Shown: positions 1-64,000 of the stretch, piece after piece | How positions within the stretch are numbered: position 1 is the stretch's first letter | Layout of the letters: the number at the start of each line of letters is the position of its first letter | Source: Gammaproteobacteria bacterium | GTDB taxonomy: Bacteria; Pseudomonadota; Gammaproteobacteria; Thiohalomonadales; Thiohalomonadaceae | NCBI GenBank assembly: GCA_024709225.1 | Contig: JANJXC010000033.1 | Coordinates: 1,648-65,647, forward strand | Reading direction: 5' to 3' | DNA length: 64,000 nt | Program-made: the position numbers and the translations under genes | The notes under the pieces: generated by a model | Database searches by the model: none | What the model saw: the letters and a program-made list of their open reading frames with translations, nothing else | What the model was told of the DNA's origin: nothing

Positions 1-1073
1 TCGTGTTCGGTGTTGCCGGCGCCGAGACTGACGCGCACCGCGCAACGCGCGAGGTCTGCCGTCACGCCCATGGCCCGCAGCACATGGCTCGGCTCATGGT
101 AGCCACTGCCGCAGGCCGCGCCGCTCGACAGCGCGATACCCTGGCGGTCGAGCTCCAGCAACAAGGTCTCGCCCTCCATGCCGGGCAAGGCCAGGAATAC
201 CGTGTTGGGCAGGCGGGACGCCCCGCCGCCGAACACCACCGCCTGCGGCACCTGCGCCGTCAGGCCCTGCTCCAGCCGCTGCCGCAGCGCGGTCATGCGC
301 GTACGGCGCAGTTCCAGTTCCGTCGCCGCCAGTTCCGCGGCGATACCGAAGCCGACAATACCGGCCAGATTCTCGGTGCCGCCGCGGCGGCCCTTCTCCT
401 GGCCGCCGCCGTGCAGCAGCGGCTCCAGGTCCACCGCCTTGTCCACCACCAGCGCGCCAACCCCCTTGGGGCCGTTCAGCTTGTGCGCCGACATGCTCAT
501 CAGGTGGGCGCCGCTGGCGGTGAAATCAAGCGGCATCTTGCCCAGCGCCTGCACCGCATCGGTGTGCAGCACGGCGCCCGCCGGGCGCACCGCCGCCGCA
601 ATGGCGGCAATATCGTTCACCACGCCGGTTTCGTTATTGGCCCACATCACCGAAACCAGGCGCGCACCGTCCCGCAGCGCCGCTTCAACCGCCTGCGCCG
701 TTACCTCTCCCTGGTCCGTCACCGGAATGGTTGCTGCCGTCCAGCCCGTGCGGGCCAAGGCCGCCACCGGCTGCTGCACCGAGGCATGCTCCACGGCGCT
801 TACCGCGAGGCGTGCGGCCGGCAAACGCGCCGTCACGCCCTTGAGGGCGGCATTGTTGGCCTCGGTGCCGCCGCTGGTGAAGATCACCTGCGAGGGATGG
901 GCACCGGCCAGTGCCGCCACCTGCTCCCGCGCCCGCTCCAGCGCCGCGCGCGCGGCGCGACCCAGGGCATGGACGCTGGAGGGGTTGCCACCTGCCCCCT
1001 GCAACCAGGGGAGCATCGCCTCCAGCACCCGCTCATCGAGCGGGGTGGTGGCGTTGTGATCCAGATAGATCAC
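1..1073 (-). CDS. cysteine desulfurase, IscS/NifS family (3-prime end beyond left window edge)
   Basis: Absent from the ORF track because it runs off the edge. My minus-strand translation from GTG at 1073-1071 gives (M)IYLDHNATTPLDERVLEAMLPW... and the PLP-lysine motif SAHKLNGPKGVGAL. It lies directly downstream of iscR. Confidence 0.85.
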   Translation of the reverse strand, partial: MIYLDHNATTPLDERVLEAMLPWLQGAGGNPSSVHALGRAARAALERAREQVAALAGAHPSQVIFTSGGTEANNAALKGVTARLPAARLAVSAVEHASVQQPVAALARTGWTAATIPVTDQGEVTAQAVEAALRDGARLVSVMWANNETGVVNDIAAIAAAVRPAGAVLHTDAVQALGKMPLDFTASGAHLMSMSAHKLNGPKGVGALVVDKAVDLEPLLHGGGQEKGRRGGTENLAGIVGFGIAAELAATELELRRTRMTALRQRLEQGLTAQVPQAVVFGGGASRLPNTVFLALPGMEGETLLLELDRQGIALSSGAACGSGYHEPSHVLRAMGVTADLARCAVRVSLGAGNTEH

Positions 1074-1094
1074 GGTCGACCGTCACCTCTGCTC

Positions 1095-1574
1095 TCAGCC
1101 GGCGACGGCCTTCCTGCCGGTATCCAGCGCCACCGGCTTGTGCTCGTGCTTGTGGCCGCTGGCTTCACGCACATGGTGCTGCGCCACCAGCTTGGCCAGG
1201 CTGATGCCCTGCAGGAAGGCATAGATCTGGTTGCTGAGGTCGCACCACAGCTCGTGGGTGAGGCACTCGCCATCGTCGTGGCAATTGCCCAGGCCGTTGC
1301 AGCGCATGGCGTCGACCTTCTCGTCCACCGCGGTAATCACGTCGGCGACGCAGATCTCGGCCGCATCACGGCTCAGGCGGTAACCGCCGCCAGGACCGCG
1401 GGCGGAGTCGACCAGCCCGTTCTTGCGCAGTTTGGAAAACAGCTGCTCCAGATAAGAAAGGGAAATCCCCTGGCGCTGGGAGATGTCCGCCAGCGTAATG
1501 GGGCCATCCTTATAGTGGAGAGCCAGGTCGAGCATTGCAGTGACCGCGTAGCGGCCTTTCGTAGTCAGCCTCAT
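1095..1574 (-). CDS. iscR: Fe-S cluster assembly transcriptional regulator IscR (Rrf2 family)
   Basis: N-terminus [19 protein letters not shown]... is a typical Rrf2 wHTH. A Cys cluster is present ([13 protein letters not shown]). It sits upstream of the cysteine desulfurase. Confidence 0.92.
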
Positions 1575-1643
1575 TGCCTTGTCCCTATAGACCCAGTAAA
1601 GTTGTGGATGTCGGTAGCGGCTAAATTAGCAATACCAAGCAAA

Positions 1644-2471
1644 TCAGTCAACTTTTTTTTCCGTTCTTTCCGCAGGGCATCCACTGCACTCCCCCGCCGC
1701 CTGCCGGCTCAGTTTCGGTTCTTGCACCGCCCGGATCTCGCACGCCCCCAGCGGCGGAATCGGGGTATCGCCCAGCTCCGCGCCCAGCGCCTTCAGCCCC
1801 TTGCACATCTCCTCCATCTTGCTGTCCATGGCATGGATGTGGTCCAGCATGCAGTTGATGGCATTGGCCACCGGGTCCGGCATGTCCTGGGTGGTGCCGT
1901 AGGCATCGAAGCCGATCTTCTCGGCGATGGCGCGGCGGCGCTCGGTGTGCTCGTCCACCTTGCGGTTGACCACACGGCCGGGTATCCCCACCACCGTGGC
2001 CCCTTCCGGCACATCTTTCACCACCACGGCATTGGAGCCGATACGCGCCCCCTTGCCGATGGTGATGGGGCCGAGCACCTTGGCGCCGGCGCCCACCACC
2101 ACGTTGTCCTCCAGGGTGGGATGGCGCTTGCCCTTGACCCAGCTGGTGCCGCCCAGGGTGACGCCGTGATAGAGGGTGCAGTCATCACCGATCACCGCGG
2201 TCTCGCCGATCACCACCCCCATGCCGTGGTCGATGAAGAAGCGGCGGCCCAGGGTGGCGCCGGGATGGATCTCGATGCCGGTGAGCCAGCGGGCGAAATG
2301 GGACAGCACGCGCGCCAGCCACTTCCAGCCCCAGTGCCACAGGCGATGGCTCAGCCGATGCACCAGCACCGCATGCAGGCCCGGATAGGCCGTAAGGATC
2401 TCCAGGGTACTGCGCGCCGCCGGGTCGCGCTCGAAGATGCAGCGGATGTCCTCGCGTAGGGAGTCGAACAT
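1644..2471 (-). CDS. cysE: serine O-acetyltransferase
   Basis: Hexapeptide-repeat core [29 protein letters not shown]...[21 protein letters not shown], plus the conserved position next to iscR. Confidence 0.9.
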
Positions 2472-2893
2472 AGGATAGGGGCCGTCAGCAATTTCCGATT
2501 AAACGTGTCGGCTTGATTCTCGCACACTGCGGGGGCGCTATGACAGCATCACGAGCCTTAGCCACAGAGCGCACGACGCCATAATGGTGCCCTCCTAAAT
2601 GCTCCGACGCCCGTCCCCGGACATCCTGGCGCACTTCTTGGTCGCGTATTGACACCCTTACAAATACGGTGGTATTTGTGCGTCTGCTGCATCATAGGGA
2701 AATGAACTAAAAATGGACCTTGCCCCCCTCCTGTCCCTGACGCCTCACTTTTGGGCACGGCCATCCCGCTTCGGCCCCACGACCGCTCCCTCCCGATTTC
2801 TCGCGACCTTTCCGCCACAACCACGAACGTAGTTCGCCAGTCCTAACTGGTGCCTGTTTGTATTCTCCCAACCATTTTTCAAAGGAGTGAAAA

Positions 2894-3319
2894 ATGAGAA
2901 TGACCGGCAAGCTGATGGCCACCGCGCTCATCTGGATCACCTTGGCAGGAACAACCCATGGCAAGGCATTATCGGCATTTCACGGCGTCCTCCAGTTCCC
3001 GGATGGAGGAACACCGGTGGTTGTCACCGACGGAATCTATGAACGCCATGCGTACCCATACTTCGGTACACTCCTCACCATAGTCACTAGCGACTGGCAA
3101 GACTACAATCCGGATCACGGAGACACATGGGTACTGGATGTCTACAACAACAAAACCCAGAATATTGACGCACATGTCGTACTTTCATATGACGCCGGCA
3201 GTGATTGTCTTGTACACCAAGGCAGCCCGGTTATCTGCGGCCTATATGTGACTGAAGGCTCATATATCAATCGGACGAATTACCTCGACATCTATTTTTA
3301 TGGTTCCTGTACTGGCTAG
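2894..3319 (+). CDS. hypothetical secreted protein (N-terminal part of a frame interrupted by TAG at 3317-3319)
   Basis: AGGAG lies 6 nt upstream of ATG 2894. Signal peptide MRMTGKLMATALIWITLAGTTHG. AT-rich codon usage unlike the flanks. Confidence 0.5.
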   Translation: MRMTGKLMATALIWITLAGTTHGKALSAFHGVLQFPDGGTPVVVTDGIYERHAYPYFGTLLTIVTSDWQDYNPDHGDTWVLDVYNNKTQNIDAHVVLSYDAGSDCLVHQGSPVICGLYVTEGSYINRTNYLDIYFYGSCTG

Positions 3320-3433
3320 CATGGCTACGCGCTGCAGGGAACCACCCCGAACAGCTATAACTCGTGGGACTTCACCCCGACGCGATTCAGGCCGGATATA
3401 GACATACTGAAATACACAAGTTCGATTTGGCCA

Positions 3434-4294
3434 ATGTTGTCTGTGAGCGAAAGCGGAAAAACAATGGTTGCCGCACTTGTCGTTGATGATCTTGGGTGCC
3501 ACATTCCTCTACACGACATAGACGTAACATTCGAAAATCGCTTCGTCCCCGGCTCCGGCGGTCACGCCAATATCACCACCGAAGCACCCATCACAGGCCA
3601 TTACCAAGCTATCGAAGCCTATGGGGGAGACATACCTGAAACACAAGAACGATCCATTTCATTTCCACAAGGAGCCCCCCAATCATATACAGTCGCCCCC
3701 GTTGTTGAAGGAAAGACAAATCAGCTTGGGTGGTTTGCTGCCAACTACATAGCGGGGATTTTCGGCGGCGAAGAACGCCTGAAACTAACTGCAAACATTG
3801 ACCATGTATCCGACAAAGATCCTGCTGCGAAAACGTCCAAGGAAGACACCCTGACAATCAAGGTTGCCGGGCTCGTGGAAATGGAAAAGAACGGCATCCA
3901 CCATAAATTCAACTTCGCAGGTTCTTGCAGCACTATGCCCGTAGAATCGATACCTTTAGAAGCAGAAGCGCGCTGGCTCACCCCAAACAACAAGACTCGG
4001 GCCTTGGTGCTTGCCAACATGTGGTTCAACGTTTATGAGGAAAAATTGTCGTACAACGATGCCAGCCTAAGATATGGAGGCGTGATTGACAGCAAAACAA
4101 TTGAACAGGGATGTCACCAGACACACCGAAAAGGAACTCACATAGATATAAACAGAAACGCAAACAATTTGGATGGCGGATGTACGATCATAAATGGATC
4201 ACAAGTTTGCAGGATGGATTATTTATTGATATTTGCAAGCGCAGTCGGATTGATACAAGGCGAGTCCAGCGGCATTCACTTACAGGGGAATTAA
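3434..4294 (+). CDS. hypothetical protein, C-terminal HxxGxxxD (M15/LAS-like) motif; same frame as 2894..3319, stop-free from 3320
   Basis: ORF track, 286 aa. No signal peptide or obvious RBS of its own. The motif THRKGTHIDI and a later GIHLQ resemble zinc-ligand motifs of LAS/M15 cell-wall peptidases (weak, by eye). Confidence 0.5.
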   Translation: MLSVSESGKTMVAALVVDDLGCHIPLHDIDVTFENRFVPGSGGHANITTEAPITGHYQAIEAYGGDIPETQERSISFPQGAPQSYTVAPVVEGKTNQLGWFAANYIAGIFGGEERLKLTANIDHVSDKDPAAKTSKEDTLTIKVAGLVEMEKNGIHHKFNFAGSCSTMPVESIPLEAEARWLTPNNKTRALVLANMWFNVYEEKLSYNDASLRYGGVIDSKTIEQGCHQTHRKGTHIDINRNANNLDGGCTIINGSQVCRMDYLLIFASAVGLIQGESSGIHLQGN

Positions 4295-4297
4295 TAA

Positions 4298-5290
4298 ATG
4301 AACTATCCAAAACAATTTCTACTCGGACTCTCTGTTTACTTTTTTTCCACTTTTGCATCAGCAGAAATAACCCGCTATGACTTAAGTCCAGTAACTGTGC
4401 GCGTGGAATATTCGATAAACAAAAATGGCCAGTGGGAATATCGCTACAGCGTTACCAATGACAGCCAACATAGGCTTTCGCAATTTTTACTTGATCTTGT
4501 CTGCGAACATAGCCAGAGCATTGCAGATGACGAGGTACCCGCACCACAAGGAGAGGGATTTATCGATCTGGCCAAATATCCCGAGATTGAATTGCTGCGA
4601 AAGGGCGTGCATGTGCCAGCAACACTTTCTGCCGCCTACGGCGCAGCGGCCTTTTGGGGAATATCGGTAAATAACGAGGCCTTTTGGTACATGAAAACCG
4701 CCCCCGGATCGATAAGCGAGGGACTGTTGCTGGTCAGCAAAGGTCAGCCGACCATGCGCAAATACACGATTACCCCTTATTTCGAACTCGACATGTCGCG
4801 CGAGGACGGCGCACCTGAAGCGGACGAAGAAAACAGCTACGCGCTGTATGGCCTCATCATCGGCCCCTCCTGCGAAGAAAGTACCGACGTACCACCTGAA
4901 GAACCCAACAACCCCGTCTTTGAGGGCACGCCCCCCGGCGCCTTCGGTCTTTACGGTGTGAATCACGTCCTCACCTATGCCACGCCCACCCAGTCCCAGC
5001 TCAGCGTACCGGCCAACCAGACGGACATCGCCCTGACCGTACACTACGCCGGCGACATGGACCCCGCCTCGTTCAAGGTGGAGCCGGGCTGGACGCGGGA
5101 GCTGTTCAATCCGGTGCCAGGGAGCAGCGAGACGGTGATGCTGCCATTGAAGCCGGGACTCAACCGGTTCCGCCTGGAGGCCAATTTGATGGATAACGAG
5201 ACCAGGGCCGTACGACGGCCGACGCATGACCTCGATGTATTTGCCATCCGCCGCGGCAAGACGCCGCCCGGCCAGGCGAAGAAGCAGTAA
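4298..5290 (+). CDS. hypothetical secreted protein
   Basis: ATG lies 4 nt after the upstream stop. Signal peptide MNYPKQFLLGLSVYFFSTFASA. Coding-like composition across a GC gradient. Confidence 0.6.
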   Translation: MNYPKQFLLGLSVYFFSTFASAEITRYDLSPVTVRVEYSINKNGQWEYRYSVTNDSQHRLSQFLLDLVCEHSQSIADDEVPAPQGEGFIDLAKYPEIELLRKGVHVPATLSAAYGAAAFWGISVNNEAFWYMKTAPGSISEGLLLVSKGQPTMRKYTITPYFELDMSREDGAPEADEENSYALYGLIIGPSCEESTDVPPEEPNNPVFEGTPPGAFGLYGVNHVLTYATPTQSQLSVPANQTDIALTVHYAGDMDPASFKVEPGWTRELFNPVPGSSETVMLPLKPGLNRFRLEANLMDNETRAVRRPTHDLDVFAIRRGKTPPGQAKKQ

Positions 5291-5546
5291 CCCAAGTAAC
5301 ACAAGCGTGTCCTGGCCCTCATCACATCGCCACGGGACTTCCAAGTCACCCTGGCGATATTCGGTCACAGGACAAACATGCGCTTCGCGCGGCCCCGGCA
5401 CGTCCTGCGTCCCACGGGCCTCGTTGAGGCCCTGGCCACAAATGACTCTACGCCGGCACGCCTTGGCTGCTTCGCCCGCCAAGGCCCGGCTACCGGGGGC
5501 TCCTTCGCCGTCCAGGCTCAGTCACTGGCACAAGGAGATGACAGGC

Positions 5547-6056
5547 ATGCAACGATTGCTGATGGCATTGATGGGCATCGCCGGGGTCGCCGCGACGGCG
5601 CTGGCGGCCGAGGACGCGCTGATCACCTTCCCGGAGCAGGCGAAGCTGCGGCAGCACGACGAGGCCAAGGTGGTGCTGGTGCGGTTTGGCGAGCAGATCG
5701 AGCGGCGTTCCTTCCGCGCCCTGCTGAACGGCAAGGATGTGACGGCCCTGGTCGAGCCGCGCCCCGGCCAGCAGGCGGTGGCCCTGCCGTTCACCACGGG
5801 TCTCAATGAGGTGGTATTCAAGGCGCGCCGCGCCACTACCCCGCAGGCCCCGCTGGAAGAGGCGCGCTACACCGTCCGCTACCGGCCGCCCGGCGACATC
5901 ATGATCCGGGCACGCCCCGGCGTTTCCACACCCAGCACCCCGGCGTCCCAGGCCCGGCTGGAGGAGATGCGGGAGGCAATGGAGGCCGGCGACATGGAGC
6001 GGTTCCGCCGTCTGCAGGCTGAGCTCAGCGGTGCGCCACCACTGCAATCCCGCTAG
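5547..6056 (+). CDS. hypothetical secreted protein
   Basis: AAGGAG at 5532-5537 lies 9 nt upstream of ATG 5547. Signal peptide MQRLLMALMGIAGVAATALAAEDA. The upstream part of track ORF 5226..6056 is Arg/Pro/Ser-rich and unlikely to be coding. Confidence 0.6.
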   Translation: MQRLLMALMGIAGVAATALAAEDALITFPEQAKLRQHDEAKVVLVRFGEQIERRSFRALLNGKDVTALVEPRPGQQAVALPFTTGLNEVVFKARRATTPQAPLEEARYTVRYRPPGDIMIRARPGVSTPSTPASQARLEEMREAMEAGDMERFRRLQAELSGAPPLQSR

Positions 6057-6058
6057 GT

Positions 6059-6198
6059 AACTGTTCCGACACGTGGCCAGCTCATCGTGGGGCGGGCTTC
6101 AGCCCGAGACAGGCACTCGACCAGCACAAAGGCTGTCGGGCTTGGGCCCGCCCCGTGAAGTTCGCAGCGGCTGATGTCGTCACCATTTCGGAACAGCT
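6059..6198. repeat. nested-palindrome intergenic element (MITE/REP-like), copy A
   Basis: Terminal inverted repeat CTGTTCCGA (6061-6069) / TCGGAACAG (6188-6196). Inner inverted repeat GGGGCGGGC (6089-6097) / GCCCGCCCC (6146-6154) with TTCAGCCCGA / TCGGGCTTGG arms. Confidence 0.6.
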
Positions 6199-6216
6199 AC
6201 CCAGCCCGAGCGGCGG

Positions 6217-6963
6217 CTAACGCTTCACCCGCTTCTGCGTCTCGGTGAGGATGCCGCGCAGGATGTTGAGTTCGACGCGTTCGGTGCGGGCGCGGTTGTA
6301 GAGCCGGCGCAGGCGGCGCATCACCTGGCGCGGATTGTCGGGGTCGAGAAAACCCACGGCGATAAGGGTCTGTTCCAGGTGGGCGTAGAACGACTCCAGT
6401 TCATCGGCGCTGGCATAGTCACCCTCATCGGGCGCCAGCGGCTCCTCGCCGAGCAGGGCCATGCGCAGCTCGTAGCTCACCACCTGCACCGCCGCCGCCA
6501 GATTGAGCGAGCTGAAGTCGGGACTGGCGGGGATGTGCAGCAGATAGTGGCAGCGCTGCAGCTCCTCGTTGCTGAGGCCGGAGTGCTCGCGGCCGAACAC
6601 CAGCGCCACCTCCTGCCCGGCCACCGCTCCCGCCGCGGCGCGCTGCGCCGCGCTGCGCGCATCGGACAACGGCCAGGGCAGCGAGCGCAGCCGGGCGCTC
6701 GCCCCCATGACCAGGGAGCAGTCGACCAGCGCCTCATCCAGGCTGTCGCACACCACGGCGCGGGTGAGCAGGTCGTCGGCGCCGGAGGCGCGCGCGGTGG
6801 CCTCGGCGCAGGGAAACTGGTGCGGCCGCACCAGGTACAGGCGCGACAGCCCCATCACCTTCATGGCGCGGGCGGCGGCACCGATGTTGCCCGGGTGGCT
6901 GGTCTCGATGAGCACCACGCGCAGGCGGCTGAGGGCCATCAAATTGTCGGCGGCAGGCTGCAT
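6217..6963 (-). CDS. trmJ: tRNA (cytidine/uridine-2'-O-)-methyltransferase, SpoU/TrmH class
   Basis: VVLIETSHPGNIGAAARAMKVMG, FGREHSGLSNEEL and SLNLAAAVQVVSYEL motifs. Divergent from suhB, as in other gammaproteobacteria. Confidence 0.88.
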   Translation of the reverse strand: MQPAADNLMALSRLRVVLIETSHPGNIGAAARAMKVMGLSRLYLVRPHQFPCAEATARASGADDLLTRAVVCDSLDEALVDCSLVMGASARLRSLPWPLSDARSAAQRAAAGAVAGQEVALVFGREHSGLSNEELQRCHYLLHIPASPDFSSLNLAAAVQVVSYELRMALLGEEPLAPDEGDYASADELESFYAHLEQTLIAVGFLDPDNPRQVMRRLRRLYNRARTERVELNILRGILTETQKRVKR

Positions 6964-7032
6964 TTTTCCCCTGTTCCCATTAAACTAGCGCCCTTCCCTG
7001 TTCTTTCTCTTTAACAATCGGAGAGTGCCTCC

Positions 7033-7836
7033 ATGCACCCCATGCTCAATATCGCGGTCCGCGCAGCGCGCCGGGCCGGCGACATTATCGCCCGTTCCGC
7101 CGAACATGTGGATGGCCTCACCGTCACCAGCAAGTCGCACAACGACTTCGTCAGCGAAGTCGACCGCCGCGCCGAGCAGGAAATCATCCAGATCATCCAG
7201 AAGGCCTACCCGCACCACGCCATCATGGCGGAGGAAAGCGGCGAGCACCGTCCCGGCGCCGATACCTACCAGTGGATCATCGACCCGCTGGACGGCACCA
7301 CCAACTTCCTGCACGGCTTCCCGCAGTACGCCGTATCCATCGCGCTGATGGTGAAAGGCCAGCTCGATCAGGCCGTGATCTACGACCCGGTGAGCCAGGA
7401 CCTGTACACCGCCAGCCGCGGCAGCGGCGCCCAGCTCAACAACCGCCGCCTGCGCGTATCGCGCCGCAACGACCTCGACGGCACCCTCATCGGCACCGGC
7501 TTCCCGTTCCGCCAGCCGGACCTGCTCGACCCCTATCTCAACACCTTCCGCGCCATGGCGCCCAAGGTGGCCGACATCCGCCGTGCCGGTTCCGCCGCGC
7601 TGGACCTGGCCTACGTCGCCGCCGGCCGTCTCGACGGCTTCTGGGAATTCGGCCTGTCGCCGTGGGACATGGCGGCCGGCGCCCTGCTGATCCAGGAGGC
7701 CGGCGGCGTGGTGAGCGATTTCGGCGGCGGGCAAAATTTCCTGCAGAGCGGCAACATCGTCGGCGGCAACCTCAAGCTGCACGGTGCCATCCTCAAGACC
7801 ATCCAGCCGGCCCTGCCGGAGTCGCTGCGCCGCTGA
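7033..7836 (+). CDS. suhB: inositol-1-monophosphatase
   Basis: MHPMLNIAVRAARRAG..., EESG, WIIDPLDGTTNF and GSAALDLAYVAAGRLDGFWE motifs. Confidence 0.93.
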   Translation: MHPMLNIAVRAARRAGDIIARSAEHVDGLTVTSKSHNDFVSEVDRRAEQEIIQIIQKAYPHHAIMAEESGEHRPGADTYQWIIDPLDGTTNFLHGFPQYAVSIALMVKGQLDQAVIYDPVSQDLYTASRGSGAQLNNRRLRVSRRNDLDGTLIGTGFPFRQPDLLDPYLNTFRAMAPKVADIRRAGSAALDLAYVAAGRLDGFWEFGLSPWDMAAGALLIQEAGGVVSDFGGGQNFLQSGNIVGGNLKLHGAILKTIQPALPESLRR

Positions 7837-7875
7837 ACGTCGTGCCGCAGGGGCCCACTCTGCGGCAACCGGGGT

Positions 7876-8210
7876 GCAGGAGCGGATGGCATCCGCGATA
7901 CAGCGCCGGGCGAAGCCACCACCCCATCGCGAATACGATGCGCCCCTACCAAACGGCACGGCCCCGTAGGAGCGGATGGTATCCGCGATACAACGCAGGG
8001 CGGAGCCACCATCGCGAATACGATGCGCCCCTACCAAACGGCACGGCCCCGTAGGAGCGGATGGTATCCGCGATACAGCGCCGGGCAGAGCCACCATCGC
8101 GAATACGATGCGCCCCTACCAAACGGCACGGCCCCGTAGGAGCGGATGGCATCCGCGATACAGCGCCGGGCGGAGCCACCATCGCGAATACGATGCGCTA
8201 CAGCCCCATC
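7876..8210. repeat. tandem array of four REP-like units, period 85 bp (first unit slightly longer)
   Basis: Unit G(T/C)AGGAGCGGATGG(C/T)ATCCGCGATACA.CGC.GGGC.GAGCCACCATCGCGAATACGATGCGCCCCTACCAAACGGCACGGCCCC starts at 7876, 7966, 8051 and 8136. Each unit contains the hairpin GCGGATG-G-CATCCGC. Confidence 0.9.
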
Positions 8211-8276
8211 CTAAAGTTCCCGGGACACCGACCGACAACCTGAAAGACTCATCATTTCAGGCGACGGAACAGCAGC

Positions 8277-8450
8277 ATGCAGACGCTCCGCATCAATGAC
8301 ATCACGCCCCTCGAACTCACCATGCGTGAGGTGCTCGATGGCCTGGACGATCTGGCCAGTGGCTTTGCCTGGCAGAGCACCCCGGACGTGTTCGAGATCA
8401 TCGCCATCGAGGCGCCCGGGCCGGCACAAGGCACGCACGCCGCGGCCTGA
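8277..8450 (+). CDS. small hypothetical protein (57 aa)
   Basis: Below the ORF-track length cut-off. My translation is MQTLRINDITPLELTMREVLDGLDDLASGFAWQSTPDVFEIIAIEAPGPAQGTHAAA. GC-rich third codon positions like the host genes. Weak RBS. Confidence 0.3.
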   Translation: MQTLRINDITPLELTMREVLDGLDDLASGFAWQSTPDVFEIIAIEAPGPAQGTHAAA

Positions 8451-8459
8451 GCCGCCGGC

Positions 8460-8870
8460 TCAGCGATGGGTATCGCCGGCGGCCTCCGGCTGATAGGTCA
8501 CCTCCAGCACCCGCAGGCGCAACACCTTCCCGCCCGGCCCCGGCCAGTCGATCTCCTGTCCCACCGACAGCCCGATCATGGCGGTACCCACCGGCGCCAG
8601 GATCGAGACCCGCCCGGCGGTACCGTCCGCCTCGGTCGGATAGACCAGGGTCAGCTCGTATTCGCGGCCCTCGCCTTCTTCCAGGCAGCGCGCCGTGGAA
8701 TGCATGGTAATCACCCCGGCCGGCATCTGCTCCGGCTCCACCACCTCGGCACGCTCCAGCTCCTGGCGCAGGGCCTCGGCCGCCGGCAGATGCCGGTACT
8801 GCGGTCGTGCCAGAAGGCTGTCCAGACGATCGTAATCGCTGCTGGTGATCTTGATTGCGGGCATGCTCAT
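8460..8870 (-). CDS. rnk: nucleoside diphosphate kinase regulator (GreA/GreB-domain)
   Basis: Resembles E. coli Rnk over its length, ending LEVTYQPEAAGD. AGGAG lies 7 nt upstream of ATG 8870. The track start at 8885 is an upstream GTG. Confidence 0.8.
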   Translation of the reverse strand: MSMPAIKITSSDYDRLDSLLARPQYRHLPAAEALRQELERAEVVEPEQMPAGVITMHSTARCLEEGEGREYELTLVYPTEADGTAGRVSILAPVGTAMIGLSVGQEIDWPGPGGKVLRLRVLEVTYQPEAAGDTHR

Positions 8871-8904
8871 TTCATCACTCCTCACTCACTTCATTGCTCG
8901 CCGG

Positions 8905-8946
8905 CCCCAAAAGCACAGGGCCGGTACCTTGCGGTCCGGCCCTGTG
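8905..8946 (-). terminator. rho-independent terminator candidate after secF
   Basis: 11-bp stem CACAGGGCCGG (8914-8924) / CCGGCCCTGTG (8936-8946), followed on the minus strand by CTTTTGGGG. Confidence 0.5.
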
Positions 8947-9003
8947 TCTTCGTCATGGGCCGGCCGGCGTTTTGCCTGGCTGCCCGGATAGCTTCCGCGC
9001 AGC

Positions 9004-9948
9004 CTAAGGCAGGTTCTCCATCTCTTCCTCGCCCTCGCCTTCCTTCTTCACCGGCATCAGGTGCTCGCGCGAAATGCCCAGCCACATGACGATGGGGCTG
9101 GCCACCAGCACCGAGGAATAGATGCCGAACAGGATGCCGATGGTCAGGGCGATGGCGAAGTTGTGCAGCACCTCACCACCAAAAAACAACATCGCCAACA
9201 CCGCCAGCTGAGTGGAAAAGTGGGTAATGATGGTGCGCGACATGGTGCGGGTGATGGCGTTGTCGATCACCTCGGGCACCGAGGCCTTGCGCATGATGCG
9301 GAAGTTTTCGCGCACCCGATCAAAGACCACCACCGACTCGTTCACCGAGTAGCCCAGCACCGCCAGCACGCCGGCCAACACGGTGAGGGAGAACTCCAGC
9401 TGGAACAGCGCGAACACGCCGAGGATGATGACCACATCATGCATGTTGGCGATGATGGCTGCCACGGCGAAGCGCCATTCGAAGCGCATGGCCAGATAGA
9501 TCATGATGCCTATTGCCACCACAACCAGGGCCAGGCCGCCATTCTCGTACAGTTCCTTGCCCACCTGCGGGCCGACGAACTCCACCCGGCGCAACTCCGC
9601 CGAGGTGTCCTGGGCCTTGAGCAGGTCGAACACCTGTGCGCTCAACTGTGCAGTGCTCAGTTCAGGGCGCAGCGGCAGCCGAATCAGCACATCGCGCGAG
9701 GTACCGAAATTCTGTACCGCCGCCTCGCTCATACCCTTGTCCTCCAGCACCTGGCGAATGCTGGCGAGATCTGCCGTCTGCGCATAGCTGACCTCGATCA
9801 CCGTACCGCCGGTGAAATCGACGCCCAGATTCAGGCCGCGAAAACCCAGTGCCAGCACGGCGATGATGAAGGTGGCCAGAGAGATGGTGGTGGTCACCTT
9901 GCCCCAGCTCATGAACGGGATGTCGTTCTTGAAACGGAATAACTCCAT
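9004..9948 (-). CDS. secF: protein translocase subunit SecF
   Basis: MELFRFKNDIPFMSWGK... plus polytopic SecF sequence. AGGAG precedes ATG 9948. The track ORF start at 10074 would overlap secD. Confidence 0.93.
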   Translation of the reverse strand: MELFRFKNDIPFMSWGKVTTTISLATFIIAVLALGFRGLNLGVDFTGGTVIEVSYAQTADLASIRQVLEDKGMSEAAVQNFGTSRDVLIRLPLRPELSTAQLSAQVFDLLKAQDTSAELRRVEFVGPQVGKELYENGGLALVVVAIGIMIYLAMRFEWRFAVAAIIANMHDVVIILGVFALFQLEFSLTVLAGVLAVLGYSVNESVVVFDRVRENFRIMRKASVPEVIDNAITRTMSRTIITHFSTQLAVLAMLFFGGEVLHNFAIALTIGILFGIYSSVLVASPIVMWLGISREHLMPVKKEGEGEEEMENLP

Positions 9949-9968
9949 GATGCTCTCCTGCTGTGCCG

Positions 9969-11831
9969 TCAGATGGACAGCTTGGCGATACGCGCCTTGC
10001 GGCCGTACACCAGATTGACGATGCCGCGCGACACCAACACCGCGCTGAACATCGAGGTCAGAATACCGATACACAGCACCACGGCAAATCCGCGCACCGG
10101 GCCGGAGCCGAGCCAGAACAGCGCAAAGCCGGCAATCAGGGTGGTGATGTTGGAATCCATGATCGTGCCCCAGGCACGCTCGTAACCGGCATGGATCGCT
10201 GCATGCGGCGAGTTGCCAGCACGCAGCTCCTCGCGGATGCGTTCGTTGATCAGCACGTTGGCGTCAATGGCCATGCCGATGGTCAGCGCGATACCCGCCA
10301 TACCCGGGAGGGTCAGGGTCGCCTGCAACATCGACAGTATCGCCACCATCAGGATCGCGTTAAACGACAGCGCGATGACTGAAATGGTGCCGAACACGCG
10401 ATAGTAGATGATCATGAAAATACCGATGGCCAGGAAGCCATAGATATTGGCAGTGAACCCCTTGGCGATGTTCTCGGCACCCAGGCTGGGTCCAACCGTG
10501 CGCTCTTCAACGATTTCCATCGGCGCCGCCAGGGCGCCGGCGCGCAGCAGCAGGGCCAGATTGCGCGCCTCGTCCGGACTGTCCAGGCCGGTGGTCTGGA
10601 AGCGCTTGCTGAAGCGGTCGCGGATCACGGCCACGCTGATCACCTCCTCGGTACGTGAGGTGGCGCGCTGCGGCTGGCCGTTCACCATCTTGGTTTCGGT
10701 CTTGGTCTCGATGAACACCACCGCCATGCGCTTGCCGACGTTGTCGCGCGTGGTGTTGTCCATGCGCCGCGCACCCTGGCCGTCCAGGGTAACGCTGACC
10801 ATCGGGCCGCCGCTCTGCGAATCGATGCCGGAGGCGGCATCGATGATCTGGTCGCCGGTGATGATCACCTGACGTTGCAGCAGAATGGGCTGACCGTTGC
10901 GTTCGTAATACAGGCGGCTGTTGGGCGGCACGCGGCCGGCCACTGCGTCGGCCACGCTGCGCTCCTCATCCACCAGGCGGTATTCCAGGGTCGCGGTGGC
11001 ACCGAGGATCTCCTTGGCGCGGGCGGTATCCTGCACGCCGGGCAGCTGCACCACGATGCGTTCTTCACCTTGCTGCTGGATCACCGGCTCGGCCACGCCC
11101 AGTTCATTGACGCGGTTGCGCAGGGTGGTGATGTTCTGCTGCAGGGCGAACTTCTTGATTTCGCGCAGCTCCTGCTCATTGATGCCGCCCTGCAGCAGGA
11201 AGACCCCGTCACGATCGACGCTCTCCAGCAACAGGTCGCGGTATTCCTTGCGCAGCAGCGCAGCGGCCTGATCGCGCTCGGCGGCATCGCGGAAACGCGC
11301 CTCGACCCGGCCGTTATTGGTGGCGACGGTGAGATAACGAACCTTGTTCTCGCGCAGCAGGGTGCGCCAGTCGCTGACGTAACGTTCCAGTGCCTGGGCA
11401 CCGGCGGCATCCATGTCCACCTGCATCAGGAAGTGCACACCGCCGCGCAGGTCCAGGCCCAGGTACATGGGGGCCGCATCCAGCATTTGCAACCACGCCG
11501 GCGTGGCCGGGGCCAGATTCAGCGCCACGGCATAATTGCCGCCCAGGGTCTCGCGCATCAGCTCGTAGGCCTTGAGCTGCGGCTCGGTGCCGTTGAAGCG
11601 CAGCAGCAGGGTGTCGGCGAGCAGTTCGGCACGCTTCAGTTCGATCCCCTGCGCCTTCAGCACCTGCTCCAGGCGCTCGAGGGTGGTCGCATCCACCTTG
11701 CCGGTGCGGGTCGCCACCACCTGCACCGCCGGGTCGTCACCATACAGATTGGGCAGCGCATAGACCACGCCCGCCAGCAACACCAGGGCGATGAGCAGAT
11801 TTTTCCACAGGGGATATTTGTTCATGGGCAC
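9969..11831 (-). CDS. secD: protein translocase subunit SecD
   Basis: 620 aa starting MPMNKYPLWKNLLIALVLLAGVVYALPNLYG, with a typical SecD periplasmic domain and C-terminal TM bundle. Confidence 0.95.
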   Translation of the reverse strand: MPMNKYPLWKNLLIALVLLAGVVYALPNLYGDDPAVQVVATRTGKVDATTLERLEQVLKAQGIELKRAELLADTLLLRFNGTEPQLKAYELMRETLGGNYAVALNLAPATPAWLQMLDAAPMYLGLDLRGGVHFLMQVDMDAAGAQALERYVSDWRTLLRENKVRYLTVATNNGRVEARFRDAAERDQAAALLRKEYRDLLLESVDRDGVFLLQGGINEQELREIKKFALQQNITTLRNRVNELGVAEPVIQQQGEERIVVQLPGVQDTARAKEILGATATLEYRLVDEERSVADAVAGRVPPNSRLYYERNGQPILLQRQVIITGDQIIDAASGIDSQSGGPMVSVTLDGQGARRMDNTTRDNVGKRMAVVFIETKTETKMVNGQPQRATSRTEEVISVAVIRDRFSKRFQTTGLDSPDEARNLALLLRAGALAAPMEIVEERTVGPSLGAENIAKGFTANIYGFLAIGIFMIIYYRVFGTISVIALSFNAILMVAILSMLQATLTLPGMAGIALTIGMAIDANVLINERIREELRAGNSPHAAIHAGYERAWGTIMDSNITTLIAGFALFWLGSGPVRGFAVVLCIGILTSMFSAVLVSRGIVNLVYGRKARIAKLSI

Positions 11832-11891
11832 AACTCCAAAGGCCCGCCGCGTGGCGGCGGGCCGGGGACTTTCAAATATTCTTGTGTGGGA

Positions 11892-12230
11892 TTACAGACC
11901 GCCCTTGATGGTTCCCTTGGGCAGGACGCTGGCCAGCATCGGGCGCTGGATCTTGACCCGCACATTGTCGGCCACTTCCATTTCGATGAAGTTGTCGCCC
12001 AGTTCCACCACCTTGCCCACCAGACCGCCGGCGGTGACGATCTCGTCGCCCTTGGCCAGGTTGTCGATCATCTTGCGGTGTTCCTTGGCGCGCTTCTGCT
12101 GCGGACGGATGAGCAGGAAATAGAACACCACAAACAGAATGGCGAAGGGCATCAGGGTGCCGAACAGGTCCGGCTGCCCTGCGGCGGCAGGGGCGGCCTC
12201 GGCCCAGGCGTCGGAAATGAAAAAGCTCAT
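11892..12230 (-). CDS. yajC: preprotein translocase subunit YajC
   Basis: MSFFISDAWAEAA...LIRPQQKRAKEHRKMIDNLAKGDEIVTAGGLVGKV. Start chosen at ATG 12230 within the longer track ORF. Confidence 0.9.
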   Translation of the reverse strand: MSFFISDAWAEAAPAAAGQPDLFGTLMPFAILFVVFYFLLIRPQQKRAKEHRKMIDNLAKGDEIVTAGGLVGKVVELGDNFIEMEVADNVRVKIQRPMLASVLPKGTIKGGL

Positions 12231-12292
12231 GTCGTTTCCTTTCAATTGGCTGTGGTTGATCGGCGGCACGGGAGACCCGTGAAAGGCCCGCA

Positions 12293-14499
<2,207 letters not shown>

Positions 14500-14702
14500 G
14501 GGCCGCGCATGTTACCAAATAAAGCCTGCCACTTCATAAATCGTGCCCGCCCTCGCTTGGTCATTGATTCAACGAAGGATTTCTCTCAGGCCGCCGGGCG
14601 CGGCGGCAGGCCGCGCCCGGCCCTTGTGGCGCTAGACTCCCTGGAGAGCCAGGTGCGCGGCACGGCCAGCGCGCGAATTCGAAAATGTTGCCGCCAGAGT
14701 CT

Positions 14703-14731
14703 TTGCCGCCACGGCCCGCTTTCCCTATAAT
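14703..14731 (+). promoter_or_regulatory. sigma70-type promoter candidate for tRNA-Leu
   Basis: TTGCCG (14703-14708), a 17-bp spacer, then TATAAT (14726-14731), 13 nt upstream of the tRNA 5-prime end. Confidence 0.6.
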
Positions 14732-14744
14732 GCGCCCTCCCCTT

Positions 14745-14831
14745 GCCGGGGTGGCGAAACTGGTAGACGCAGCAGACTCAAAATCTGCCGGGGGCAACCC
14801 CGTGTCGGTTCGATTCCGACCCTCGGCACCA
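14745..14831 (+). tRNA. tRNA-Leu (anticodon CAA), type II with long variable arm, CCA encoded
   Basis: The cloverleaf can be drawn by hand: acceptor GCCGGGG/CCTCGGC, anticodon stem GCAGA/TCTGC with loop CTCAAAA, variable arm CGGGGGCAACCCCGTG, and T-arm TCGGTTCGATTCCGA. Confidence 0.9.
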
Positions 14832-14939
14832 TCCCATGATCAGCTCGGGCCATGGCCCGGCTCCCGGTGGCAGACACCCGCGCCGTGAACAGGTAAAGTA
14901 GGAACAATTCCTACCGCTCTCCAAGGACTGGTCCCCGCA

Positions 14940-17900
14940 ATGAGCACTGTGCGACGCCTCTTGCTCTGGCTGCTGCCGCTGGTAGTGCTGAGCCTGAGCA
15001 GTCCCCTCCAGGCCAACCCGAACGGGCTGCAAGCGGTCACGCTGCAGCTGAAGTGGTATCACCAGTTCCAGTTTGCCGGCTATTACGCCGCCCTGGCCCA
15101 GGGCTACTACCGCGAGGCCGGCCTCGACGTCACCCTGCGCGAAGGCCATCCGGAACACGACCCGGTGGCCGACGTGGTGGCCGGCCGGGCCGACTTCGGT
15201 ATCGGCGCCTCGGAACTGCTCCTCGCCCACGCCAACGGGCAACCGGTGGTGGCGATCGCGTCCGTATTCCAGCACTCGCCGCTGATCCTGCTCGCCAAAC
15301 GCCGCCCCGACGTGGAATCGGTGCACGACCTGATCGGCAAGACCCTGCAGGTCGTCCCCCACGAGCACGAGCTGTACGCCTTCATCCAGGCCCTCGGCCT
15401 GCGGCCCGCCGATTTCAGCCTGCAACCGCGCAACGACACCCTGGATGACCTCATCGCGGAACGGGTTGCCGCCGTGGCCGCCTATTCCACCGATGAACCG
15501 TTCGCGCTGGGGCAGCAGGGCATCGATGTTCTGGAGATCACCCCGCGCTCCGCCGGCATCGATTTCTACGGCGACAGCCTGTTCACCAGCCGGCGGTTGG
15601 CCGAACAGGAGCCGCAGATGGTCGAGGCCTTCCGCGACGCCAGCCTGCGCGGCTGGGCCCATGCGCTGGCCCACCCCGAGGAGACCGTGGACCTGATCCT
15701 GCAGCAGTACCACAGCCGCAAGAGCCGGGAACATCTGCTGTACGAGGCACGCGCCATGCAGCGCCTGATCCTGCCGGATCTGGTGGAACTGGGTTACATG
15801 AATCCGGGGCGCTGGAGGCACATCGCCGACAGTTACGCCAATCTCGGCATGCTGCCGCGCGGCTACGACTTCGACGGCTTTCTGTTCGAGCCCAACCCGC
15901 AGATGGACCTGACGCTGCTCTACTGGATCACCGGCCTGGGCGCCCTGGTCACCCTGCTGGGCGGCGCCGTCATCCTGCATGTCGCCCGGCTCAACCATCG
16001 CCTGCGCCTCAGCGAGCAGCACTACCGCGTGCTGTACCAGAATGCACCGATGGCAATCCTGGTGGCGGATGAGCGACATCGGATCACGGCCTGGAACAAG
16101 CAGGCGGAACAGATCTTTGGCTGGCGCGCCGATGAGGTGCTGGGGCGCAGCTTCCTCGATTTCATGGTGCCGCCCAGTGAGCATGCCCAGGTGCAGGCAG
16201 CGGTGCGGCAGGCCATCACCGACACCCCGAACAGCCAGTCACTCAACTGGAACGAGACCCGTTCCGGCGCGCGCCTGCTGTGTGAATGGATGAATGCTGC
16301 ATTGCGGGACAGCGACGGCCGCCTCAGCGGCGTGGTATCACTGGCCATCGATGTCACCGAACGCAACCGCCTGCAGGAACAATTGCGCGTTTCGGCAGAA
16401 AACTACCGCACCCTCACGGAGACGGCCCCGTTCCCGGTGGTGGTCACCAGCCTGGCCGACAACACGGTGCTCTACATCAACCACCGTGCCGAAACGCAGT
16501 TCCACATCCCGCGCGGCGAAGCCATCGGACGCAACGCCCCGGACTACTGGGCGGACCCGGCGCAGCGCCGCATCATGCTGGAGCTGTTGCACAACCAGGG
16601 CCAGGTGACCGACTTCGAGGCGCAGCTCAAGGATGATCACGGCAACCTGTTCTGGGTCTATCTTTCCGCCGCGCTCACCTCCTTCGATGGCAAGCCGGCG
16701 GCCCTGATATCGTTCAACGACATCACCGAGCGCAAACACATCGAACGGGCACTACGCGACAGTGAGCGCCATTACCGCCTGCTGGCCGAGAATGCCTTCG
16801 ACGTGATCTGGACCATGGATCTGCAAGGGCGCTTTACCTACGTCAGCCCTGCAGTGGAGCGCCTGCGCGGCTACACGGTGGCCGAGGTGATGCAGCAACC
16901 GATCGAGGAGGCCCTGACACCCGACTCGGCGCGCCAGGCGGCGGAAGGCATGCGTCATCTGCTGGCAACCGGAGAAATACTGCAGCGCCACTGGGAACTG
17001 GAACAACCCTGCAAGAACGGGGCGACGATCTGGACCGACGTGATGGTCAGCATCATGCACGACACCGATGGTACGCCCAACGGCATCCTCGGCATCACCC
17101 GCGACATCACCGAACAACGCCGCATCCGCGAGGCGCTGAACACCCGCAGCGTGGCCATCGAAGCGGCGGCCGAGGCGGTGATCATCACCGATCCGGAAGG
17201 CTGCATCGAATACGTCAATCCTGCCTTCACTCAGATGACCGGCTACAGTACGGCCGAGGTCATCGGCAAGAAACCGAGCATCCTCAAGAGCGGCCATCAG
17301 TTTCCCGCCTTCTATCGTGAACTGTGGGACACCATCACCGCCGGCAAGATCTGGCGTGGTGAAACCATCAATCGCCGCAAGGACGGCAGTGTATACACCG
17401 AGATCATGGCCATCGCGCCGGTGCGCGACAGTCAGAACCGCATTGCCCACTACGTCGCCATCAAGCACGACATCACCAAGCGCAAGGAACTGGAGGCACG
17501 TCTCGAACACCTGGCCCATTTCGACGTGCTCACCAACCTGCCCAACCGGCCGCTATTCTACGACCGCCTGGAACGCGCCATAGCCAGCGCGCTGCGCAAC
17601 AGCGAATCCATCGGGCTGCTGTTCATCGATCTCGACGGCTTCAAGCAGGTCAACGACACCTGGGGCCACGACATGGGCGATCGCCTGCTGCAGGAGGTGG
17701 CGCAACGCCTGCTCGGCAGCGTGCGCGAGTCCGATACCGTGGCGCGTATGGGTGGGGATGAATTCACCATCATCCTGCGCAGCCTCGCCACCCCCGGCAA
17801 TGCCGAGGTAGTTGCCCGCAAGATCATTGGCGTGTTGAGTGAACCGTTCTTCATCAACCAGCAGGCACTGCGCATCGGCGCCAGCATCGGCATCAGCCTC

Positions 17901-18020
17901 TACCCGCTGCACGCCGACACGCTGGAAAACCTGGTGCACTATGCCGATCAGGCCATGTACGAGGTCAAACGCGCGGGAAAGAACAACCACGCGCTCTATG
18001 CGCCAGCGGTCGCCGAATGA
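14940..18020 (+). CDS. sensor diguanylate cyclase: periplasmic NMT1/SsuA-like solute-binding domain, TM, multiple PAS, GGDEF
   Basis: Signal/TM N-terminus. LQLKWYHQFQFAGYY is solute-binding-like. Repeated PAS/PAC segments. C-terminal RMGGDEFTIIL. No EAL domain. Confidence 0.88.
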   Translation: MSTVRRLLLWLLPLVVLSLSSPLQANPNGLQAVTLQLKWYHQFQFAGYYAALAQGYYREAGLDVTLREGHPEHDPVADVVAGRADFGIGASELLLAHANGQPVVAIASVFQHSPLILLAKRRPDVESVHDLIGKTLQVVPHEHELYAFIQALGLRPADFSLQPRNDTLDDLIAERVAAVAAYSTDEPFALGQQGIDVLEITPRSAGIDFYGDSLFTSRRLAEQEPQMVEAFRDASLRGWAHALAHPEETVDLILQQYHSRKSREHLLYEARAMQRLILPDLVELGYMNPGRWRHIADSYANLGMLPRGYDFDGFLFEPNPQMDLTLLYWITGLGALVTLLGGAVILHVARLNHRLRLSEQHYRVLYQNAPMAILVADERHRITAWNKQAEQIFGWRADEVLGRSFLDFMVPPSEHAQVQAAVRQAITDTPNSQSLNWNETRSGARLLCEWMNAALRDSDGRLSGVVSLAIDVTERNRLQEQLRVSAENYRTLTETAPFPVVVTSLADNTVLYINHRAETQFHIPRGEAIGRNAPDYWADPAQRRIMLELLHNQGQVTDFEAQLKDDHGNLFWVYLSAALTSFDGKPAALISFNDITERKHIERALRDSERHYRLLAENAFDVIWTMDLQGRFTYVSPAVERLRGYTVAEVMQQPIEEALTPDSARQAAEGMRHLLATGEILQRHWELEQPCKNGATIWTDVMVSIMHDTDGTPNGILGITRDITEQRRIREALNTRSVAIEAAAEAVIITDPEGCIEYVNPAFTQMTGYSTAEVIGKKPSILKSGHQFPAFYRELWDTITAGKIWRGETINRRKDGSVYTEIMAIAPVRDSQNRIAHYVAIKHDITKRKELEARLEHLAHFDVLTNLPNRPLFYDRLERAIASALRNSESIGLLFIDLDGFKQVNDTWGHDMGDRLLQEVAQRLLGSVRESDTVARMGGDEFTIILRSLATPGNAEVVARKIIGVLSEPFFINQQALRIGASIGISLYPLHADTLENLVHYADQAMYEVKRAGKNNHALYAPAVAE

Positions 18021-18063
18021 CACGGAGTCCAGGGCGACCCACCCGCGACCCGGACGGGGCAGC

Positions 18064-18735
18064 CTAAACAGCTGTTCCGAATGGGTATCCATCTTCTCTG
18101 CGGCACATCACAGGGCGGGCCGTGCCCGCCGCAACACGGCAGCCATGGGGCGCCCTAGGCCTGGCTACCCATTCGGAACACTTGTTCAGCGCAGCAGCAA
18201 TACCGGTACCGTGGCGTTGCGCATCACGCTGGTGGTGGTGCTGCCGACGAGGAAGCGGCGGGCGGAAGGTGTCGGTGGTGACCAGGATCGGGCGGTGCAT
18301 GATGCGCGCCACGTTCTCCAGCCGGCTGCCGATATGCTCGTTGAGGTTTTCATCGTGCTTGCCCAGCACCAGCAGGCGGGTCTCCGGCTCCATCTCCACC
18401 AGGGTCTCGATCAGGCTGCCGTGGCGCTGACGGGTGACGGGATTGGCAACGCCATCGTTGATGACGCGGTGCTGCGCCTGTTCCAGCATCAGGCGCCCCT
18501 GCTCCAGTGCCAGCCGACCGCGCTTCTGATCCAGTGCGGCCAGCTCCTCCAGCAGCGCCTCGCGGCTGCCGAGGCCGATGTTGCCGGTTAGGTTGCTCGC
18601 GATGGGATACTCCGACTTGTCCAGCACGTGCAGCAGGATCAGCGGCGCCTCCAGGCGCAGACTGGTCCAGGCGGCGTAGTCGCACACCGCCGGGGTGACG
18701 GCGGCACCGTCGATGCAGGCGATCACGTTGGTCAT
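18064..18735 (-). CDS. universal stress protein family; first USP domain intact, second domain apparently deleted (possibly a pseudogene)
   Basis: [11 protein letters not shown]...[32 protein letters not shown] is a complete USP domain. The tail after TDTFRPP is Arg/His-rich and reads into repeat copy B. A typical USP C-terminus, [22 protein letters not shown], sits in the +1 frame at 18254-18186. Confidence 0.6.
18073..18190. repeat. nested-palindrome intergenic element, copy B
   Basis: 15-bp terminal inverted repeat TGTTCCGAATGGGTA (18073-18087) / TACCCATTCGGAACA (18166-18180). Inner GGGCGGGC-CGT-GCCCGCC hairpin. Tail GAACACTTGTTCAGC is shared with copy C. Confidence 0.6.
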
Positions 18736-18748
18736 GGTGTTGCTCTCC

Positions 18749-19953
18749 TCAGTGGCCCATCAGGTTTGCTACGGCATCCGGCTTGTCGTGCACCGCGAAG
18801 CGATCGACGATGGTGGCGCTGGCCTCGTTGAGGCCGATGATCTCCACCTCGGTGCCTTCGCGGCGGAACTTGAGCACCACCTTGTCCAGTGCGCTGACCG
18901 AGGTGATGTCCCAGAAGTGGGCCTGGCACAGGTCGATGACCACCTTGTCGACGGCCTCCTTGAATTCGAAGGATTCGACGAACTTGTCGGCCGAGGCAAA
19001 GAACACCTGGCCCACCACCTTGTAGGTGCGGCTCAGGCCGTCCGCGCTCAGCGCGGAGCTGACATACTTGAACTGCGCCACCTTGTTGGCAAAGTTCATC
19101 GCCGCAAACAACACGCCGACGAACACGCCATAGGCCAGGTCGTGGGTGGCGACCACCACCAGCGTGGTGATCATCACCGCGCGGGTGCTGGCCGGGTGTT
19201 TCTTCAGATTGCGCAGTGATTCCCAGCTGAAGGTGCCGATGGACACCATGCTCATCACCGCCACCAGGGCTGCCATGGGGATCTGCGCCACCCAGTCAGT
19301 CGCCGAGGAAGACCACCAGCAACAGCAGCACGCTGCCCACGGTCAGGGTGGACAGGCGGGTACGCCGCCCGACTTCACGTTGATCACCGACTGGCCGATC
19401 ATCGCGCAGCCGGCCATGCCGCCCATCAGGCCGGCGGCGATGTTGGCCACCCCTGCCCCTTGCATTCGCGGTTGTTGTCGCTGGAGGTATCGGTGAGGTC
19501 GTCGACGATGGTGGCGGTCATCAGCGACTCCAGCAGACCCACCATCACCAGTGACACCGCATAAGGGAAGATGATGGCCAGCGTTTCGAAGGAGAGCGGT
19601 ACGTCGGGCCAGAGGAACATCGGCAGCGTATCAGGCAGCTCGCCCATGTCGCCCACGGTGCGGATATCCAGCGCCGATACCATCGCAACGGCGGTAAGCA
19701 CCACAATGGTCACCAGCGGCGAGGGAATCTTTTTGGTGAGGTAGGGGAACAGATAGATCATGCCGGACCGGCCGCCGACGAAGGCGATCACCACCGCAAT
19801 GCAGAACGAGGCATACAATCCCACCTTGGGGTCGACGCCGGCGATGATGGAAAAGGCGATGGCCTCGGGGATCAGGGCCAGTGCCACAACGAGGCCGGCG
19901 AGGACGTCGCCACGGATGTTGGAAAACCAGCTATGGCGTACGGAAGTAATCAT
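18749..19953 (-). pseudogene. SulP-family anion transporter with STAS domain, disrupted (frameshifts plus internal deletion)
   Basis: The two track ORFs (19426..19992 and 18749..19291) are the N-terminal and STAS-containing parts of one SulP protein. The sequence between them reads [29 protein letters not shown] / [21 protein letters not shown] only after frame changes. About 100 aa appear to be missing after GGRSGMI. Confidence 0.8.
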
Positions 19954-20215
19954 TGCAGAGGGAACCTGAATAAATACAGCGACTACCACCATTCAGTGCG
20001 ATGGCGGCAACAATTTCTGGGGCTGGAACGGCATCAGCGCACGGTCCGCTACGGACCGCAGGAGAGAACCGGAAAGCGTGTTATGGCGGAGTGAGGCGCA
20101 TCAGGAACACGATGTTAATCAAAAAACGCGCTCCCTCAATCGGAAATCGCTGCGCCGAGGGAGGAACGCCGCATGGCGCGAATGCAATTCGGGACAACAC
20201 CGGGACAACGCCGTA

Positions 20216-23200
20216 TCAGCCCCCCGCCTCCAGCACCAGCCGCCGCCCCTCGCGCAGCAGCTGTTCTACCTCGGCGGCCGGCAGCGGCCTGCTGAACAGA
20301 TAGCCCTGCACCTGATCGCAGCCGTGGGCGCGCAGGAACTGCAACTGCGCCGCCGTCTCCACCCCCTCCGCCAGCACATGCAGGTTGAGGCTGTGGCCCA
20401 TGGCGATGATGGTGCCGGCGATGGCGGCATCGTCGGCATCGGTGGTCACATCGCGCACGAATGATTGGTCGATCTTCAGGGTGTCGATGGGGAAACGCTT
20501 GAGATAGCTGAGCGAGGAATAGCCGGTGCCGAAGTCATCCACCGACAGGGAAATGCCCAGTTCCTTGAGCTGGCGCAGCATGGCCGCGCCAGCCTCGGCA
20601 TTGCCCATCAGGCTGCTCTCGGTGATCTCCAGCTCCAACCAGGCCGGATCGGCGCCGCTTTCATCCAGCGCACTGCGCACGGTCTGCAGCAGGTCACTCT
20701 GGCTGAACTGGCGCGGCGACAGGTTGACGGCAACCCGCAGCCGGGAGTGACCAGCACGATGCCAGGTGGCAATCTGCTGGCAGGCGGCATGCAGCACCCA
20801 CTCACCCACCTGCACGATCATGCCGGTCTCTTCCAGCACCGGGACGAACTGCGATGGCAACACCATGCCGATATCCGGGTGGTGCCAGCGCAGCAGCACC
20901 TCCACGCCGATGATGCGGCCGTCGTTCAAGGCGTTCTGCGGCTGGAAATACAGTTCGAACTCCTCACGCTCGAGGGCGCGGCGCAGGCTGTTTTCCATCA
21001 CCAGCCGCTCGAAGGCCGAGGCATTCATCTCGCTGCGATAGAACTGGTAGTTGTTACGCCCGGCCTCCTTGGCATGATACATGGCGGTATCGGCGTACTT
21101 GATCATGTCCTCCAGCGACTCGGCATCCTGCGGATAGACGCTGATGCCGGCACTGGTGGTGACAAAGACCTCATGCCCCAGCAACTGGAACGGTGCCGTC
21201 AATGTGGCCAGCACCTGCTGCGCAAGGTGGGCAATCCCGGTTGCGTGAGTCAGGTCGGTGAGCATGATGACAAATTCGTCGCCGCCGAGGCGTGCCACCG
21301 TATCGCATTCACGGACGCTGTCCTGCAGGCGCCGCGCCGCCTCCTTGAGCAGCTCGTCGCCGATGAAGTGTCCCAGGGTATCGTTGATATTCTTGAAGCG
21401 ATCGAGGTCGATATACAGCAGCGCCACCAAGCGCTGGCTGCGTCTGGCCTCGGCCATGGCCTGCAGCAGGCGGCCGTGGAACATGGTGCGGTTGGGCAGT
21501 TCGGTGAGCGGGTCGTAATAGGCCAGATGATGGATGCGCTGCTCCGCCTCCTTCTTCTCGCTGATGTCGCTGAAGATGGCCACGTAGTGGCTGGCCTGGC
21601 CGCTGGCATCGGGCAGCAGGTTGATGGACAGCCACTCCGGATACACCTCGCCATTCTTGCGCCGGTTCCAGATCTCCCCCTGCCACTTGCCCTCGGCGCG
21701 CAGCCGCGCCCACATGGCCTGGTAGAAATCCTCGCCGTGGCGGCCGGACTTGAGCACGGCCGGGGTCTGGCCGAGGATCTCCTCCTCCGCGTAGCCAGTG
21801 ATGGCGCTGAACGCGTGATTGACGCGCAGGATGCGGCCGGAGGCGTCGGTGACCACGATGCCTTCCACGCTGTTGTCGAACACCTTGGCGGCGAGACGCA
21901 TGTTCTCCTCCGCCGCGCGGCGTTCGGTGAGATCGCGCAACACGGCGATGAACAGCGGCTGTTCATGCCGGGTGGCCTCGGACAGCGCGATCTCCAGCGG
22001 AAAGGTACTGCCATCCCGGCGCACACCGATCATTTCCCGCGTGCGGCCCAGTGCCTGGCTGCCGTCACGGGTGATGAGGTAACGCCGCACGAAGGCCTCA
22101 TGCTGACTGCGGTAGGGTTCCGGCATCAGCAGGGTCACGCTGCGCCCCATGACGTCGGCGGCGGCATAGCCGAAGATCTGCTCTGCCGCCTGGTTGAAGC
22201 CGGTGATCAGGCCATTGCCGTCGATGGTGACGATGCCGTCGAGGATGTTCTGCAGCACCGCCTGGTTGCGGGTGCTGCTCTCGCGCAGCGCCGCCTCGTT
22301 GCGGCGCCGCTCGGTGACATCACGGAAGAACACCCACAGCCCCTCCGCCGATGGATACAGATGGGTCTCGAAGAATTTCTGCAGGGGCGGGTAATAGCCC
22401 TCGAACTGTTCGCGCTGCTGCTGGCGCAGCGCCTGCGCAAAGCGCTTGTAGAAGCTGCTGGCCAGTTCCGGTGCCACATCCCACAGCTCCTGCCCCAGCG
22501 CCTGCTGCCGCGGTACCTCCAGCAGGCGCTCCGCCTCGGCATTGAAATAGGTCACCTGCCAGTCGCGATCCACGGCCAGATAGGCATCGGTGGTGCTCTC
22601 CAGCAGGGAGATGATCTGGCGGCTCTTCTCCTGCACGGCGGCCTCGGCGCGGCGTCGCTCGGTGGCGTCGCGCCCGACGACCACCAGACCCTTGCGGCTG
22701 CCATCGGCGTTGTACAGCGGCACCTTGGTGATCTCGAACAGCAGGCTGGGGCCGTCGGGACGCGGGATCACCTCCTCCACCCACAGCGGCTGCCCCGACG
22801 CCCACACGGCATCGTCACTGCCGGCACAGGCCGCCAGCGCATCACGGTAGAACGGGCTGCGCTGGGCCAGTTCATGATCGGTGCGGCCGCGATACTCCAC
22901 AGCCTCCAGCCCGAAGGTACGCAGCCCGACGCGGTTGGCCACCAGCCAGCGGCCGTCGCCGTCCTTGAAGCAGACGAAATCGGGCATGGCATCGAGCAGG
23001 GTCTCCAGCCAGTACTGCTGGTTGCGCAGGGCCTCGGTGGCGCGGCGTCCCTCGGTGATGTCCTGCACCGTGCCCACCATGCGCAGCGGCGTACCATCGG
23101 CGGCACGAAACACCTCGCCGCGCTGGCGCACCCAGCGCTCCTCGCCATCGCGGCGCACGATGCGGTGCACGATGTTGAAGGGGCGCTGGCGGGTCAGCGC

Positions 23201-24076
23201 CTGCTCTACCGCCGCACGTACCTCGGCGCGATCCGCCTCATGCACGAAGTTGAGGAAATCCTCGAAGCTGGCCGCCGTGACCTGGGGCGATAGGCCGAAC
23301 ACGCGATAGATTTCGTCCGACCAGTGGACGCGGTCGTTGGCGTAATGCCATTCCCAATGACCGAGGGAGGCGATGCGCTGGGCCTCGGCCAGGCGCATCT
23401 CGCTCAGGCGCAGGGCGCGTTCGCGTTCCATGTCGAGATAGTGCGCCTGGTGCAGGCTGTGCGACATGGCGTTGAAGGCGGCCACCGCCTGCGCCAGGGC
23501 ATCGTTGCCCTCCACCGGCAGCTGATGACCGTATTCGCCACCGGCGATGCGCCGGGCACCATCCTTGAGGCGGCGCAGATCGCGAAACAGCAATCCGGTC
23601 AGGCCAAAGATGGAGGCGAGTCCGAATCCGATGAGCAGCAACGTGCCACCCAGTAAATCGTCCCCCCAGCGTTGCGCATGGCGGCTGTAGTTCGGCACCA
23701 GGCCGACCTCCACCCGCCCCCAGGCCTGGTCGCCATCGGCAATGAGCGCATCGGCTGTCAGCAATTGCCCCGCGACCGGATGGCCCGCCTCGACCATCAG
23801 GCCGTCGCGGCCATAGACCCGGACAAAGCCCAGCCAACGCCCGTCCGCCAGGCGATGTGCCAACCGCTCCACCGTGGCAACGTCACCACTCGCCACACTC
23901 GACCGCAGTGCCGCCGCCAGCATGTCGACAGCTACCGTAACGTGGACCTGCTCCTGCTGCTGCAGCTCTGCGCGCTGCAACGCCTGTTCACGCCACAGCA
24001 GCAGCGCGCAGCCCAGCACCACCGCCACCAGGATGCTGAGGGTAATCTTGTTGCGAAGCAGAAAGGAGGTACGCAT
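20216..24076 (-). CDS. membrane sensor, HAMP + multiple PAS + GGDEF + EAL (c-di-GMP cyclase/phosphodiesterase)
   Basis: 1286 aa. TM N-terminus, several PAS/PAC blocks, RLGGDEFVIML, and an EAL domain ending ...QGYLFSRPLPAAEVEQLL. Confidence 0.9.
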   Translation of the reverse strand: MRTSFLLRNKITLSILVAVVLGCALLLWREQALQRAELQQQEQVHVTVAVDMLAAALRSSVASGDVATVERLAHRLADGRWLGFVRVYGRDGLMVEAGHPVAGQLLTADALIADGDQAWGRVEVGLVPNYSRHAQRWGDDLLGGTLLLIGFGLASIFGLTGLLFRDLRRLKDGARRIAGGEYGHQLPVEGNDALAQAVAAFNAMSHSLHQAHYLDMERERALRLSEMRLAEAQRIASLGHWEWHYANDRVHWSDEIYRVFGLSPQVTAASFEDFLNFVHEADRAEVRAAVEQALTRQRPFNIVHRIVRRDGEERWVRQRGEVFRAADGTPLRMVGTVQDITEGRRATEALRNQQYWLETLLDAMPDFVCFKDGDGRWLVANRVGLRTFGLEAVEYRGRTDHELAQRSPFYRDALAACAGSDDAVWASGQPLWVEEVIPRPDGPSLLFEITKVPLYNADGSRKGLVVVGRDATERRRAEAAVQEKSRQIISLLESTTDAYLAVDRDWQVTYFNAEAERLLEVPRQQALGQELWDVAPELASSFYKRFAQALRQQQREQFEGYYPPLQKFFETHLYPSAEGLWVFFRDVTERRRNEAALRESSTRNQAVLQNILDGIVTIDGNGLITGFNQAAEQIFGYAAADVMGRSVTLLMPEPYRSQHEAFVRRYLITRDGSQALGRTREMIGVRRDGSTFPLEIALSEATRHEQPLFIAVLRDLTERRAAEENMRLAAKVFDNSVEGIVVTDASGRILRVNHAFSAITGYAEEEILGQTPAVLKSGRHGEDFYQAMWARLRAEGKWQGEIWNRRKNGEVYPEWLSINLLPDASGQASHYVAIFSDISEKKEAEQRIHHLAYYDPLTELPNRTMFHGRLLQAMAEARRSQRLVALLYIDLDRFKNINDTLGHFIGDELLKEAARRLQDSVRECDTVARLGGDEFVIMLTDLTHATGIAHLAQQVLATLTAPFQLLGHEVFVTTSAGISVYPQDAESLEDMIKYADTAMYHAKEAGRNNYQFYRSEMNASAFERLVMENSLRRALEREEFELYFQPQNALNDGRIIGVEVLLRWHHPDIGMVLPSQFVPVLEETGMIVQVGEWVLHAACQQIATWHRAGHSRLRVAVNLSPRQFSQSDLLQTVRSALDESGADPAWLELEITESSLMGNAEAGAAMLRQLKELGISLSVDDFGTGYSSLSYLKRFPIDTLKIDQSFVRDVTTDADDAAIAGTIIAMGHSLNLHVLAEGVETAAQLQFLRAHGCDQVQGYLFSRPLPAAEVEQLLREGRRLVLEAGG

Positions 24077-24296
24077 CGATATCCGGATGGCGTCGTCAGG
24101 TCAAGTGGCAGTATGCCAAAGGCCCAACTGGCCGTGCAGATTAACACAAACAGCAGCTGGCACGGCCCGCCGGCCACGCCGGGCAGGGGCGCGATTTCAT
24201 CTGGGCTTCACCAAATATTCACATGATTTTGACCGCCACTTCACCCCGCCCCCACTAGGCTGCCGGGCACATTCCCCAAGCTCCGTGGAGTCTGCC

Positions 24297-24482
24297 GTGG
24301 CCGTTTCCCGTTCTGCCGCCCCCCTGTTCCGCCGCATCAATTCGCTGCCGGCCCTGCTGCTGGCGGTAGTCGCCGTACTGCTGCCCTTCGTCCCCCTGCT
24401 GTCCCATCGCCTGGACATGCTGACCCTGATCGCACTGCCGCTGTCGCTCATCGCCGCACGTATGGAGCGTGGCATGACCTGA
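24297..24482 (+). CDS. small hypothetical membrane protein (61 aa)
   Basis: GGAG lies 6 nt upstream of GTG 24297. Two hydrophobic segments (LPALLLAVVAVLLPFVPLL and LTLIALPLSLIAA). This is the in-frame tail of a longer, implausible track ORF. Confidence 0.25.
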   Translation: MAVSRSAAPLFRRINSLPALLLAVVAVLLPFVPLLSHRLDMLTLIALPLSLIAARMERGMT

Positions 24483-24581
24483 CTCCGCAGCATCGCCGCC
24501 TGCCTTATGGTAGTGCATACAACCATTGATCAGTCCTTATTGCTCCAACCTCCCCAGGCGTAAGGCGTAAAAGGAGTCACC

Positions 24582-26015
24582 ATGCGTGCGTTGTTGCCGT
24601 TGTCCGGTCTGCTGTCTTCCCTGCTGTTCTCCCCCGCCGTCCTGGCCAGTGAGGGGGGAGCCTCCCTGGATCTGACCACCACCTGGTTCGGCATCGCCGC
24701 CGTCGTGGTCTTCGTGCTGGCCTATGCCCTGGTGGTGACGGAAGAATTCCTCCACCTGCGCAAGTCCAAGCCGGTCCTCGTCGCCGCCGGCATCATCTGG
24801 ATCCTGGTGGGCGCCGCCTACGCCCTGCACGGCGATACCCACACCGCCGGCGCCGCCATCCGCCACAACCTGATGGAATACGCCGAACTGATGCTGTTCC
24901 TGCTGGCGGCGATGACCTACATCAACACCATGGAAGAGCGCCAGCTGTTCAGCGCCCTGCGTGCCTGGCTGGTGTCGCGCGGCTTCTCCCTGCGCACGGT
25001 GTTCTGGATCACCGGCGTATTGGCCTTCTTCATCTCCCCCATCGCCGACAACCTGACCACCGCCCTGCTGATGGCCGCGGTGGTCATGGCCGTGGGCGCC
25101 GGCAACACCCAGTTCATCGTGCTGTCGTGCATCAGCATCGTGGTGGCGGCCAATGCCGGCGGCGCCTTCAGCCCCTTCGGCGACATCACCACGCTGATGG
25201 TGTGGCAGAAGGGCATCCTCCAGTTTCAGGAATTCTTCGCCCTGTTCATCCCATCCCTGGCCAACTGGCTGATCCCGGCGGCGCTGATGTCCTTCGTCGT
25301 GCCGCAGGGCCGGCCGCAGGCGGTAACGGAAAAGATCGAGGTGAAGTACGGCGGCTATGTGGTGGTGATGCTGTTCATCGCCACCATCGCGCTGGCCGTG
25401 TCCATGCACAGCTTCCTGCACCTGCCGCCGGTGCTGGGCATGATGACCGGCCTCGGCGTGCTCAAGCTGTACGGCTACCTGCTGCGCCGTCACGAACTCA
25501 AGCACGAGAGCATCCGTGGTCCCGAGGCCCTGGACCTGGGCGAGCTGGCGCCCTACGTCAAGGCGAAGCACAAGCCGTTCGATATCTTCATCAGCATGAA
25601 ACGCGCCGAGTGGGACACCCTGATGTTCTTCTATGGCGTGGTGCTGTGCGTCGGCGGCCTCGGCACCATGGGCTATCTGGCCCATGCCTCGGAGTGGCTG
25701 TATCAGGGCATCGGCGCCACCTGGGCCAACATCGCCATCGGCCTTTTGTCGGCGGTGGTGGACAACATCCCGGTGATGTTCGCCGTGCTGACCATGTACC
25801 CGGAGATGTCCCACGGCCAGTGGCTGCTGGTGACGCTAACTGCCGGTGTCGGCGGCTCGCTGCTGTCCATCGGCTCGGCGGCCGGCGTCGGCCTGATGGG
25901 CCAGGCGCGCGGCATCTACACCTTCTTCGCCCACCTCAAGTGGACCTGGGCCATCGCCCTCGGCTACGCCGGCAGCATCTGGCTGCACTTCCTCATCAAC
26001 CGCAGCGTGATGTAG
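24582..26015 (+). CDS. nhaD: Na+/H+ antiporter NhaD family
   Basis: AAGGAG lies upstream of ATG 24582. Signal-like N-terminus, LRKSKPVLVAAGIIWILVG and a polytopic sequence typical of NhaD. Confidence 0.85.
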   Translation: MRALLPLSGLLSSLLFSPAVLASEGGASLDLTTTWFGIAAVVVFVLAYALVVTEEFLHLRKSKPVLVAAGIIWILVGAAYALHGDTHTAGAAIRHNLMEYAELMLFLLAAMTYINTMEERQLFSALRAWLVSRGFSLRTVFWITGVLAFFISPIADNLTTALLMAAVVMAVGAGNTQFIVLSCISIVVAANAGGAFSPFGDITTLMVWQKGILQFQEFFALFIPSLANWLIPAALMSFVVPQGRPQAVTEKIEVKYGGYVVVMLFIATIALAVSMHSFLHLPPVLGMMTGLGVLKLYGYLLRRHELKHESIRGPEALDLGELAPYVKAKHKPFDIFISMKRAEWDTLMFFYGVVLCVGGLGTMGYLAHASEWLYQGIGATWANIAIGLLSAVVDNIPVMFAVLTMYPEMSHGQWLLVTLTAGVGGSLLSIGSAAGVGLMGQARGIYTFFAHLKWTWAIALGYAGSIWLHFLINRSVM

Positions 26016-26019
26016 CAGC

Positions 26020-26053
26020 AAAAAAATAGCCTCCCCGGTTGGCCGGGGAGGCT
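26020..26053 (-). terminator. rho-independent terminator of the SulP-USP operon (hairpin also follows nhaD)
   Basis: 11-bp stem AGCCTCCCCGG (26028-26038) / CCGGGGAGGCT (26043-26053), followed on the minus strand by ATTTTTTTG. Confidence 0.7.
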
Positions 26054-26085
26054 GCTGTAAAGGCCACAACAGCAGAGCGAAACAG

Positions 26086-26580
26086 TCAGGGCTGCGGCGC
26101 CCTCGCACCGGACCACCAGCGCGCCAGACGCACGCTCCAGTGATCGTCGTCCCCCGCATGCAGCACATCGCAACCCGCCTCCTGCAGGCGGGCATCGGCG
26201 GCCAGCGTGGCGAGTTTGCTGATGGCGCCCCACTTGAGCGGCCCGGTCACTACATAGCGTGCGCGGCGCTGCTGCACCAGATCCGCCAGTCCCTCGCGCA
26301 GCGCACCGGCGAGTACCTCGCACTCCGCCTGCGGCAGCTTCATCTTTTGCAACAGCCGCTGCAGGCGCTCATGCGCCGTCTGTGCCATCGCTCCACGCAA
26401 CTGCGCCGGACTCAGAAACGGCACATGATCGCTTTCGAATCCGGTTTCGTGCTCGACCACATGCACCACCACCAGCGCCAAGTCCGCAGACTGCGCCAGA
26501 CGCGCGGCACGCCGGATCACCCCGGCGGCGCGCCGATCGAGATCCACGGCCGCCAGCAGGCAGGGGCGCACGGTGTTCAT
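26086..26580 (-). CDS. universal stress protein family
   Basis: MNTVRPCLLAAVDLDRRAAGVIRRAARLAQSADLALVVVHVVEH... Its ATG overlaps the SulP stop (ATGA). The track ORF start at 27000 lies inside the SulP gene. Confidence 0.75.
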   Translation of the reverse strand: MNTVRPCLLAAVDLDRRAAGVIRRAARLAQSADLALVVVHVVEHETGFESDHVPFLSPAQLRGAMAQTAHERLQRLLQKMKLPQAECEVLAGALREGLADLVQQRRARYVVTGPLKWGAISKLATLAADARLQEAGCDVLHAGDDDHWSVRLARWWSGARAPQP

Positions 26581-28451
26581 GCCTGTGCCTGCTGCGCCGC
26601 GCCCGGCCGCTGCGCGCATTCGTGGAAGATGCGCGTGGTGCAACCGCGGCAGACATCGGCGTCCAGGGTCGGGATTACGGTGGACAGCGCCACGGTCTTG
26701 CCGCTGAAGATGCGGTCGCGGCCGATGTCGTCGATGTAGCCGCCCCGCTCCAGCATCTCCAGCACCGACGGCTTGACGCGGATCAGATACAAGCCGCCGC
26801 CGGCGGCACGGCGACGCTTGGCCTCCTGGGCCAGGAACTCCGCGCCGGCCACGTCGATGAAATTGATGCCGGTGGCGGAGATCACCAGATGCTTCTGCAA
26901 CGGGTGTCCCTCGGTGAGACGGCGCATGGACTCGGCGACGTGATTCACCGCGCCGAAGAACAGCGAGCCGTCGAGGCGCGCCAACTTCACTTGCGGGCAC
27001 TCCGGCAGCGCACCGTCAGTGACGAACTCGCGGCGCGGCGTGGCCGGGTTCGGCACGCGCGGCAACAGCTTGGGCCGCGAGGTGCGATTGATGTACAGCA
27101 CCAGCGACAGCAGCACGCCGGCGAGGATGGCGAATTCCAGTTCCAGGAACAGGGTGGCGAAGAAGGTCACCGCCAGGATCACGGTCTCCTCGCGGCTGGC
27201 GTGGAAGATTTTGTGGATGTGGTGGAAGTCGATCAGGCCCCAGGCCACCAGGAACAGGATCGCCGCCATGGCCGCGTTGGGCAGATAGGCGGCGAGCGGC
27301 GCCACCAGCAGGATCACGCCGGCCAGCAGCACGCCGGCAAATACGGCCGACAGCGGCGTGCGTGCACCGGCCTGGAAGTTGAGGCCGCTGCGGTTGAACG
27401 AGCCGGTGGCGACGTAGCCGGAGAAGAAACTGCCGGCCATGTTGGACAGGCCCTGGCCGATGAATTCCTGGTTGCCGTCGATGTGCTGGTTGGCGCGCGC
27501 GCCGAGAGAGCGGGCGATGGACACCGCCTCGGTGAGCGCGAACAGCGTGGTGGCCAGCGCCGCCGGCGCCAGTTGCTTGATGGTATCCAGACTGAAGTCC
27601 GGCACCGACAGCGGCGGCAGACCGTCGGGCAGCGCGCCCACGGTGCGGATGCCGGTGACCTCCTGCCCCAGCCACTGGTTAAGGATCACCGCGGCCAGGC
27701 TGCCGGTCACCATCGCGGTGATCATGTAGGGGATGCGCGGCAGCCAGCGCTTGCAGGCCAGACCCGACAGCAGGGTGAGCACCGCCACGCCGGTGACGTA
27801 GAGATTGATTTCATCCAACTGCCGGAACAGGTGCAGCAGCGTCTCGTGGAAGTGCAGGCCGCGCGGCATCTCCAGGCCGAAGAAGTGCTTGATCTGGTTG
27901 CCGGCGATGAGCAGGGCGGCGCCGGCGGTGAAGCCGATCACCACCGAGTGGGAGATGAAGTTCACCAGCGTGCCGAGCCGCGCCAGGCCCATCACCAGTT
28001 CCAGCACGCCGACCATGAAGGTCAGGGTGAGCGCCAGGCGCACGTAATCGACGCTGCCCGGTTCGGCGAAGGCCGACAGGCTCGAGAACACCACGATGGA
28101 GGCGGCCGTCGTCGGGCCGGAGACCAGATGCCAGGACGAACCCCACAGGGCGGCGATGATGGCCGGCACGATGCCGGCATACAGCCCGTATTCCGGCGGC
28201 ATGCCGGCGATGGTGGCGAAGGCCACGCCCTGCGGCAGCACCACCACCGCACCGGTGAGACCGGCCATGAAATCGGCGCGCAGCGTGCCGCGGTTGACCA
28301 TCGGCCACCAGCGCGTGAACGGCAGCAGACGGGCCAGCCACAGGGGACAGGACAGGGCGGCGCCCGCGCTACGGGACGCAGTGAGAGTCTTTGCGGACAT
28401 ACGGTTCCTCGACTTTGGCGCGGCTGCCGCGCCGGCGGTGGGGCAAATCAC
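26577..28451 (-). CDS. SulP-family sulfate/anion permease with C-terminal STAS domain
   Basis: 624 aa with LRADFMAGLTGAVVVLPQGVAFATIAGMPPEYGLYAGIVPAIIAALWGSS, NQEFIGQGLSNMAGSFFSGY, and a STAS region. Confidence 0.92.
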   Translation of the reverse strand: MICPTAGAAAAPKSRNRMSAKTLTASRSAGAALSCPLWLARLLPFTRWWPMVNRGTLRADFMAGLTGAVVVLPQGVAFATIAGMPPEYGLYAGIVPAIIAALWGSSWHLVSGPTTAASIVVFSSLSAFAEPGSVDYVRLALTLTFMVGVLELVMGLARLGTLVNFISHSVVIGFTAGAALLIAGNQIKHFFGLEMPRGLHFHETLLHLFRQLDEINLYVTGVAVLTLLSGLACKRWLPRIPYMITAMVTGSLAAVILNQWLGQEVTGIRTVGALPDGLPPLSVPDFSLDTIKQLAPAALATTLFALTEAVSIARSLGARANQHIDGNQEFIGQGLSNMAGSFFSGYVATGSFNRSGLNFQAGARTPLSAVFAGVLLAGVILLVAPLAAYLPNAAMAAILFLVAWGLIDFHHIHKIFHASREETVILAVTFFATLFLELEFAILAGVLLSLVLYINRTSRPKLLPRVPNPATPRREFVTDGALPECPQVKLARLDGSLFFGAVNHVAESMRRLTEGHPLQKHLVISATGINFIDVAGAEFLAQEAKRRRAAGGGLYLIRVKPSVLEMLERGGYIDDIGRDRIFSGKTVALSTVIPTLDADVCRGCTTRIFHECAQRPGAAQQAQA

Positions 28452-28545
28452 CCCAAGGCTACGGCGCGTGCAGTCAAGCCGCAGTCAAGGAAACGTCAAG
28501 GAATGGTAAAGGCGGAGATGTGCGTCGAATCACTGACGGCCACGC

Positions 28546-28643
28546 GTGGGGCGGACTTCAGGCCGACTGCATGTGGCCCAGCGTGGCATCACTGTCGGGC
28601 TGAAGCCCGAACCACCGGTGACTGTTCAGAACACTTGTTCAGC
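28546..28643. repeat. nested-palindrome intergenic element, copy C (diverged)
   Basis: GTGGGGCGGACTTCAGGCCGAC (28546-28567) and GTCGGGCTGAAGCCCGAACC (28594-28613) match the core of copy A. Tail GAACACTTGTTCAGC (28629-28643) is identical to copy B. Confidence 0.5.
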
Positions 28644-29910
28644 TGCGGAACACGAGGCGGAAGGTGGCGCCCTGCCCCGCCGCGCTGCTGACGGAGACGC
28701 GCCAGCCCTGGCGGTCGGCGATGCGCTTCACCAGCGGCAGGCCAATGCCGGCGCCGCGGGTGGCGCGGCGCGAACGGGCGGTGTGTTCGAACAGGCAGCA
28801 CAGGTCTTCGGGAGGCACGCCCGGCCCGGTGTCGGCCACCGTGATATCGGTGCCGCTCAGCGTGATCGCCACCTGCCCCTGCTCGGTATAGGCGAAGGCG
28901 TTGCGCACCAGATTGCCGAGGGCGATGGCGAGCAGCGGCCGCTCCACGGCCACCTCCGGCCGCGCCCCGATGTGCAGTTGCAACTGCACCGGCTTGTGCT
29001 GCAACAGATACTGGTGCTGCTCGATCACCTCACGCAGCACCTCGTCCACCGGACAGGGGGTGTAAGCCGGCGCCGGGCCGGGGCGCTCGCGCGCCAGCAT
29101 CAGCAGGGTGGTAGTGAGGTCGGTCATGCCGCGCACCGCGCGCGCCATGCGCTCGACGCGGGGACGCACCTTCGGGTCGAGCTGGGGGTCGGCCTGCAAT
29201 ACCTCCACCGCGCCCTGGATCACCGCCAGCGGGGTGCGCAGCTCGTGGCTGGCGTCGGCGGCAAAGGCACGTTCGCGCTCGACGAAGGCGAGCATGCGCG
29301 CCAGATAGCGCTCGAAGGCATGGGCCAGTTCGCCCACCTCGTCGTGCGGCAGGCCTTCGGCGAACGGGCTCACCAGATCGGCGGCATCACGCTCGCGCAC
29401 ACGCCGCGCCAGCTCGCCCACCGGGGCAATCACGCGGCCGGCCAGCCACCAACCGCCCGCCGCCGACAGCAGCGCGGTGGCGACGATGCCGAACAACACC
29501 ACGGCCGTGAGGCGGCGTTCACGGTATTCCACCTGGGCGCGACTGTGCAGCATGTACAGTGTCCAGTCGTCGCTTGCACTGACCGCCACACGGTAGCTGA
29601 TGTCATCCACGTCGAGGGTATGGTAGCCACGCTCCAGGGCATGCAATGCGGCCGGCAGTTCCAGCGGCGCGACGCCGCGCGGCAGCAGATAGCCGCGCAC
29701 CGTCGCAGTGAGCGGCGGCAGCGATTGCGGATTGCGCGCCAGGCGCGCCTTGTAGTCTTCCAGTTCGGCGGCCAGCGCCTCATCGATGAGGCGTTCTTCC
29801 AGGTCGCGCGAGGTGAAGTAGATCCAGCCGCCCAGGGCCAGGCTGACGGCCACGCACAGCAGGGCAAAGCCCGTCGCCACGCGCAGGCGCAGGCTGGGGC
29901 TAAACCTCAT
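28639..29910 (-). CDS. two-component sensor histidine kinase (TM-HAMP-HisKA-HATPase)
   Basis: H-box SHELRTPLAVIQGA. N/G boxes LGNLVRNAFAY, DTGPGVP and GAGIGLPLV. Confidence 0.9.
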   Translation of the reverse strand: MRFSPSLRLRVATGFALLCVAVSLALGGWIYFTSRDLEERLIDEALAAELEDYKARLARNPQSLPPLTATVRGYLLPRGVAPLELPAALHALERGYHTLDVDDISYRVAVSASDDWTLYMLHSRAQVEYRERRLTAVVLFGIVATALLSAAGGWWLAGRVIAPVGELARRVRERDAADLVSPFAEGLPHDEVGELAHAFERYLARMLAFVERERAFAADASHELRTPLAVIQGAVEVLQADPQLDPKVRPRVERMARAVRGMTDLTTTLLMLARERPGPAPAYTPCPVDEVLREVIEQHQYLLQHKPVQLQLHIGARPEVAVERPLLAIALGNLVRNAFAYTEQGQVAITLSGTDITVADTGPGVPPEDLCCLFEHTARSRRATRGAGIGLPLVKRIADRQGWRVSVSSAAGQGATFRLVFRS

Positions 29911-30586
29911 CGGACTCGCTCAGGCGATAACCGAAGCCGCGCACGGTGTGCAGCAGCGGCGTCGCGAAGGGCTTGTCGATGGCGCTGCGCAGGCTGTGCA
30001 GATGGGCGCGCAGCGCATCGCTGTCCGGGGGGTGGTCGCCCCAGATGGCGCGTTCCAGTTCGGCACGGCGCACTACCTGCGGCGCGCGTTGCAGCAGCAG
30101 TTCGAGCAACTTGAGCGGGATCGGCGACAGCTCGATGGTCTGGCCGCCGCGCGTCACGCGCCAGGTGCCGGTATCGAGCACCAGATCGGCCACACGCAGT
30201 TGATGGGCGCCGCTTTCGCTCTCCGGCCGCTGGCGCCGGCTCAGCGCCAGCAGGCGTGCCTCCAGTTCCAGCAGGGCAAAGGGCTTGATCAGATAGTCGT
30301 CGGCGCCGCTGGCAAAGCCGTCCAGCTTGTCCTCCAGGCTGTCACGCGCCGTGAGCATCAGCACCGGCGTGGTGATGCCGGCGTGACGCAGCTTGGCACA
30401 CACCTCAAGACCGTCGATGCCGGGCAGCATCAGGTCGAGCACGATGGCGTCGTAGCTATTTTCCAACGCAAAGCCGAGCCCGGCGTAGCCGTTATAGGCC
30501 ACGTCGACGCTGTGACCGCGCCCGCCGAGATAGTCGATCAGATTGGCGTTGAGGTCCGGATTGTCCTCGATGACGAGGATATGCAT
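29900..30586 (-). CDS. OmpR/PhoB-family response regulator
   Basis: MHILVIEDNPDL...DAIVLDLMLPGIDG...LTARD..., a winged-helix C-terminus TVRGFGYRL, and an 11-nt overlap with the kinase gene. Confidence 0.92.
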   Translation of the reverse strand: MHILVIEDNPDLNANLIDYLGGRGHSVDVAYNGYAGLGFALENSYDAIVLDLMLPGIDGLEVCAKLRHAGITTPVLMLTARDSLEDKLDGFASGADDYLIKPFALLELEARLLALSRRQRPESESGAHQLRVADLVLDTGTWRVTRGGQTIELSPIPLKLLELLLQRAPQVVRRAELERAIWGDHPPDSDALRAHLHSLRSAIDKPFATPLLHTVRGFGYRLSESDEV

Positions 30587-30702
30587 GGGCCCACCTGCGC
30601 AAAGAAAAGGGCCATTGTACGCGCAGCGGGACTATCAGGCACCTGGCGTCAGGACAGGCGGGAGACAACGCGGGGGGATGACGTTGGCGGGCACAACGGC
30701 GG

Positions 30703-30731
30703 GGCCGCCCGCCTCACGGCGGCGGGCGGCC
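30703..30731 (-). terminator. GC-rich hairpin after soxB (no clear U-tract)
   Basis: Perfect 11-bp stem GGCCGCCCGCC (30703-30713) / GGCGGGCGGCC (30721-30731), 10 nt downstream of the soxB stop. Confidence 0.35.
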
Positions 30732-30740
30732 AGACCGGGT

Positions 30741-32480
30741 TCAGGCAGAGTAACCGGCGATGCCGGGGTTGCCGGCGACGCCCTTCAGCTTCGGCGTGTT
30801 GAACTTCTTCACCTTGGCCACCTTCTGGTCGCGCAGATAGTCGGCCACCACGTCCCAGATGGGCCGGCCCGGCGACTGGGCGCCGACGGTGGCCCAGCCG
30901 GCCACCTTGTATTTTTTGCTGGCCTCGATGGCCTTGCCGTTGTCCAGGCGCATCTCGGTGACGCGGCTGCCCATCTTCGCCGTCGGGTCGCACACATAGT
31001 CGAGGCCGGACACGCGCACCATGTCGCCGCCCTGCTGGAAGTACGGGTCCTCATTGAACAGGTTGTCCAGCACGTCCTCCAGGATCAGCTTCACCTCGGC
31101 GCCGTCCATCTCGCGCACGTAGGTCTCCGGGTAGGTGGTGCAGGTCTGGTCCAGCACATGCTCCATGGTGATGTCCTGGCCCGGCAGCACGGTGGTGCCC
31201 CAGCGGAAGCCCGGCGACAGGGCGATCTGCGCATCCCCCACCACACGCTGGGCGTCGCAGATGATCTGGTCGAAGGTGCCGTTGAAGTTGCCGCGGCGGT
31301 AGAGCAACTCGCCGGCGGTGGCCAGCTTCTCGTTGAGCTGGCCCAGGTAGGGCTTGCGCACGTTGTCGATGTAGGCCTGCATCTCGGCGTCGGCCGGCAG
31401 CAGGCGGTAGCGGAAGTCCCGCACCTTGCCGCCGCGCACGTCCAGGTCCATCACGCCCAGGTACTTGCCGTTGGAGCCGGCGTTGGTGACCAGGGTCTGA
31501 CCGCCGCGGTTCTTGATGATGGACGGGGCCGGCATGCCGTCGTGGGTGTGGCCGCCGAGGATCACGTCGATGCCGGAAACCACCGAGGCCATCTTCAGGT
31601 CCACGTCCATGCCGTTGTGGGAAATGACCACCACCAGCTCGGCCTTCTCCTCGTTGCGCACCTTGTCCACCATCTCCTGCATCGCCTCGTCGCGGATGCC
31701 GAAGGTCCAGTTGGGGATGAAGCGCGAGGGATTGGCGATGGGGGTGTAGGGGAAGGCCTGGCCGATGATGGCCACCTTCACGCCACCCACATTGCGGATG
31801 GTATAGGGCTTGAAGGCGTGGCCGGTGTTCTCGTCGAAGGACGGGAAGCCGTCGAACAGCGCCTCCTCCTTCACCTTGATGTTCTGCGCCAGGAACTCGC
31901 CCTTGAACTCGCCCACGTTTTCCAGCACCTCGCGGTCCAGGTAGGTGAATTCCCAGTGGCCGGTCATGATGTCGACGCCGAGCTGGTTGCAGGCGCCGAC
32001 CATGTCCTTGCCGCGGGTCCAGTAGGCGGTGCCGGAACCCTGCCAGGTGTCACCGCCGTCCAGCAGCAGGGAATTGCCGGCGCCGCGCTCGGCGCGGATC
32101 TGCTTGACCAGGGTGGCGAGGTGGGCGAAGCCGCCGACCTTGCCGTATTTGCGCGCCTCGTCGGCGAAATTCAGATAGCTGAAGGCATGGGCCTCGATGG
32201 AGCCGGGCTTGATGCCGAAGTGGGCCAGCAGCTTGTCGCCCACCAGGTGCGGCGCCTTGCCGTAGGAGGCGCCCAGGCCGAGATTGACGTTGGGCTCGCG
32301 GAAGTAGATCGGCTGCAGCTGGGCGTGGGTGTCGGTGATGTGCAGCAGGCTGACATTGCCGAACTTGGGGCTGTCGTACAGGGCGGAGCCGCCCTTCTTG
32401 CCGAAGGCCAGGCCCGGGGCCATGGCGGCGGCACCGGCGATCCCCATCAACTGGATGAACTGACGACGTGAAATGGACAT
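30741..32480 (-). CDS. soxB: thiosulfohydrolase SoxB
   Basis: Tat signal MSISRRQFIQLMGIAGAAAMA. Metallophosphoesterase motif LLHITDTHAQLQPIYFREP and GGDTWQGS. GAGGAG precedes ATG 32480. Confidence 0.88.
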   Translation of the reverse strand: MSISRRQFIQLMGIAGAAAMAPGLAFGKKGGSALYDSPKFGNVSLLHITDTHAQLQPIYFREPNVNLGLGASYGKAPHLVGDKLLAHFGIKPGSIEAHAFSYLNFADEARKYGKVGGFAHLATLVKQIRAERGAGNSLLLDGGDTWQGSGTAYWTRGKDMVGACNQLGVDIMTGHWEFTYLDREVLENVGEFKGEFLAQNIKVKEEALFDGFPSFDENTGHAFKPYTIRNVGGVKVAIIGQAFPYTPIANPSRFIPNWTFGIRDEAMQEMVDKVRNEEKAELVVVISHNGMDVDLKMASVVSGIDVILGGHTHDGMPAPSIIKNRGGQTLVTNAGSNGKYLGVMDLDVRGGKVRDFRYRLLPADAEMQAYIDNVRKPYLGQLNEKLATAGELLYRRGNFNGTFDQIICDAQRVVGDAQIALSPGFRWGTTVLPGQDITMEHVLDQTCTTYPETYVREMDGAEVKLILEDVLDNLFNEDPYFQQGGDMVRVSGLDYVCDPTAKMGSRVTEMRLDNGKAIEASKKYKVAGWATVGAQSPGRPIWDVVADYLRDQKVAKVKKFNTPKLKGVAGNPGIAGYSA

Positions 32481-32658
32481 TGCAACTCCTCGGGACGTTA
32501 TTTGTTTCGTGACCGGCGGCAAACCAGCGTATGTGGCTAAAGTGTCGGCATGGCGGTGGATTATTCCATCGCTGTGGATAGTTGATAACTGTGCTTGGTG
32601 GACGGATCAAGCGGCAAATCCCATACTGTGGCTACGTCATCTCGCACGTGATACGCCT

Positions 32659-32868
32659 ATGAACAGTTACGACAACATCCGCCACGACCTCTCCGACGCC
32701 AGTTTCTCCGTCACCACCGCCATTGAATTGCTGCACGGCATCGCCCAGGACGGCGGCGCGGAGAACCAGGCACTGCACGACCTTATCGCCCGCCTGGAGC
32801 AGGTGTGCAACGAACTGGACGGCCTGAGCATGAAGGTCACCGAGGTCGAAAGCCAGATCCCGGCCTGA
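32659..32868 (+). CDS. small hypothetical protein (69 aa)
   Basis: Acidic, helical-looking sequence MNSYDNIRHDLSDASFSVTTAIELLHGIAQDGG... The upstream part of track ORF 32473.. overlaps the soxB start and is implausible. Confidence 0.4.
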   Translation: MNSYDNIRHDLSDASFSVTTAIELLHGIAQDGGAENQALHDLIARLEQVCNELDGLSMKVTEVESQIPA

Positions 32869-32978
32869 GCCGGCGCCTTTTCCCATCGTAACGCGCGAAT
32901 TTGTGAAGCATTCAGGTTAAACTTGCGGCCCCGGCCGGCCAGCCGCCGGCGGGTTGCTGCCGAGGACGCCGTACATCC

Positions 32979-34787
32979 ATGTTTGACCACACCATCACCG
33001 CCCTGGCCGGCCTTGCCCTCATTGCCGTCGCCTGCCAGTGGCTCGCCTGGCGCCTGCGCCTTCCCGTCATCCTGCTGCTGCTGGCCGCCGGCATCCTGGC
33101 CGGCCCATTCAGCGGCGTGCTGCAACCCGACGCCCTGTTCGGCGACCTGCTGCCGCCGCTGCTGTCCCTGGCGGTGGCCATCGTCCTGTTCGAGGGCAGT
33201 CTGAGCTTCCGCCTCAACGACCTCACCGGCCTGGGCGGTACCGTGTTCCGCCTGGTCAGCCTTGGCGCCCTGCTCAACGGCCTCATCATTGCCGCCGCCG
33301 CCCACCTGCTGCTCGGCCTGCCCTGGCTGCTGGCCGCCCTGTTCGGCGCCATCGCCCTGGTGAGCGGCAACAGCGAACTGCTCCCCCTGTTGCGCCGGGC
33401 CCGGCCGGGCGCCCGCCTCGGCACCCTGCTGCGCCAGGAGGCCGCCCTGCTGGCCCCCCTCGCCACCCTCATCGCCGTGCTGCTGCATGCCTGGCTGATG
33501 GCCGGCGATCAGCGCGACCCGCTGCTGGCCTTTGCCAGCGCCCTGCTGGCCGGCGGCGCCCTGGGCATTGCCGGCGCCTACCTGCTGGCCCTGCTGCTGC
33601 GCAATCATCTGCTGCCGCCACACCTGGTCAACATCACCACCCTGGCCCTGGTCGTGGGCAATTACACCCTGGCCAGCGTACTGGAGCAGGAGGCGGGGCT
33701 GCTTACCGTCATCGTGATGGGCATGGCCCTCGCCAACATGAAGGACCTGCCGCTGCGCGAGCATGTGGACTTCAAGGAAAGTCTCAGCGCGACCCTGCTC
33801 TCCCTGCTGTTCCTGGTGGTGGCAGCCCGGCTGGAGCCCGCCCAGTTGGCGCTGCCCAGCGGCGAAATCATGCTGCTGCTCGGTGTCACCCTGCTGGCGG
33901 CGCGACCGCTGGCGGTGCTGCTCGCCACGATTGGCTCCCCGCTCAACTGGCGCGAACGCCTGCTGGCCGGCTGGCTCGCCCCGCGCGGCATCATGGCCAC
34001 CGCCGCCGCCGCCCTGCTCACCGCCCAGCTGCTCGACGAGCAACTGACCGCCGCCGTGCCACTGCTGCCACTGGTCCTGCTGCTGGTGCTGGGCTCGCTG
34101 CTGCTGCAGCACCTTACCGCCTACCCGCTGGGGCGACTGCTCGGTGTGGCCGAGGCGGCGCCGCGAGGCATGCTGATCGTCGGCGCCCACGGCCTCGCCC
34201 GTGCCATTGCCCGCGCCCTGCACGCCCAGGGTGTGCGCGTCGTACTGGCCGATACCGACTGGGAAGACGTTCATCAGGCCCGCATGGACGGTCTTGCCAC
34301 CTATCTGGGGCACCCTGTCTCGGAACAGGCCGACCGCAGCCTCGACCTCATCGGCATCGGCCACCTGCTCGCCATGTCCCACCGTCCCCTGCTCAACGCC
34401 CTGGCCTGCCAGCGCTACAGCAGTGAATTCGGTGGCAATCAGGTCTATTCGCTGCTCACCGCCGAGGAAAAGCGTGCCACCGGCAAGAGTGCCATCGGCC
34501 GCCACTACGCCGCCACCCGTTTGTTCGGCGGCGAACTCACCCTGACCCAACTCACCGGGATGCTCAGCCGTGGCGGTCAGATCGCCACGCTCACCCCGGG
34601 TCAAGCAGCACAGCACGCGCGCCATATCCCGCTGTTCATCCTCGATGAGCACGGTGCGGTACAGGTGGTAACCGGCAGCAGCGCCGCCCCGCGCGAAGGT
34701 GAGCATCTCATCGCCCTGCTGCCCGCGGCAGAGGAGCCACTCCCGCTGCGCGTGGATTCCGCCGTCACCAGCGCGGTCCCCGCCTGA
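32979..34787 (+). CDS. cation:proton antiporter (CPA1/NhaP-like) with C-terminal RCK/TrkA-N-like domain
   Basis: LPVILLLLAAGILAGP...VAIVLFEGSL, a polytopic core, then a MLIVGAHGLARAIARALHAQGVRVVLADTD Rossmann-like segment. Confidence 0.85.
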   Translation: MFDHTITALAGLALIAVACQWLAWRLRLPVILLLLAAGILAGPFSGVLQPDALFGDLLPPLLSLAVAIVLFEGSLSFRLNDLTGLGGTVFRLVSLGALLNGLIIAAAAHLLLGLPWLLAALFGAIALVSGNSELLPLLRRARPGARLGTLLRQEAALLAPLATLIAVLLHAWLMAGDQRDPLLAFASALLAGGALGIAGAYLLALLLRNHLLPPHLVNITTLALVVGNYTLASVLEQEAGLLTVIVMGMALANMKDLPLREHVDFKESLSATLLSLLFLVVAARLEPAQLALPSGEIMLLLGVTLLAARPLAVLLATIGSPLNWRERLLAGWLAPRGIMATAAAALLTAQLLDEQLTAAVPLLPLVLLLVLGSLLLQHLTAYPLGRLLGVAEAAPRGMLIVGAHGLARAIARALHAQGVRVVLADTDWEDVHQARMDGLATYLGHPVSEQADRSLDLIGIGHLLAMSHRPLLNALACQRYSSEFGGNQVYSLLTAEEKRATGKSAIGRHYAATRLFGGELTLTQLTGMLSRGGQIATLTPGQAAQHARHIPLFILDEHGAVQVVTGSSAAPREGEHLIALLPAAEEPLPLRVDSAVTSAVPA

Positions 34788-34805
34788 TCGCCCAGGAACA
34801 CCGTC

Positions 34806-35066
34806 ATGCAATGCTTCATCTACAAAAGCAGCAAAAAAGACCAGCTCTATCTCTACCTGCCGCAGAAGGACGAGTTCAAGGACGTGCCGCCGGTTCTGAT
34901 GGACACCATGGGGCAGCCGGAATTCGTCATGGAGCTGGAACTGAGCCCCGAGCGCAAGCTGGCCCGCGCCAACGCCGCCGACGTGCTCGCCGGCCTGAAG
35001 GAAAAGGGCTTTTACCTGCAAATGCCACCGAAAGATCCGCTGCTGGACATGCGCGTTACCCCATAA
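34806..35066 (+). CDS. ycgL: YcgL domain-containing protein
   Basis: CFIYKSSKKDQLYLYLPQKDEFKDVPPVLMDTMGQPEFVMEL...GFYLQMPP parallels E. coli YcgL. Confidence 0.8.
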   Translation: MQCFIYKSSKKDQLYLYLPQKDEFKDVPPVLMDTMGQPEFVMELELSPERKLARANAADVLAGLKEKGFYLQMPPKDPLLDMRVTP

Positions 35067-35069
35067 ACA

Positions 35070-35153
35070 AGTTTTGAGTTGCGGGTTTCGGATCTCGATG
35101 CTCTGGACAGCGCCGCGTCGAAACTCGAAACTCGAAACTCGAAACTCGAAACT
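35070..35153. repeat. hairpin element with heptamer-word arms; right arm is (CGAAACT)x5 perfect tandem
   Basis: Right arm is five perfect CGAAACT copies at 35119-35153. Left arm is agttttg agttgcg ggtttcg gatctcg (35070-35097), degenerate reverse complements (AGTTTCG). Confidence 0.85.
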
Positions 35154-35182
35154 ACAACGACAATAAGCACCAGGGAGTCATC

Positions 35183-36424
35183 ATGCCGTTAATCCGCCCC
35201 CTCGCCGGTCTCTGCCCCGCCGCCAACCGCGCCGCCGAGGTGGCCGCGCCGCCCTACGACGTGCTCGACAGCAACGAGGCGCGTCAGCGCGCGGCAGGCA
35301 AACCGTGGAGCTTCCTGCACATCTCCAAGCCGGAGATCGACCTAGCGCCGGATACCGATCCCTATGACCCCAGCGTCTACGCCAAGGGCAAGGAAAACTT
35401 CGACCGCATGCTCAAGGAAGGCGTGCTGCAACAGGACCCGGCCCCCTACTACTACCTGTACCGCCTGATCATGGGCAGCCACCAGCAGGTCGGCCTGGTC
35501 GCCGCCGCCCGCGTCAGCGACTACGACAGCAACCGCATCCGCAAGCACGAATTCACCCGCCCGGACAAGGAAGACGACCGCGTGCGCCAGATCGACAGCC
35601 TGAGCGCGCAGACCGGCCCGGTGTTCCTCACCTACAAACACAGCGCGGTGATCGACGCGCTGGTGGCCCAGGCCATCAGCGCGACCCCGGACATGGACAT
35701 CACCGCCGACACCGGCGTGCGCCACACCCTCTGGCGCGTCACCGACGCGGCACAGATCGATCTCATCACGCGCACCTTCGACGCCATGGACTGCCTGTAC
35801 ATCGCCGACGGCCACCACCGCTCCGCCGCCGCCTCGCGCGTCGCCGCCGCCCGCCAGGCCGCCAACCCGCAGCACAGCGGCGAAGAGGCCTACAACTATT
35901 TCCTGTCGGTGATCTTCCCCGACAACCAGATGCAGATCCTCGACTACAACCGCGTCATCAAGGACCTCAACGGCCACACGCCGGACAGCTTCCTCGCCGC
36001 AGTGGGCCAGGCGTTCACGGTGGAAAAGACCGGCGGCCAGTGCAAGCCCGGCAAGGCGGGCGAGTTCGGCATGTACCTGCAGGGCCAGTGGTACCGCCTG
36101 ACCATCAAGGCGGAACTGATCCCGCAAAACGACCCGGTGAAGCGCCTCGATGTCAGCCTGCTGCAGGACAACCTCATCGCCCCGCTGCTCGGTATCAACG
36201 ACCCGCGCCGCGACAAGCGCATCGACTTCGTCGGCGGCATCCGCGGCCTCAGTGAGCTGGAACGCCGCGTCAACTCCGGCGAGATGGCCGTCGCCTTCGC
36301 CCTGCACGCCACCTCCATGGCCCAACTGATGGCCGTCGCCGATGCCGGCGAAGTCATGCCGCCCAAATCCACCTGGTTCGAGCCCAAGCTGGCCGACGGC
36401 CTGGTGTCGCATCTGCTGGACTGA
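35183..36424 (+). CDS. DUF1015 domain-containing protein
   Basis: MPLIRPLAGLCPAANRAAEVAAPPYDVLDSNEARQRAAGKPWSFLHISKPEIDL and IADGHHRSAAA resemble the DUF1015 family (recognised from memory). Confidence 0.75.
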   Translation: MPLIRPLAGLCPAANRAAEVAAPPYDVLDSNEARQRAAGKPWSFLHISKPEIDLAPDTDPYDPSVYAKGKENFDRMLKEGVLQQDPAPYYYLYRLIMGSHQQVGLVAAARVSDYDSNRIRKHEFTRPDKEDDRVRQIDSLSAQTGPVFLTYKHSAVIDALVAQAISATPDMDITADTGVRHTLWRVTDAAQIDLITRTFDAMDCLYIADGHHRSAAASRVAAARQAANPQHSGEEAYNYFLSVIFPDNQMQILDYNRVIKDLNGHTPDSFLAAVGQAFTVEKTGGQCKPGKAGEFGMYLQGQWYRLTIKAELIPQNDPVKRLDVSLLQDNLIAPLLGINDPRRDKRIDFVGGIRGLSELERRVNSGEMAVAFALHATSMAQLMAVADAGEVMPPKSTWFEPKLADGLVSHLLD

Positions 36425-36439
36425 CGCAGGCATAACCCA

Positions 36440-36605
36440 AAAACAAAAGCGTCAAACGCAAAGGGCGCGAAGAACGCAAAGTCTGCAAACGTTCTCCTAG
36501 TGGCAGTCCGGGGAAGCATTGTTCATCGCCCGCCTGGTTCGCCACGAACAAAAGAACATTTGAGTCACTTTGCGGCCCTCTGCGCCCTTTGCGTCTTTGC
36601 GTTGA
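36440..36605. repeat. large imperfect palindrome built from CGCAAAG / CTTTGCG words
   Basis: Left arm has tcaaacg, cgcaaag, cgcgaag, cgcaaag, tgcaaacg. Right arm has CTTTGCG-like words starting at 36568, 36578, 36587 and 36595. It lies between convergent genes. Confidence 0.7.
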
Positions 36606-36611
36606 AGGCTT

Positions 36612-37091
36612 TTATTCCTGGCGCCGCTGGCGCTGCTTGGCCTCTTCCAGTTCGCGCGCCAGTTCGCGGATGTCATCCGTGCTGCGAATCGTGAACTCGC
36701 GCTCGGGCAGCGGTACGTAGTCTGAAGTCCGCGTGGAAGGGGGTGGGGAGGGTGCCGCCGTGCGCACCGGCAGGGTTGCGGCGGAAGGCGTAACCGGCGG
36801 TATTGCCTCAGCGGGCAGCGGGGCCACGGGCAATGCCGGCTCCGGCATCACCGCCGGGGCAGCGGGGATGCGCCCCTCCGCCGCCCCCTCTCCCTGTTCC
36901 AGGCGGGCCGCCTCCAGCATGCGCCGCACACTGTCGGCCACATCAAGTTCCGGAACCACCACCCCCGCCTCCACTGCCGGCTCCTCGGCCAAAACGGCCG
37001 CGGCAGCCCACAGACCACAGCACAATCCTGCAACTTGCCCGATCTTTCTCACTGCTACCTCTTGGCCGGGATGGCTCGCCTGCCCTTCCAC
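36612..37091 (-). CDS. hypothetical Pro/Ala-rich protein with N-terminal hydrophobic anchor
   Basis: ORF track, 159 aa. Hydrophobic segment IGQVAGLCCGLWAAAAVLA. No recognisable family. Confidence 0.4.
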   Translation of the reverse strand: MEGQASHPGQEVAVRKIGQVAGLCCGLWAAAAVLAEEPAVEAGVVVPELDVADSVRRMLEAARLEQGEGAAEGRIPAAPAVMPEPALPVAPLPAEAIPPVTPSAATLPVRTAAPSPPPSTRTSDYVPLPEREFTIRSTDDIRELARELEEAKQRQRRQE

Positions 37092-37120
37092 TCCAGGGCT
37101 TTGGCGGCCACAATACGAAC

Positions 37121-37606
37121 ATGGACACGCAGTATAAAGCAGACTTGGAGCAGGTTCTTGGCCAGATGCAGCCGCGCAGCGTGCTGTGCCTGGGCGCCCC
37201 CTGTGCGTCCGCCGTACAGGAATATGTGGCCGCCGCGCCCGGTCGCCTCACCCAGCATGTTGCCGAGCCTCCGCAAACGCTGGAGCGCTACGATCTGGTC
37301 ATCGTGGCGGGCCTGCTGGAGCGGCTCGAAAAGAGCCGCGGTGAACAACTGCTGGCCTGGCTGCGCGACCTGCAGGGTGGCCGTTTTCTGGTCCTGGTGC
37401 CCATCGGGCCGCGGCCGCACCAGCTCAGCCAGTGGGAAGGCAATGAACTGCTGGCCCTCGGTCTGGTCCTGGCGGGCCGGTATCCCGGTGCCGAAGGCGA
37501 GTGCCACCTCTACCGCTACGACCTCAACAATTACAAAACCGTCCCCGACTGGTTCAATGCGCGCTTCTGGGCCCACCCCGAACGCTGGGACAAGGACTTC
37601 TGGTAG
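37121..37606 (+). CDS. hypothetical protein (161 aa)
   Basis: MDTQYKADLEQVLGQMQPRSVLCLGAPC... has host-like codon usage. The upstream part of track ORF 36803.. is Pro-rich antisense of the neighbour. Confidence 0.6.
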   Translation: MDTQYKADLEQVLGQMQPRSVLCLGAPCASAVQEYVAAAPGRLTQHVAEPPQTLERYDLVIVAGLLERLEKSRGEQLLAWLRDLQGGRFLVLVPIGPRPHQLSQWEGNELLALGLVLAGRYPGAEGECHLYRYDLNNYKTVPDWFNARFWAHPERWDKDFW

Positions 37607-37677
37607 CATCCCGCGGGCTGTAAAAAACAGCGCCATCGCGTACAGTGTTCAGACCCTGGACGAAACCACATGAGCCG

Positions 37678-38418
37678 ATGCCACGTTCTCTACTGCTGAT
37701 CACCCTGCTGATTGCATCCTGGGCGGCTCATGCCGCCTGCGGCGACGCGCCGGCCCCGGGAGTGATCTGGCGCGACTGCGACAAAAGCGGCATGGATCTG
37801 CGCGGCGCTGACCTGCGGGGCGCGATCCTCACCCGCAGCAAATTTGTCGGCGCCGATCTGCGTGAGGCACGGCTGGATCGCGCCGACCTCAACTTCGCCG
37901 ATCTGAGCAATGCCCGTCTGGATCTGGCCCACCTCCCCGGCGCCCGCCTCACCGGCGCCAACCTGCGGCAGGCCAACCTCAGCGGCGCCCTGCTGCGCGG
38001 TGCCCGCTTCGATCGTGCCGAGTTGAACGACGCCACGCTGACTGGCGCCCAACTGGCCGGCGCCAGCTTCTATCAGGCCGTACTCAACAACGCCGACCTG
38101 AGTGGCGCCGATCTCGGCGGTGCCGAACTGCGCCAGACCGCACTGCAGCAGGCGAACCTGGAACGCGCCAACCTGGCGCGTGCCAATCTGCTCCAGGCCG
38201 ATCTGGAACGTGCCAACCTACGGGGCGCCCTCCTGCAGCAGGCCCGGCTGGAAAAGACCAATCTGCAATATGCCGATCTGCGCGGGACCGACCTGACCCG
38301 TGCCTCGCTGGTGGACGCCCGCGTGTTCGACACCCGCTTCGACGGCGCCAAACTGGGCGGCGCCATGTGGCTGGATCGCAGGCGCTGCCGCCTCGACGCC
38401 GTCGATATCTGTAACTAG
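37678..38418 (+). CDS. secreted pentapeptide-repeat protein
   Basis: Signal peptide MPRSLLLITLLIASWAAHAA. Dozens of A(D/N)LxG/A pentapeptides (ADLRGADLRGAILTRSKFVGADLREARLDRADLNFADLSNARL...). Confidence 0.85.
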   Translation: MPRSLLLITLLIASWAAHAACGDAPAPGVIWRDCDKSGMDLRGADLRGAILTRSKFVGADLREARLDRADLNFADLSNARLDLAHLPGARLTGANLRQANLSGALLRGARFDRAELNDATLTGAQLAGASFYQAVLNNADLSGADLGGAELRQTALQQANLERANLARANLLQADLERANLRGALLQQARLEKTNLQYADLRGTDLTRASLVDARVFDTRFDGAKLGGAMWLDRRRCRLDAVDICN

Positions 38419-38504
38419 TCCCGGCCACGTCCGTGCAGCGGACATTTGCAGAACAGCCGCACAAATTGACGCGATTCGTTGGCAATCCTACGCGCCACTA
38501 AGGT

Positions 38505-40394
38505 ATGTTGGACAAACTCCGCACGCCACCGACCTGCGTTGAAAATATGCCAGCCGACACAACAAAGAATATTTCCCGTTTTTTTGATATCCAGATCGCG
38601 CCGGAACACGCCAGCGCCACTCCCCTGCAGGAGGCACTGGTAACCTTCAGAACGCTGTGCGTCCTCGGTGTTGTCGCTGCCATAGCCGCCTGGTTCATCA
38701 TCGGCAGCGAGGCCGTCTTTCTCAGGCCGGCCAATATCTCGATATATTTTACTGCTACCCAGGATGTGGTCTGGCTGCTGCTCTGTGCCCTTGCCCTTCC
38801 TCTGTTCGTCCTGGCCGCGCAATCCCCGCGACTGCAGCCTTACCTGGATCGGCTGGCCGAGCATGCCGCCACCCTGCGCCGACCGGTTCTCACCCTGGCG
38901 CTGGCCACACTGCTGCTGACCGCCGTAGGCAGCTACCTTGTCTACCACGCCTTTCCGCTCTCGCTGGATGAGTACATGGCCTGGTTTCAGGCGCGCATCA
39001 TTCAGGGCGGCCATTTGCTGGCACCCATCCCGGCGGAGTGGGATGCCTTCGTCGAGGCCCTGCAACCGATCTTCATGCGTCACGACCACGCCCATGGCGT
39101 GTGGGTGCCGGGCTATCGCCCGCTTGGCGGCGCACTTATTGCGCTGTTTGATCTTGTCGGCGCCGGTACCATCACCTATGCCTTCCTGGCCGCGGGCAGC
39201 ATCGTCCTCGTAGCACTGATCGCACGCAGAATCTGGCCCGATGTTCCTTACGCCCCCGCCCTCGCCGCGCTGCTGCTGATGCTGTCACCCCAGTTCCTGG
39301 TGACCGGCATGTCGGCCTATGCAATGACCGGCCACCTGTTTTTCAACCTGCTCTGGCTGGTGTTGTTCCTGCGTGACGACAAACCCGGCCATATCGGCGC
39401 CGCCCTGACCGGCTTTGTCGCCATCGGTCTCCACCAGATTCACATCCATCCATTTTTCATTCTTCCCTTCATGCTGGCACTGCTGCCGCAGCGTCGCCTG
39501 GGGCTGCTCCTGTTCTATACCACCTGGTATGGCGCAGTGCTGCTGTTCTGGCTGCTATGGCGTGACATCGCCACAGCCTTTGACGGCGCCGTCGCCAGCA
39601 TTGCCGCCACCAAATCGACCGAAGGCACCTTCTTCCTCGGCCGCGCTCTCGCCCTGCTACGGAATCACAACCTGCTCGACGATGGCCTGTTCTGGGGCAC
39701 CAATTTCGCGCGCTTCATCGCCTGGCAAACACCGGCAATGATCGTGGGGGTTTACCTTGGCCTGCGCGCGCTCGCCAGTGCTCCACAAACGATCCGCCTG
39801 CTTGCCTGGGGCCTGCTGGCAACGCTGCTACCCTATATATTTTTCATGCCGGGCCAGGGGCACGGCTGGGGCTACCGCTATATCCACGTCGGCCTCGGCT
39901 CGCTGGCGCTCATTGCAGTGCACGGATTTATCATGCTGCGCGCCCAGTGTGACAACGCAGCGGCGCAACTACTCAAGCGCAGCGTGGTCGGGCTACTGGT
40001 GTTGGGTGCCGTCCTTGGGATACCGCTGCGCTTCGCCCAGGTGGAAAACTTCATCCGACCCTTTGCCCAGGCCAGCGACTATATTTCCCACCTACCGGCG
40101 CAGGCCGTCATCGTCAGCGCCGAAGACACCTGGTTTGGGGTCGATCTGGTACGTAACGACCCCTACCTGACCAATACGCCCAAGGTGTTGGCCAGCATCG
40201 CCCTGGGACCGGACGAAATGACCACGCTTTGCAGCCGCTATGAACCGAGCCTGATCCTCTATGATGATCTGGCCAGATTCGGCATGCGTCCCTACTATGA
40301 CACCCCTGAACAACGGAGCGTGCGTCGGCAGCCCTTGCTCCAGCATATGGAGCGCTCCGGTTGCACCCTTGCCGCCAGGTCTTCGCCGTCATGA
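38505..40394 (+). CDS. polytopic membrane protein, possible GT-C-type (ArnT/PMT-like) glycosyltransferase
   Basis: 629 aa with at least 10 hydrophobic segments. An early loop motif LSLDEY resembles the acidic loop of GT-C enzymes (weak). Its stop overlaps the GT2 start (ATGA). Start codon uncertain (38505 or 38547). Confidence 0.65.
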   Translation: MLDKLRTPPTCVENMPADTTKNISRFFDIQIAPEHASATPLQEALVTFRTLCVLGVVAAIAAWFIIGSEAVFLRPANISIYFTATQDVVWLLLCALALPLFVLAAQSPRLQPYLDRLAEHAATLRRPVLTLALATLLLTAVGSYLVYHAFPLSLDEYMAWFQARIIQGGHLLAPIPAEWDAFVEALQPIFMRHDHAHGVWVPGYRPLGGALIALFDLVGAGTITYAFLAAGSIVLVALIARRIWPDVPYAPALAALLLMLSPQFLVTGMSAYAMTGHLFFNLLWLVLFLRDDKPGHIGAALTGFVAIGLHQIHIHPFFILPFMLALLPQRRLGLLLFYTTWYGAVLLFWLLWRDIATAFDGAVASIAATKSTEGTFFLGRALALLRNHNLLDDGLFWGTNFARFIAWQTPAMIVGVYLGLRALASAPQTIRLLAWGLLATLLPYIFFMPGQGHGWGYRYIHVGLGSLALIAVHGFIMLRAQCDNAAAQLLKRSVVGLLVLGAVLGIPLRFAQVENFIRPFAQASDYISHLPAQAVIVSAEDTWFGVDLVRNDPYLTNTPKVLASIALGPDEMTTLCSRYEPSLILYDDLARFGMRPYYDTPEQRSVRRQPLLQHMERSGCTLAARSSPS

Positions 40395-41359
40395 CAACGA
40401 TGAACCAGGAACACGCTACTGCTCTGCGCGTCGCGGTAATATTGCCGTGCCACTGTGAAGAGTTAACCATTGCGAGCACTATCGATGGCTTCAGGCAACA
40501 CCTGCCACATGCCGAGATTGTCGTGTGCGACAATGCCTCTACAGATCAGACTGCAGCGGTCGCCCGGGCAGCCGGTGCGAAGGTGATCTACGAGGGGCAT
40601 CGCGGCAAAGGCGAAGCGATACGCCGCCTGTTTGCCGAGGTGGATGCCGATGTCTACGTGATGGCGGATGGCGATGCGACCTATGACGCCGCGGCGGCCC
40701 CGCAGATGATCGCGATGCTGCTCGACGGCAAGCTGGATATGATCGTGGGCAGCCGGCGACCGGTTCATGGCACCGCGCAATACCGGCCAGGACACAGCTT
40801 CGGCAACCGCCTGTTCTCGAAGATCGTACAGATGTTCTTCAACTCACCGTTTGACGACCTGTTATCCGGCTATCGCGTTCTGTCACGCCGCTTCGTCAAA
40901 ACATTTCCTGCCGAGGCCAAACGCTTCGAGATCGAAACCGAACTGACCATACACGTGCTGGAACACCGCATGCCGGTCGCGCAATGTCTCACCGACTATT
41001 TTCCACGTCCTGATGGCTCGCTCAGCAAGCTGTCGACCTTCAAGGATGGCTTCCGCATCCTGGTCACCATTCTCCAGCTGCTGCGCGATGTAAAGCCGCT
41101 GCAGTTCTTCAGCAGCATTGCCCTGCTGATTGCCGTCTTTGCGACGCTACTCACACCGCCGATCATTATTACCTTTCTCGAGACCCATACGGTGCCGCGC
41201 CTGCCGACCGCACTGGTGATCGTCGGCATGTTCATACTGTCGTTTGTGTTCCTGACCTGTGGCATCATCCTTGACCGCATCAGCGCCAGTCGCCGTCACT
41301 CTCACCGGTTATCATATCTGCAACATATGCCACCCGGCGGATCACTTGGCAAACGTTAG
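40391..41359 (+). CDS. family 2 glycosyltransferase with C-terminal TM helices (polyprenyl-phosphate glycosyltransferase architecture, ArnC/GtrB-like)
   Basis: VAVILPCHCEELTIASTI...IVVCDNASTDQT...VMADGDATYD (DxD-type), followed by two C-terminal hydrophobic helices. Confidence 0.85.
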   Translation: MTTMNQEHATALRVAVILPCHCEELTIASTIDGFRQHLPHAEIVVCDNASTDQTAAVARAAGAKVIYEGHRGKGEAIRRLFAEVDADVYVMADGDATYDAAAAPQMIAMLLDGKLDMIVGSRRPVHGTAQYRPGHSFGNRLFSKIVQMFFNSPFDDLLSGYRVLSRRFVKTFPAEAKRFEIETELTIHVLEHRMPVAQCLTDYFPRPDGSLSKLSTFKDGFRILVTILQLLRDVKPLQFFSSIALLIAVFATLLTPPIIITFLETHTVPRLPTALVIVGMFILSFVFLTCGIILDRISASRRHSHRLSYLQHMPPGGSLGKR

Positions 41360-41381
41360 ACCGTGCGAGACGCGCAGGGAA

Positions 41382-42449
41382 TTAGATCACCAGCTTCAAA
41401 AGAATCGGACTCACGAGCTTGAATAGCGGCAACGGTGTATGCCGCAGTACGACACCGCCGACACGGGCAAGAGTTCCATCCTGCGGCGTATCGAAAGGGA
41501 GACCGCTCGCCGAACCGTAGCAATGAATCAGCGGTTGGCTTACGCCACCGAACTGTTCCTTGTAGCGTAGCAGCTCTGTTTGGCCCTGAGGCGTACTACC
41601 GAAATCAACCTGGTGACATTGGTCCTTCCAAGCTGCGCGTATCGCCTCCCACATCACCGCCTGGTTTACACCGATGCGCAATGCGTCGCGATCCGTTACC
41701 GACGCCCCATAGGCGTACAGCGCGGCGGTTCCATGGTGCAGAAAAATGACGCCCCCCAGTAGGCGCCCACCGTGCTCCGCCAGAAACAGGCGTGATGCGC
41801 CGGAGGGGGCAAGCTCCTCCGCCATTACTGCAAAGAAATCGCGCGGATAGCCGGGAGCACCCTGCCGCCTGCGGGTGATTACCTGCAATTCTGCAAAACG
41901 TGCATAGTCCGCCATCGCATCCGAGAAATACGTCCTGACGCCCTCGCGCTCGGCAGCTGCAATGCGCCGACGTTTGGCCGAGTGCAACCGTTTCCACAAC
42001 GTGGTTTCCTCGTCGATACCGCGCAGGTCCAGACGGGTGACCAAATGATGCGAGGCGGGCACCATCCCCCTTAACGCTGTGGCGGCGTGGATTTCCAGAG
42101 GCCAAAGTGCCACCTGCGGCTTGATATCCTGCAGATCAAGCGCTGCAGCATGGGCTGGACCGATCTCATGGGACAGCGGCAGACAAACATTAATCTTTCT
42201 GCCCATGCGCCGCTTGGTGACAAACGGCAGAAAGAATGTCAGTGACCCGCCGCTGCCGCGCCCCACCAGGGCATGGACCGGCCAGGACAACGAGCGCTGC
42301 AGCAAACGATGCCACCCCCGGGTGTGGAACACGGTTACATCGGACAAGTCCGCCAACTCGGCGTACAAACTGTCCGGTATCGTTTCCAGCAATGTCAGTT
42401 CCGTAGATAGTGCCACTATGCGTACCCGGTATGGCCTGCTCGCAAACAT
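41382..42449 (-). CDS. FemAB/Acetyltransf_6-like (GNAT-fold) transferase
   Basis: 355 aa. HTRGWHRLL..., LFLAEHGGRLLGGVIFLHHGTAALYAYGAS... and LLRYKEQFGG are typical of the FemAB/CelD-like family (recognised by eye). Confidence 0.7.
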   Translation of the reverse strand: MFASRPYRVRIVALSTELTLLETIPDSLYAELADLSDVTVFHTRGWHRLLQRSLSWPVHALVGRGSGGSLTFFLPFVTKRRMGRKINVCLPLSHEIGPAHAAALDLQDIKPQVALWPLEIHAATALRGMVPASHHLVTRLDLRGIDEETTLWKRLHSAKRRRIAAAEREGVRTYFSDAMADYARFAELQVITRRRQGAPGYPRDFFAVMAEELAPSGASRLFLAEHGGRLLGGVIFLHHGTAALYAYGASVTDRDALRIGVNQAVMWEAIRAAWKDQCHQVDFGSTPQGQTELLRYKEQFGGVSQPLIHCYGSASGLPFDTPQDGTLARVGGVVLRHTPLPLFKLVSPILLKLVI

Positions 42450-42514
42450 ATAACCGGTTGATTATAATGGATCACCTGAATGACTAGCGACTGTATGGCG
42501 CATATACTGCACAG

Positions 42515-43435
42515 ATGAGTGAACTTTTTCGTCAAGTTGCGTTGGCTATACAGCATCAGTTCAATGATTTCGACGCATCGAGCGCCAACGTCGATGATAC
42601 CCTGGTCGACACCCTCTACCGCCCGATTTTTATCGTCGGACCGCCGCGCACCGGCACCACACTGCTTTACCAGTATCTGCTGAAAAACCTCAATCTGGCC
42701 TATTTATCCAACATCATGGCGCTGGTGCCGCGTCATATGGTCAAGCTTTCCCGGGCGTTTCCCGGCATCGCGCGTCATTACACAGCACCGCTGCACCGTG
42801 GCTACCATGGCTTCGTCCCTGGCCTGTTCGCGCCCAGCGAAGCCGGCAAGATTGTGGATCGCTGGTTCCGCGAAGATATCTGGCATGGTAACCAGAGAAA
42901 AATCCGCCAGACCGTTGCGGCCATATCACAGGCCACCGGCCTGCCGTTACTCATCAAGAGCCTGACCAACAGTACGCGCATCGAGCGCTTACATCAGACT
43001 TTTCCCGCCGCGCGGTTTATCGCGACCACACGTGATGAACGCTATGCCGCCCAATCGATCATGATGGCCCGGCAGGAGTTGCGCCTGTCCGAAGATACCT
43101 GGTGGTCGGTCCAGCCGTCCGGCAGCGAGACATTGGCCGGTAAATCAGAAGCATTTCGGGCCGTTTGGCAGGTGATTGCCACCGATCAAGGCATCGCCGC
43201 GGCCATCGCCAGCACCGGCGCGGATTTTTTTCAGGTACGCTATGAGCAGTTTTGTGACAACCCTGCCGGACTGCTACGTCAGTTGATCGATACATTTGGC
43301 CTGACGGCGTCGTCGGCAGCGGCGTCTGCTGACCGGCTCTTTACCCCGGCGACCGAGATTCGGGTAGACATGGAAACCTGGCACGCAATTGAAGATGCCG
43401 TCCGTCAACTGCGTACCGCTGTTCGTGATTCTTGA
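42515..43435 (+). CDS. sulfotransferase family protein
   Basis: PAPS-binding loops: 5'-PSB-like IVGPPRTGTTLLYQYL and 3'-PB-like TTRDERYAAQS. Confidence 0.8.
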   Translation: MSELFRQVALAIQHQFNDFDASSANVDDTLVDTLYRPIFIVGPPRTGTTLLYQYLLKNLNLAYLSNIMALVPRHMVKLSRAFPGIARHYTAPLHRGYHGFVPGLFAPSEAGKIVDRWFREDIWHGNQRKIRQTVAAISQATGLPLLIKSLTNSTRIERLHQTFPAARFIATTRDERYAAQSIMMARQELRLSEDTWWSVQPSGSETLAGKSEAFRAVWQVIATDQGIAAAIASTGADFFQVRYEQFCDNPAGLLRQLIDTFGLTASSAAASADRLFTPATEIRVDMETWHAIEDAVRQLRTAVRDS

Positions 43436-43464
43436 CCCCTGACCAGGTATCGACTGAAACGCCT

Positions 43465-44265
43465 ATGCATACAGACGCGCACCGGTACGACCGCTGGCCA
43501 CGACTGACTGCCATCGCGCTGCGCTGGAAGCTTTATCGGCCGTTCAAGATCCTCCGCGGTGTACTGCGGACCTATATTTTCAAGAAACATTATTCCAGTC
43601 CGATTGACCATGACTGGTGGGATAGCTTTTATGTCGGCCAGGATATCAGCGACGCGCAGACCATCGCCCCGGGGACCACACCTTTTCCCACCATGCTGCA
43701 TTACAACAGCATCGAAAACATCATCCTCGCGCATCTGTTCAACCAGCGCATCACCATCGAAGGGTGCAGCGTCCTTGATCTTGGCAGCGGTGCCGGGCAT
43801 TGGATCGACTTCTACCGCAGTCTTGGCGCCGCTCATATCGATGGGGTCGAAATCTCAACCAATGCCGCAACCGCGCTCAATTTGCGGTATGCCGGTATAT
43901 CCGGGATCACGATACACAATTGTCCAGCCGCCGAATTCGATAGCGGCAGGCAATTTGATGTCATCAATGCTATCGGCGTAATGTTTCATATCGTCGATGA
44001 CGGCGAATTTGAGCGCACTGTCACCAAGCTGACCGACCTGTTGAGACCGGGTGGACTGCTCATTGTAGGTGGCCATTTTGGCTGGCTCGACAACCTGAAT
44101 GTGCAGTTTGACGCCAGCGGGAGAATCAACAAGCGGCTGCGGAGTCTGCGCCATTGGCGCAAACTGTTATCCGCCTGCGCAACGGTACGCGTATATCGAA
44201 ACCGTGCCTTCCGACTCATAGACGCCCCGTTGCCGGAAAATAATATTCTGATGGCCTGTAAATGA
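43465..44265 (+). CDS. class I SAM-dependent methyltransferase
   Basis: Motif I VLDLGSGAGHW and post-I/II LRPGGLLIVGGHF. An alternative TTG start at 43432 overlaps the upstream stop. Confidence 0.75.
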   Translation: MHTDAHRYDRWPRLTAIALRWKLYRPFKILRGVLRTYIFKKHYSSPIDHDWWDSFYVGQDISDAQTIAPGTTPFPTMLHYNSIENIILAHLFNQRITIEGCSVLDLGSGAGHWIDFYRSLGAAHIDGVEISTNAATALNLRYAGISGITIHNCPAAEFDSGRQFDVINAIGVMFHIVDDGEFERTVTKLTDLLRPGGLLIVGGHFGWLDNLNVQFDASGRINKRLRSLRHWRKLLSACATVRVYRNRAFRLIDAPLPENNILMACK

Positions 44266-44399
44266 CGAACCTGGAGATACGACAGGATGCCTGGCCTGCA
44301 CCATTGGGGCATTGCCGCACTCCATTGCACTCCCTTATGAATTCTGACAAAACCTGGAATCTGAACCTGCATCTCGTCCGATAGGCTTCCAACACCATC

Positions 44400-45650
44400 A
44401 TGTTAAACGCCCCGCAACCCCGCTACCGAATCTACACAACGCCCGCCAGCTACTGGTCCATCGCCGCAGATTTGCTGCGCGGCAGTCCTGATGGCGCGGC
44501 AGGGCGGGCTGCACTCGAGCGCGCGGTCAGCGGGCAATTTGGCATCGAACACGCCATCTGCGCCCCACAGGACCGGGTCGGCATCTATCTCGCCGTTCGT
44601 ACCCTGGTCCGTCCGGGACACAAGGTCATACTGTCGCCCTATACTCTTACCGACGTGATAAATATGGTGATCTGCGCCGGGGCGATACCTGTTTTCGCTG
44701 ATATCGATCGCAGTACCTGCAATATCTCCGCCGCCGCGGTCGAGCAACTCATCGACAGTGAAACCGATGCTGTTCTGGTCACTCACCTGCATGGGCTTTC
44801 CTGCGACATGGCGCAGTTTCGCGGCCTGTGCGACCGCCACGGCCTGAAACTTATCGAAGACTGCGCCCAGGCATTCGGCGCGCGCTTTGACGGCAAGCAC
44901 GTCGGCACCTTCGGTGACGCCGGGGTTTACAGCTTCGGCCTGTACAAAAATGTGAACAGCTTTCTTGGCGGCCTGCTGGTAACCCCGCACCAACACGTCG
45001 CCGATGCGGTGCGTGCACTCATGCAGGATTGGCCACGTGAAGGCTGGCGGCGCTTACTCAGCAAGACCATAAAGGGCCTCGCCTCCGATATTGCCACCTA
45101 TCCACCACTATTCAAGCTGTTCACCTACTGGGTGTTCCGCTACGCCTATTTGCACGACATCGGCTTCCTTAACAGGAAGGTCATGATTGAGCTCAACCCG
45201 AAGCGCAAGAACGCATTGCCCGAAGCGTATGCACGCAAGTTAAGCGGTGCGCAGGCACGCATCGTGCTGTCACAATTGAAGGACGTCGACCGTTTCAGCC
45301 AGATACGCATCGAAATTGCGCGGATCTATCACGAGGGCCTGTCCGACATCCCGGGGCTGATCTGCCCACCGTTCGTCGAAGATGGCTCGCACATCTATAC
45401 CTATTACCCGCTGCAATCGACTCAGCGTACAGAACTCATCCGTCACATGGTCGAGCAGGGACGGGATGTCGCCGTGCAACATCTGCGCAACTGCGCCGGA
45501 TTGGAATGCTTCGAGGAATTTTCCCGCGACTGTCCCAATTCCGCAGCCACCGCCGAGCAATGCATTCTGCTGTCGACCTATCCACGCTTTGGCCTGGATG
45601 AGGCACGCCGCAACGTCGAGGTGATCCGGCGCTTCTACGGTGCGGCCTAG
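44400..45650 (+). CDS. DegT/DnrJ/EryC1/StrS-family PLP-dependent aminotransferase
   Basis: VLVTHLHGLSCDM, IEDCAQAFGA, and YSFGLYKNVNSFLGG (PLP-lysine context). Confidence 0.85.
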   Translation: MLNAPQPRYRIYTTPASYWSIAADLLRGSPDGAAGRAALERAVSGQFGIEHAICAPQDRVGIYLAVRTLVRPGHKVILSPYTLTDVINMVICAGAIPVFADIDRSTCNISAAAVEQLIDSETDAVLVTHLHGLSCDMAQFRGLCDRHGLKLIEDCAQAFGARFDGKHVGTFGDAGVYSFGLYKNVNSFLGGLLVTPHQHVADAVRALMQDWPREGWRRLLSKTIKGLASDIATYPPLFKLFTYWVFRYAYLHDIGFLNRKVMIELNPKRKNALPEAYARKLSGAQARIVLSQLKDVDRFSQIRIEIARIYHEGLSDIPGLICPPFVEDGSHIYTYYPLQSTQRTELIRHMVEQGRDVAVQHLRNCAGLECFEEFSRDCPNSAATAEQCILLSTYPRFGLDEARRNVEVIRRFYGAA

Positions 45651-45653
45651 CCA

Positions 45654-47321
45654 ATGCGTGTAGCAATTATCGGCTCCGGTCCTTCTGGTATCGCGGCCGC
45701 AGCGGTTTTCGCCGAACAGGGAATTCCGGTTGACCTGTTCGATGGCGGTGAAGCGCTCGAACCGCCTGCTCGCAATACCGCGGAACTGATTGCCGAAAAA
45801 CTTCGCCAGGAGAGTTGCCTCCAACGCAGCGATATGTCCGCCCTGCGTTTTGGTCCTGCACAACGTAGTTTCGGAAGATTGTTGTATAACGCCGTTACAG
45901 CGGCATTTATCAAACAGCTGCCTGCCCGCCAGCTGGAGAAAAATATATTCGGCTCCAATTTCGCATTCCGCTCAACGGAACACGGCATCCCGCTACACGG
46001 TGCATGGATGCCACGCTCACTGGCAACCGGCGGATTATCCAACGTCTGGGGCGCCGCATGCTATCCGTTACGGCATGACGACTACATCGACTGGCCGCTC
46101 ACCGAAGCCGAACTGGCCCCCTGGTATGCGAAGGCGCAGACTCTGGCGGGTGTCTGTGCCGCCGCTGATCAGCTGGAAGATGCCTATCCGATTTACCCCG
46201 CCGCAGCAAAACTGGGCAACCATGCTACGTTCGATCCCGGCTCACCGGTCGAAAGCCTGCTGTCACAATGGAAAATCAAGAGTGGAGAATTGCGCACACA
46301 CGGCCTCACCGGCGGGCGTCCACGACTGGCCGTCATGCCGCCCAGTGAAACAGGTGCGGGATGCCGGCGTTGCGGGCTTTGCCTGTTCGGCTGCCCGCTC
46401 GATGCCATCTGGCATGCCGACAAGGCAATTCCTGCCCTCAGTGCACGTTCCCGACTGACGCACCGACCCGGAGCCTTCGTCCGTCATCTGAAACGGGATG
46501 ACCGTGGACTGTGGCTGGTTACCGGCGCCCCGGACGCACCTGTCACCGAACAAGGTCCTTACGATAAAGTTCTGCTGGCCGCGGGCCCGCTGTCTTCTCT
46601 GCGCATTGCTGTTGATAGCCTCGGGCTGACCCAGCACCGTTGCCGACTCGTCGAAAATGACACCTATGTGCTGCCCTTCCGGCTTACTGCACCGCTAACC
46701 ACATCAGATACTGGACCGGTGCAGTTCGCCTTGAGTCAAGCCGTACTTGCCGTCGAGCCCGGTGTGCTGGGTAGGCGGCCGGCACATTTACAGTTCTATC
46801 GCATCACCGAGCCTATTCTCGGTGCCATCGGTCAGCTACTTGCCACCCTGCCTGCAAATCTTGGAGCGACGGTATTTCGTCTTTTGCGCTATCACCTGAT
46901 GGCCCTGGTCTACCTGCACAGCGATGACTCACGCCGCATCGAAGTGCAGATCGATGGCAAAGACGGCCCCCTTAGCAGATTGCGTATCAATGCAACGGAA
47001 CATGACCATCGTCCCGAACTGCGACAGTTTGGCTCCCTGCTCGCCGCAGCCCAGCATGCTACGGGACTCAAGCCACTGACCGCACTGGCTCGCATCGGCC
47101 CTCCCGGATTCTCCGGACATATCGGCGGCACTATGCCACTATCCACGACACCAACACTGTTGCAGTGTCAAGTTGATGGACAGCTGGAAGGATTGCCTAA
47201 CGTGTATGTTGTCGACATGTCGGTGTTCCCGGCCATGCCGGCGCAGAACCCGACCTTGACATCGATGGCCAACGCCATGCGCTGTGCAGCAACGATATGC
47301 AAATCACGCAACAGCGAGTAA
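45654..47321 (+). CDS. FAD-dependent oxidoreductase, GMC-like
   Basis: N-terminal MRVAIIGSGPSGIAAA (GxGxxG) and the C-terminal GMC-type motif VYVVDMSVFPAMPAQNPTLTSMANAMR. Confidence 0.75.
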   Translation: MRVAIIGSGPSGIAAAAVFAEQGIPVDLFDGGEALEPPARNTAELIAEKLRQESCLQRSDMSALRFGPAQRSFGRLLYNAVTAAFIKQLPARQLEKNIFGSNFAFRSTEHGIPLHGAWMPRSLATGGLSNVWGAACYPLRHDDYIDWPLTEAELAPWYAKAQTLAGVCAAADQLEDAYPIYPAAAKLGNHATFDPGSPVESLLSQWKIKSGELRTHGLTGGRPRLAVMPPSETGAGCRRCGLCLFGCPLDAIWHADKAIPALSARSRLTHRPGAFVRHLKRDDRGLWLVTGAPDAPVTEQGPYDKVLLAAGPLSSLRIAVDSLGLTQHRCRLVENDTYVLPFRLTAPLTTSDTGPVQFALSQAVLAVEPGVLGRRPAHLQFYRITEPILGAIGQLLATLPANLGATVFRLLRYHLMALVYLHSDDSRRIEVQIDGKDGPLSRLRINATEHDHRPELRQFGSLLAAAQHATGLKPLTALARIGPPGFSGHIGGTMPLSTTPTLLQCQVDGQLEGLPNVYVVDMSVFPAMPAQNPTLTSMANAMRCAATICKSRNSE

Positions 47322-47326
47322 AGACC

Positions 47327-48301
47327 ATGAAAACACCGCTGTCCGCACTGGCGGCAACCCTGTTTGCCGGATTGTTGCTTTACCTGCTCGTCAATTACTC
47401 CGGATTGACGACGGAGGATCTGACCCCTCTCCTGAAAAGCCCAAGTGTACTGGCATTGTGCGGGATCTTGGTGGCGTCCTTCGGGCACATGACATGCAGC
47501 GCACTAAAATGGCACCTCATCGTGCGACGTATCGCACCCGCACAGGCCAACCAGGCGGGGCACATGTTTTTCCTGTTCTACACTACGTTGTCTGCGGCGC
47601 TGGCCCAATTTGTAATGGTGCACCTCGCCTCGTTGCTGGTACGCGGGCTCGCCATGCGCATCCATCATCGGGTGCCTTTCGTGCATGGCGCCGCCACATC
47701 AATATTCGAGCAGCTATTTGATGTCTACGTGTTGCTGCTGTTTGCCATTTGCGGCGTGATTGCCTGGTATGCCGACCTTACGCCAGCGATCTGGCCGGCA
47801 GTTGTCATCATCGTCGTTGTGGTCGGCTGGTTTGCACTGTTCTTGACACTGCGCATGTTGCAGGTCCATAGCATCACCTACCAAGGCAGCTACCGAATCT
47901 TGCGTTCGATAGCAGGTTGGTTAACCACCTGTCGTAGTTTCGATCTTCTGGAAGGTCACCTGGTATTGCGGCTTTACGGACTGTCGCTGTTGCGTTACTT
48001 TTTCATGGCTCTGCGCATGTTTATCGTGGTGGTGGCTGTAGCACCGGCAATCGATCTTTTCGATGCAGTCATCGGGTTTACCGTCGTACAGACATCGCAA
48101 CTGATCGCAGTGACACCGGGTAGTCTCGGCATTACCGAATGGACGTGGGCCGGCTATCTTTCTCTGCTCGGCTATTCGACCACTGTTGCAACGGCCTTCT
48201 CTCTTGCACTGCGCATTCTGTCCTACGCATCCATTCTAGCCGTGCTTTGTCTGGCGGGATTGCTGCTCACCCTGGAAAAATTTCTACAGCATCGCCCATG
48301 A
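47327..48301 (+). CDS. flippase-like (LPG_synthase_TM / UPF0104) membrane protein
   Basis: About 8 hydrophobic segments. General resemblance to the MprF N-terminal flippase-like family (by eye). ATG 47327 lies 6 nt after the upstream stop. Confidence 0.6.
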   Translation: MKTPLSALAATLFAGLLLYLLVNYSGLTTEDLTPLLKSPSVLALCGILVASFGHMTCSALKWHLIVRRIAPAQANQAGHMFFLFYTTLSAALAQFVMVHLASLLVRGLAMRIHHRVPFVHGAATSIFEQLFDVYVLLLFAICGVIAWYADLTPAIWPAVVIIVVVVGWFALFLTLRMLQVHSITYQGSYRILRSIAGWLTTCRSFDLLEGHLVLRLYGLSLLRYFFMALRMFIVVVAVAPAIDLFDAVIGFTVVQTSQLIAVTPGSLGITEWTWAGYLSLLGYSTTVATAFSLALRILSYASILAVLCLAGLLLTLEKFLQHRP

Positions 48302-48328
48302 AAAAGGGCGGCTCATGGAGCCGCCCTT
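48301..48328 (-). terminator. bidirectional hairpin; rho-independent terminator for the HDOD gene
   Basis: Stem GGGCGGCTC (48306-48314) / GAGCCGCCC (48318-48326) with loop ATG, followed on the minus strand by TTTTT. It lies between convergent genes. Confidence 0.7.
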
Positions 48329-48359
48329 GGTACAGCCGACAAATTGAGGTGAATACAGA

Positions 48360-49718
48360 CTATGCCGCCATCTTTCGCGCCATGAACTGCAGTCCATCAC
48401 GCATCTGCAGCACTGTGCCCAATGCGGCCTCCGCCTGTTCCTCGGTCAGACCTACCGCCTCCAGCAAGTCGGCCGGCAGGTCGATGCCGGTAGCGTCGCC
48501 CATGCCGAAGCGCTTCAGCATACGGTTGGCGAGGTGCACCAGATTGGGGTAGATGGCGTAATCGCCGCGGTAAGCGCCATCGTGATGCATGCGCACCGTT
48601 TCGATGATCTCCTTGGGCAGGCTCCAGGCATCCATCAGCCACAAGCCCATCTCCGTGTGGGTCACGCCGACAATCTCGCGCTCCAGCTCCAGGATCGGCC
48701 GCTCCGGTTGCGCTGCCACGGCCTTGTTGAGACGATCGAACTGCTGCGGGAACAGATGTCCCAGCAACAGGAAGCCGAAGTTGTGCAGCAGACCGGCCAT
48801 GTAAGCGATACCCGGCGAGGGACGGCGGCTGAACTCGATGGCATTGCACAGGTTCTGGGTCAGTGCCGCGGCATGCAGCGCATCGCGCCAGAAATTGTCC
48901 AGCCCCAGCGGACCGTCCTTGGGGTTACGGAACGACTTGCCCAGTGCCAGGCCGAGGGAAAAGTCCATCACGAAATCCATGCCCAGTACCCGTACGATGG
49001 CCTGCTCCACCGAGGCCAGCTTGCCCTGATAGGCATAGAACGGGGATGCGGCATAGCGCAGCAGCTGGGCCGTCAGGCTGGGGTCCTGTTCAATGACGGC
49101 GGCCAGTTCGTTGGCGTTGGCATAGGGGTTATTGCGCAGACGCAGGATCTGGGCGGCCACGCCGGGCATCGGCGGCAAGGTGTGTACCTGCTCGACCTTT
49201 TCCTTCATGCCCTCGCGCTTGGTCTCCATCGGCGTGGTTGCCTTGGCAGCCGGGCTGGAGATGCGGTGGCCACGCAATGCGGCATCGGTCAGACGGGCAA
49301 AATCGGCCTGCCCGGCACGCAGGAACAGGTGGCCGACGCCGGGGGTGAAGAAAACCTCATCCAGTTCGTCCACCGCACGGTCGACGATAACCTTGATGCC
49401 GTAGGGCTCACCCAGGGGCGGCAGGGCAACGGTTTCGCTGTCACTCAGCAGCGCCTTCAGTTCTTCGCTGCTGCAGGCGGCGAAGTTGCGCCGCGAATTG
49501 CCGTTCAGTACCGCCAGATCGAGGCGATGGGTGGCCGGGTAGACCGCCATCAGATAACTGGAACCATCCTTGAGCACGGCGCTACGCACCAGCTTCTGCA
49601 CCGGAACGCGTGCGGCACGCACCGCATCGGCCAGCGACAGACCCGCTGTTGCGGCATGTACCTTGTACTGCCCACCCTTGCGGGCGAGGTAATTACGCAC
49701 AGTGGTCGGAATGTTCAT
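48360..49718 (-). CDS. HDOD domain protein with N-terminal YbaK/aminoacyl-tRNA-editing-like domain
   Basis: The N-terminal ~150 aa resemble the YbaK/ProX fold (LMAVYPATHRLDL...LPPLGEPYGIKVIVD). An HDOD segment follows (LPPMPGVAAQILRLRNNPYANANELAAVIEQDPSLTAQLLRYAASPFY). GGAG lies 7 nt before ATG 49718. Confidence 0.8.
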   Translation of the reverse strand: MNIPTTVRNYLARKGGQYKVHAATAGLSLADAVRAARVPVQKLVRSAVLKDGSSYLMAVYPATHRLDLAVLNGNSRRNFAACSSEELKALLSDSETVALPPLGEPYGIKVIVDRAVDELDEVFFTPGVGHLFLRAGQADFARLTDAALRGHRISSPAAKATTPMETKREGMKEKVEQVHTLPPMPGVAAQILRLRNNPYANANELAAVIEQDPSLTAQLLRYAASPFYAYQGKLASVEQAIVRVLGMDFVMDFSLGLALGKSFRNPKDGPLGLDNFWRDALHAAALTQNLCNAIEFSRRPSPGIAYMAGLLHNFGFLLLGHLFPQQFDRLNKAVAAQPERPILELEREIVGVTHTEMGLWLMDAWSLPKEIIETVRMHHDGAYRGDYAIYPNLVHLANRMLKRFGMGDATGIDLPADLLEAVGLTEEQAEAALGTVLQMRDGLQFMARKMAA

Positions 49719-49846
49719 TGCGCTACTCCTTCGGGCTTGTTGCACAGGGATAGCCCGATCTTCATGGTTAAAGCCTAAAACACTGTCCTGACCAGGGTTG
49801 CGATACGTATCACATATCGGGAAAACAACGAATTAGCTCGCCCACC

Positions 49847-51016
49847 CTACCCTGGACCGCGCCTGCCGCCACGGACAAGACTGCCCCGCCCATAACGCTC
49901 GGCCACCTGATCCATCACCGCATCGATGCGGCTCTGCCGTTCCCGCTCGGCCGCGGCGAACAGGTCCGCCTGCCCGCCGTGACTCTCCGCGAAACCACTC
50001 ACCCCGATGCCCAGCAGGCGCAGCGGCGGCAATGGCCGCGGCAGGCGCTGCTCGAACAGGCCCAGCGCTGCGCGGCGGATTTCGTCACTGATATCGGTCG
50101 GTTGCGCCAGAGTTTGAGCCCGGGTAAGGGTGGAGAAGTCCGCCAGGCGTACCTTGAGCTGGACCGTACGCCCCTGCAGGCCGTGGCGACGCAGACGCCA
50201 GGCCACCTGCGCGGCCAGGTCCTGCAGCCAGGCACGCAGCACCTCGCGGTCGTCGATATCGCGGGGAAAGGTGGTTTCCTGAGAGATGGAGCGCGCCTCG
50301 CGTTCGCTCACCACCGGCCGCTCGTCCGCGCCATGGGCCAGCTGCCAGAGCTGGTCGGCAAAATTTCCGAAATGCTGCTGCAGCAGGCGCGGACTGTAGG
50401 CTCGCAGCTGGCCGATACTGGCAATGCCGAGCCGTTCGAACACCCTGGCGCCCACCTTGCCCACCCCCCACAGCCGCCCTACCGGCAGGGGGTCCAGGAA
50501 GGCCTGCACCTGGTCGGGCGCCACCGCCACGAAGCCGTCCGGCTTGTCGATATCGGAGGCTATCTTGGCGACGAACTTGTTCGGCGCGACCCCCACCGAG
50601 GCCACCAGCCCGAGCTCGGTGCGTATTTCCTGCCTGATGCGCCGGCCGATGGCCTCGCCCGACCCGAACAGGCGCTCGCTGCCGGTGACGTCGAGAAAGG
50701 CCTCGTCCAGGGACAGCGGCTCCACCTGCGGGGTGTAGCGGGCAAAGATGGCGTGGATCTGCTGGGAGACTTCGGCGTAGTGCTCGTGCCGCGGCGGCAG
50801 CAGCACCGCCTGCGGGCACAGGCGCAGCGCCGTCGCCGTGGGCATGGCGCTGTGAATACCGTAGCGGCGCGCGGCATAGCTGGCCGCCGCCACCACGCCG
50901 CGGCGCTCGGCGGCGCCGCCGACGATGACCGGCAGCAACGCCAGCTCCGGCCGCGCGCGGATCTCCACCGCGGCGAAGAAGGCGTCCATGTCCACATGGA
51001 GAATGGTGCGCTGCAT
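49847..51016 (-). CDS. dinB: DNA polymerase IV
   Basis: MQRTILHVDMDAFFAAVE..., SLDEAFLDVTG and VGVAPNKFVAKIASD. Confidence 0.95.
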   Translation of the reverse strand: MQRTILHVDMDAFFAAVEIRARPELALLPVIVGGAAERRGVVAAASYAARRYGIHSAMPTATALRLCPQAVLLPPRHEHYAEVSQQIHAIFARYTPQVEPLSLDEAFLDVTGSERLFGSGEAIGRRIRQEIRTELGLVASVGVAPNKFVAKIASDIDKPDGFVAVAPDQVQAFLDPLPVGRLWGVGKVGARVFERLGIASIGQLRAYSPRLLQQHFGNFADQLWQLAHGADERPVVSEREARSISQETTFPRDIDDREVLRAWLQDLAAQVAWRLRRHGLQGRTVQLKVRLADFSTLTRAQTLAQPTDISDEIRRAALGLFEQRLPRPLPPLRLLGIGVSGFAESHGGQADLFAAAERERQSRIDAVMDQVAERYGRGSLVRGGRRGPG

Positions 51017-51060
51017 GGGGCTACAACCAGGGGAAATATCGGAGCCCCAGTTTACACCCG

Positions 51061-51714
51061 TCAGTCGAGGAACAGCGCCTCCAGCCGCTCCAGATCGTTG
51101 AGCACGCGCCAGCTGCCGCCGCCGGCCTCGATGCGCTGACGCCAGTAGGCCAGGCGATCGGAGTATTCGCGCGGGTCGATGTTGTCGCTGCGCAGCTTGC
51201 TCACATTGAGCGCTACCACTTCGTAGCCCTGCATCTGCAAGGGGATGGCCTCGCGCACATAGCCGGCCGCCAGCTCCTCTTTCATATCGGAGAAGATCAG
51301 CACGGTCTTGCGGCCGGGGTTCTTCTCGTCCAGGTATTCGATGGACTGCAGCAGGCCACCGGTGATGTCGGTGTAGGCGCTGGGCTTGACGCCGGCGACG
51401 AACTTGTCGATCTCCTCGCGGAACTGGCGCTTCTGCTGGTTGGCACGGCTGGGCTGGCCATCGAAGGTGACGCGGGCGATGATGTCCTTTTCACTGAAGC
51501 TGCCGGTCTTGATGCGCGCCACGGCAAAGGAATCCCCCGGCTCCAGCTTGGCCAGCACGAAGTTGATGATCTGCTGGGCCTTGTCCAGTTCCTTGGTATA
51601 GGTACCGGAGGTATCGAGCAGCATGTAGACGCCGCGGCTGCGCGAGGTTTCATCGCTGCAGGCGGACAGCAGCAGGGCCACCACGGCAGTCAGCCACAGG
51701 GACAGACGCTTCAT
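51061..51714 (-). CDS. VWA-domain lipoprotein
   Basis: Lipobox LLLSAC after MKRLSLWLTAVVA. MIDAS-like LLDTSGTY ... TDITGG ... VLIFSDM. Its ATG overlaps the upstream stop (ATGA). Confidence 0.75.
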   Translation of the reverse strand: MKRLSLWLTAVVALLLSACSDETSRSRGVYMLLDTSGTYTKELDKAQQIINFVLAKLEPGDSFAVARIKTGSFSEKDIIARVTFDGQPSRANQQKRQFREEIDKFVAGVKPSAYTDITGGLLQSIEYLDEKNPGRKTVLIFSDMKEELAAGYVREAIPLQMQGYEVVALNVSKLRSDNIDPREYSDRLAYWRQRIEAGGGSWRVLNDLERLEALFLD

Positions 51715-53153
51715 GACGACTCCTCCGTGGCCAGGACAGACTCTGTCGTCGTGCGCCGGCGCCGCTGCAGGTACGTCTCCACCCACAGCGGCAGGAAGAT
51801 GATCAGGTCATAGACACGGATCAGCATGTTGCCGCCATGCCGGAATATATTGCCGGACAGGCGCAGCAGGAAGGCTAGGGTACGCAGCAGCCCCTGCGCC
51901 ACCAGGCCGACCACCGTGCGCGATGAATGCACGAAGGACTCCAGCGGGATGGCGACGAAGGTCAGCGCAAAGGGCAGGATGAAGCCCATGCCCATCTGCG
52001 CCGCGGTGGTGATCCACACATTGGCCGCCACCGCTGCCGCCTCCCCCTGCCCGCCCACCAGCGAGGCCACCAGACTGGCGTCGTCCTGCGACAGCTTCTC
52101 GCGCATGAAGGCCAGGCCCGCTTCGATGCTGGCCAGGGCCAGCAGAAACAGAAAGGCCACCCACGCCATGCGTACCCGCAGGCGGTCATCCAGCGCGGCG
52201 ATGATGGGAAACAGCCGGGTGATGCGTAGCGACTCCATCAGGAACAGACCCATCGCCACCTCCACCAGGATGATTACCAGTGCAGCAATGTTGGCAGCCT
52301 TGTAGCCCATGATGTAGCTGCTGCCGCCGACCATTTCCTGCATCGGCCGCGCGATCAGGTGGAAGTTGATGATGGCACCGCCGATGGCGACAGCCAGCAC
52401 GGCGCCGGCAATGAAGAACTGCGTCAGCGAGGAGGAGGACAGCATGCGCTCGGCGCGCGGGCTGCGGTTGAGGATGTCCTCGTAGGAGGCCATGTGTCGA
52501 TCAATGGCGGTGGAACGTTCCAGCAGGCGCGTAACGCGCTTGTCCATCTCGCCCAGCACCCGCGCCACCTTGCGCCACAACGGCATCATCCGGCTCAGGA
52601 TGCGGTGGCGCTTGCTGTTGTCGTTGCGGTACTGCTCGATGGCGGTGCGCTGCGCGCGCACCATGGAGTCGTGGATGTCCTCAAGGATCTCGCCCACCAC
52701 CGGCTCCTTGGGCGCAATCTTGGCCACGGCGTCCACTACCTTGGCCCAGGCCGGCGGCTCCGGCGGTACCTCGCTGCTGGCATGGTAGTCCTGCTCCAGC
52801 CGGGTGATGGCGTCGCTCATCTGGCGCTGCAGGGCGGGATACTCGGCCAGGTCGCGCCGCACCGAGGCGTCGATGCGCTCGAACTCGCGCTCGATGATGC
52901 GCTCCGCCGCCTCACGGCCGGCGGCCAGCAGCACCTCGTTGTTGCGCTGCTTGAGGCGCTGTTCGGCCAGCAATATCGAACGGGCCGCCAGCTTGCAGGC
53001 GTGATGCAACAGACGTGAAGCCGACGCGATGGCCTGATGCGCGCCGGAACGCGCCAGATACAGCAGTGCGACACCCACCACCAGCCAGATCACGCCGGAC
53101 AGCAGCGGCGCCCCCGGTACCAGTAGAAACAGATCCCCTGACGACATAGCCAC
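51711..53153 (-). CDS. hypothetical membrane protein (N-terminal TM, ~200-aa helical/charged region, C-terminal multi-TM bundle)
   Basis: 480 aa, GTG start. Host-like codon usage. No family recognised. Confidence 0.7.
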   Translation of the reverse strand: MAMSSGDLFLLVPGAPLLSGVIWLVVGVALLYLARSGAHQAIASASRLLHHACKLAARSILLAEQRLKQRNNEVLLAAGREAAERIIEREFERIDASVRRDLAEYPALQRQMSDAITRLEQDYHASSEVPPEPPAWAKVVDAVAKIAPKEPVVGEILEDIHDSMVRAQRTAIEQYRNDNSKRHRILSRMMPLWRKVARVLGEMDKRVTRLLERSTAIDRHMASYEDILNRSPRAERMLSSSSLTQFFIAGAVLAVAIGGAIINFHLIARPMQEMVGGSSYIMGYKAANIAALVIILVEVAMGLFLMESLRITRLFPIIAALDDRLRVRMAWVAFLFLLALASIEAGLAFMREKLSQDDASLVASLVGGQGEAAAVAANVWITTAAQMGMGFILPFALTFVAIPLESFVHSSRTVVGLVAQGLLRTLAFLLRLSGNIFRHGGNMLIRVYDLIIFLPLWVETYLQRRRRTTTESVLATEESS

Positions 53154-53257
53154 CTCCCTAGCGGAATAAGTCCCTGCAACGTTATAGGCTATTGGGAGAA
53201 TGGACTGCTATGGGAATCACACTTCCCGGACAGGTGGTCAGGGAACGGTGGTACGAC

Positions 53258-54730
53258 CTACAGGCGGCGGTACAACTCCGCCAGCCGCCGCAGTCGTGGT
53301 GCCCGGTCCGGCGCCACCATGTCCCAGCGAAAGCGCCACTGCCAGTTGCCGCTGGTTGTTCCCGGCGTGTTCATGCGGTGCTCGCCGCCCAGTTCCAGCA
53401 CATCCTGCAGCGGCACAATGGCCAGCCGCGCCACCGAGGCGTAGGCCGCACGGAACAGCGGCCAGGGCATGGCCTCGGCCGGTTGGCCCAGGTACTCCAA
53501 CACGTTGTGGCGCTGGGACTCGCTGCCGCTGTGCCACCAGCCCAGGGTGGTGTCGTTGTCGTGGGTGCCGGTGTAGACCACGCTGTTCTCGCTGTGGTTG
53601 TGCGGCAGATAGGGGTTCTCCGCGCTGCCATCGAACGCGAAGTGCAGGATACGCATGCCGGGCAGGGCGTATTTGTCGCGCAGCGCGGTGACTTCGGCGG
53701 TGATGGTGCCGAGGTCCTCCGCCACCACCGGCAGCGGATCGAAGTGCTCGGCCAGGGCGGCAAACAGGGCATCGCCCGGTGCCTTCATCCAGCGGCCATT
53801 GATGGCCGTGTCCTCGTGTGCGGGGATCTCCCAATAGGCCTCGAAGCCGCGGAAGTGATCGATGCGCACCAGATCGAACAGACGCAGCTGACCCGCCAGA
53901 CGCTGGTGCCACCAGCTAAAGCCGTCGGCCTCCATCCACTCCCAGTCGTAATGGGGATTGCCCCAGCGCTGGCCAGTGGCGGAAAAATAGTCCGGCGGCA
54001 CACCAGCCACCACGGTAGGCCAACCAGCTTCGTCCAGATCGAAACACTGCCGCTGCGCCCACACATCGGCGCTGTCGTGGGCCACAAAGATCGGCATGTC
54101 GCCGAAGATGGCGATACCCTTGCCGTTGGCATACTGTTTGAGCGCCTGCCATTGGCTGTCGAACACGAACTGCTCGAAGCGCAGCACCGCCAACTCCTCG
54201 GCATGGGTCTTGCGCAACACAGCCAGGGCGGCAGGGTCACGGTCGCGCAGCGGCGCCGGCCATTCGGTCCAGCCGCGCCCCTGCTCCAGCCGCTTGATGA
54301 GGCAGAACAGGACGTAATCCTCCAGCCAGTGCGTGCTGGCAACGAACTGCTGCAGGGCCGCGCGCGCGGCATCGTCGGCACGCACCTGAAAGCCCTGCCA
54401 GGCCTGCGTGATGAGCGGGGCCTTGGCCTCGCGCCGCGCCTCGGGCACGGCGGCGTCCAGCCAGCCCTGCGCCTGCAGGGCCTCGATGCTGATCAGCTGC
54501 GGATTACCGGCATGCGCCGACAGGCTTTGGTAGGGTGACAGGTCATCGTGGGTCGGACCCAGCGGCAGCATCTGCCACACCCGCTGGCCGGCCGCGGCGA
54601 GAAAATCGACGAAGTGCCAGGCCTCGGCGCCCAGGTCGCCGCAATGCCACGGCCCGGGCAGTGAAGTGGGGTGCAGCAGGATACCGGCCTGGCGTCCTTG
54701 CAATGGGGTGTGGGCGATGTGATGAGTCAT
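53258..54730 (-). CDS. malQ: 4-alpha-glucanotransferase
   Basis: AGILLHPTSLPG..., RIDHFRGF, and the GH77 motifs DLGTIT and PGTT.GNW.WR. Confidence 0.92.
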   Translation of the reverse strand: MTHHIAHTPLQGRQAGILLHPTSLPGPWHCGDLGAEAWHFVDFLAAAGQRVWQMLPLGPTHDDLSPYQSLSAHAGNPQLISIEALQAQGWLDAAVPEARREAKAPLITQAWQGFQVRADDAARAALQQFVASTHWLEDYVLFCLIKRLEQGRGWTEWPAPLRDRDPAALAVLRKTHAEELAVLRFEQFVFDSQWQALKQYANGKGIAIFGDMPIFVAHDSADVWAQRQCFDLDEAGWPTVVAGVPPDYFSATGQRWGNPHYDWEWMEADGFSWWHQRLAGQLRLFDLVRIDHFRGFEAYWEIPAHEDTAINGRWMKAPGDALFAALAEHFDPLPVVAEDLGTITAEVTALRDKYALPGMRILHFAFDGSAENPYLPHNHSENSVVYTGTHDNDTTLGWWHSGSESQRHNVLEYLGQPAEAMPWPLFRAAYASVARLAIVPLQDVLELGGEHRMNTPGTTSGNWQWRFRWDMVAPDRAPRLRRLAELYRRL

Positions 54731-54741
54731 GCAGACCTTGT

Positions 54742-54804
54742 CTAGGTGCTAGGGACTAGTAGCTAGGGGCTAGCGGACCATTCCTAGCCCCTAGAACCTA
54801 GCCC
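54742..54804. repeat. hairpin element with heptamer-word arms (CTAGNNN x5 / CTAGNNN x3)
   Basis: ctaggtg ctaggga ctagtag ctagggg ctagcgg | accattc | ctagccc ctagaac ctagccc, strictly in 7-nt register. It lies between malQ and the GH57 gene. Confidence 0.85.
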
Positions 54805-54818
54805 CTCATCCCTGTGTT

Positions 54819-56519
54819 CTATGTATTTTCCTGGCCACGGCGCATCACGCCGCCCATCTGCGGCTTGCCGCCGCCATGGAACAGGACGTGAGTGATGGTT
54901 TCCGGCGGCTCCTCGCCGATGAGGCGGTAGAGCTTGGCGAGCTGCATGCGGAACAGGCGCTCGAAATCACGTACCGAATCGGCCGGATTATAGTCACCAA
55001 ACCACCAGAACCAGTCGGATCCCTCGCATACCCCGAGCTGCAGCTCTGCTTCGCGCAGACGCTCGCCGCTCAGGCGCCCGGTCGCCACAACGGCATCGAA
55101 GGCACGTTTGGCGTCAGCCAGCAGATCCCAGGCGTGATTCTTGTCGGTCTCGCCGATCCAGGTGGAAAAAGTACCGTATACCCAGCTGCCGGCCACCAGT
55201 TCAGACAAGGGGGTGGGCTCCAGGCCGGCATCGATGCATTCGCTGAAGGTGGTGAGTTCCAGCGCGGGATGCGCGGCCAGGCGGCGATACAGTGCGGACA
55301 GGAAATGGAAGCCGTTTTCCGGGTAATACTCCCACGCATTTTCGCCATCCATGATGATGGAGACCACGCGGTTGGGCTCCTCGGCGCAGGCGACAGCAAT
55401 GTTCTCCAGATGATGCAGCAGGTTGCCCACGGCATCGTCGGCATGCCAGTTGGCATAGGTGAAGCCGATGAGGTCGGACAGGCCGTCGTCGCGGAAGAAA
55501 CACTGCATGTCGACGCCATCCACATGGTAGGGACGATGGATGCACTGACTGCGCGGCATGCCGGAATGGTGCAGGCTGTTGCGCAGCACGCTCTCGCCGC
55601 TGGCCGCCCAGGCAAAGCCCTCTTCGGCCAGCAGATGCACGGTGGCAGTACTGACGCTGCCCTCGGAGGGCCAGCAGCCGCGCGGCCGCATGCCGAAGTG
55701 CTGTTCGAACACGCGGATACCCTCGCGCACATGCCAGCGCGAGCGTGCTTCGCCACCAGGGTACTGACTCAGCAGCGGCAGGCGCACTTCGGGCATGGCC
55801 TCGCGCGCCGACTGGATATCCAGCAACAGCGGCACAATCGGATGGGCATAGGGCGTCACCGACAGTTCCACACGCCCGTCCTGCGCCAGGCGCCGGTAAC
55901 GCGGCACCACACTGTCCAGCAACTCGCCGATCAGCTCCAGCAAAAGACGCCGTTCGGACTGGGAATAACCGGAAGCACGCTCCATCAGCTGCTGCACGCG
56001 GCTGTCACCACGCCGCACCGTTTCACCGATCCAGGCCAGGTGATACCACACCAACATATCGATCAGATACTGCTCGTCCAGATAGCGCACCATGTGCGGC
56101 GCCCCATCCACACAGCGGGCGATATCGGCCAGCAGGCGAAACTGGGGAAAGCGATCGATGAGACGGATTTCATTGGCGCGCAGGCAATTCTTGATCAGCA
56201 GCAGGCGCGGTTCCGCGTCGGCCGGCAGCGCCGGCGCCACCAGCGCCGCCAGCAGCGGATCGCGCAACGGCGTGCCCTGACGCAGATAATCGCGTACCAT
56301 CAGGGCATAATCGTCGAGCTGCTCGAGCAGCGTGGGCGCGAAATTGACCACTGCACGCGCACCGGGCACCGCCTCGATGATCGCCGCCATATCGACATAG
56401 TCCTTGATGGCGTGCAGATAGGTCCACGGCAGCTGGTACTGGCCGCTTTCCAGATCGAAGTACTGCGGCTGGTGCATGTGCCAGCACAGCACAACCTTCA
56501 AACGCGGCTTATCGGACAT
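54819..56519 (-). CDS. glycoside hydrolase family 57 protein
   Basis: [20 protein letters not shown]..., a typical GH57 N-terminus. Start chosen at ATG 56519, giving an 11-nt overlap with glgC. Confidence 0.85.
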
Positions 56520-57777
56520 GGTGCAGCTCTTGTCCCAGCATTTCCGGACACACCAGGACCACGCCACCCTCGCTCACATGAAAACGTTTCGCATCCTGCA
56601 CCAGGTCTTCGCCGATCACGGTGCCGTCGGGAATGATGCAGCCCTTGTCGATCACCGCCTTGCTGATGCGGCAATGTTCGCCGATGGTGACATCGGGCAG
56701 AATGACCGAGTCTTCTACCTTGGCATAGGAATTGATGCGCACATTGGAGAACAGCAGGGAGTGCCGCACACTGCCACCGGAGATGATGCAACCGCCGGAC
56801 ACCATGGAGTCCACTGCCATGCCGCGCCGGTCGTCATCGTCGAACACGAACTTGGCCGGCGGCAGCTGTTCCTGGTAGGTCCAGATGGGCCACTCGTTGT
56901 CGTACATGTTCAGCTCCGGCGTCACGCCGATCAGCTCCATGTTGGCCGACCAGTAGGAGTCCACCGTTCCCACGTCGCGCCAGTAGGCCTGGCTGCCGGT
57001 GATCGGGTCGCGGAACGGATAGGCAAATACGCGGTATTTGTGGATCACGCCGGGAATGATGTTCTTGCCGAAGTCGCGCTCGGAACCGATGCTCTCGGCG
57101 TCGCGCACCAGCTGCTCGAACAGGAACTTGGTGTTGAACACGTAAATGCCCATGGACGCCAGTGCCTCGCCGGGGCGACCGGGAATGGACTCCGGCTGTG
57201 GCGGCTTTTCGGTAAAGCCGGTGACACGCCACTCGCCGTCCACCGCCATCACGCCAAAGGCCTTGGCGGTGTCCAGCGGCACCTCGAAACAGCCGATGGT
57301 CAGGTCGGCCTCGTGCTCCACGTGATAGGCCAGCATCGGGCCATAGTCCATCTTGTAGATATGGTCACCGGCGAGGATCAGCACATATTCCGGATTATGA
57401 GCGCGGATGATGTCCAGGTTCTGGAATACGGCGTCGGCGGTGCCGGCATACCAGCTGCCACCGGTACGCTGCTGGGCCGGCAGCAGCTCGACGAACTCAC
57501 CCAGCTCCGTGCGCTGAAAGCTCCAGCCACGCTGCAGATGACGGATCATCGAGTGCGCCTTGTACTGGGTAACGACACCGATGCGGCGGATACCCGAATT
57601 GAAGCAGTTGGACAGAGGGAAATCGATGATGCGGAACTTGCCGCCAAACGGCACCGCCGGCTTGGCGCGCCACTGCGTCAGCCCCTTGAGGCGGGTGCCG
57701 CTGCCGCCGGCGAGAATCAGCGCCAGGGTATCGCGGGTAAGACGGCTGACAAAACGTGGAGTACGGAACTCGGGCAT
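56509..57777 (-). CDS. glgC: glucose-1-phosphate adenylyltransferase
   Basis: [41 protein letters not shown]. Confidence 0.95.
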
Positions 57778-58011
57778 GTGACCTCCTTGAATTCGTTATA
57801 GTAATAGTTATGAGTTATCGTGCCGTTGTCGCCAACACGCATGTCGGCGGCAGATCCGGAAAAAACGGCAGATTTATTGACTTCATACCCGATTGCAGCA
57901 CCTGCCGCAAGAGCGGAACCGAACCGAACGATAAATCGATACCACAGGCCTGTTGCTGTGATATTAATTAGCGTCTGAATATTCATCACTGCCGGAAGCA
58001 AAGTATCTGTT

Positions 58012-60186
58012 ATGAGCGAATTGCCTGACGCCCACCGCCGCATCCTCGAGGCCCGCCACCACGACCCCTTCAACGTACTCGGCCGGCACCAGGAAGGCGA
58101 CGTCACCATCATCCGCAGCCTGATCCCCGCTGCGGCGGAGGCCGCCGTCGAAGGCAACGACGGCCCGCTGCCCATGGCACGGCTGCACAACAGCGACCTG
58201 TTCGAGTGGCGCGGCGACGGCAGTGCCGTACCCCTGCGCTACCGGGTGCAGTGGCGTGACGGCAGTGGCCGCAGTCATGCCATCCATGACCCCTACTGTT
58301 TCCCTCCACAATTGGGGGACTTCGATCTCTACCTGTTCGGCGAGGGCCGCCACCACCATGCCTACCGCTTCCTCGGCGCCCACCCGCGCTGCATCGACGG
58401 CATCGATGGCGTGCAGTTCGCGGTATGGGCGCCCAACGCCGAACGCGTCAGCGTGGTGGGCGACTTCAACCGCTGGGATGGCCGCTGCCACTCCATGCGT
58501 ACCCGCGGCGGCGGCGGCGTGTGGGAGCTGTTCATCCCCGGCCTGCAGCCGGGCACGCTGTACAAGTTCGAGCTGCGCCACCGCGACAGCGGTGCCGTGG
58601 TGGTCAAGACCGATCCCTACGGCCGCCGCTTCGAGTTGCGCCCGGCCACCGCCGCCGTGGTCGATAGCCAGAGCCGCTATCCCTGGCAGGACGGCGACTG
58701 GCTGCGCGCCCGCGGCAGCCGCGACTGGCTGCACACCCCGATGAGCATCTATGAGGTGCACCTGGGTTCCTGGCAGAAGGACGAGAAGTGCCACTTCCTC
58801 GGCTACCGCGAACTGGCGCAGCGCCTGGTGGACTATGTGAAGCCCATGGGCTTCACCCACATCGAGCTGCTGCCCATCACCGAACACCCGCTGGACGGCT
58901 CCTGGGGCTACCAGAGCACCGGCTACTACGCCGCCACCAGCCGCTTCGGCCACCCCGACGACCTGCGCTACCTCATCGACCTGTGCCACCAGAACGGCAT
59001 CGGCGTGATCCTCGACTGGGTGCCGGCCCACTTTCCGCGCGACGCCTTCGCCCTGGCCCGCTTCGACGGCAGCCCGTTGTACGAACACGAGGACCCGCGC
59101 CGCGGCGAACACCGCGACTGGGGCACCCTGATCTTCAACTACGGCCGCAACGAGGTGAAAAACTTCCTCATCTCCAGCGCGGTGTACTGGATGCAGGAAT
59201 TCCACATCGACGCCCTGCGCGTCGACGCCGTCGCCTCCATGCTCTATCTGGACTACTCGCGCCAGCCCGGCGACTGGCTGCCCAACGTCTACGGCGGGCG
59301 GGAGAACCTGGAGGCCATCGCCTTCATGCAGGAACTGAACAGCGTGGTGCACGAGCAGTTCCCCGGCGCCCTCACCATGGCCGAGGAATCCACCGCCTGG
59401 CCCATGGTGTCGCGCCCGGTGTCCATGGGCGGCCTGGGCTTTTCGCTGAAATGGAACATGGGCTGGATGAACGACACCCTGAGCTATATGCACAAGGAGC
59501 CGGTGCATCGTGCCTTCCATCACGACATGCTCACCTTCGGCCTGCTCTACGCCTTCAGCGAAAACTTCATCCTGCCCTTCTCCCACGACGAGGTGGTACA
59601 CGGCAAGCGTTCCATGCTGGACAAGATGCCGGGCGACGAGTGGCAGCGCTTCGCCAACCTGCGCCTGCTCTACACCTACATGTACACCATGCCGGGCAAG
59701 AAGCTGCTGTTCATGGGCGACGAATTCGCCCAGGGCAAGGAGTGGGACGACGACCAGCCGCTGGACTGGTACCTGCTGGAGCGGCCGCAGCACCAGGGGG
59801 TGCACCGCCTGGTCACCGACCTGAACCGCCTGTACCGCGAGCAGCGTTCCCTGCACTATTACGATTTCGAGGGCCAGGGCTTCGAGTGGATCGACTGCCA
59901 CGACGACCGCGCCTCCCTGCTCAGCTACGTGCGCCGTGCCGGCGAGGAGCTGGTGGTGGTGGCCCTCAACTTCACCCCGGTGCCGCACCAGCACTACCGC
60001 CTCGGCGTGCCCCGCCCCGGCAACTACGAGGTGGTGTTCAATTCGGACTCCGGCTACTACGGCGGCAGCAATGTCGGCAGCCCCGGCCCGCTGCAGAGCG
60101 AGGCCATCCCGCACATGGGCCGGCAGTGGTCGGTACAATTGCCGCTACCCCCACTCGCAGGCATCGTACTAAGATTGAAACTCTGA
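58012..60186 (+). CDS. glgB: 1,4-alpha-glucan branching enzyme
   Basis: 724 aa with GH13 motifs [23 protein letters not shown], and MAEESTAWP. Confidence 0.95.
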
Positions 60187-60310
60187 CCTGCATCCGTCCG
60201 CCGCCGGCAGAGGCCGGCGGTCGACCCCGCCGGGGATAACACGGAAGGATCCATAACAATATGCAGCGCCACCCCCACTGACAGGAACAGGCCGCTGCGG
60301 GAAGACCGCC

Positions 60311-63300
60311 ATGCCCATACCGACCCACCTGCGCCACCTCCTCCTCGGTGCCCTGCTCGGCCTCGGCAGCGCCCAGGCCAGCGTCAGCCTCGACGCCCAG
60401 ATTCTGTCCGACGACCAGGAACGCCTTATCGGCTATGTCACCGCTATCGCCGCCGGTGACAACGGCGGGCTCTATACCGCCGACAGCCGCGACGGCCTGC
60501 TGGTGTACTTCGGCAGCAACGGGCGCAGTTCCCTGCCCCTGGCCGGCAAGGAACGGGTTTTTTCCTCCACCCGGGTACGCGGCCTGGTACGCATCGGCGT
60601 CGATCGCTTCGCCGTGGCCAATGAGGGCGACGGCAAGGTGGCGATCATCGATGGTCAGGGCACGGTGCTGGCCAGGTTCGGCGACAGCGGCAACGACGAG
60701 GGGCACCTCAACAGCCCGGCCGGTCTGGCCTGGTCACTCAACCAGCGCCTGTACGTCGCCGACAAGGATAAAAACCGTATCAGCGTGTTCGGCCCCGATG
60801 GCGTCTATATCCGCACCCTGGGCGGCCAGGACGGGGCAAAACTGGACACCCCCGAACAGGTCTACGTCGACCACCGCGAACGGGTCTATGTCTTTGAGCG
60901 ACGCAGCCGCGGCACCCTGAGCATCTTCAGCCACGACGGCGCCCTGTTGCACCGCACCGACGCCGCCACCCTGGGCAAGGCCGCCAAGGTCGGCACCCTG
61001 CGCCTGACGACCCTGGCGGTGGACCCGGCCACCGGCTACATCTATCTCGGCGACAGCGAGAACGGTCGCATCCATATGTATGACTGGGAAAGCGCCACCC
61101 TGCAGGCCGGCTTCGGCACCAAGGGCCGCCAGCGCGGCCAATTCAGCGAGATCTCCGCCCTGGAACTCCTGACCGACGGCCGCCTGGCAGTGGCCGACAA
61201 CGAAAACAAGAAGATAGAGATCTACCGCCTGCCGTCCAATGACCGCCCGCCGTTGCCGCGGCTGCACCTGCCCACCATCACCCAGGCCGGCACCCTGACC
61301 CTGGAATGCGACCTCGCCCATCATGCTGCGGACGGCAAACACTGGTGTCTGAGCCGCCGCACCGGCGGCACCCTGCGTGACCGCGACGGCAACACCCGCC
61401 TCACCCTGCAGGACACCCTGGACAAGCCGCTGGCGGTAGCCTTTGGCGGCGAACGCATCGCCCTCATCGACGGCACCAGACTGAAGATCTTCGCCGCCGA
61501 CGGCAGCCTGCTGTTCAGCTCCGGCGACAACCGCGCCCCGGCCAGCGACCCCTTCGGTGCTGGCGGCGGCCAGTTCGATGCCTCCACCGACGGCAAATTC
61601 GATCGCCCTACCGATGTCTACCTGCGCGGCGATCGCATCCACGTCATCGACAGCGGCAACCGCCGCTTGCAGATCTTCACCGAGGATGGTCTGTACCTGG
61701 ACAAGATCGCCAACCCCAAGTCCCGCCCCTGGCTATTCGAGGAGCCGATCACGGTGGCGGTGGATTCGCGCGGCAACATCTACGTGGGCGACCGCAAGCT
61801 CAAGCAGGTGCGGATCTTCGACCGCAACAAACAGGCCATCGGCCAGCTCGACGGCGGTGAACTACCGGGCGAGAAATTCACTGACATCTTCGACCTGGAG
61901 GTGGACGCCGACGACAACCTGTACGTGCTGTGCGCCACGCCGCAAAACGAAAATACGGTGCATGTCTACCGCAACCGCCAGCTCGCCTTCACCTTCGGCG
62001 CCCCGTCTGCCGACGCCAGCGGCTTCACCGCCCCGGTCAACCTGACCCTGCCGCCCGGTGCGCAGCGCGTGGTCGCCCTGTACGACCGCGAACGCAAGCA
62101 ACTCATCGATTTCAACTACCTGCAGGTTCCGCCGACCGTGGCCGACGTCGTCGTCAGCGGCGGCACCACCCGCACCGAGCTGCGCTGGGGCGCCCAGCGC
62201 AGCAGCTACATCACGGCCTATCGCATCTACGGCGCCACCCGCCTGGACGGCCCCTATCGGCAACTCACCGAGGTCGCGGAGCCGCACGCCCAGCTGGAGC
62301 ACAACGGTCACCCGCACAGCCTGTACTATCGCATCGCGGCGGTCAGCGCCTTCGGTGTGGCCGGCCCCGAATCCGAGCCGATCCTGGACCTGTTCCAGGC
62401 CGGTTATGGCCACTACCAGGCCGGCGACTGGGCGCAGGCCGAAGCGGCCTTCCGCCGCCAGCACGAGGAACACGCCAGCCACGCCGAGACCAACAAATAC
62501 CTCGGCCTCACCCTGATGCAACTGCAGCAGCACACCGCCGCCCGGCAGCACTTCGAGCTGCTCGCCGGCCAACCCGGCCACGAGGCCGAGGGGGCACGCC
62601 TGCTGGTGGAGGCCTGGCGCGCCGCCGGCGATGACGTGGCGGCCAAGGGCGTGGTGGATCGCGTGCTGGCCCGCGGCGCCGCAACACAGGAACTGCGCCT
62701 GCTGTGCGGCGAGCTGAGCCTTGCCCTCAACGACGCCATCGGCGCGGTGCAATGCCTGGAGGATGCGCTCAAGCAGGACGGCAACAATGTGCATGCCCAC
62801 CTGATGATGGCCGATGCCTACATCAAACTCGGCGTCATGGAACAGGGCCAGGCCGAACTGGAAACCGCGCGTGCGCTGGCGCCGGAAAACCCGCTGGTGT
62901 GGCGCCGCAGCGCCCAGATCCAGCAGCGACTGGGGGCGCACCAGGCCGCCATCGAGCTGTACACCAGGACCCTGGCGCTGGCCCCGGACGACCTGGACAG
63001 CCGCCTGGCGCTGGCGCACAGCCACCGCGCCCTCGGCCAGTACGATCAGGTGCGCAACATCGCCCTCGCCCTCACCGCCCACACCGCCACCGAAGGCGAT
63101 GGCCACTACCTGCTGGGCGTAATCGCCCTGGAGGAAAAGAAGTATGGCGAAGCCCTGCTCGCCCTGACCAAGGCCACCCGGGCCTCCCCGCATCATGCCG
63201 CCGCCTGGCTGGCGCTGGCCGATACCTACGGCCCGATGAAGCAGGAGCAGCTCATCCCCAATGCCCTGGCCAAGGCCATGGAGGCAGACGCCGCATCCTT

Positions 63301-64000
63301 CGACGCCGCCTGGCGCCTGGGACAATACAGCCACCAGCAGGGACAATACCCTGCCGCCGCCGCGCCGCTGGCGCGGGCGGTGGCGCTGCGTCCCGACAAC
63401 TACGACGCCCACTACCTGCTGGCCGACACGCAGCTGCGACAGAATGAGCTGAAAGACGCCTTCCAGCATGCCAGCGAGGCGGCGCGGCTGGCCCCGGAAC
63501 GGACAGAGCCGCTGGCCCTGCTCGGTGCGGTGTCGGCGCGCCAGGGCAAGAACGGCGCCGCCATCAGCTATCTCAAGCAGGCCCTGGCCAAGCAACCCAA
63601 TGCCATGGCCCTGCTGCTGCAGTTGGGTGCGCTGTACGTCGACAACAACATGTTCGATCAGGCCCGCACCACGCTGGAGCAGGCCAGTGTCGTCGACGCC
63701 ACCCGTGCCGAACCGCTGGCGCTGCTCGGCAGGCTGTACATGAAGCGACGCCTGTTCGACGAGGCCATCGCCGCGCTGGACAAGGCCTTCACCCTCGTGC
63801 CGTCGGACGACAACCGCCTGCTGCTCGACACCGCCTACGCCGAAAAGAACAAGGCGCTGGAGTTCAAGTCCAACGCGCCGCAGATCGTGCTCAAGGACCT
63901 GCAGCTGCAGCCGGTGTTCACCGCTGCCTACAAGCAGTACGCCAACGCCCCCATCGGCACCATCCGCGTGCACAACACCAGCGGCATCGACTACGGCAAC
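60311..64000 (+). CDS. large secreted NHL-repeat / fibronectin-III-like / TPR-repeat protein (3-prime end beyond right window edge)
   Basis: Absent from the ORF track because no stop occurs before the edge. I translated the frame from ATG 60311 by hand. It shows signal peptide MPIPTHLRHLLLGALLGLGSAQA, NHL-type repeats (LNSPAGLAWSLNQRLYVADKDKNRISVF; FDRPTDVYLRGDRIHVIDSGNRRLQIF), an FN3-like segment near 62.1-62.4 kb, then TPR repeats to the edge. Confidence 0.8.
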   Translation, partial: MPIPTHLRHLLLGALLGLGSAQASVSLDAQILSDDQERLIGYVTAIAAGDNGGLYTADSRDGLLVYFGSNGRSSLPLAGKERVFSSTRVRGLVRIGVDRFAVANEGDGKVAIIDGQGTVLARFGDSGNDEGHLNSPAGLAWSLNQRLYVADKDKNRISVFGPDGVYIRTLGGQDGAKLDTPEQVYVDHRERVYVFERRSRGTLSIFSHDGALLHRTDAATLGKAAKVGTLRLTTLAVDPATGYIYLGDSENGRIHMYDWESATLQAGFGTKGRQRGQFSEISALELLTDGRLAVADNENKKIEIYRLPSNDRPPLPRLHLPTITQAGTLTLECDLAHHAADGKHWCLSRRTGGTLRDRDGNTRLTLQDTLDKPLAVAFGGERIALIDGTRLKIFAADGSLLFSSGDNRAPASDPFGAGGGQFDASTDGKFDRPTDVYLRGDRIHVIDSGNRRLQIFTEDGLYLDKIANPKSRPWLFEEPITVAVDSRGNIYVGDRKLKQVRIFDRNKQAIGQLDGGELPGEKFTDIFDLEVDADDNLYVLCATPQNENTVHVYRNRQLAFTFGAPSADASGFTAPVNLTLPPGAQRVVALYDRERKQLIDFNYLQVPPTVADVVVSGGTTRTELRWGAQRSSYITAYRIYGATRLDGPYRQLTEVAEPHAQLEHNGHPHSLYYRIAAVSAFGVAGPESEPILDLFQAGYGHYQAGDWAQAEAAFRRQHEEHASHAETNKYLGLTLMQLQQHTAARQHFELLAGQPGHEAEGARLLVEAWRAAGDDVAAKGVVDRVLARGAATQELRLLCGELSLALNDAIGAVQCLEDALKQDGNNVHAHLMMADAYIKLGVMEQGQAELETARALAPENPLVWRRSAQIQQRLGAHQAAIELYTRTLALAPDDLDSRLALAHSHRALGQYDQVRNIALALTAHTATEGDGHYLLGVIALEEKKYGEALLALTKATRASPHHAAAWLALADTYGPMKQEQLIPNALAKAMEADAASFDAAWRLGQYSHQQGQYPAAAAPLARAVALRPDNYDAHYLLADTQLRQNELKDAFQHASEAARLAPERTEPLALLGAVSARQGKNGAAISYLKQALAKQPNAMALLLQLGALYVDNNMFDQARTTLEQASVVDATRAEPLALLGRLYMKRRLFDEAIAALDKAFTLVPSDDNRLLLDTAYAEKNKALEFKSNAPQIVLKDLQLQPVFTAAYKQYANAPIGTIRVHNTSGIDYGN

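Follow-up and report, generated by a model that had tools for sequence, protein, structure and literature searches.

An eight-gene cassette predicted to carry out Arn/Gtr-like envelope glycosylation in an uncultured gammaproteobacterium

Results

An eight-gene cassette with a proposed Arn/Gtr-like organization

We describe a cassette of eight genes in an uncultured, sulfur-oxidizer-like gammaproteobacterium, which on balance we think encodes a three-stage, Arn/Gtr-like pathway of envelope glycosylation with tailoring of a lipid-linked monosaccharide at the cytoplasmic face. The Arn/Gtr-like logic was proposed in an earlier, sequence-only reading of the window, i.e., the whole 64,000-nucleotide stretch of DNA that was analyzed. 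It is the best-supported interpretation because g1 has a GT-C fold, the genes are co-conserved, GT-C and GT2 genes are paired, and no Wzx/Wzy/ABC exporter is present. A literature search found no paper on the cassette, which comprises the following features (window positions).

g1, 38505..40394, + strand: 629-aa polytopic membrane protein with a GT-C fold; predicted periplasmic transferase using a lipid-linked sugar
g2, 40391..41359, + strand: GT2; predicted polyprenyl-phosphate hexose synthase (AglJ/DPMS/GtrB/ArnC type)
g3, 41382..42449, - strand: FemAB/Acetyltransf_6-type protein (dupGNAT); predicted N-acyl or N-aminoacyl transferase, convergent with g2
g3-g4 divergent intergenic region, 42450..42514, no strand: 65 bp; likely promoter region for g4-g8 and g3
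g4, 42515..43435, + strand: PAPS-type sulfotransferase (Sulfotransfer_3)
g5, 43465..44265, + strand: class I SAM methyltransferase; optional cassette member
g6, 44400..45650, + strand: DegT/DnrJ/EryC1-family PLP aminotransferase
g7, 45654..47321, + strand: GMC-fold FAD sugar dehydrogenase with an Fe-S cluster motif; predicted to oxidize a sugar hydroxyl to a keto group
g8, 47327..48301, + strand: stand-alone MprF-flippase-type (LPG_synthase_TM/PplT) membrane protein; predicted flippase
hairpin, 48304..48328, no strand: GC-rich, located where g8 and an HDOD gene converge; marks the cassette end

The ORF coordinates of the sequence-only reading were reproduced, and its domain calls for all eight products were confirmed. 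It had announced nine genes, but its own list held eight, as does our count, and the intergenic gaps within the cassette, at most 134 bp, are too short to accommodate another. All eight ORFs are intact and tightly packed or overlapping, with catalytic and cofactor motifs kept. The start chosen for g5 by gene callers is the ATG at 43465; the ORF itself is open from a TTG at 43432. As had been noted, the locus and its immediate flanks contain no Wzx/Wzy/ABC exporter, nucleotide-sugar, or mobility gene; Pfam and NCBIfam profiles detected no nucleotide-sugar dehydratase or dehydrogenase in the locus.

The cassette was also correctly described as less GC-rich than its flanks: its GC content is 0.582, compared with 0.649 for the rest of the window, and it forms the AT-richest 9.8 kb of the whole window. 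GC3 ranges from 0.59 to 0.74 in cassette genes and from 0.70 to 0.92 in seven flanking or other window genes, only one of which (DUF6231, 0.70) falls inside the cassette range. We rejected the low GC content as a sign of recent insertion, since the slot is common to relatives with proteins only ~37-60% identical. The relatives' cassettes are likewise AT-richer than their own flanks. We conclude that the cassette is an old resident of the lineage and no fresh island.

The inverted repeat at 48304-48328 (11 bp, 100% complementary, with a 3-nt loop) had been taken for a strong bidirectional terminator. The hairpin is real, but a proper T-run exists only for the minus-strand gene, as the AAAA that precedes the hairpin is a T-run on the minus strand, whereas only TT follows it on the plus strand; a simple terminator scan made no call at this hairpin. 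Upstream of g4, a promoter-like match at 42480-42508 (+ strand, 9 of 12 positions) is weak because such matches are no commoner than in shuffled sequence.

A GT-C-fold protein, a GT2, and a flippase-like protein

Profile searches with g1 returned no Pfam or NCBIfam match. The AF2 model of g1 (pLDDT 92.7) was compared with the PDB using Foldseek, and the best 23 matches were all GT-C enzymes, each with a probability of 0.99-1.00, including ALG12, STT3, ALG9, PglB, ArnT, AftD, Pmt4, and AftA. The GT-C fold proposed earlier for this 629-aa protein was thus found, and the model leads us to predict that g1 is a GT-C-fold glycosyltransferase of an undescribed family that has no Pfam model. The protein has at least nine TM helices, and its first long periplasmic loop, after the third hydrophobic segment, carries an acidic pair in which E156 is invariant and D155 is at least 90% conserved. 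The g1 stop and g2 start overlap at 40391-40394, which is the ATGA coupling described before. Among 49 metagenomic loci with g1-family genes, 26 have a GT2 gene within 6 kb. GT2 genes also lie near g1-family genes in Thiorhodococcus and Terrihabitans, with a GT2_TM_C domain in both and a GtrA_DPMS_TM domain also in Terrihabitans. Pairing of GT-C with a GT2 of polyprenyl-phosphate type is a general property of the g1 family.

For g2, which contains a DGD motif, we obtained matches to Glycos_transf_2 (6e-17) and, over its full length (positions 2-289 of 293), to the AglJ model TIGR04182 (1.5e-55). Its best PDB sequence match is the Dol-P-Man synthase of P. furiosus (5mlz). The C-terminal TM helices recognized earlier are two, at residues 243-261 and 275-293. 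From its sequence, g2 is predicted to be a polyprenyl-phosphate hexose synthase; because its AglJ score (188.7 bits) is far under the equivalog cut-off of 325 bits, we leave its donor and acceptor undefined.

g8 has seven hydrophobic (TM) segments and exceeded the cut-offs of LPG_synthase_TM (8e-14; 52.2 bits versus 33.4) and TIGR00374 (51 bits versus 43.2), and Pfam identified no aminoacyl-PG synthase domain in it. We predict that g8 is a flippase for the decorated lipid-linked sugar. It is present in all six cassettes that combine a g2-type GT2 with DegT and GMC genes (the window, L004, L006, L012, L013, and L097), and g8-type genes also lie near g1-family genes in L101, L110, L140, and L171. 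PplT is no general partner, however, because it was nearby in only 5 of the 49 loci with g1-family genes and in 1 of the 73 GMC loci. The HexSDF system of C. difficile, which makes an amino-glycolipid, is encoded in an operon with a gene for an MprF-like stand-alone flippase (PMC10128005), and PplT domains occur fused to glycosyltransferases (bioRxiv 10.1101/2022.03.11.483950).

Soluble tailoring enzymes with an adjacent aminotransferase-dehydrogenase pair

g3 matched Acetyltransf_6 (1e-16) and pepcterm_femAB (4e-19), with FemAB just under its cut-off; the top match in the PDB was Weissella FemX (4e-4). g4 matched Sulfotransfer_3 (6e-21); its previously noted PPRTGTT and RDERYAAQS loops are confirmed, and in five orthologues the key residues P44, R45, G47, T49, R173, A179, Q180, and S181 (PPRTGTT, RDExxAAQS) are invariant. 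g5 matched Methyltransf_25 (2e-11) and NodS (2e-7). The products of g3-g7 lack signal peptides and TM segments, apart from a single borderline hydrophobic stretch in g6, and require PAPS, SAM, PLP, or FAD, which indicates that they must act before the flipping step.

g6 belongs to the DegT family (2e-58). Among PDB sequences it came closest to a glutamine-scyllo-inositol transaminase (6e-32), with perosamine synthases and ArnB next in rank. Its alignment with family members of solved structure is confined to residues 38-208, and the C-terminal half is divergent. The lysine in YSFGLYKNV presumably occupies the position of the family's PLP lysine, an assignment made independently of alignment.

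g7 matched GMC_oxred_C (9e-9). Its AF2 model (pLDDT 93.8) is closest in Foldseek to the large subunit of fructose dehydrogenase (FDH) and the alpha subunit of B. cepacia FAD-GDH (TM 0.65-0.70), followed by pyranose 2-oxidases and C-glycoside oxidases. These nearest structures are sugar or glycoside dehydrogenases or oxidases, with no nucleotide-sugar enzymes among them. One of two PDB sequence matches is 7dve, an entry titled FAD-dependent C-glycoside oxidase whose sequence file gives the molecule name 6'''-hydroxyparomomycin C oxidase; oxidases of the latter type precede transamination in neomycin and paromomycin biosynthesis. Within a C-x5-C-x3-C motif, C237, C243, and C247 are shared by all 53 sequences; C240 is less strictly conserved (47 of 53). 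The spacing of the invariant cysteines equals that of Cys212/218/222, the 3Fe-4S ligands of BcGDH (PMC6719666). Thus, the earlier label of GMC-like FAD oxidoreductase holds at the family level, and the protein is more specifically of an Fe-S-containing sugar dehydrogenase type. FAD-GDH and FDH are periplasmic and act on free sugars (PMC6719666).

Conservation and modularity of the cassette

Neighborhood comparison across genomes, as called for by the sequence-only reading, showed that the gene set is co-conserved. In two relatives, the cassette occupies the same chromosomal slot (DUF6231/pentapeptide ... HDOD/DinB), with protein identities of ~37-60% apart from a replaced FemAB-like gene. Adjacency of g1 and g2 is kept in L004, L006, L097, and many other loci. 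Orthologues of g3 are present in L004 and L012 and absent from L013, and L006 has a different Acetyltransf_6 gene in that slot, on the opposite strand. g5 occurs in L006 and L009-L011 but not in L004, L012, or L013. Other combinations are GT-C, GT2, DegT, GMC, and PplT (L097); GT-C, GT2, GT4, MT, and PplT (L140); and GT2, PplT, GT4, and GT-C (L171). L012 and L013 have a core of GT2, sulfotransferase, DegT, GMC, and flippase-like genes without a g1-family gene, so the GT-C is no obligatory part of the cassette, and to that extent the Arn/Gtr-like logic proposed earlier has to be amended. Directly upstream of the L012 GT2 gene is a gene for an unassigned 741-aa protein with eight TM segments and TPR repeats, which could be another GT-C.

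In the cassettes, g6 always adjoins g7. Adjacent pairs of DegT and GMC orthologues also occur in Acidobacteriota, Myxococcota, Spirochaetales, Rhodospirillaceae, and Deltaproteobacteria MAGs, whereas in two more MAGs, one of Solirubrobacterales and another of Myxococcota, a single short ORF lies in between. Most distant GMC homologues (~30% identity) have no DegT gene nearby, and many have no GT2 gene nearby. In a Myxococcota MAG (L016), GT2, PMT_2-type GT-C, sulfatase, DegT, and GMC genes lie in a row, which indicates that the DegT-GMC pair independently became associated with a GT2 and with a GT-C from another family. In L059, a Solirubrobacterales MAG, genes for GT2, a GtrA-domain protein, GMC, and DegT are grouped together.

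Discussion

Reading from the families, folds, motifs, membrane or soluble nature, and co-conservation of the eight gene products, we infer the sugar, the carrier lipid, the acceptor, and the flippase role of g8, as well as tailoring on the lipid instead of on a nucleotide sugar, the sites of the modifications, and their order. In the proposed pathway, g2 would transfer a hexose from a housekeeping nucleotide sugar to undecaprenyl phosphate. g7 (FAD/Fe-S) would then oxidize a ring hydroxyl of the lipid-linked glycoside to a ketone, with electrons passing via the Fe-S cluster to an acceptor, and g6 (PLP) would convert the ketone to an amine. The amino sugar would then be sulfated from PAPS by g4 (O- or N-), methylated from SAM by g5, and N-acylated or N-aminoacylated by g3. 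Finally, g8 would flip the carrier lipid with its decorated sugar into the periplasmic leaflet, and g1 would pass the sugar on to an acceptor in the periplasm, for which LPS (lipid A-core or O-antigen) is the most probable candidate.

Two alternatives concern the end product and the stage of tailoring. Because the core occurs without a g1-family gene in L012 and L013, the end product could be a free membrane lipid, which we regard as unlikely. In that case, the membrane lipid glycosylated by g2 would be diacylglycerol, a polyprenyl phosphate that stays in this form, or some other lipid. Its head group would be aminated and sulfated, and g8 would flip the completed sulfo-amino-glycolipid into the outer leaflet, or onward in the direction of the outer membrane. 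g1 would then be an addition specific to the lineage, drawing on part of the pool or having another role. HexSDF offers a characterized precedent, in which a glycosyltransferase and an MprF-like flippase make a free glycolipid (PMC10128005), and MprF and PplT proteins are known to flip or scramble diacyl lipids. However, g2 matches polyprenyl-phosphate hexose synthases rather than GT4/GT28 diacylglycerol glycosyltransferases, to which it has no match, its gene overlaps g1 and adjoins g1-family genes in other loci too, and the 8-TM protein of L012 could supply the apparently missing GT-C. Tailoring of a soluble precursor, which we consider rather improbable, would have g7 and g6, perhaps together with g3, g4, and g5, produce either a nucleotide sugar in modified form or a free amino sugar in the cytoplasm; g2 would then load the finished sugar onto the carrier, much as amination comes before lipid loading in Arn. 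Characterized DegT-family enzymes all use soluble substrates (nucleotide keto-sugars or inososes), free sugars are the substrates of FAD-GDH and FDH, the structures closest to g7, and in Arn, Francisella, and Bordetella, the amino function is present before transfer to undecaprenyl phosphate. Yet for the activation of a free amino sugar the locus encodes neither a sugar kinase nor a nucleotidylyltransferase, nucleotide-sugar dehydrogenases of the SDR or Gfo/Idh/MocA type are likewise absent from it, and we know of no GMC enzyme that uses a nucleotide sugar. The DegT-GMC pair also lies repeatedly beside polyprenyl-phosphate GT2, GtrA-domain, and GT-C genes, and the divergence of g6 outside its alignable region likewise argues against a soluble substrate.

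The lowered GC content, IS elements near the cassette in L004 and L013, and the variable presence of MTase and FemAB-like genes would fit a chance neighborhood or the decaying remains of a polysaccharide island, in either case without a shared function. Against this stand the integrity of the eight ORFs, the retention of the set in one slot despite extensive divergence, and the recurrence of the same combination in unrelated genomic contexts. This explanation is largely refuted by synteny, and we judge it highly improbable.

We know of no characterized precedent for oxidation and transamination of a polyprenyl-phosphate-linked sugar. Taken together, our analyses suggest that Arn/Gtr-like glycosylation in this lineage uses enzyme types that no characterized system of its kind is known to have: within the three-step scheme, a stand-alone MprF-type protein is the proposed flippase, and whereas Arn aminates its sugar before lipid loading, the cassette would do so on the lipid carrier.

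Eight tightly packed genes form an AT-rich cassette

The sequence-only reading had counted nine genes in the AT-rich stretch of the window. ORF analysis instead resolved eight, which are tightly packed between 38505 and 48301, and because the widest intergenic gap is 134 bp, a ninth gene cannot fit.

Genes of the cassette, numbered by coordinate, and the hairpin that follows them (window positions)
g1: 38505-40394, plus strand, 629 aa, predicted GT-C glycosyltransferase
g2: 40391-41359, plus strand, 322 aa, GT2 glycosyltransferase
g3: 41382-42449, minus strand, 355 aa, FemAB-like protein
g4: 42515-43435, plus strand, 306 aa, sulfotransferase
g5: 43465-44265 (open from TTG 43432), plus strand, 266 aa, methyltransferase
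g6: 44400-45650, plus strand, 416 aa, DegT-family aminotransferase
g7: 45654-47321, plus strand, 555 aa, GMC oxidoreductase
g8: 47327-48301, plus strand, 324 aa, flippase-like protein
Hairpin: 48304-48328, 11-bp inverted repeat without mismatches and with a loop of 3 nt, located where g8 and the HDOD gene converge

The ATGA overlap described between the g1 stop and the g2 start was located at 40391-40394, and Pfam and NCBIfam profile searches upheld all of the earlier domain calls. The stretch had also been described as AT-richer than its surroundings, and with a GC content of 0.582 compared with 0.649 in the remaining window, the cassette is indeed the lowest 9.8-kb stretch of the window. GC3 ranges from 0.59 to 0.74 in the cassette and from 0.70 to 0.92 in seven other window genes, among which only DUF6231 (GC3 0.70) lies inside the cassette's range. 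As for the strong bidirectional terminator proposed at the end of the stretch, the hairpin is real and its inverted repeat is perfect, but the "bidirectional" label does not stand, with a T-run on the minus strand alone. A simple terminator scan did not flag the hairpin at 48304-48328, and the sites returned by the simple promoter/terminator scan were no commoner than in shuffled sequence.

The cassette is flanked by genes unrelated to it, which encode DUF1015, DUF6231 and pentapeptide-repeat proteins upstream and HDOD/tRNA_edit and DinB proteins downstream. SecD of the window shares 82% identity with its counterpart in Sulfurivermis fontis and 81% with that of a Thiohalomonadaceae MAG, and the exact proteins were found only in metagenomes and one MAG contig. 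These matches place the source among uncultured gammaproteobacteria, near the Thiohalomonadaceae. Consistent with the sequence-only reading, Pfam and NCBIfam searches of the eight cassette and eight flanking genes revealed neither nucleotide-sugar genes nor a Wzx, Wzy or ABC exporter, and no sugar-activating enzyme, nucleotide-sugar dehydrogenase or dehydratase was found in the locus. A standard O-antigen or capsule cluster was rejected, as the cassette and its eight flanking genes contain no initiating transferase, polymerase, Wzx-type flippase or exporter.

Elsewhere in the window, three co-directional ORFs of 141, 286 and 330 aa on the plus strand (2894-5290) form a sharply AT-rich islet (GC 0.49-0.50 against approximately 0.65 elsewhere), with a hexapeptide-repeat transferase-like ORF on one side and a SpoU methylase gene on the other. 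These ORFs had no Pfam match at 1e-4 and no PADLOC match at 0.01, and they may represent a small acquired islet. The window also encodes two very large multi-PAS signaling proteins, one of NMT1-PAS-GGDEF architecture (14940-18020, plus strand) directly 3' of a tRNA gene (14745-14828) and one of HAMP-PAS-GGDEF-EAL architecture (20216-24076, minus strand). Long ORFs at 26259-28691, 28546-30114 and 30543-32471 (plus strand) and at 32667-35021 (minus strand) lie upstream of the cassette and had no Pfam match at the thresholds used; they are tentative gene candidates, as ORFs overlap on both strands in the GC-rich DNA between 26 and 35 kb.

The 629-aa protein g1 has a predicted GT-C fold

Searches with the sequence of g1 came back empty: the protein had no Pfam or NCBIfam match at E <= 0.01, it fell outside the ArnT/PMT Pfam families (PF02366, PF13231) by profile, and a 57-sequence profile of its family had no sequence match in the PDB at E <= 10. 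Structure comparison was the sole informative route. An AlphaFold2 model based on the 57-sequence alignment (pLDDT 92.7, pTM 0.93) was compared with the PDB using Foldseek, and the best 23 matches were all GT-C enzymes (probability 0.99-1.00, E 1e-5 to 3e-2, TM 0.33-0.56), among them ALG12, STT3, ALG9, PglB, ArnT, AftD, Pmt4 and AftA. The matches that followed this block were unrelated transporters with probability < 0.25. The model and the Foldseek search thus confirmed the GT-C fold that had been proposed for this protein, and as judged from the model, g1 is a GT-C glycosyltransferase of a family not previously described and lacking a Pfam model. An exhaustive profile search over 50%-identity cluster representatives returned 931 family members at E <= 1e-30 and 3895 at E <= 1e-3, and some homologues carry the UniRef name "RgtA/B/C/D-like domain".

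Within the 57 sequences, E156 is invariant and D155 is at least 90% conserved. Both residues sit in a loop of 71 residues, net acidic in charge, that follows the third hydrophobic segment, and the charge bias of the protein suggests that this loop lies on the extracytoplasmic side of the membrane. In GT-C enzymes, the catalytic acidic motif occupies the matching loop position. We predict that g1 uses a polyprenyl-(pyro)phosphate-linked sugar, based on its coupling to g2 and on the GT2 genes found near its relatives: a GT2 gene lies within 6 kb of the g1-family gene at 26 of the 49 metagenomic loci with enough flank, and in Thiorhodococcus and Terrihabitans the g1-family gene is likewise beside a GT2 gene, whose product carries GT2_TM_C or GtrA_DPMS_TM domains.

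Genes of the g1 family often occur as tandem or neighboring paralogue pairs (L001 8069-11824, L116, L130, L147 and L153), as illustrated by the 613-aa and 607-aa proteins of Thiorhodococcus minor. By analogy with RgtA-D, such pairs suggest several acceptor specificities per genome.

A polyprenyl-phosphate-type GT2 is accompanied by putative soluble tailoring enzymes

The product of g2 matched Glycos_transf_2 (6e-17) and, more extensively, the model of AglJ, an archaeal dolichyl-phosphate hexose transferase (1.5e-55, positions 2-289 of 293); its score of 188.7 bits against the equivalog cut-off of 325 (TIGR04182) indicates a relative of AglJ and not AglJ itself. The best PDB match was the Pyrococcus Dol-P-Man synthase (5mlz), and the protein contains a DGD motif and two C-terminal TM helices within residues 243-293. 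Together, these features make up the architecture of the polyprenyl-phosphate glycosyltransferases (DPMS/GtrB/ArnC/AglJ).

The genes g3 to g6 encode putative tailoring enzymes. The g3 protein scored 61.5 bits against Acetyltransf_6 (cut-off 22) and 22.8 bits against FemAB (cut-off 24), and its best PDB match was Weissella FemX (4e-4), which points to a protein of the Acetyltransf_6/FemAB type with a predicted acyl-CoA or aminoacyl-tRNA donor. The g4 protein matched Sulfotransfer_3 at 76.1 bits (cut-off 27), and the residues of its PAPS-binding loops (5'-PSB and 3'-PB) do not vary among five orthologues. The g5 product is a class I methyltransferase that weakly resembles NodS. The g6 protein is a DegT-family aminotransferase (198.6 bits, cut-off 19.8) that contains a lysine in the motif YSFGLYKNV, which we take to be the position of the DegT-family PLP lysine. 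It could be aligned to solved relatives only over its N-terminal domain (residues 38-208), and the best of these relatives was a glutamine-scyllo-inositol transaminase. None of the proteins g3 to g7 contains a signal peptide or TM segment, with one borderline hydrophobic stretch in g6.

The g7 family resembles Fe-S sugar dehydrogenases of the GMC fold

The top Foldseek matches of g7 were the B. cepacia FAD-GDH alpha subunit and the Gluconobacter fructose dehydrogenase FdhL (TM 0.65-0.70), and bacterial pyranose 2-oxidases and C-glycoside oxidases ranked next. By sequence, only two PDB entries matched below 1e-6, namely 7qf8, a bacterial pyranose/glycoside oxidase, and 7dve, which is named a 6'''-hydroxyparomomycin C oxidase in its sequence file and an FAD-dependent C-glycoside oxidase in its entry title. 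The family shares the motif C237-x2-C240-x2-C243-x3-C247-P, in which all 53 sequences have C237, C243 and C247, and 47 of them also have C240. In B. cepacia FAD-GDH, a 3Fe-4S cluster is held by Cys212, Cys218 and Cys222 (PMC6719666). Compared by spacing, the invariant cysteines of g7 (C-x5-C-x3-C, then proline) correspond to these ligands, and together with the fold matches this suggests that g7 is of the Fe-S sugar dehydrogenase type within the GMC fold. The protein is most likely cytoplasmic because it starts directly at the FAD-binding fold and always adjoins a PLP aminotransferase.

The last gene encodes a stand-alone MprF-type flippase candidate

The 324-aa g8 protein scored above cut-off against LPG_synthase_TM (PF03706; 52.2 versus 33.4 bits) and TIGR00374 (51.0 versus 43.2), with nearly the whole profile aligned. 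It matches the TM-region model alone and lacks the C-terminal aminoacyl-PG synthase domain of MprF; a single-sequence search of the PDB with g8 returned no MprF entry and no entry at all. These profile matches place g8 in the MprF-flippase/PplT domain family and not with MprF proper, and its gene context makes it a candidate lipid flippase. A flippase-like gene lies within 8 kb at 5 of 49 g1 loci and at 1 of 73 GMC loci, so the association is recurrent without being universal.

The cassette is conserved in place and built from recurring modules

In two relatives (L004 and L006), the whole cassette occupies the same slot between the DUF6231/pentapeptide and HDOD/DinB genes, so that the co-conservation proposed as a check on the locus was borne out. 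In L004 (GCA_976551105.1), g1 is 52% identical and there is no methyltransferase gene. The g1 protein of L006 is 58% identical; all genes there are co-directional, and the FemAB slot is taken by a different Acetyltransf_6 gene. The slot that spans 41382-42449 in the window is filled in L006 by a non-orthologous 312-aa gene (4688-5626) on the same strand as the rest, whose product matched g3 only at a phmmer E of 4e-5; L004 has a clear g3 orthologue on the opposite strand. The FemAB-slot gene has been replaced in L006 and the position of the slot kept. The cassettes of these relatives are also AT-richer than their own flanks. A recent horizontal island was rejected, with no mobility genes in the window and a slot conserved in relatives, and we conclude that the cassette is an old resident and not a fresh island.

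Parts of the cassette also recur in other combinations. A core of GT2, sulfotransferase, DegT, GMC and flippase-like genes occurs without a g1-family gene in a Sedimenticola MAG (L012) and in L013, and the former has in addition a FemAB-like gene and, directly upstream, an unassigned 741-aa protein with eight TM segments and TPR repeats. IS elements, with transposases of the IS4 and IS481 types, adjoin the cassette or are close to it in L004 (6499-7830) and L013 (12653-13609); the window has none. In L097, flippase-like, GMC and DegT genes are divergent from GT-C and GT2 genes; L140 combines GT-C, GT2, GT4, methyltransferase and LPG_synthase_TM genes, and L171 combines GT2, flippase-like, GT4 and GT-C genes.

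When species-representative genomes were scanned with the GMC alignment, 292 relatives of the GMC protein emerged from many phyla; the window's own lineage was not among them, and the best match was 37% identical. DegT orthologues (E 1e-123 to 1e-156) are encoded directly beside GMC in MAGs of Acidobacteriota, Myxococcota, Spirochaetales, Rhodospirillaceae and Deltaproteobacteria. A single short ORF intervenes between the two genes in one Solirubrobacterales MAG and in an additional Myxococcota MAG. The DegT-GMC pair is the oldest unit of the cassette. In a Myxococcota MAG (L016, JAKVBI010000022.1, 3896-11665), GT2, PMT_2-type GT-C, sulfatase, DegT and GMC genes stand in a row, and in the Solirubrobacterales MAG (L059), GT2, GtrA-domain, GMC and DegT genes occur together with a gene for a 10-TM protein. 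Thus, the DegT-GMC pair joined lipid-carrier glycosylation machinery more than once and with different GT-C families. Alignment of the g1 profile by hhalign with membrane proteins encoded beside DegT-GMC pairs or related clusters, namely the L016 PMT_2 protein, the 741-aa protein of L012, a 523-aa protein of L065 and two Azospirillum hypothetical proteins returned nothing, in a comparison with single-sequence targets that is too weak for GT-C families. The L016 sulfatase is soluble and has an SGSH_C (N-sulphoglucosamine sulphohydrolase C-terminal) domain. A sulfatase beside the DegT-GMC pair in that MAG and a sulfotransferase in the window hint, by analogy, that amino-sugar sulfation, perhaps N-sulfation, is a recurring theme.

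Searches of plasmids yielded distant analogues only. One of these is in a cultured strain, on plasmid pAB510f of Azospirillum sp. B510 (L175, NC_013860.1, 132877-150211), where genes for a methyltransferase, GT4, GT2, a TPR/GT9-like hypothetical protein, LPG_synthase_TM and GT9 (heptosyltransferase family) are joined by three others, which encode a GMC oxidoreductase that shares 30% identity with g7, an NAD(P) oxidoreductase and a hypothetical protein of 572 aa. The sulfate-activation genes cysD and cysN are approximately 6 kb away, and the cluster is a possible model for genetic work. A Gemmobacter aquarius plasmid (L174, NZ_CP028919.1, 24850-42160) encodes a g1-family protein of 39% identity, annotated as hypothetical, inside an O-antigen-like cluster that includes an O-antigen translocase, DegT, an FdtA/QdtA isomerase and several glycosyltransferases, one of which is a divergent 316-aa GT2.

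A model for tailoring of a lipid-linked sugar

The Arn/Gtr-like architecture suggested by the sequence-only reading withstood both computational checks proposed for it, namely the GT-C fold and co-conservation. Because g3 to g7 are soluble and need PAPS, SAM, PLP, FAD and acyl-CoA or aminoacyl-tRNA, tailoring would have to take place before export, in the cytoplasm or at the inner membrane face. Relatives of g7 act on sugars and glycosides, not on nucleotide sugars. In the model that we propose, g2 would form Und-P-hexose (Und-P, undecaprenyl phosphate); g7 would oxidize a ring hydroxyl and g6 would aminate the resulting ketone; g4 would sulfate, g5 would methylate and g3 would N-acylate or N-aminoacylate the sugar; g8 would flip the product; and g1 would transfer the sugar to a periplasmic acceptor. 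We favor this five-step model with moderate confidence, and its chemistry is what we infer from the enzymes encoded. The contexts of g1 homologues weakly hint at LPS as the acceptor: they lie in O-antigen-like clusters in Thiorhodococcus and on the Gemmobacter aquarius plasmid, beside a PAP2 phosphatase gene in Terrihabitans and beside a gene for an LtaS/sulfatase-family protein in L007. The fully specified version, in which the Fe-S GMC protein and DegT aminate Und-P-hexose at the cytoplasmic face and the sugar is sulfated (possibly N-sulfated), flipped by the MprF-type protein and moved to LPS by the GT-C enzyme, is possible but doubtful as a whole. As part of that same tentative reading, amination of a lipid-linked hexose by GMC and DegT would bypass nucleotide-sugar chemistry.

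Other routes through the same genes can be envisaged. The product may instead be a free sulfo-amino-glycolipid, or a carrier-linked sugar, that is flipped by g8, for which the versions of the core without a GT-C gene and the precedent of HexSDF (PMC10128005) speak; however, g2 has the character of a polyprenyl-phosphate enzyme and is coupled to g1, both of which count against this, and we regard it as rather unlikely. Tailoring could also act on a soluble precursor that is loaded onto the lipid afterwards, as in Arn. That order of events is in keeping with the substrates of every known DegT enzyme; we nevertheless judge it improbable in view of the locus, which contains no activating or nucleotide-sugar enzyme, and of the gene context of the DegT-GMC pair. 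That the genes are neighbors merely by chance is very improbable, being essentially excluded by synteny. Among these possibilities, the five-step model of lipid-linked tailoring is the one that we prefer.

Comparison with known systems

By analogy, the cassette appears to work like the three-component systems Arn, Gtr, Flm, Lgm and Rgt and is a member of none of them. It shares with Arn (PmrHFIJKLM), which adds aminoarabinose to lipid A in E. coli, Salmonella and Pseudomonas, a DegT aminotransferase (ArnB is among the PDB matches of g6), a GT2 that loads a sugar onto Und-P (ArnC), tailoring of the lipid-linked sugar at the cytoplasmic face (ArnD), a dedicated flippase (ArnE/F) and a GT-C transferase (ArnT is among the Foldseek matches of g1, TM 0.46/0.53). 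In contrast to Arn, the eight cassette and eight flanking genes include no ArnA-type UDP-sugar dehydrogenase/decarboxylase/formyltransferase, no ArnD deformylase and no ArnE/F. In the cassette, a GMC-fold FAD/Fe-S dehydrogenase is the presumed oxidizing enzyme, and the flippase candidate belongs to the MprF type and not to the EmrE type. The g1 protein is outside the ArnT/PMT Pfam models, and the cassette additionally encodes a sulfotransferase, a methyltransferase and a FemAB-like transferase.

The combination of a polyprenyl-phosphate GT2, a flippase and a polytopic periplasmic transferase is also that of GtrA/GtrB/GtrC, which glucosylate O-antigen, and the same logic applies to Francisella FlmF2/NaxD/FlmK, Bordetella LgmABC, Rhizobium RgtE/RgtA-D, Gram-positive CsbB/YfhO and GtcA. 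The window locus lacks GtrA, whereas some relatives of the family carry it (L003, L059). In the Francisella and Bordetella systems, the lipid-linked sugar is deacetylated ahead of the flip; in the cassette, we propose that the amino group arises de novo by oxidation and transamination and not by deacetylation. Tailoring is also far more extensive than in the Gtr group.

Like the cassette, the HexSDF operon of Clostridioides difficile encodes a glycosyltransferase together with an enzyme whose tailoring step gives rise to an amino sugar, and an MprF-flippase-like protein that stands alone and lacks a synthase domain (PMC10128005). However, HexS is a predicted diacylglycerol-type glycolipid synthase, the product is a free glycolipid and HexF is not essential for lipid production (PMC10128005); furthermore, HexSDF has no GT-C enzyme, sulfotransferase or GMC/DegT pair.

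For g7, the direct-electron-transfer complexes of FAD-GDH alpha and FdhL have the fold and the C-x5-C-x3-C(P) motif in common, at an identity of only approximately 15%. These complexes are periplasmic, whereas for g7 we predict a cytoplasmic location and coupling with an aminotransferase, and neither a Tat "hitchhiker" small subunit nor a multihaem cytochrome c subunit is encoded in the locus or its flanks. The fourth, mostly conserved cysteine of the g7 family (C240) gives a ferredoxin-like CxxCxxCxxxCP motif that also differs from these complexes. Oxidation of a glycoside hydroxyl by a GMC protein followed by transamination is known from the aminoglycoside 6'-oxidases (NeoQ/LivQ type), and pyranose 2-oxidase and C-glycoside 3-oxidases (7dve, 7qf8) rank high for g7 by fold also. 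Unlike g7, the aminoglycoside and pyranose oxidases lack the Fe-S motif, use O2 and act on soluble substrates. The partner aminotransferases of the aminoglycoside GMC oxidases belong to another class than g6.

Significance

A full-text literature search on the gene combination and on the PplT/LPG_synthase_TM family found no paper on the cassette or on the DegT-GMC pair; a preprint on PplT reports that the PplT domain occurs fused with glycosyltransferases (bioRxiv 10.1101/2022.03.11.483950). As far as we found, the new elements are a GT-C family without a Pfam model, an Fe-S GMC/DegT pair that may aminate lipid-linked sugars and an MprF-type flippase candidate for a carrier-linked sugar. Even if the model is wrong in detail, the locus is a coherent, conserved and uncharacterized envelope-modification cassette. 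If the model is true, it describes a new route to amino sugars by oxidation and transamination on a lipid-linked sugar, with DegT-GMC homologues in many phyla, and a new GT-C family would be added to envelope biology. The stand-alone MprF-type protein would then be a testable candidate for the poorly understood flipping of polyprenyl-phosphate monosaccharides. Displayed on a Gram-negative cell, a sulfated, methylated and N-acylated amino sugar would change surface charge, and in this way it could influence how the cell resists cationic peptides and how phages recognize it, as Arn does.
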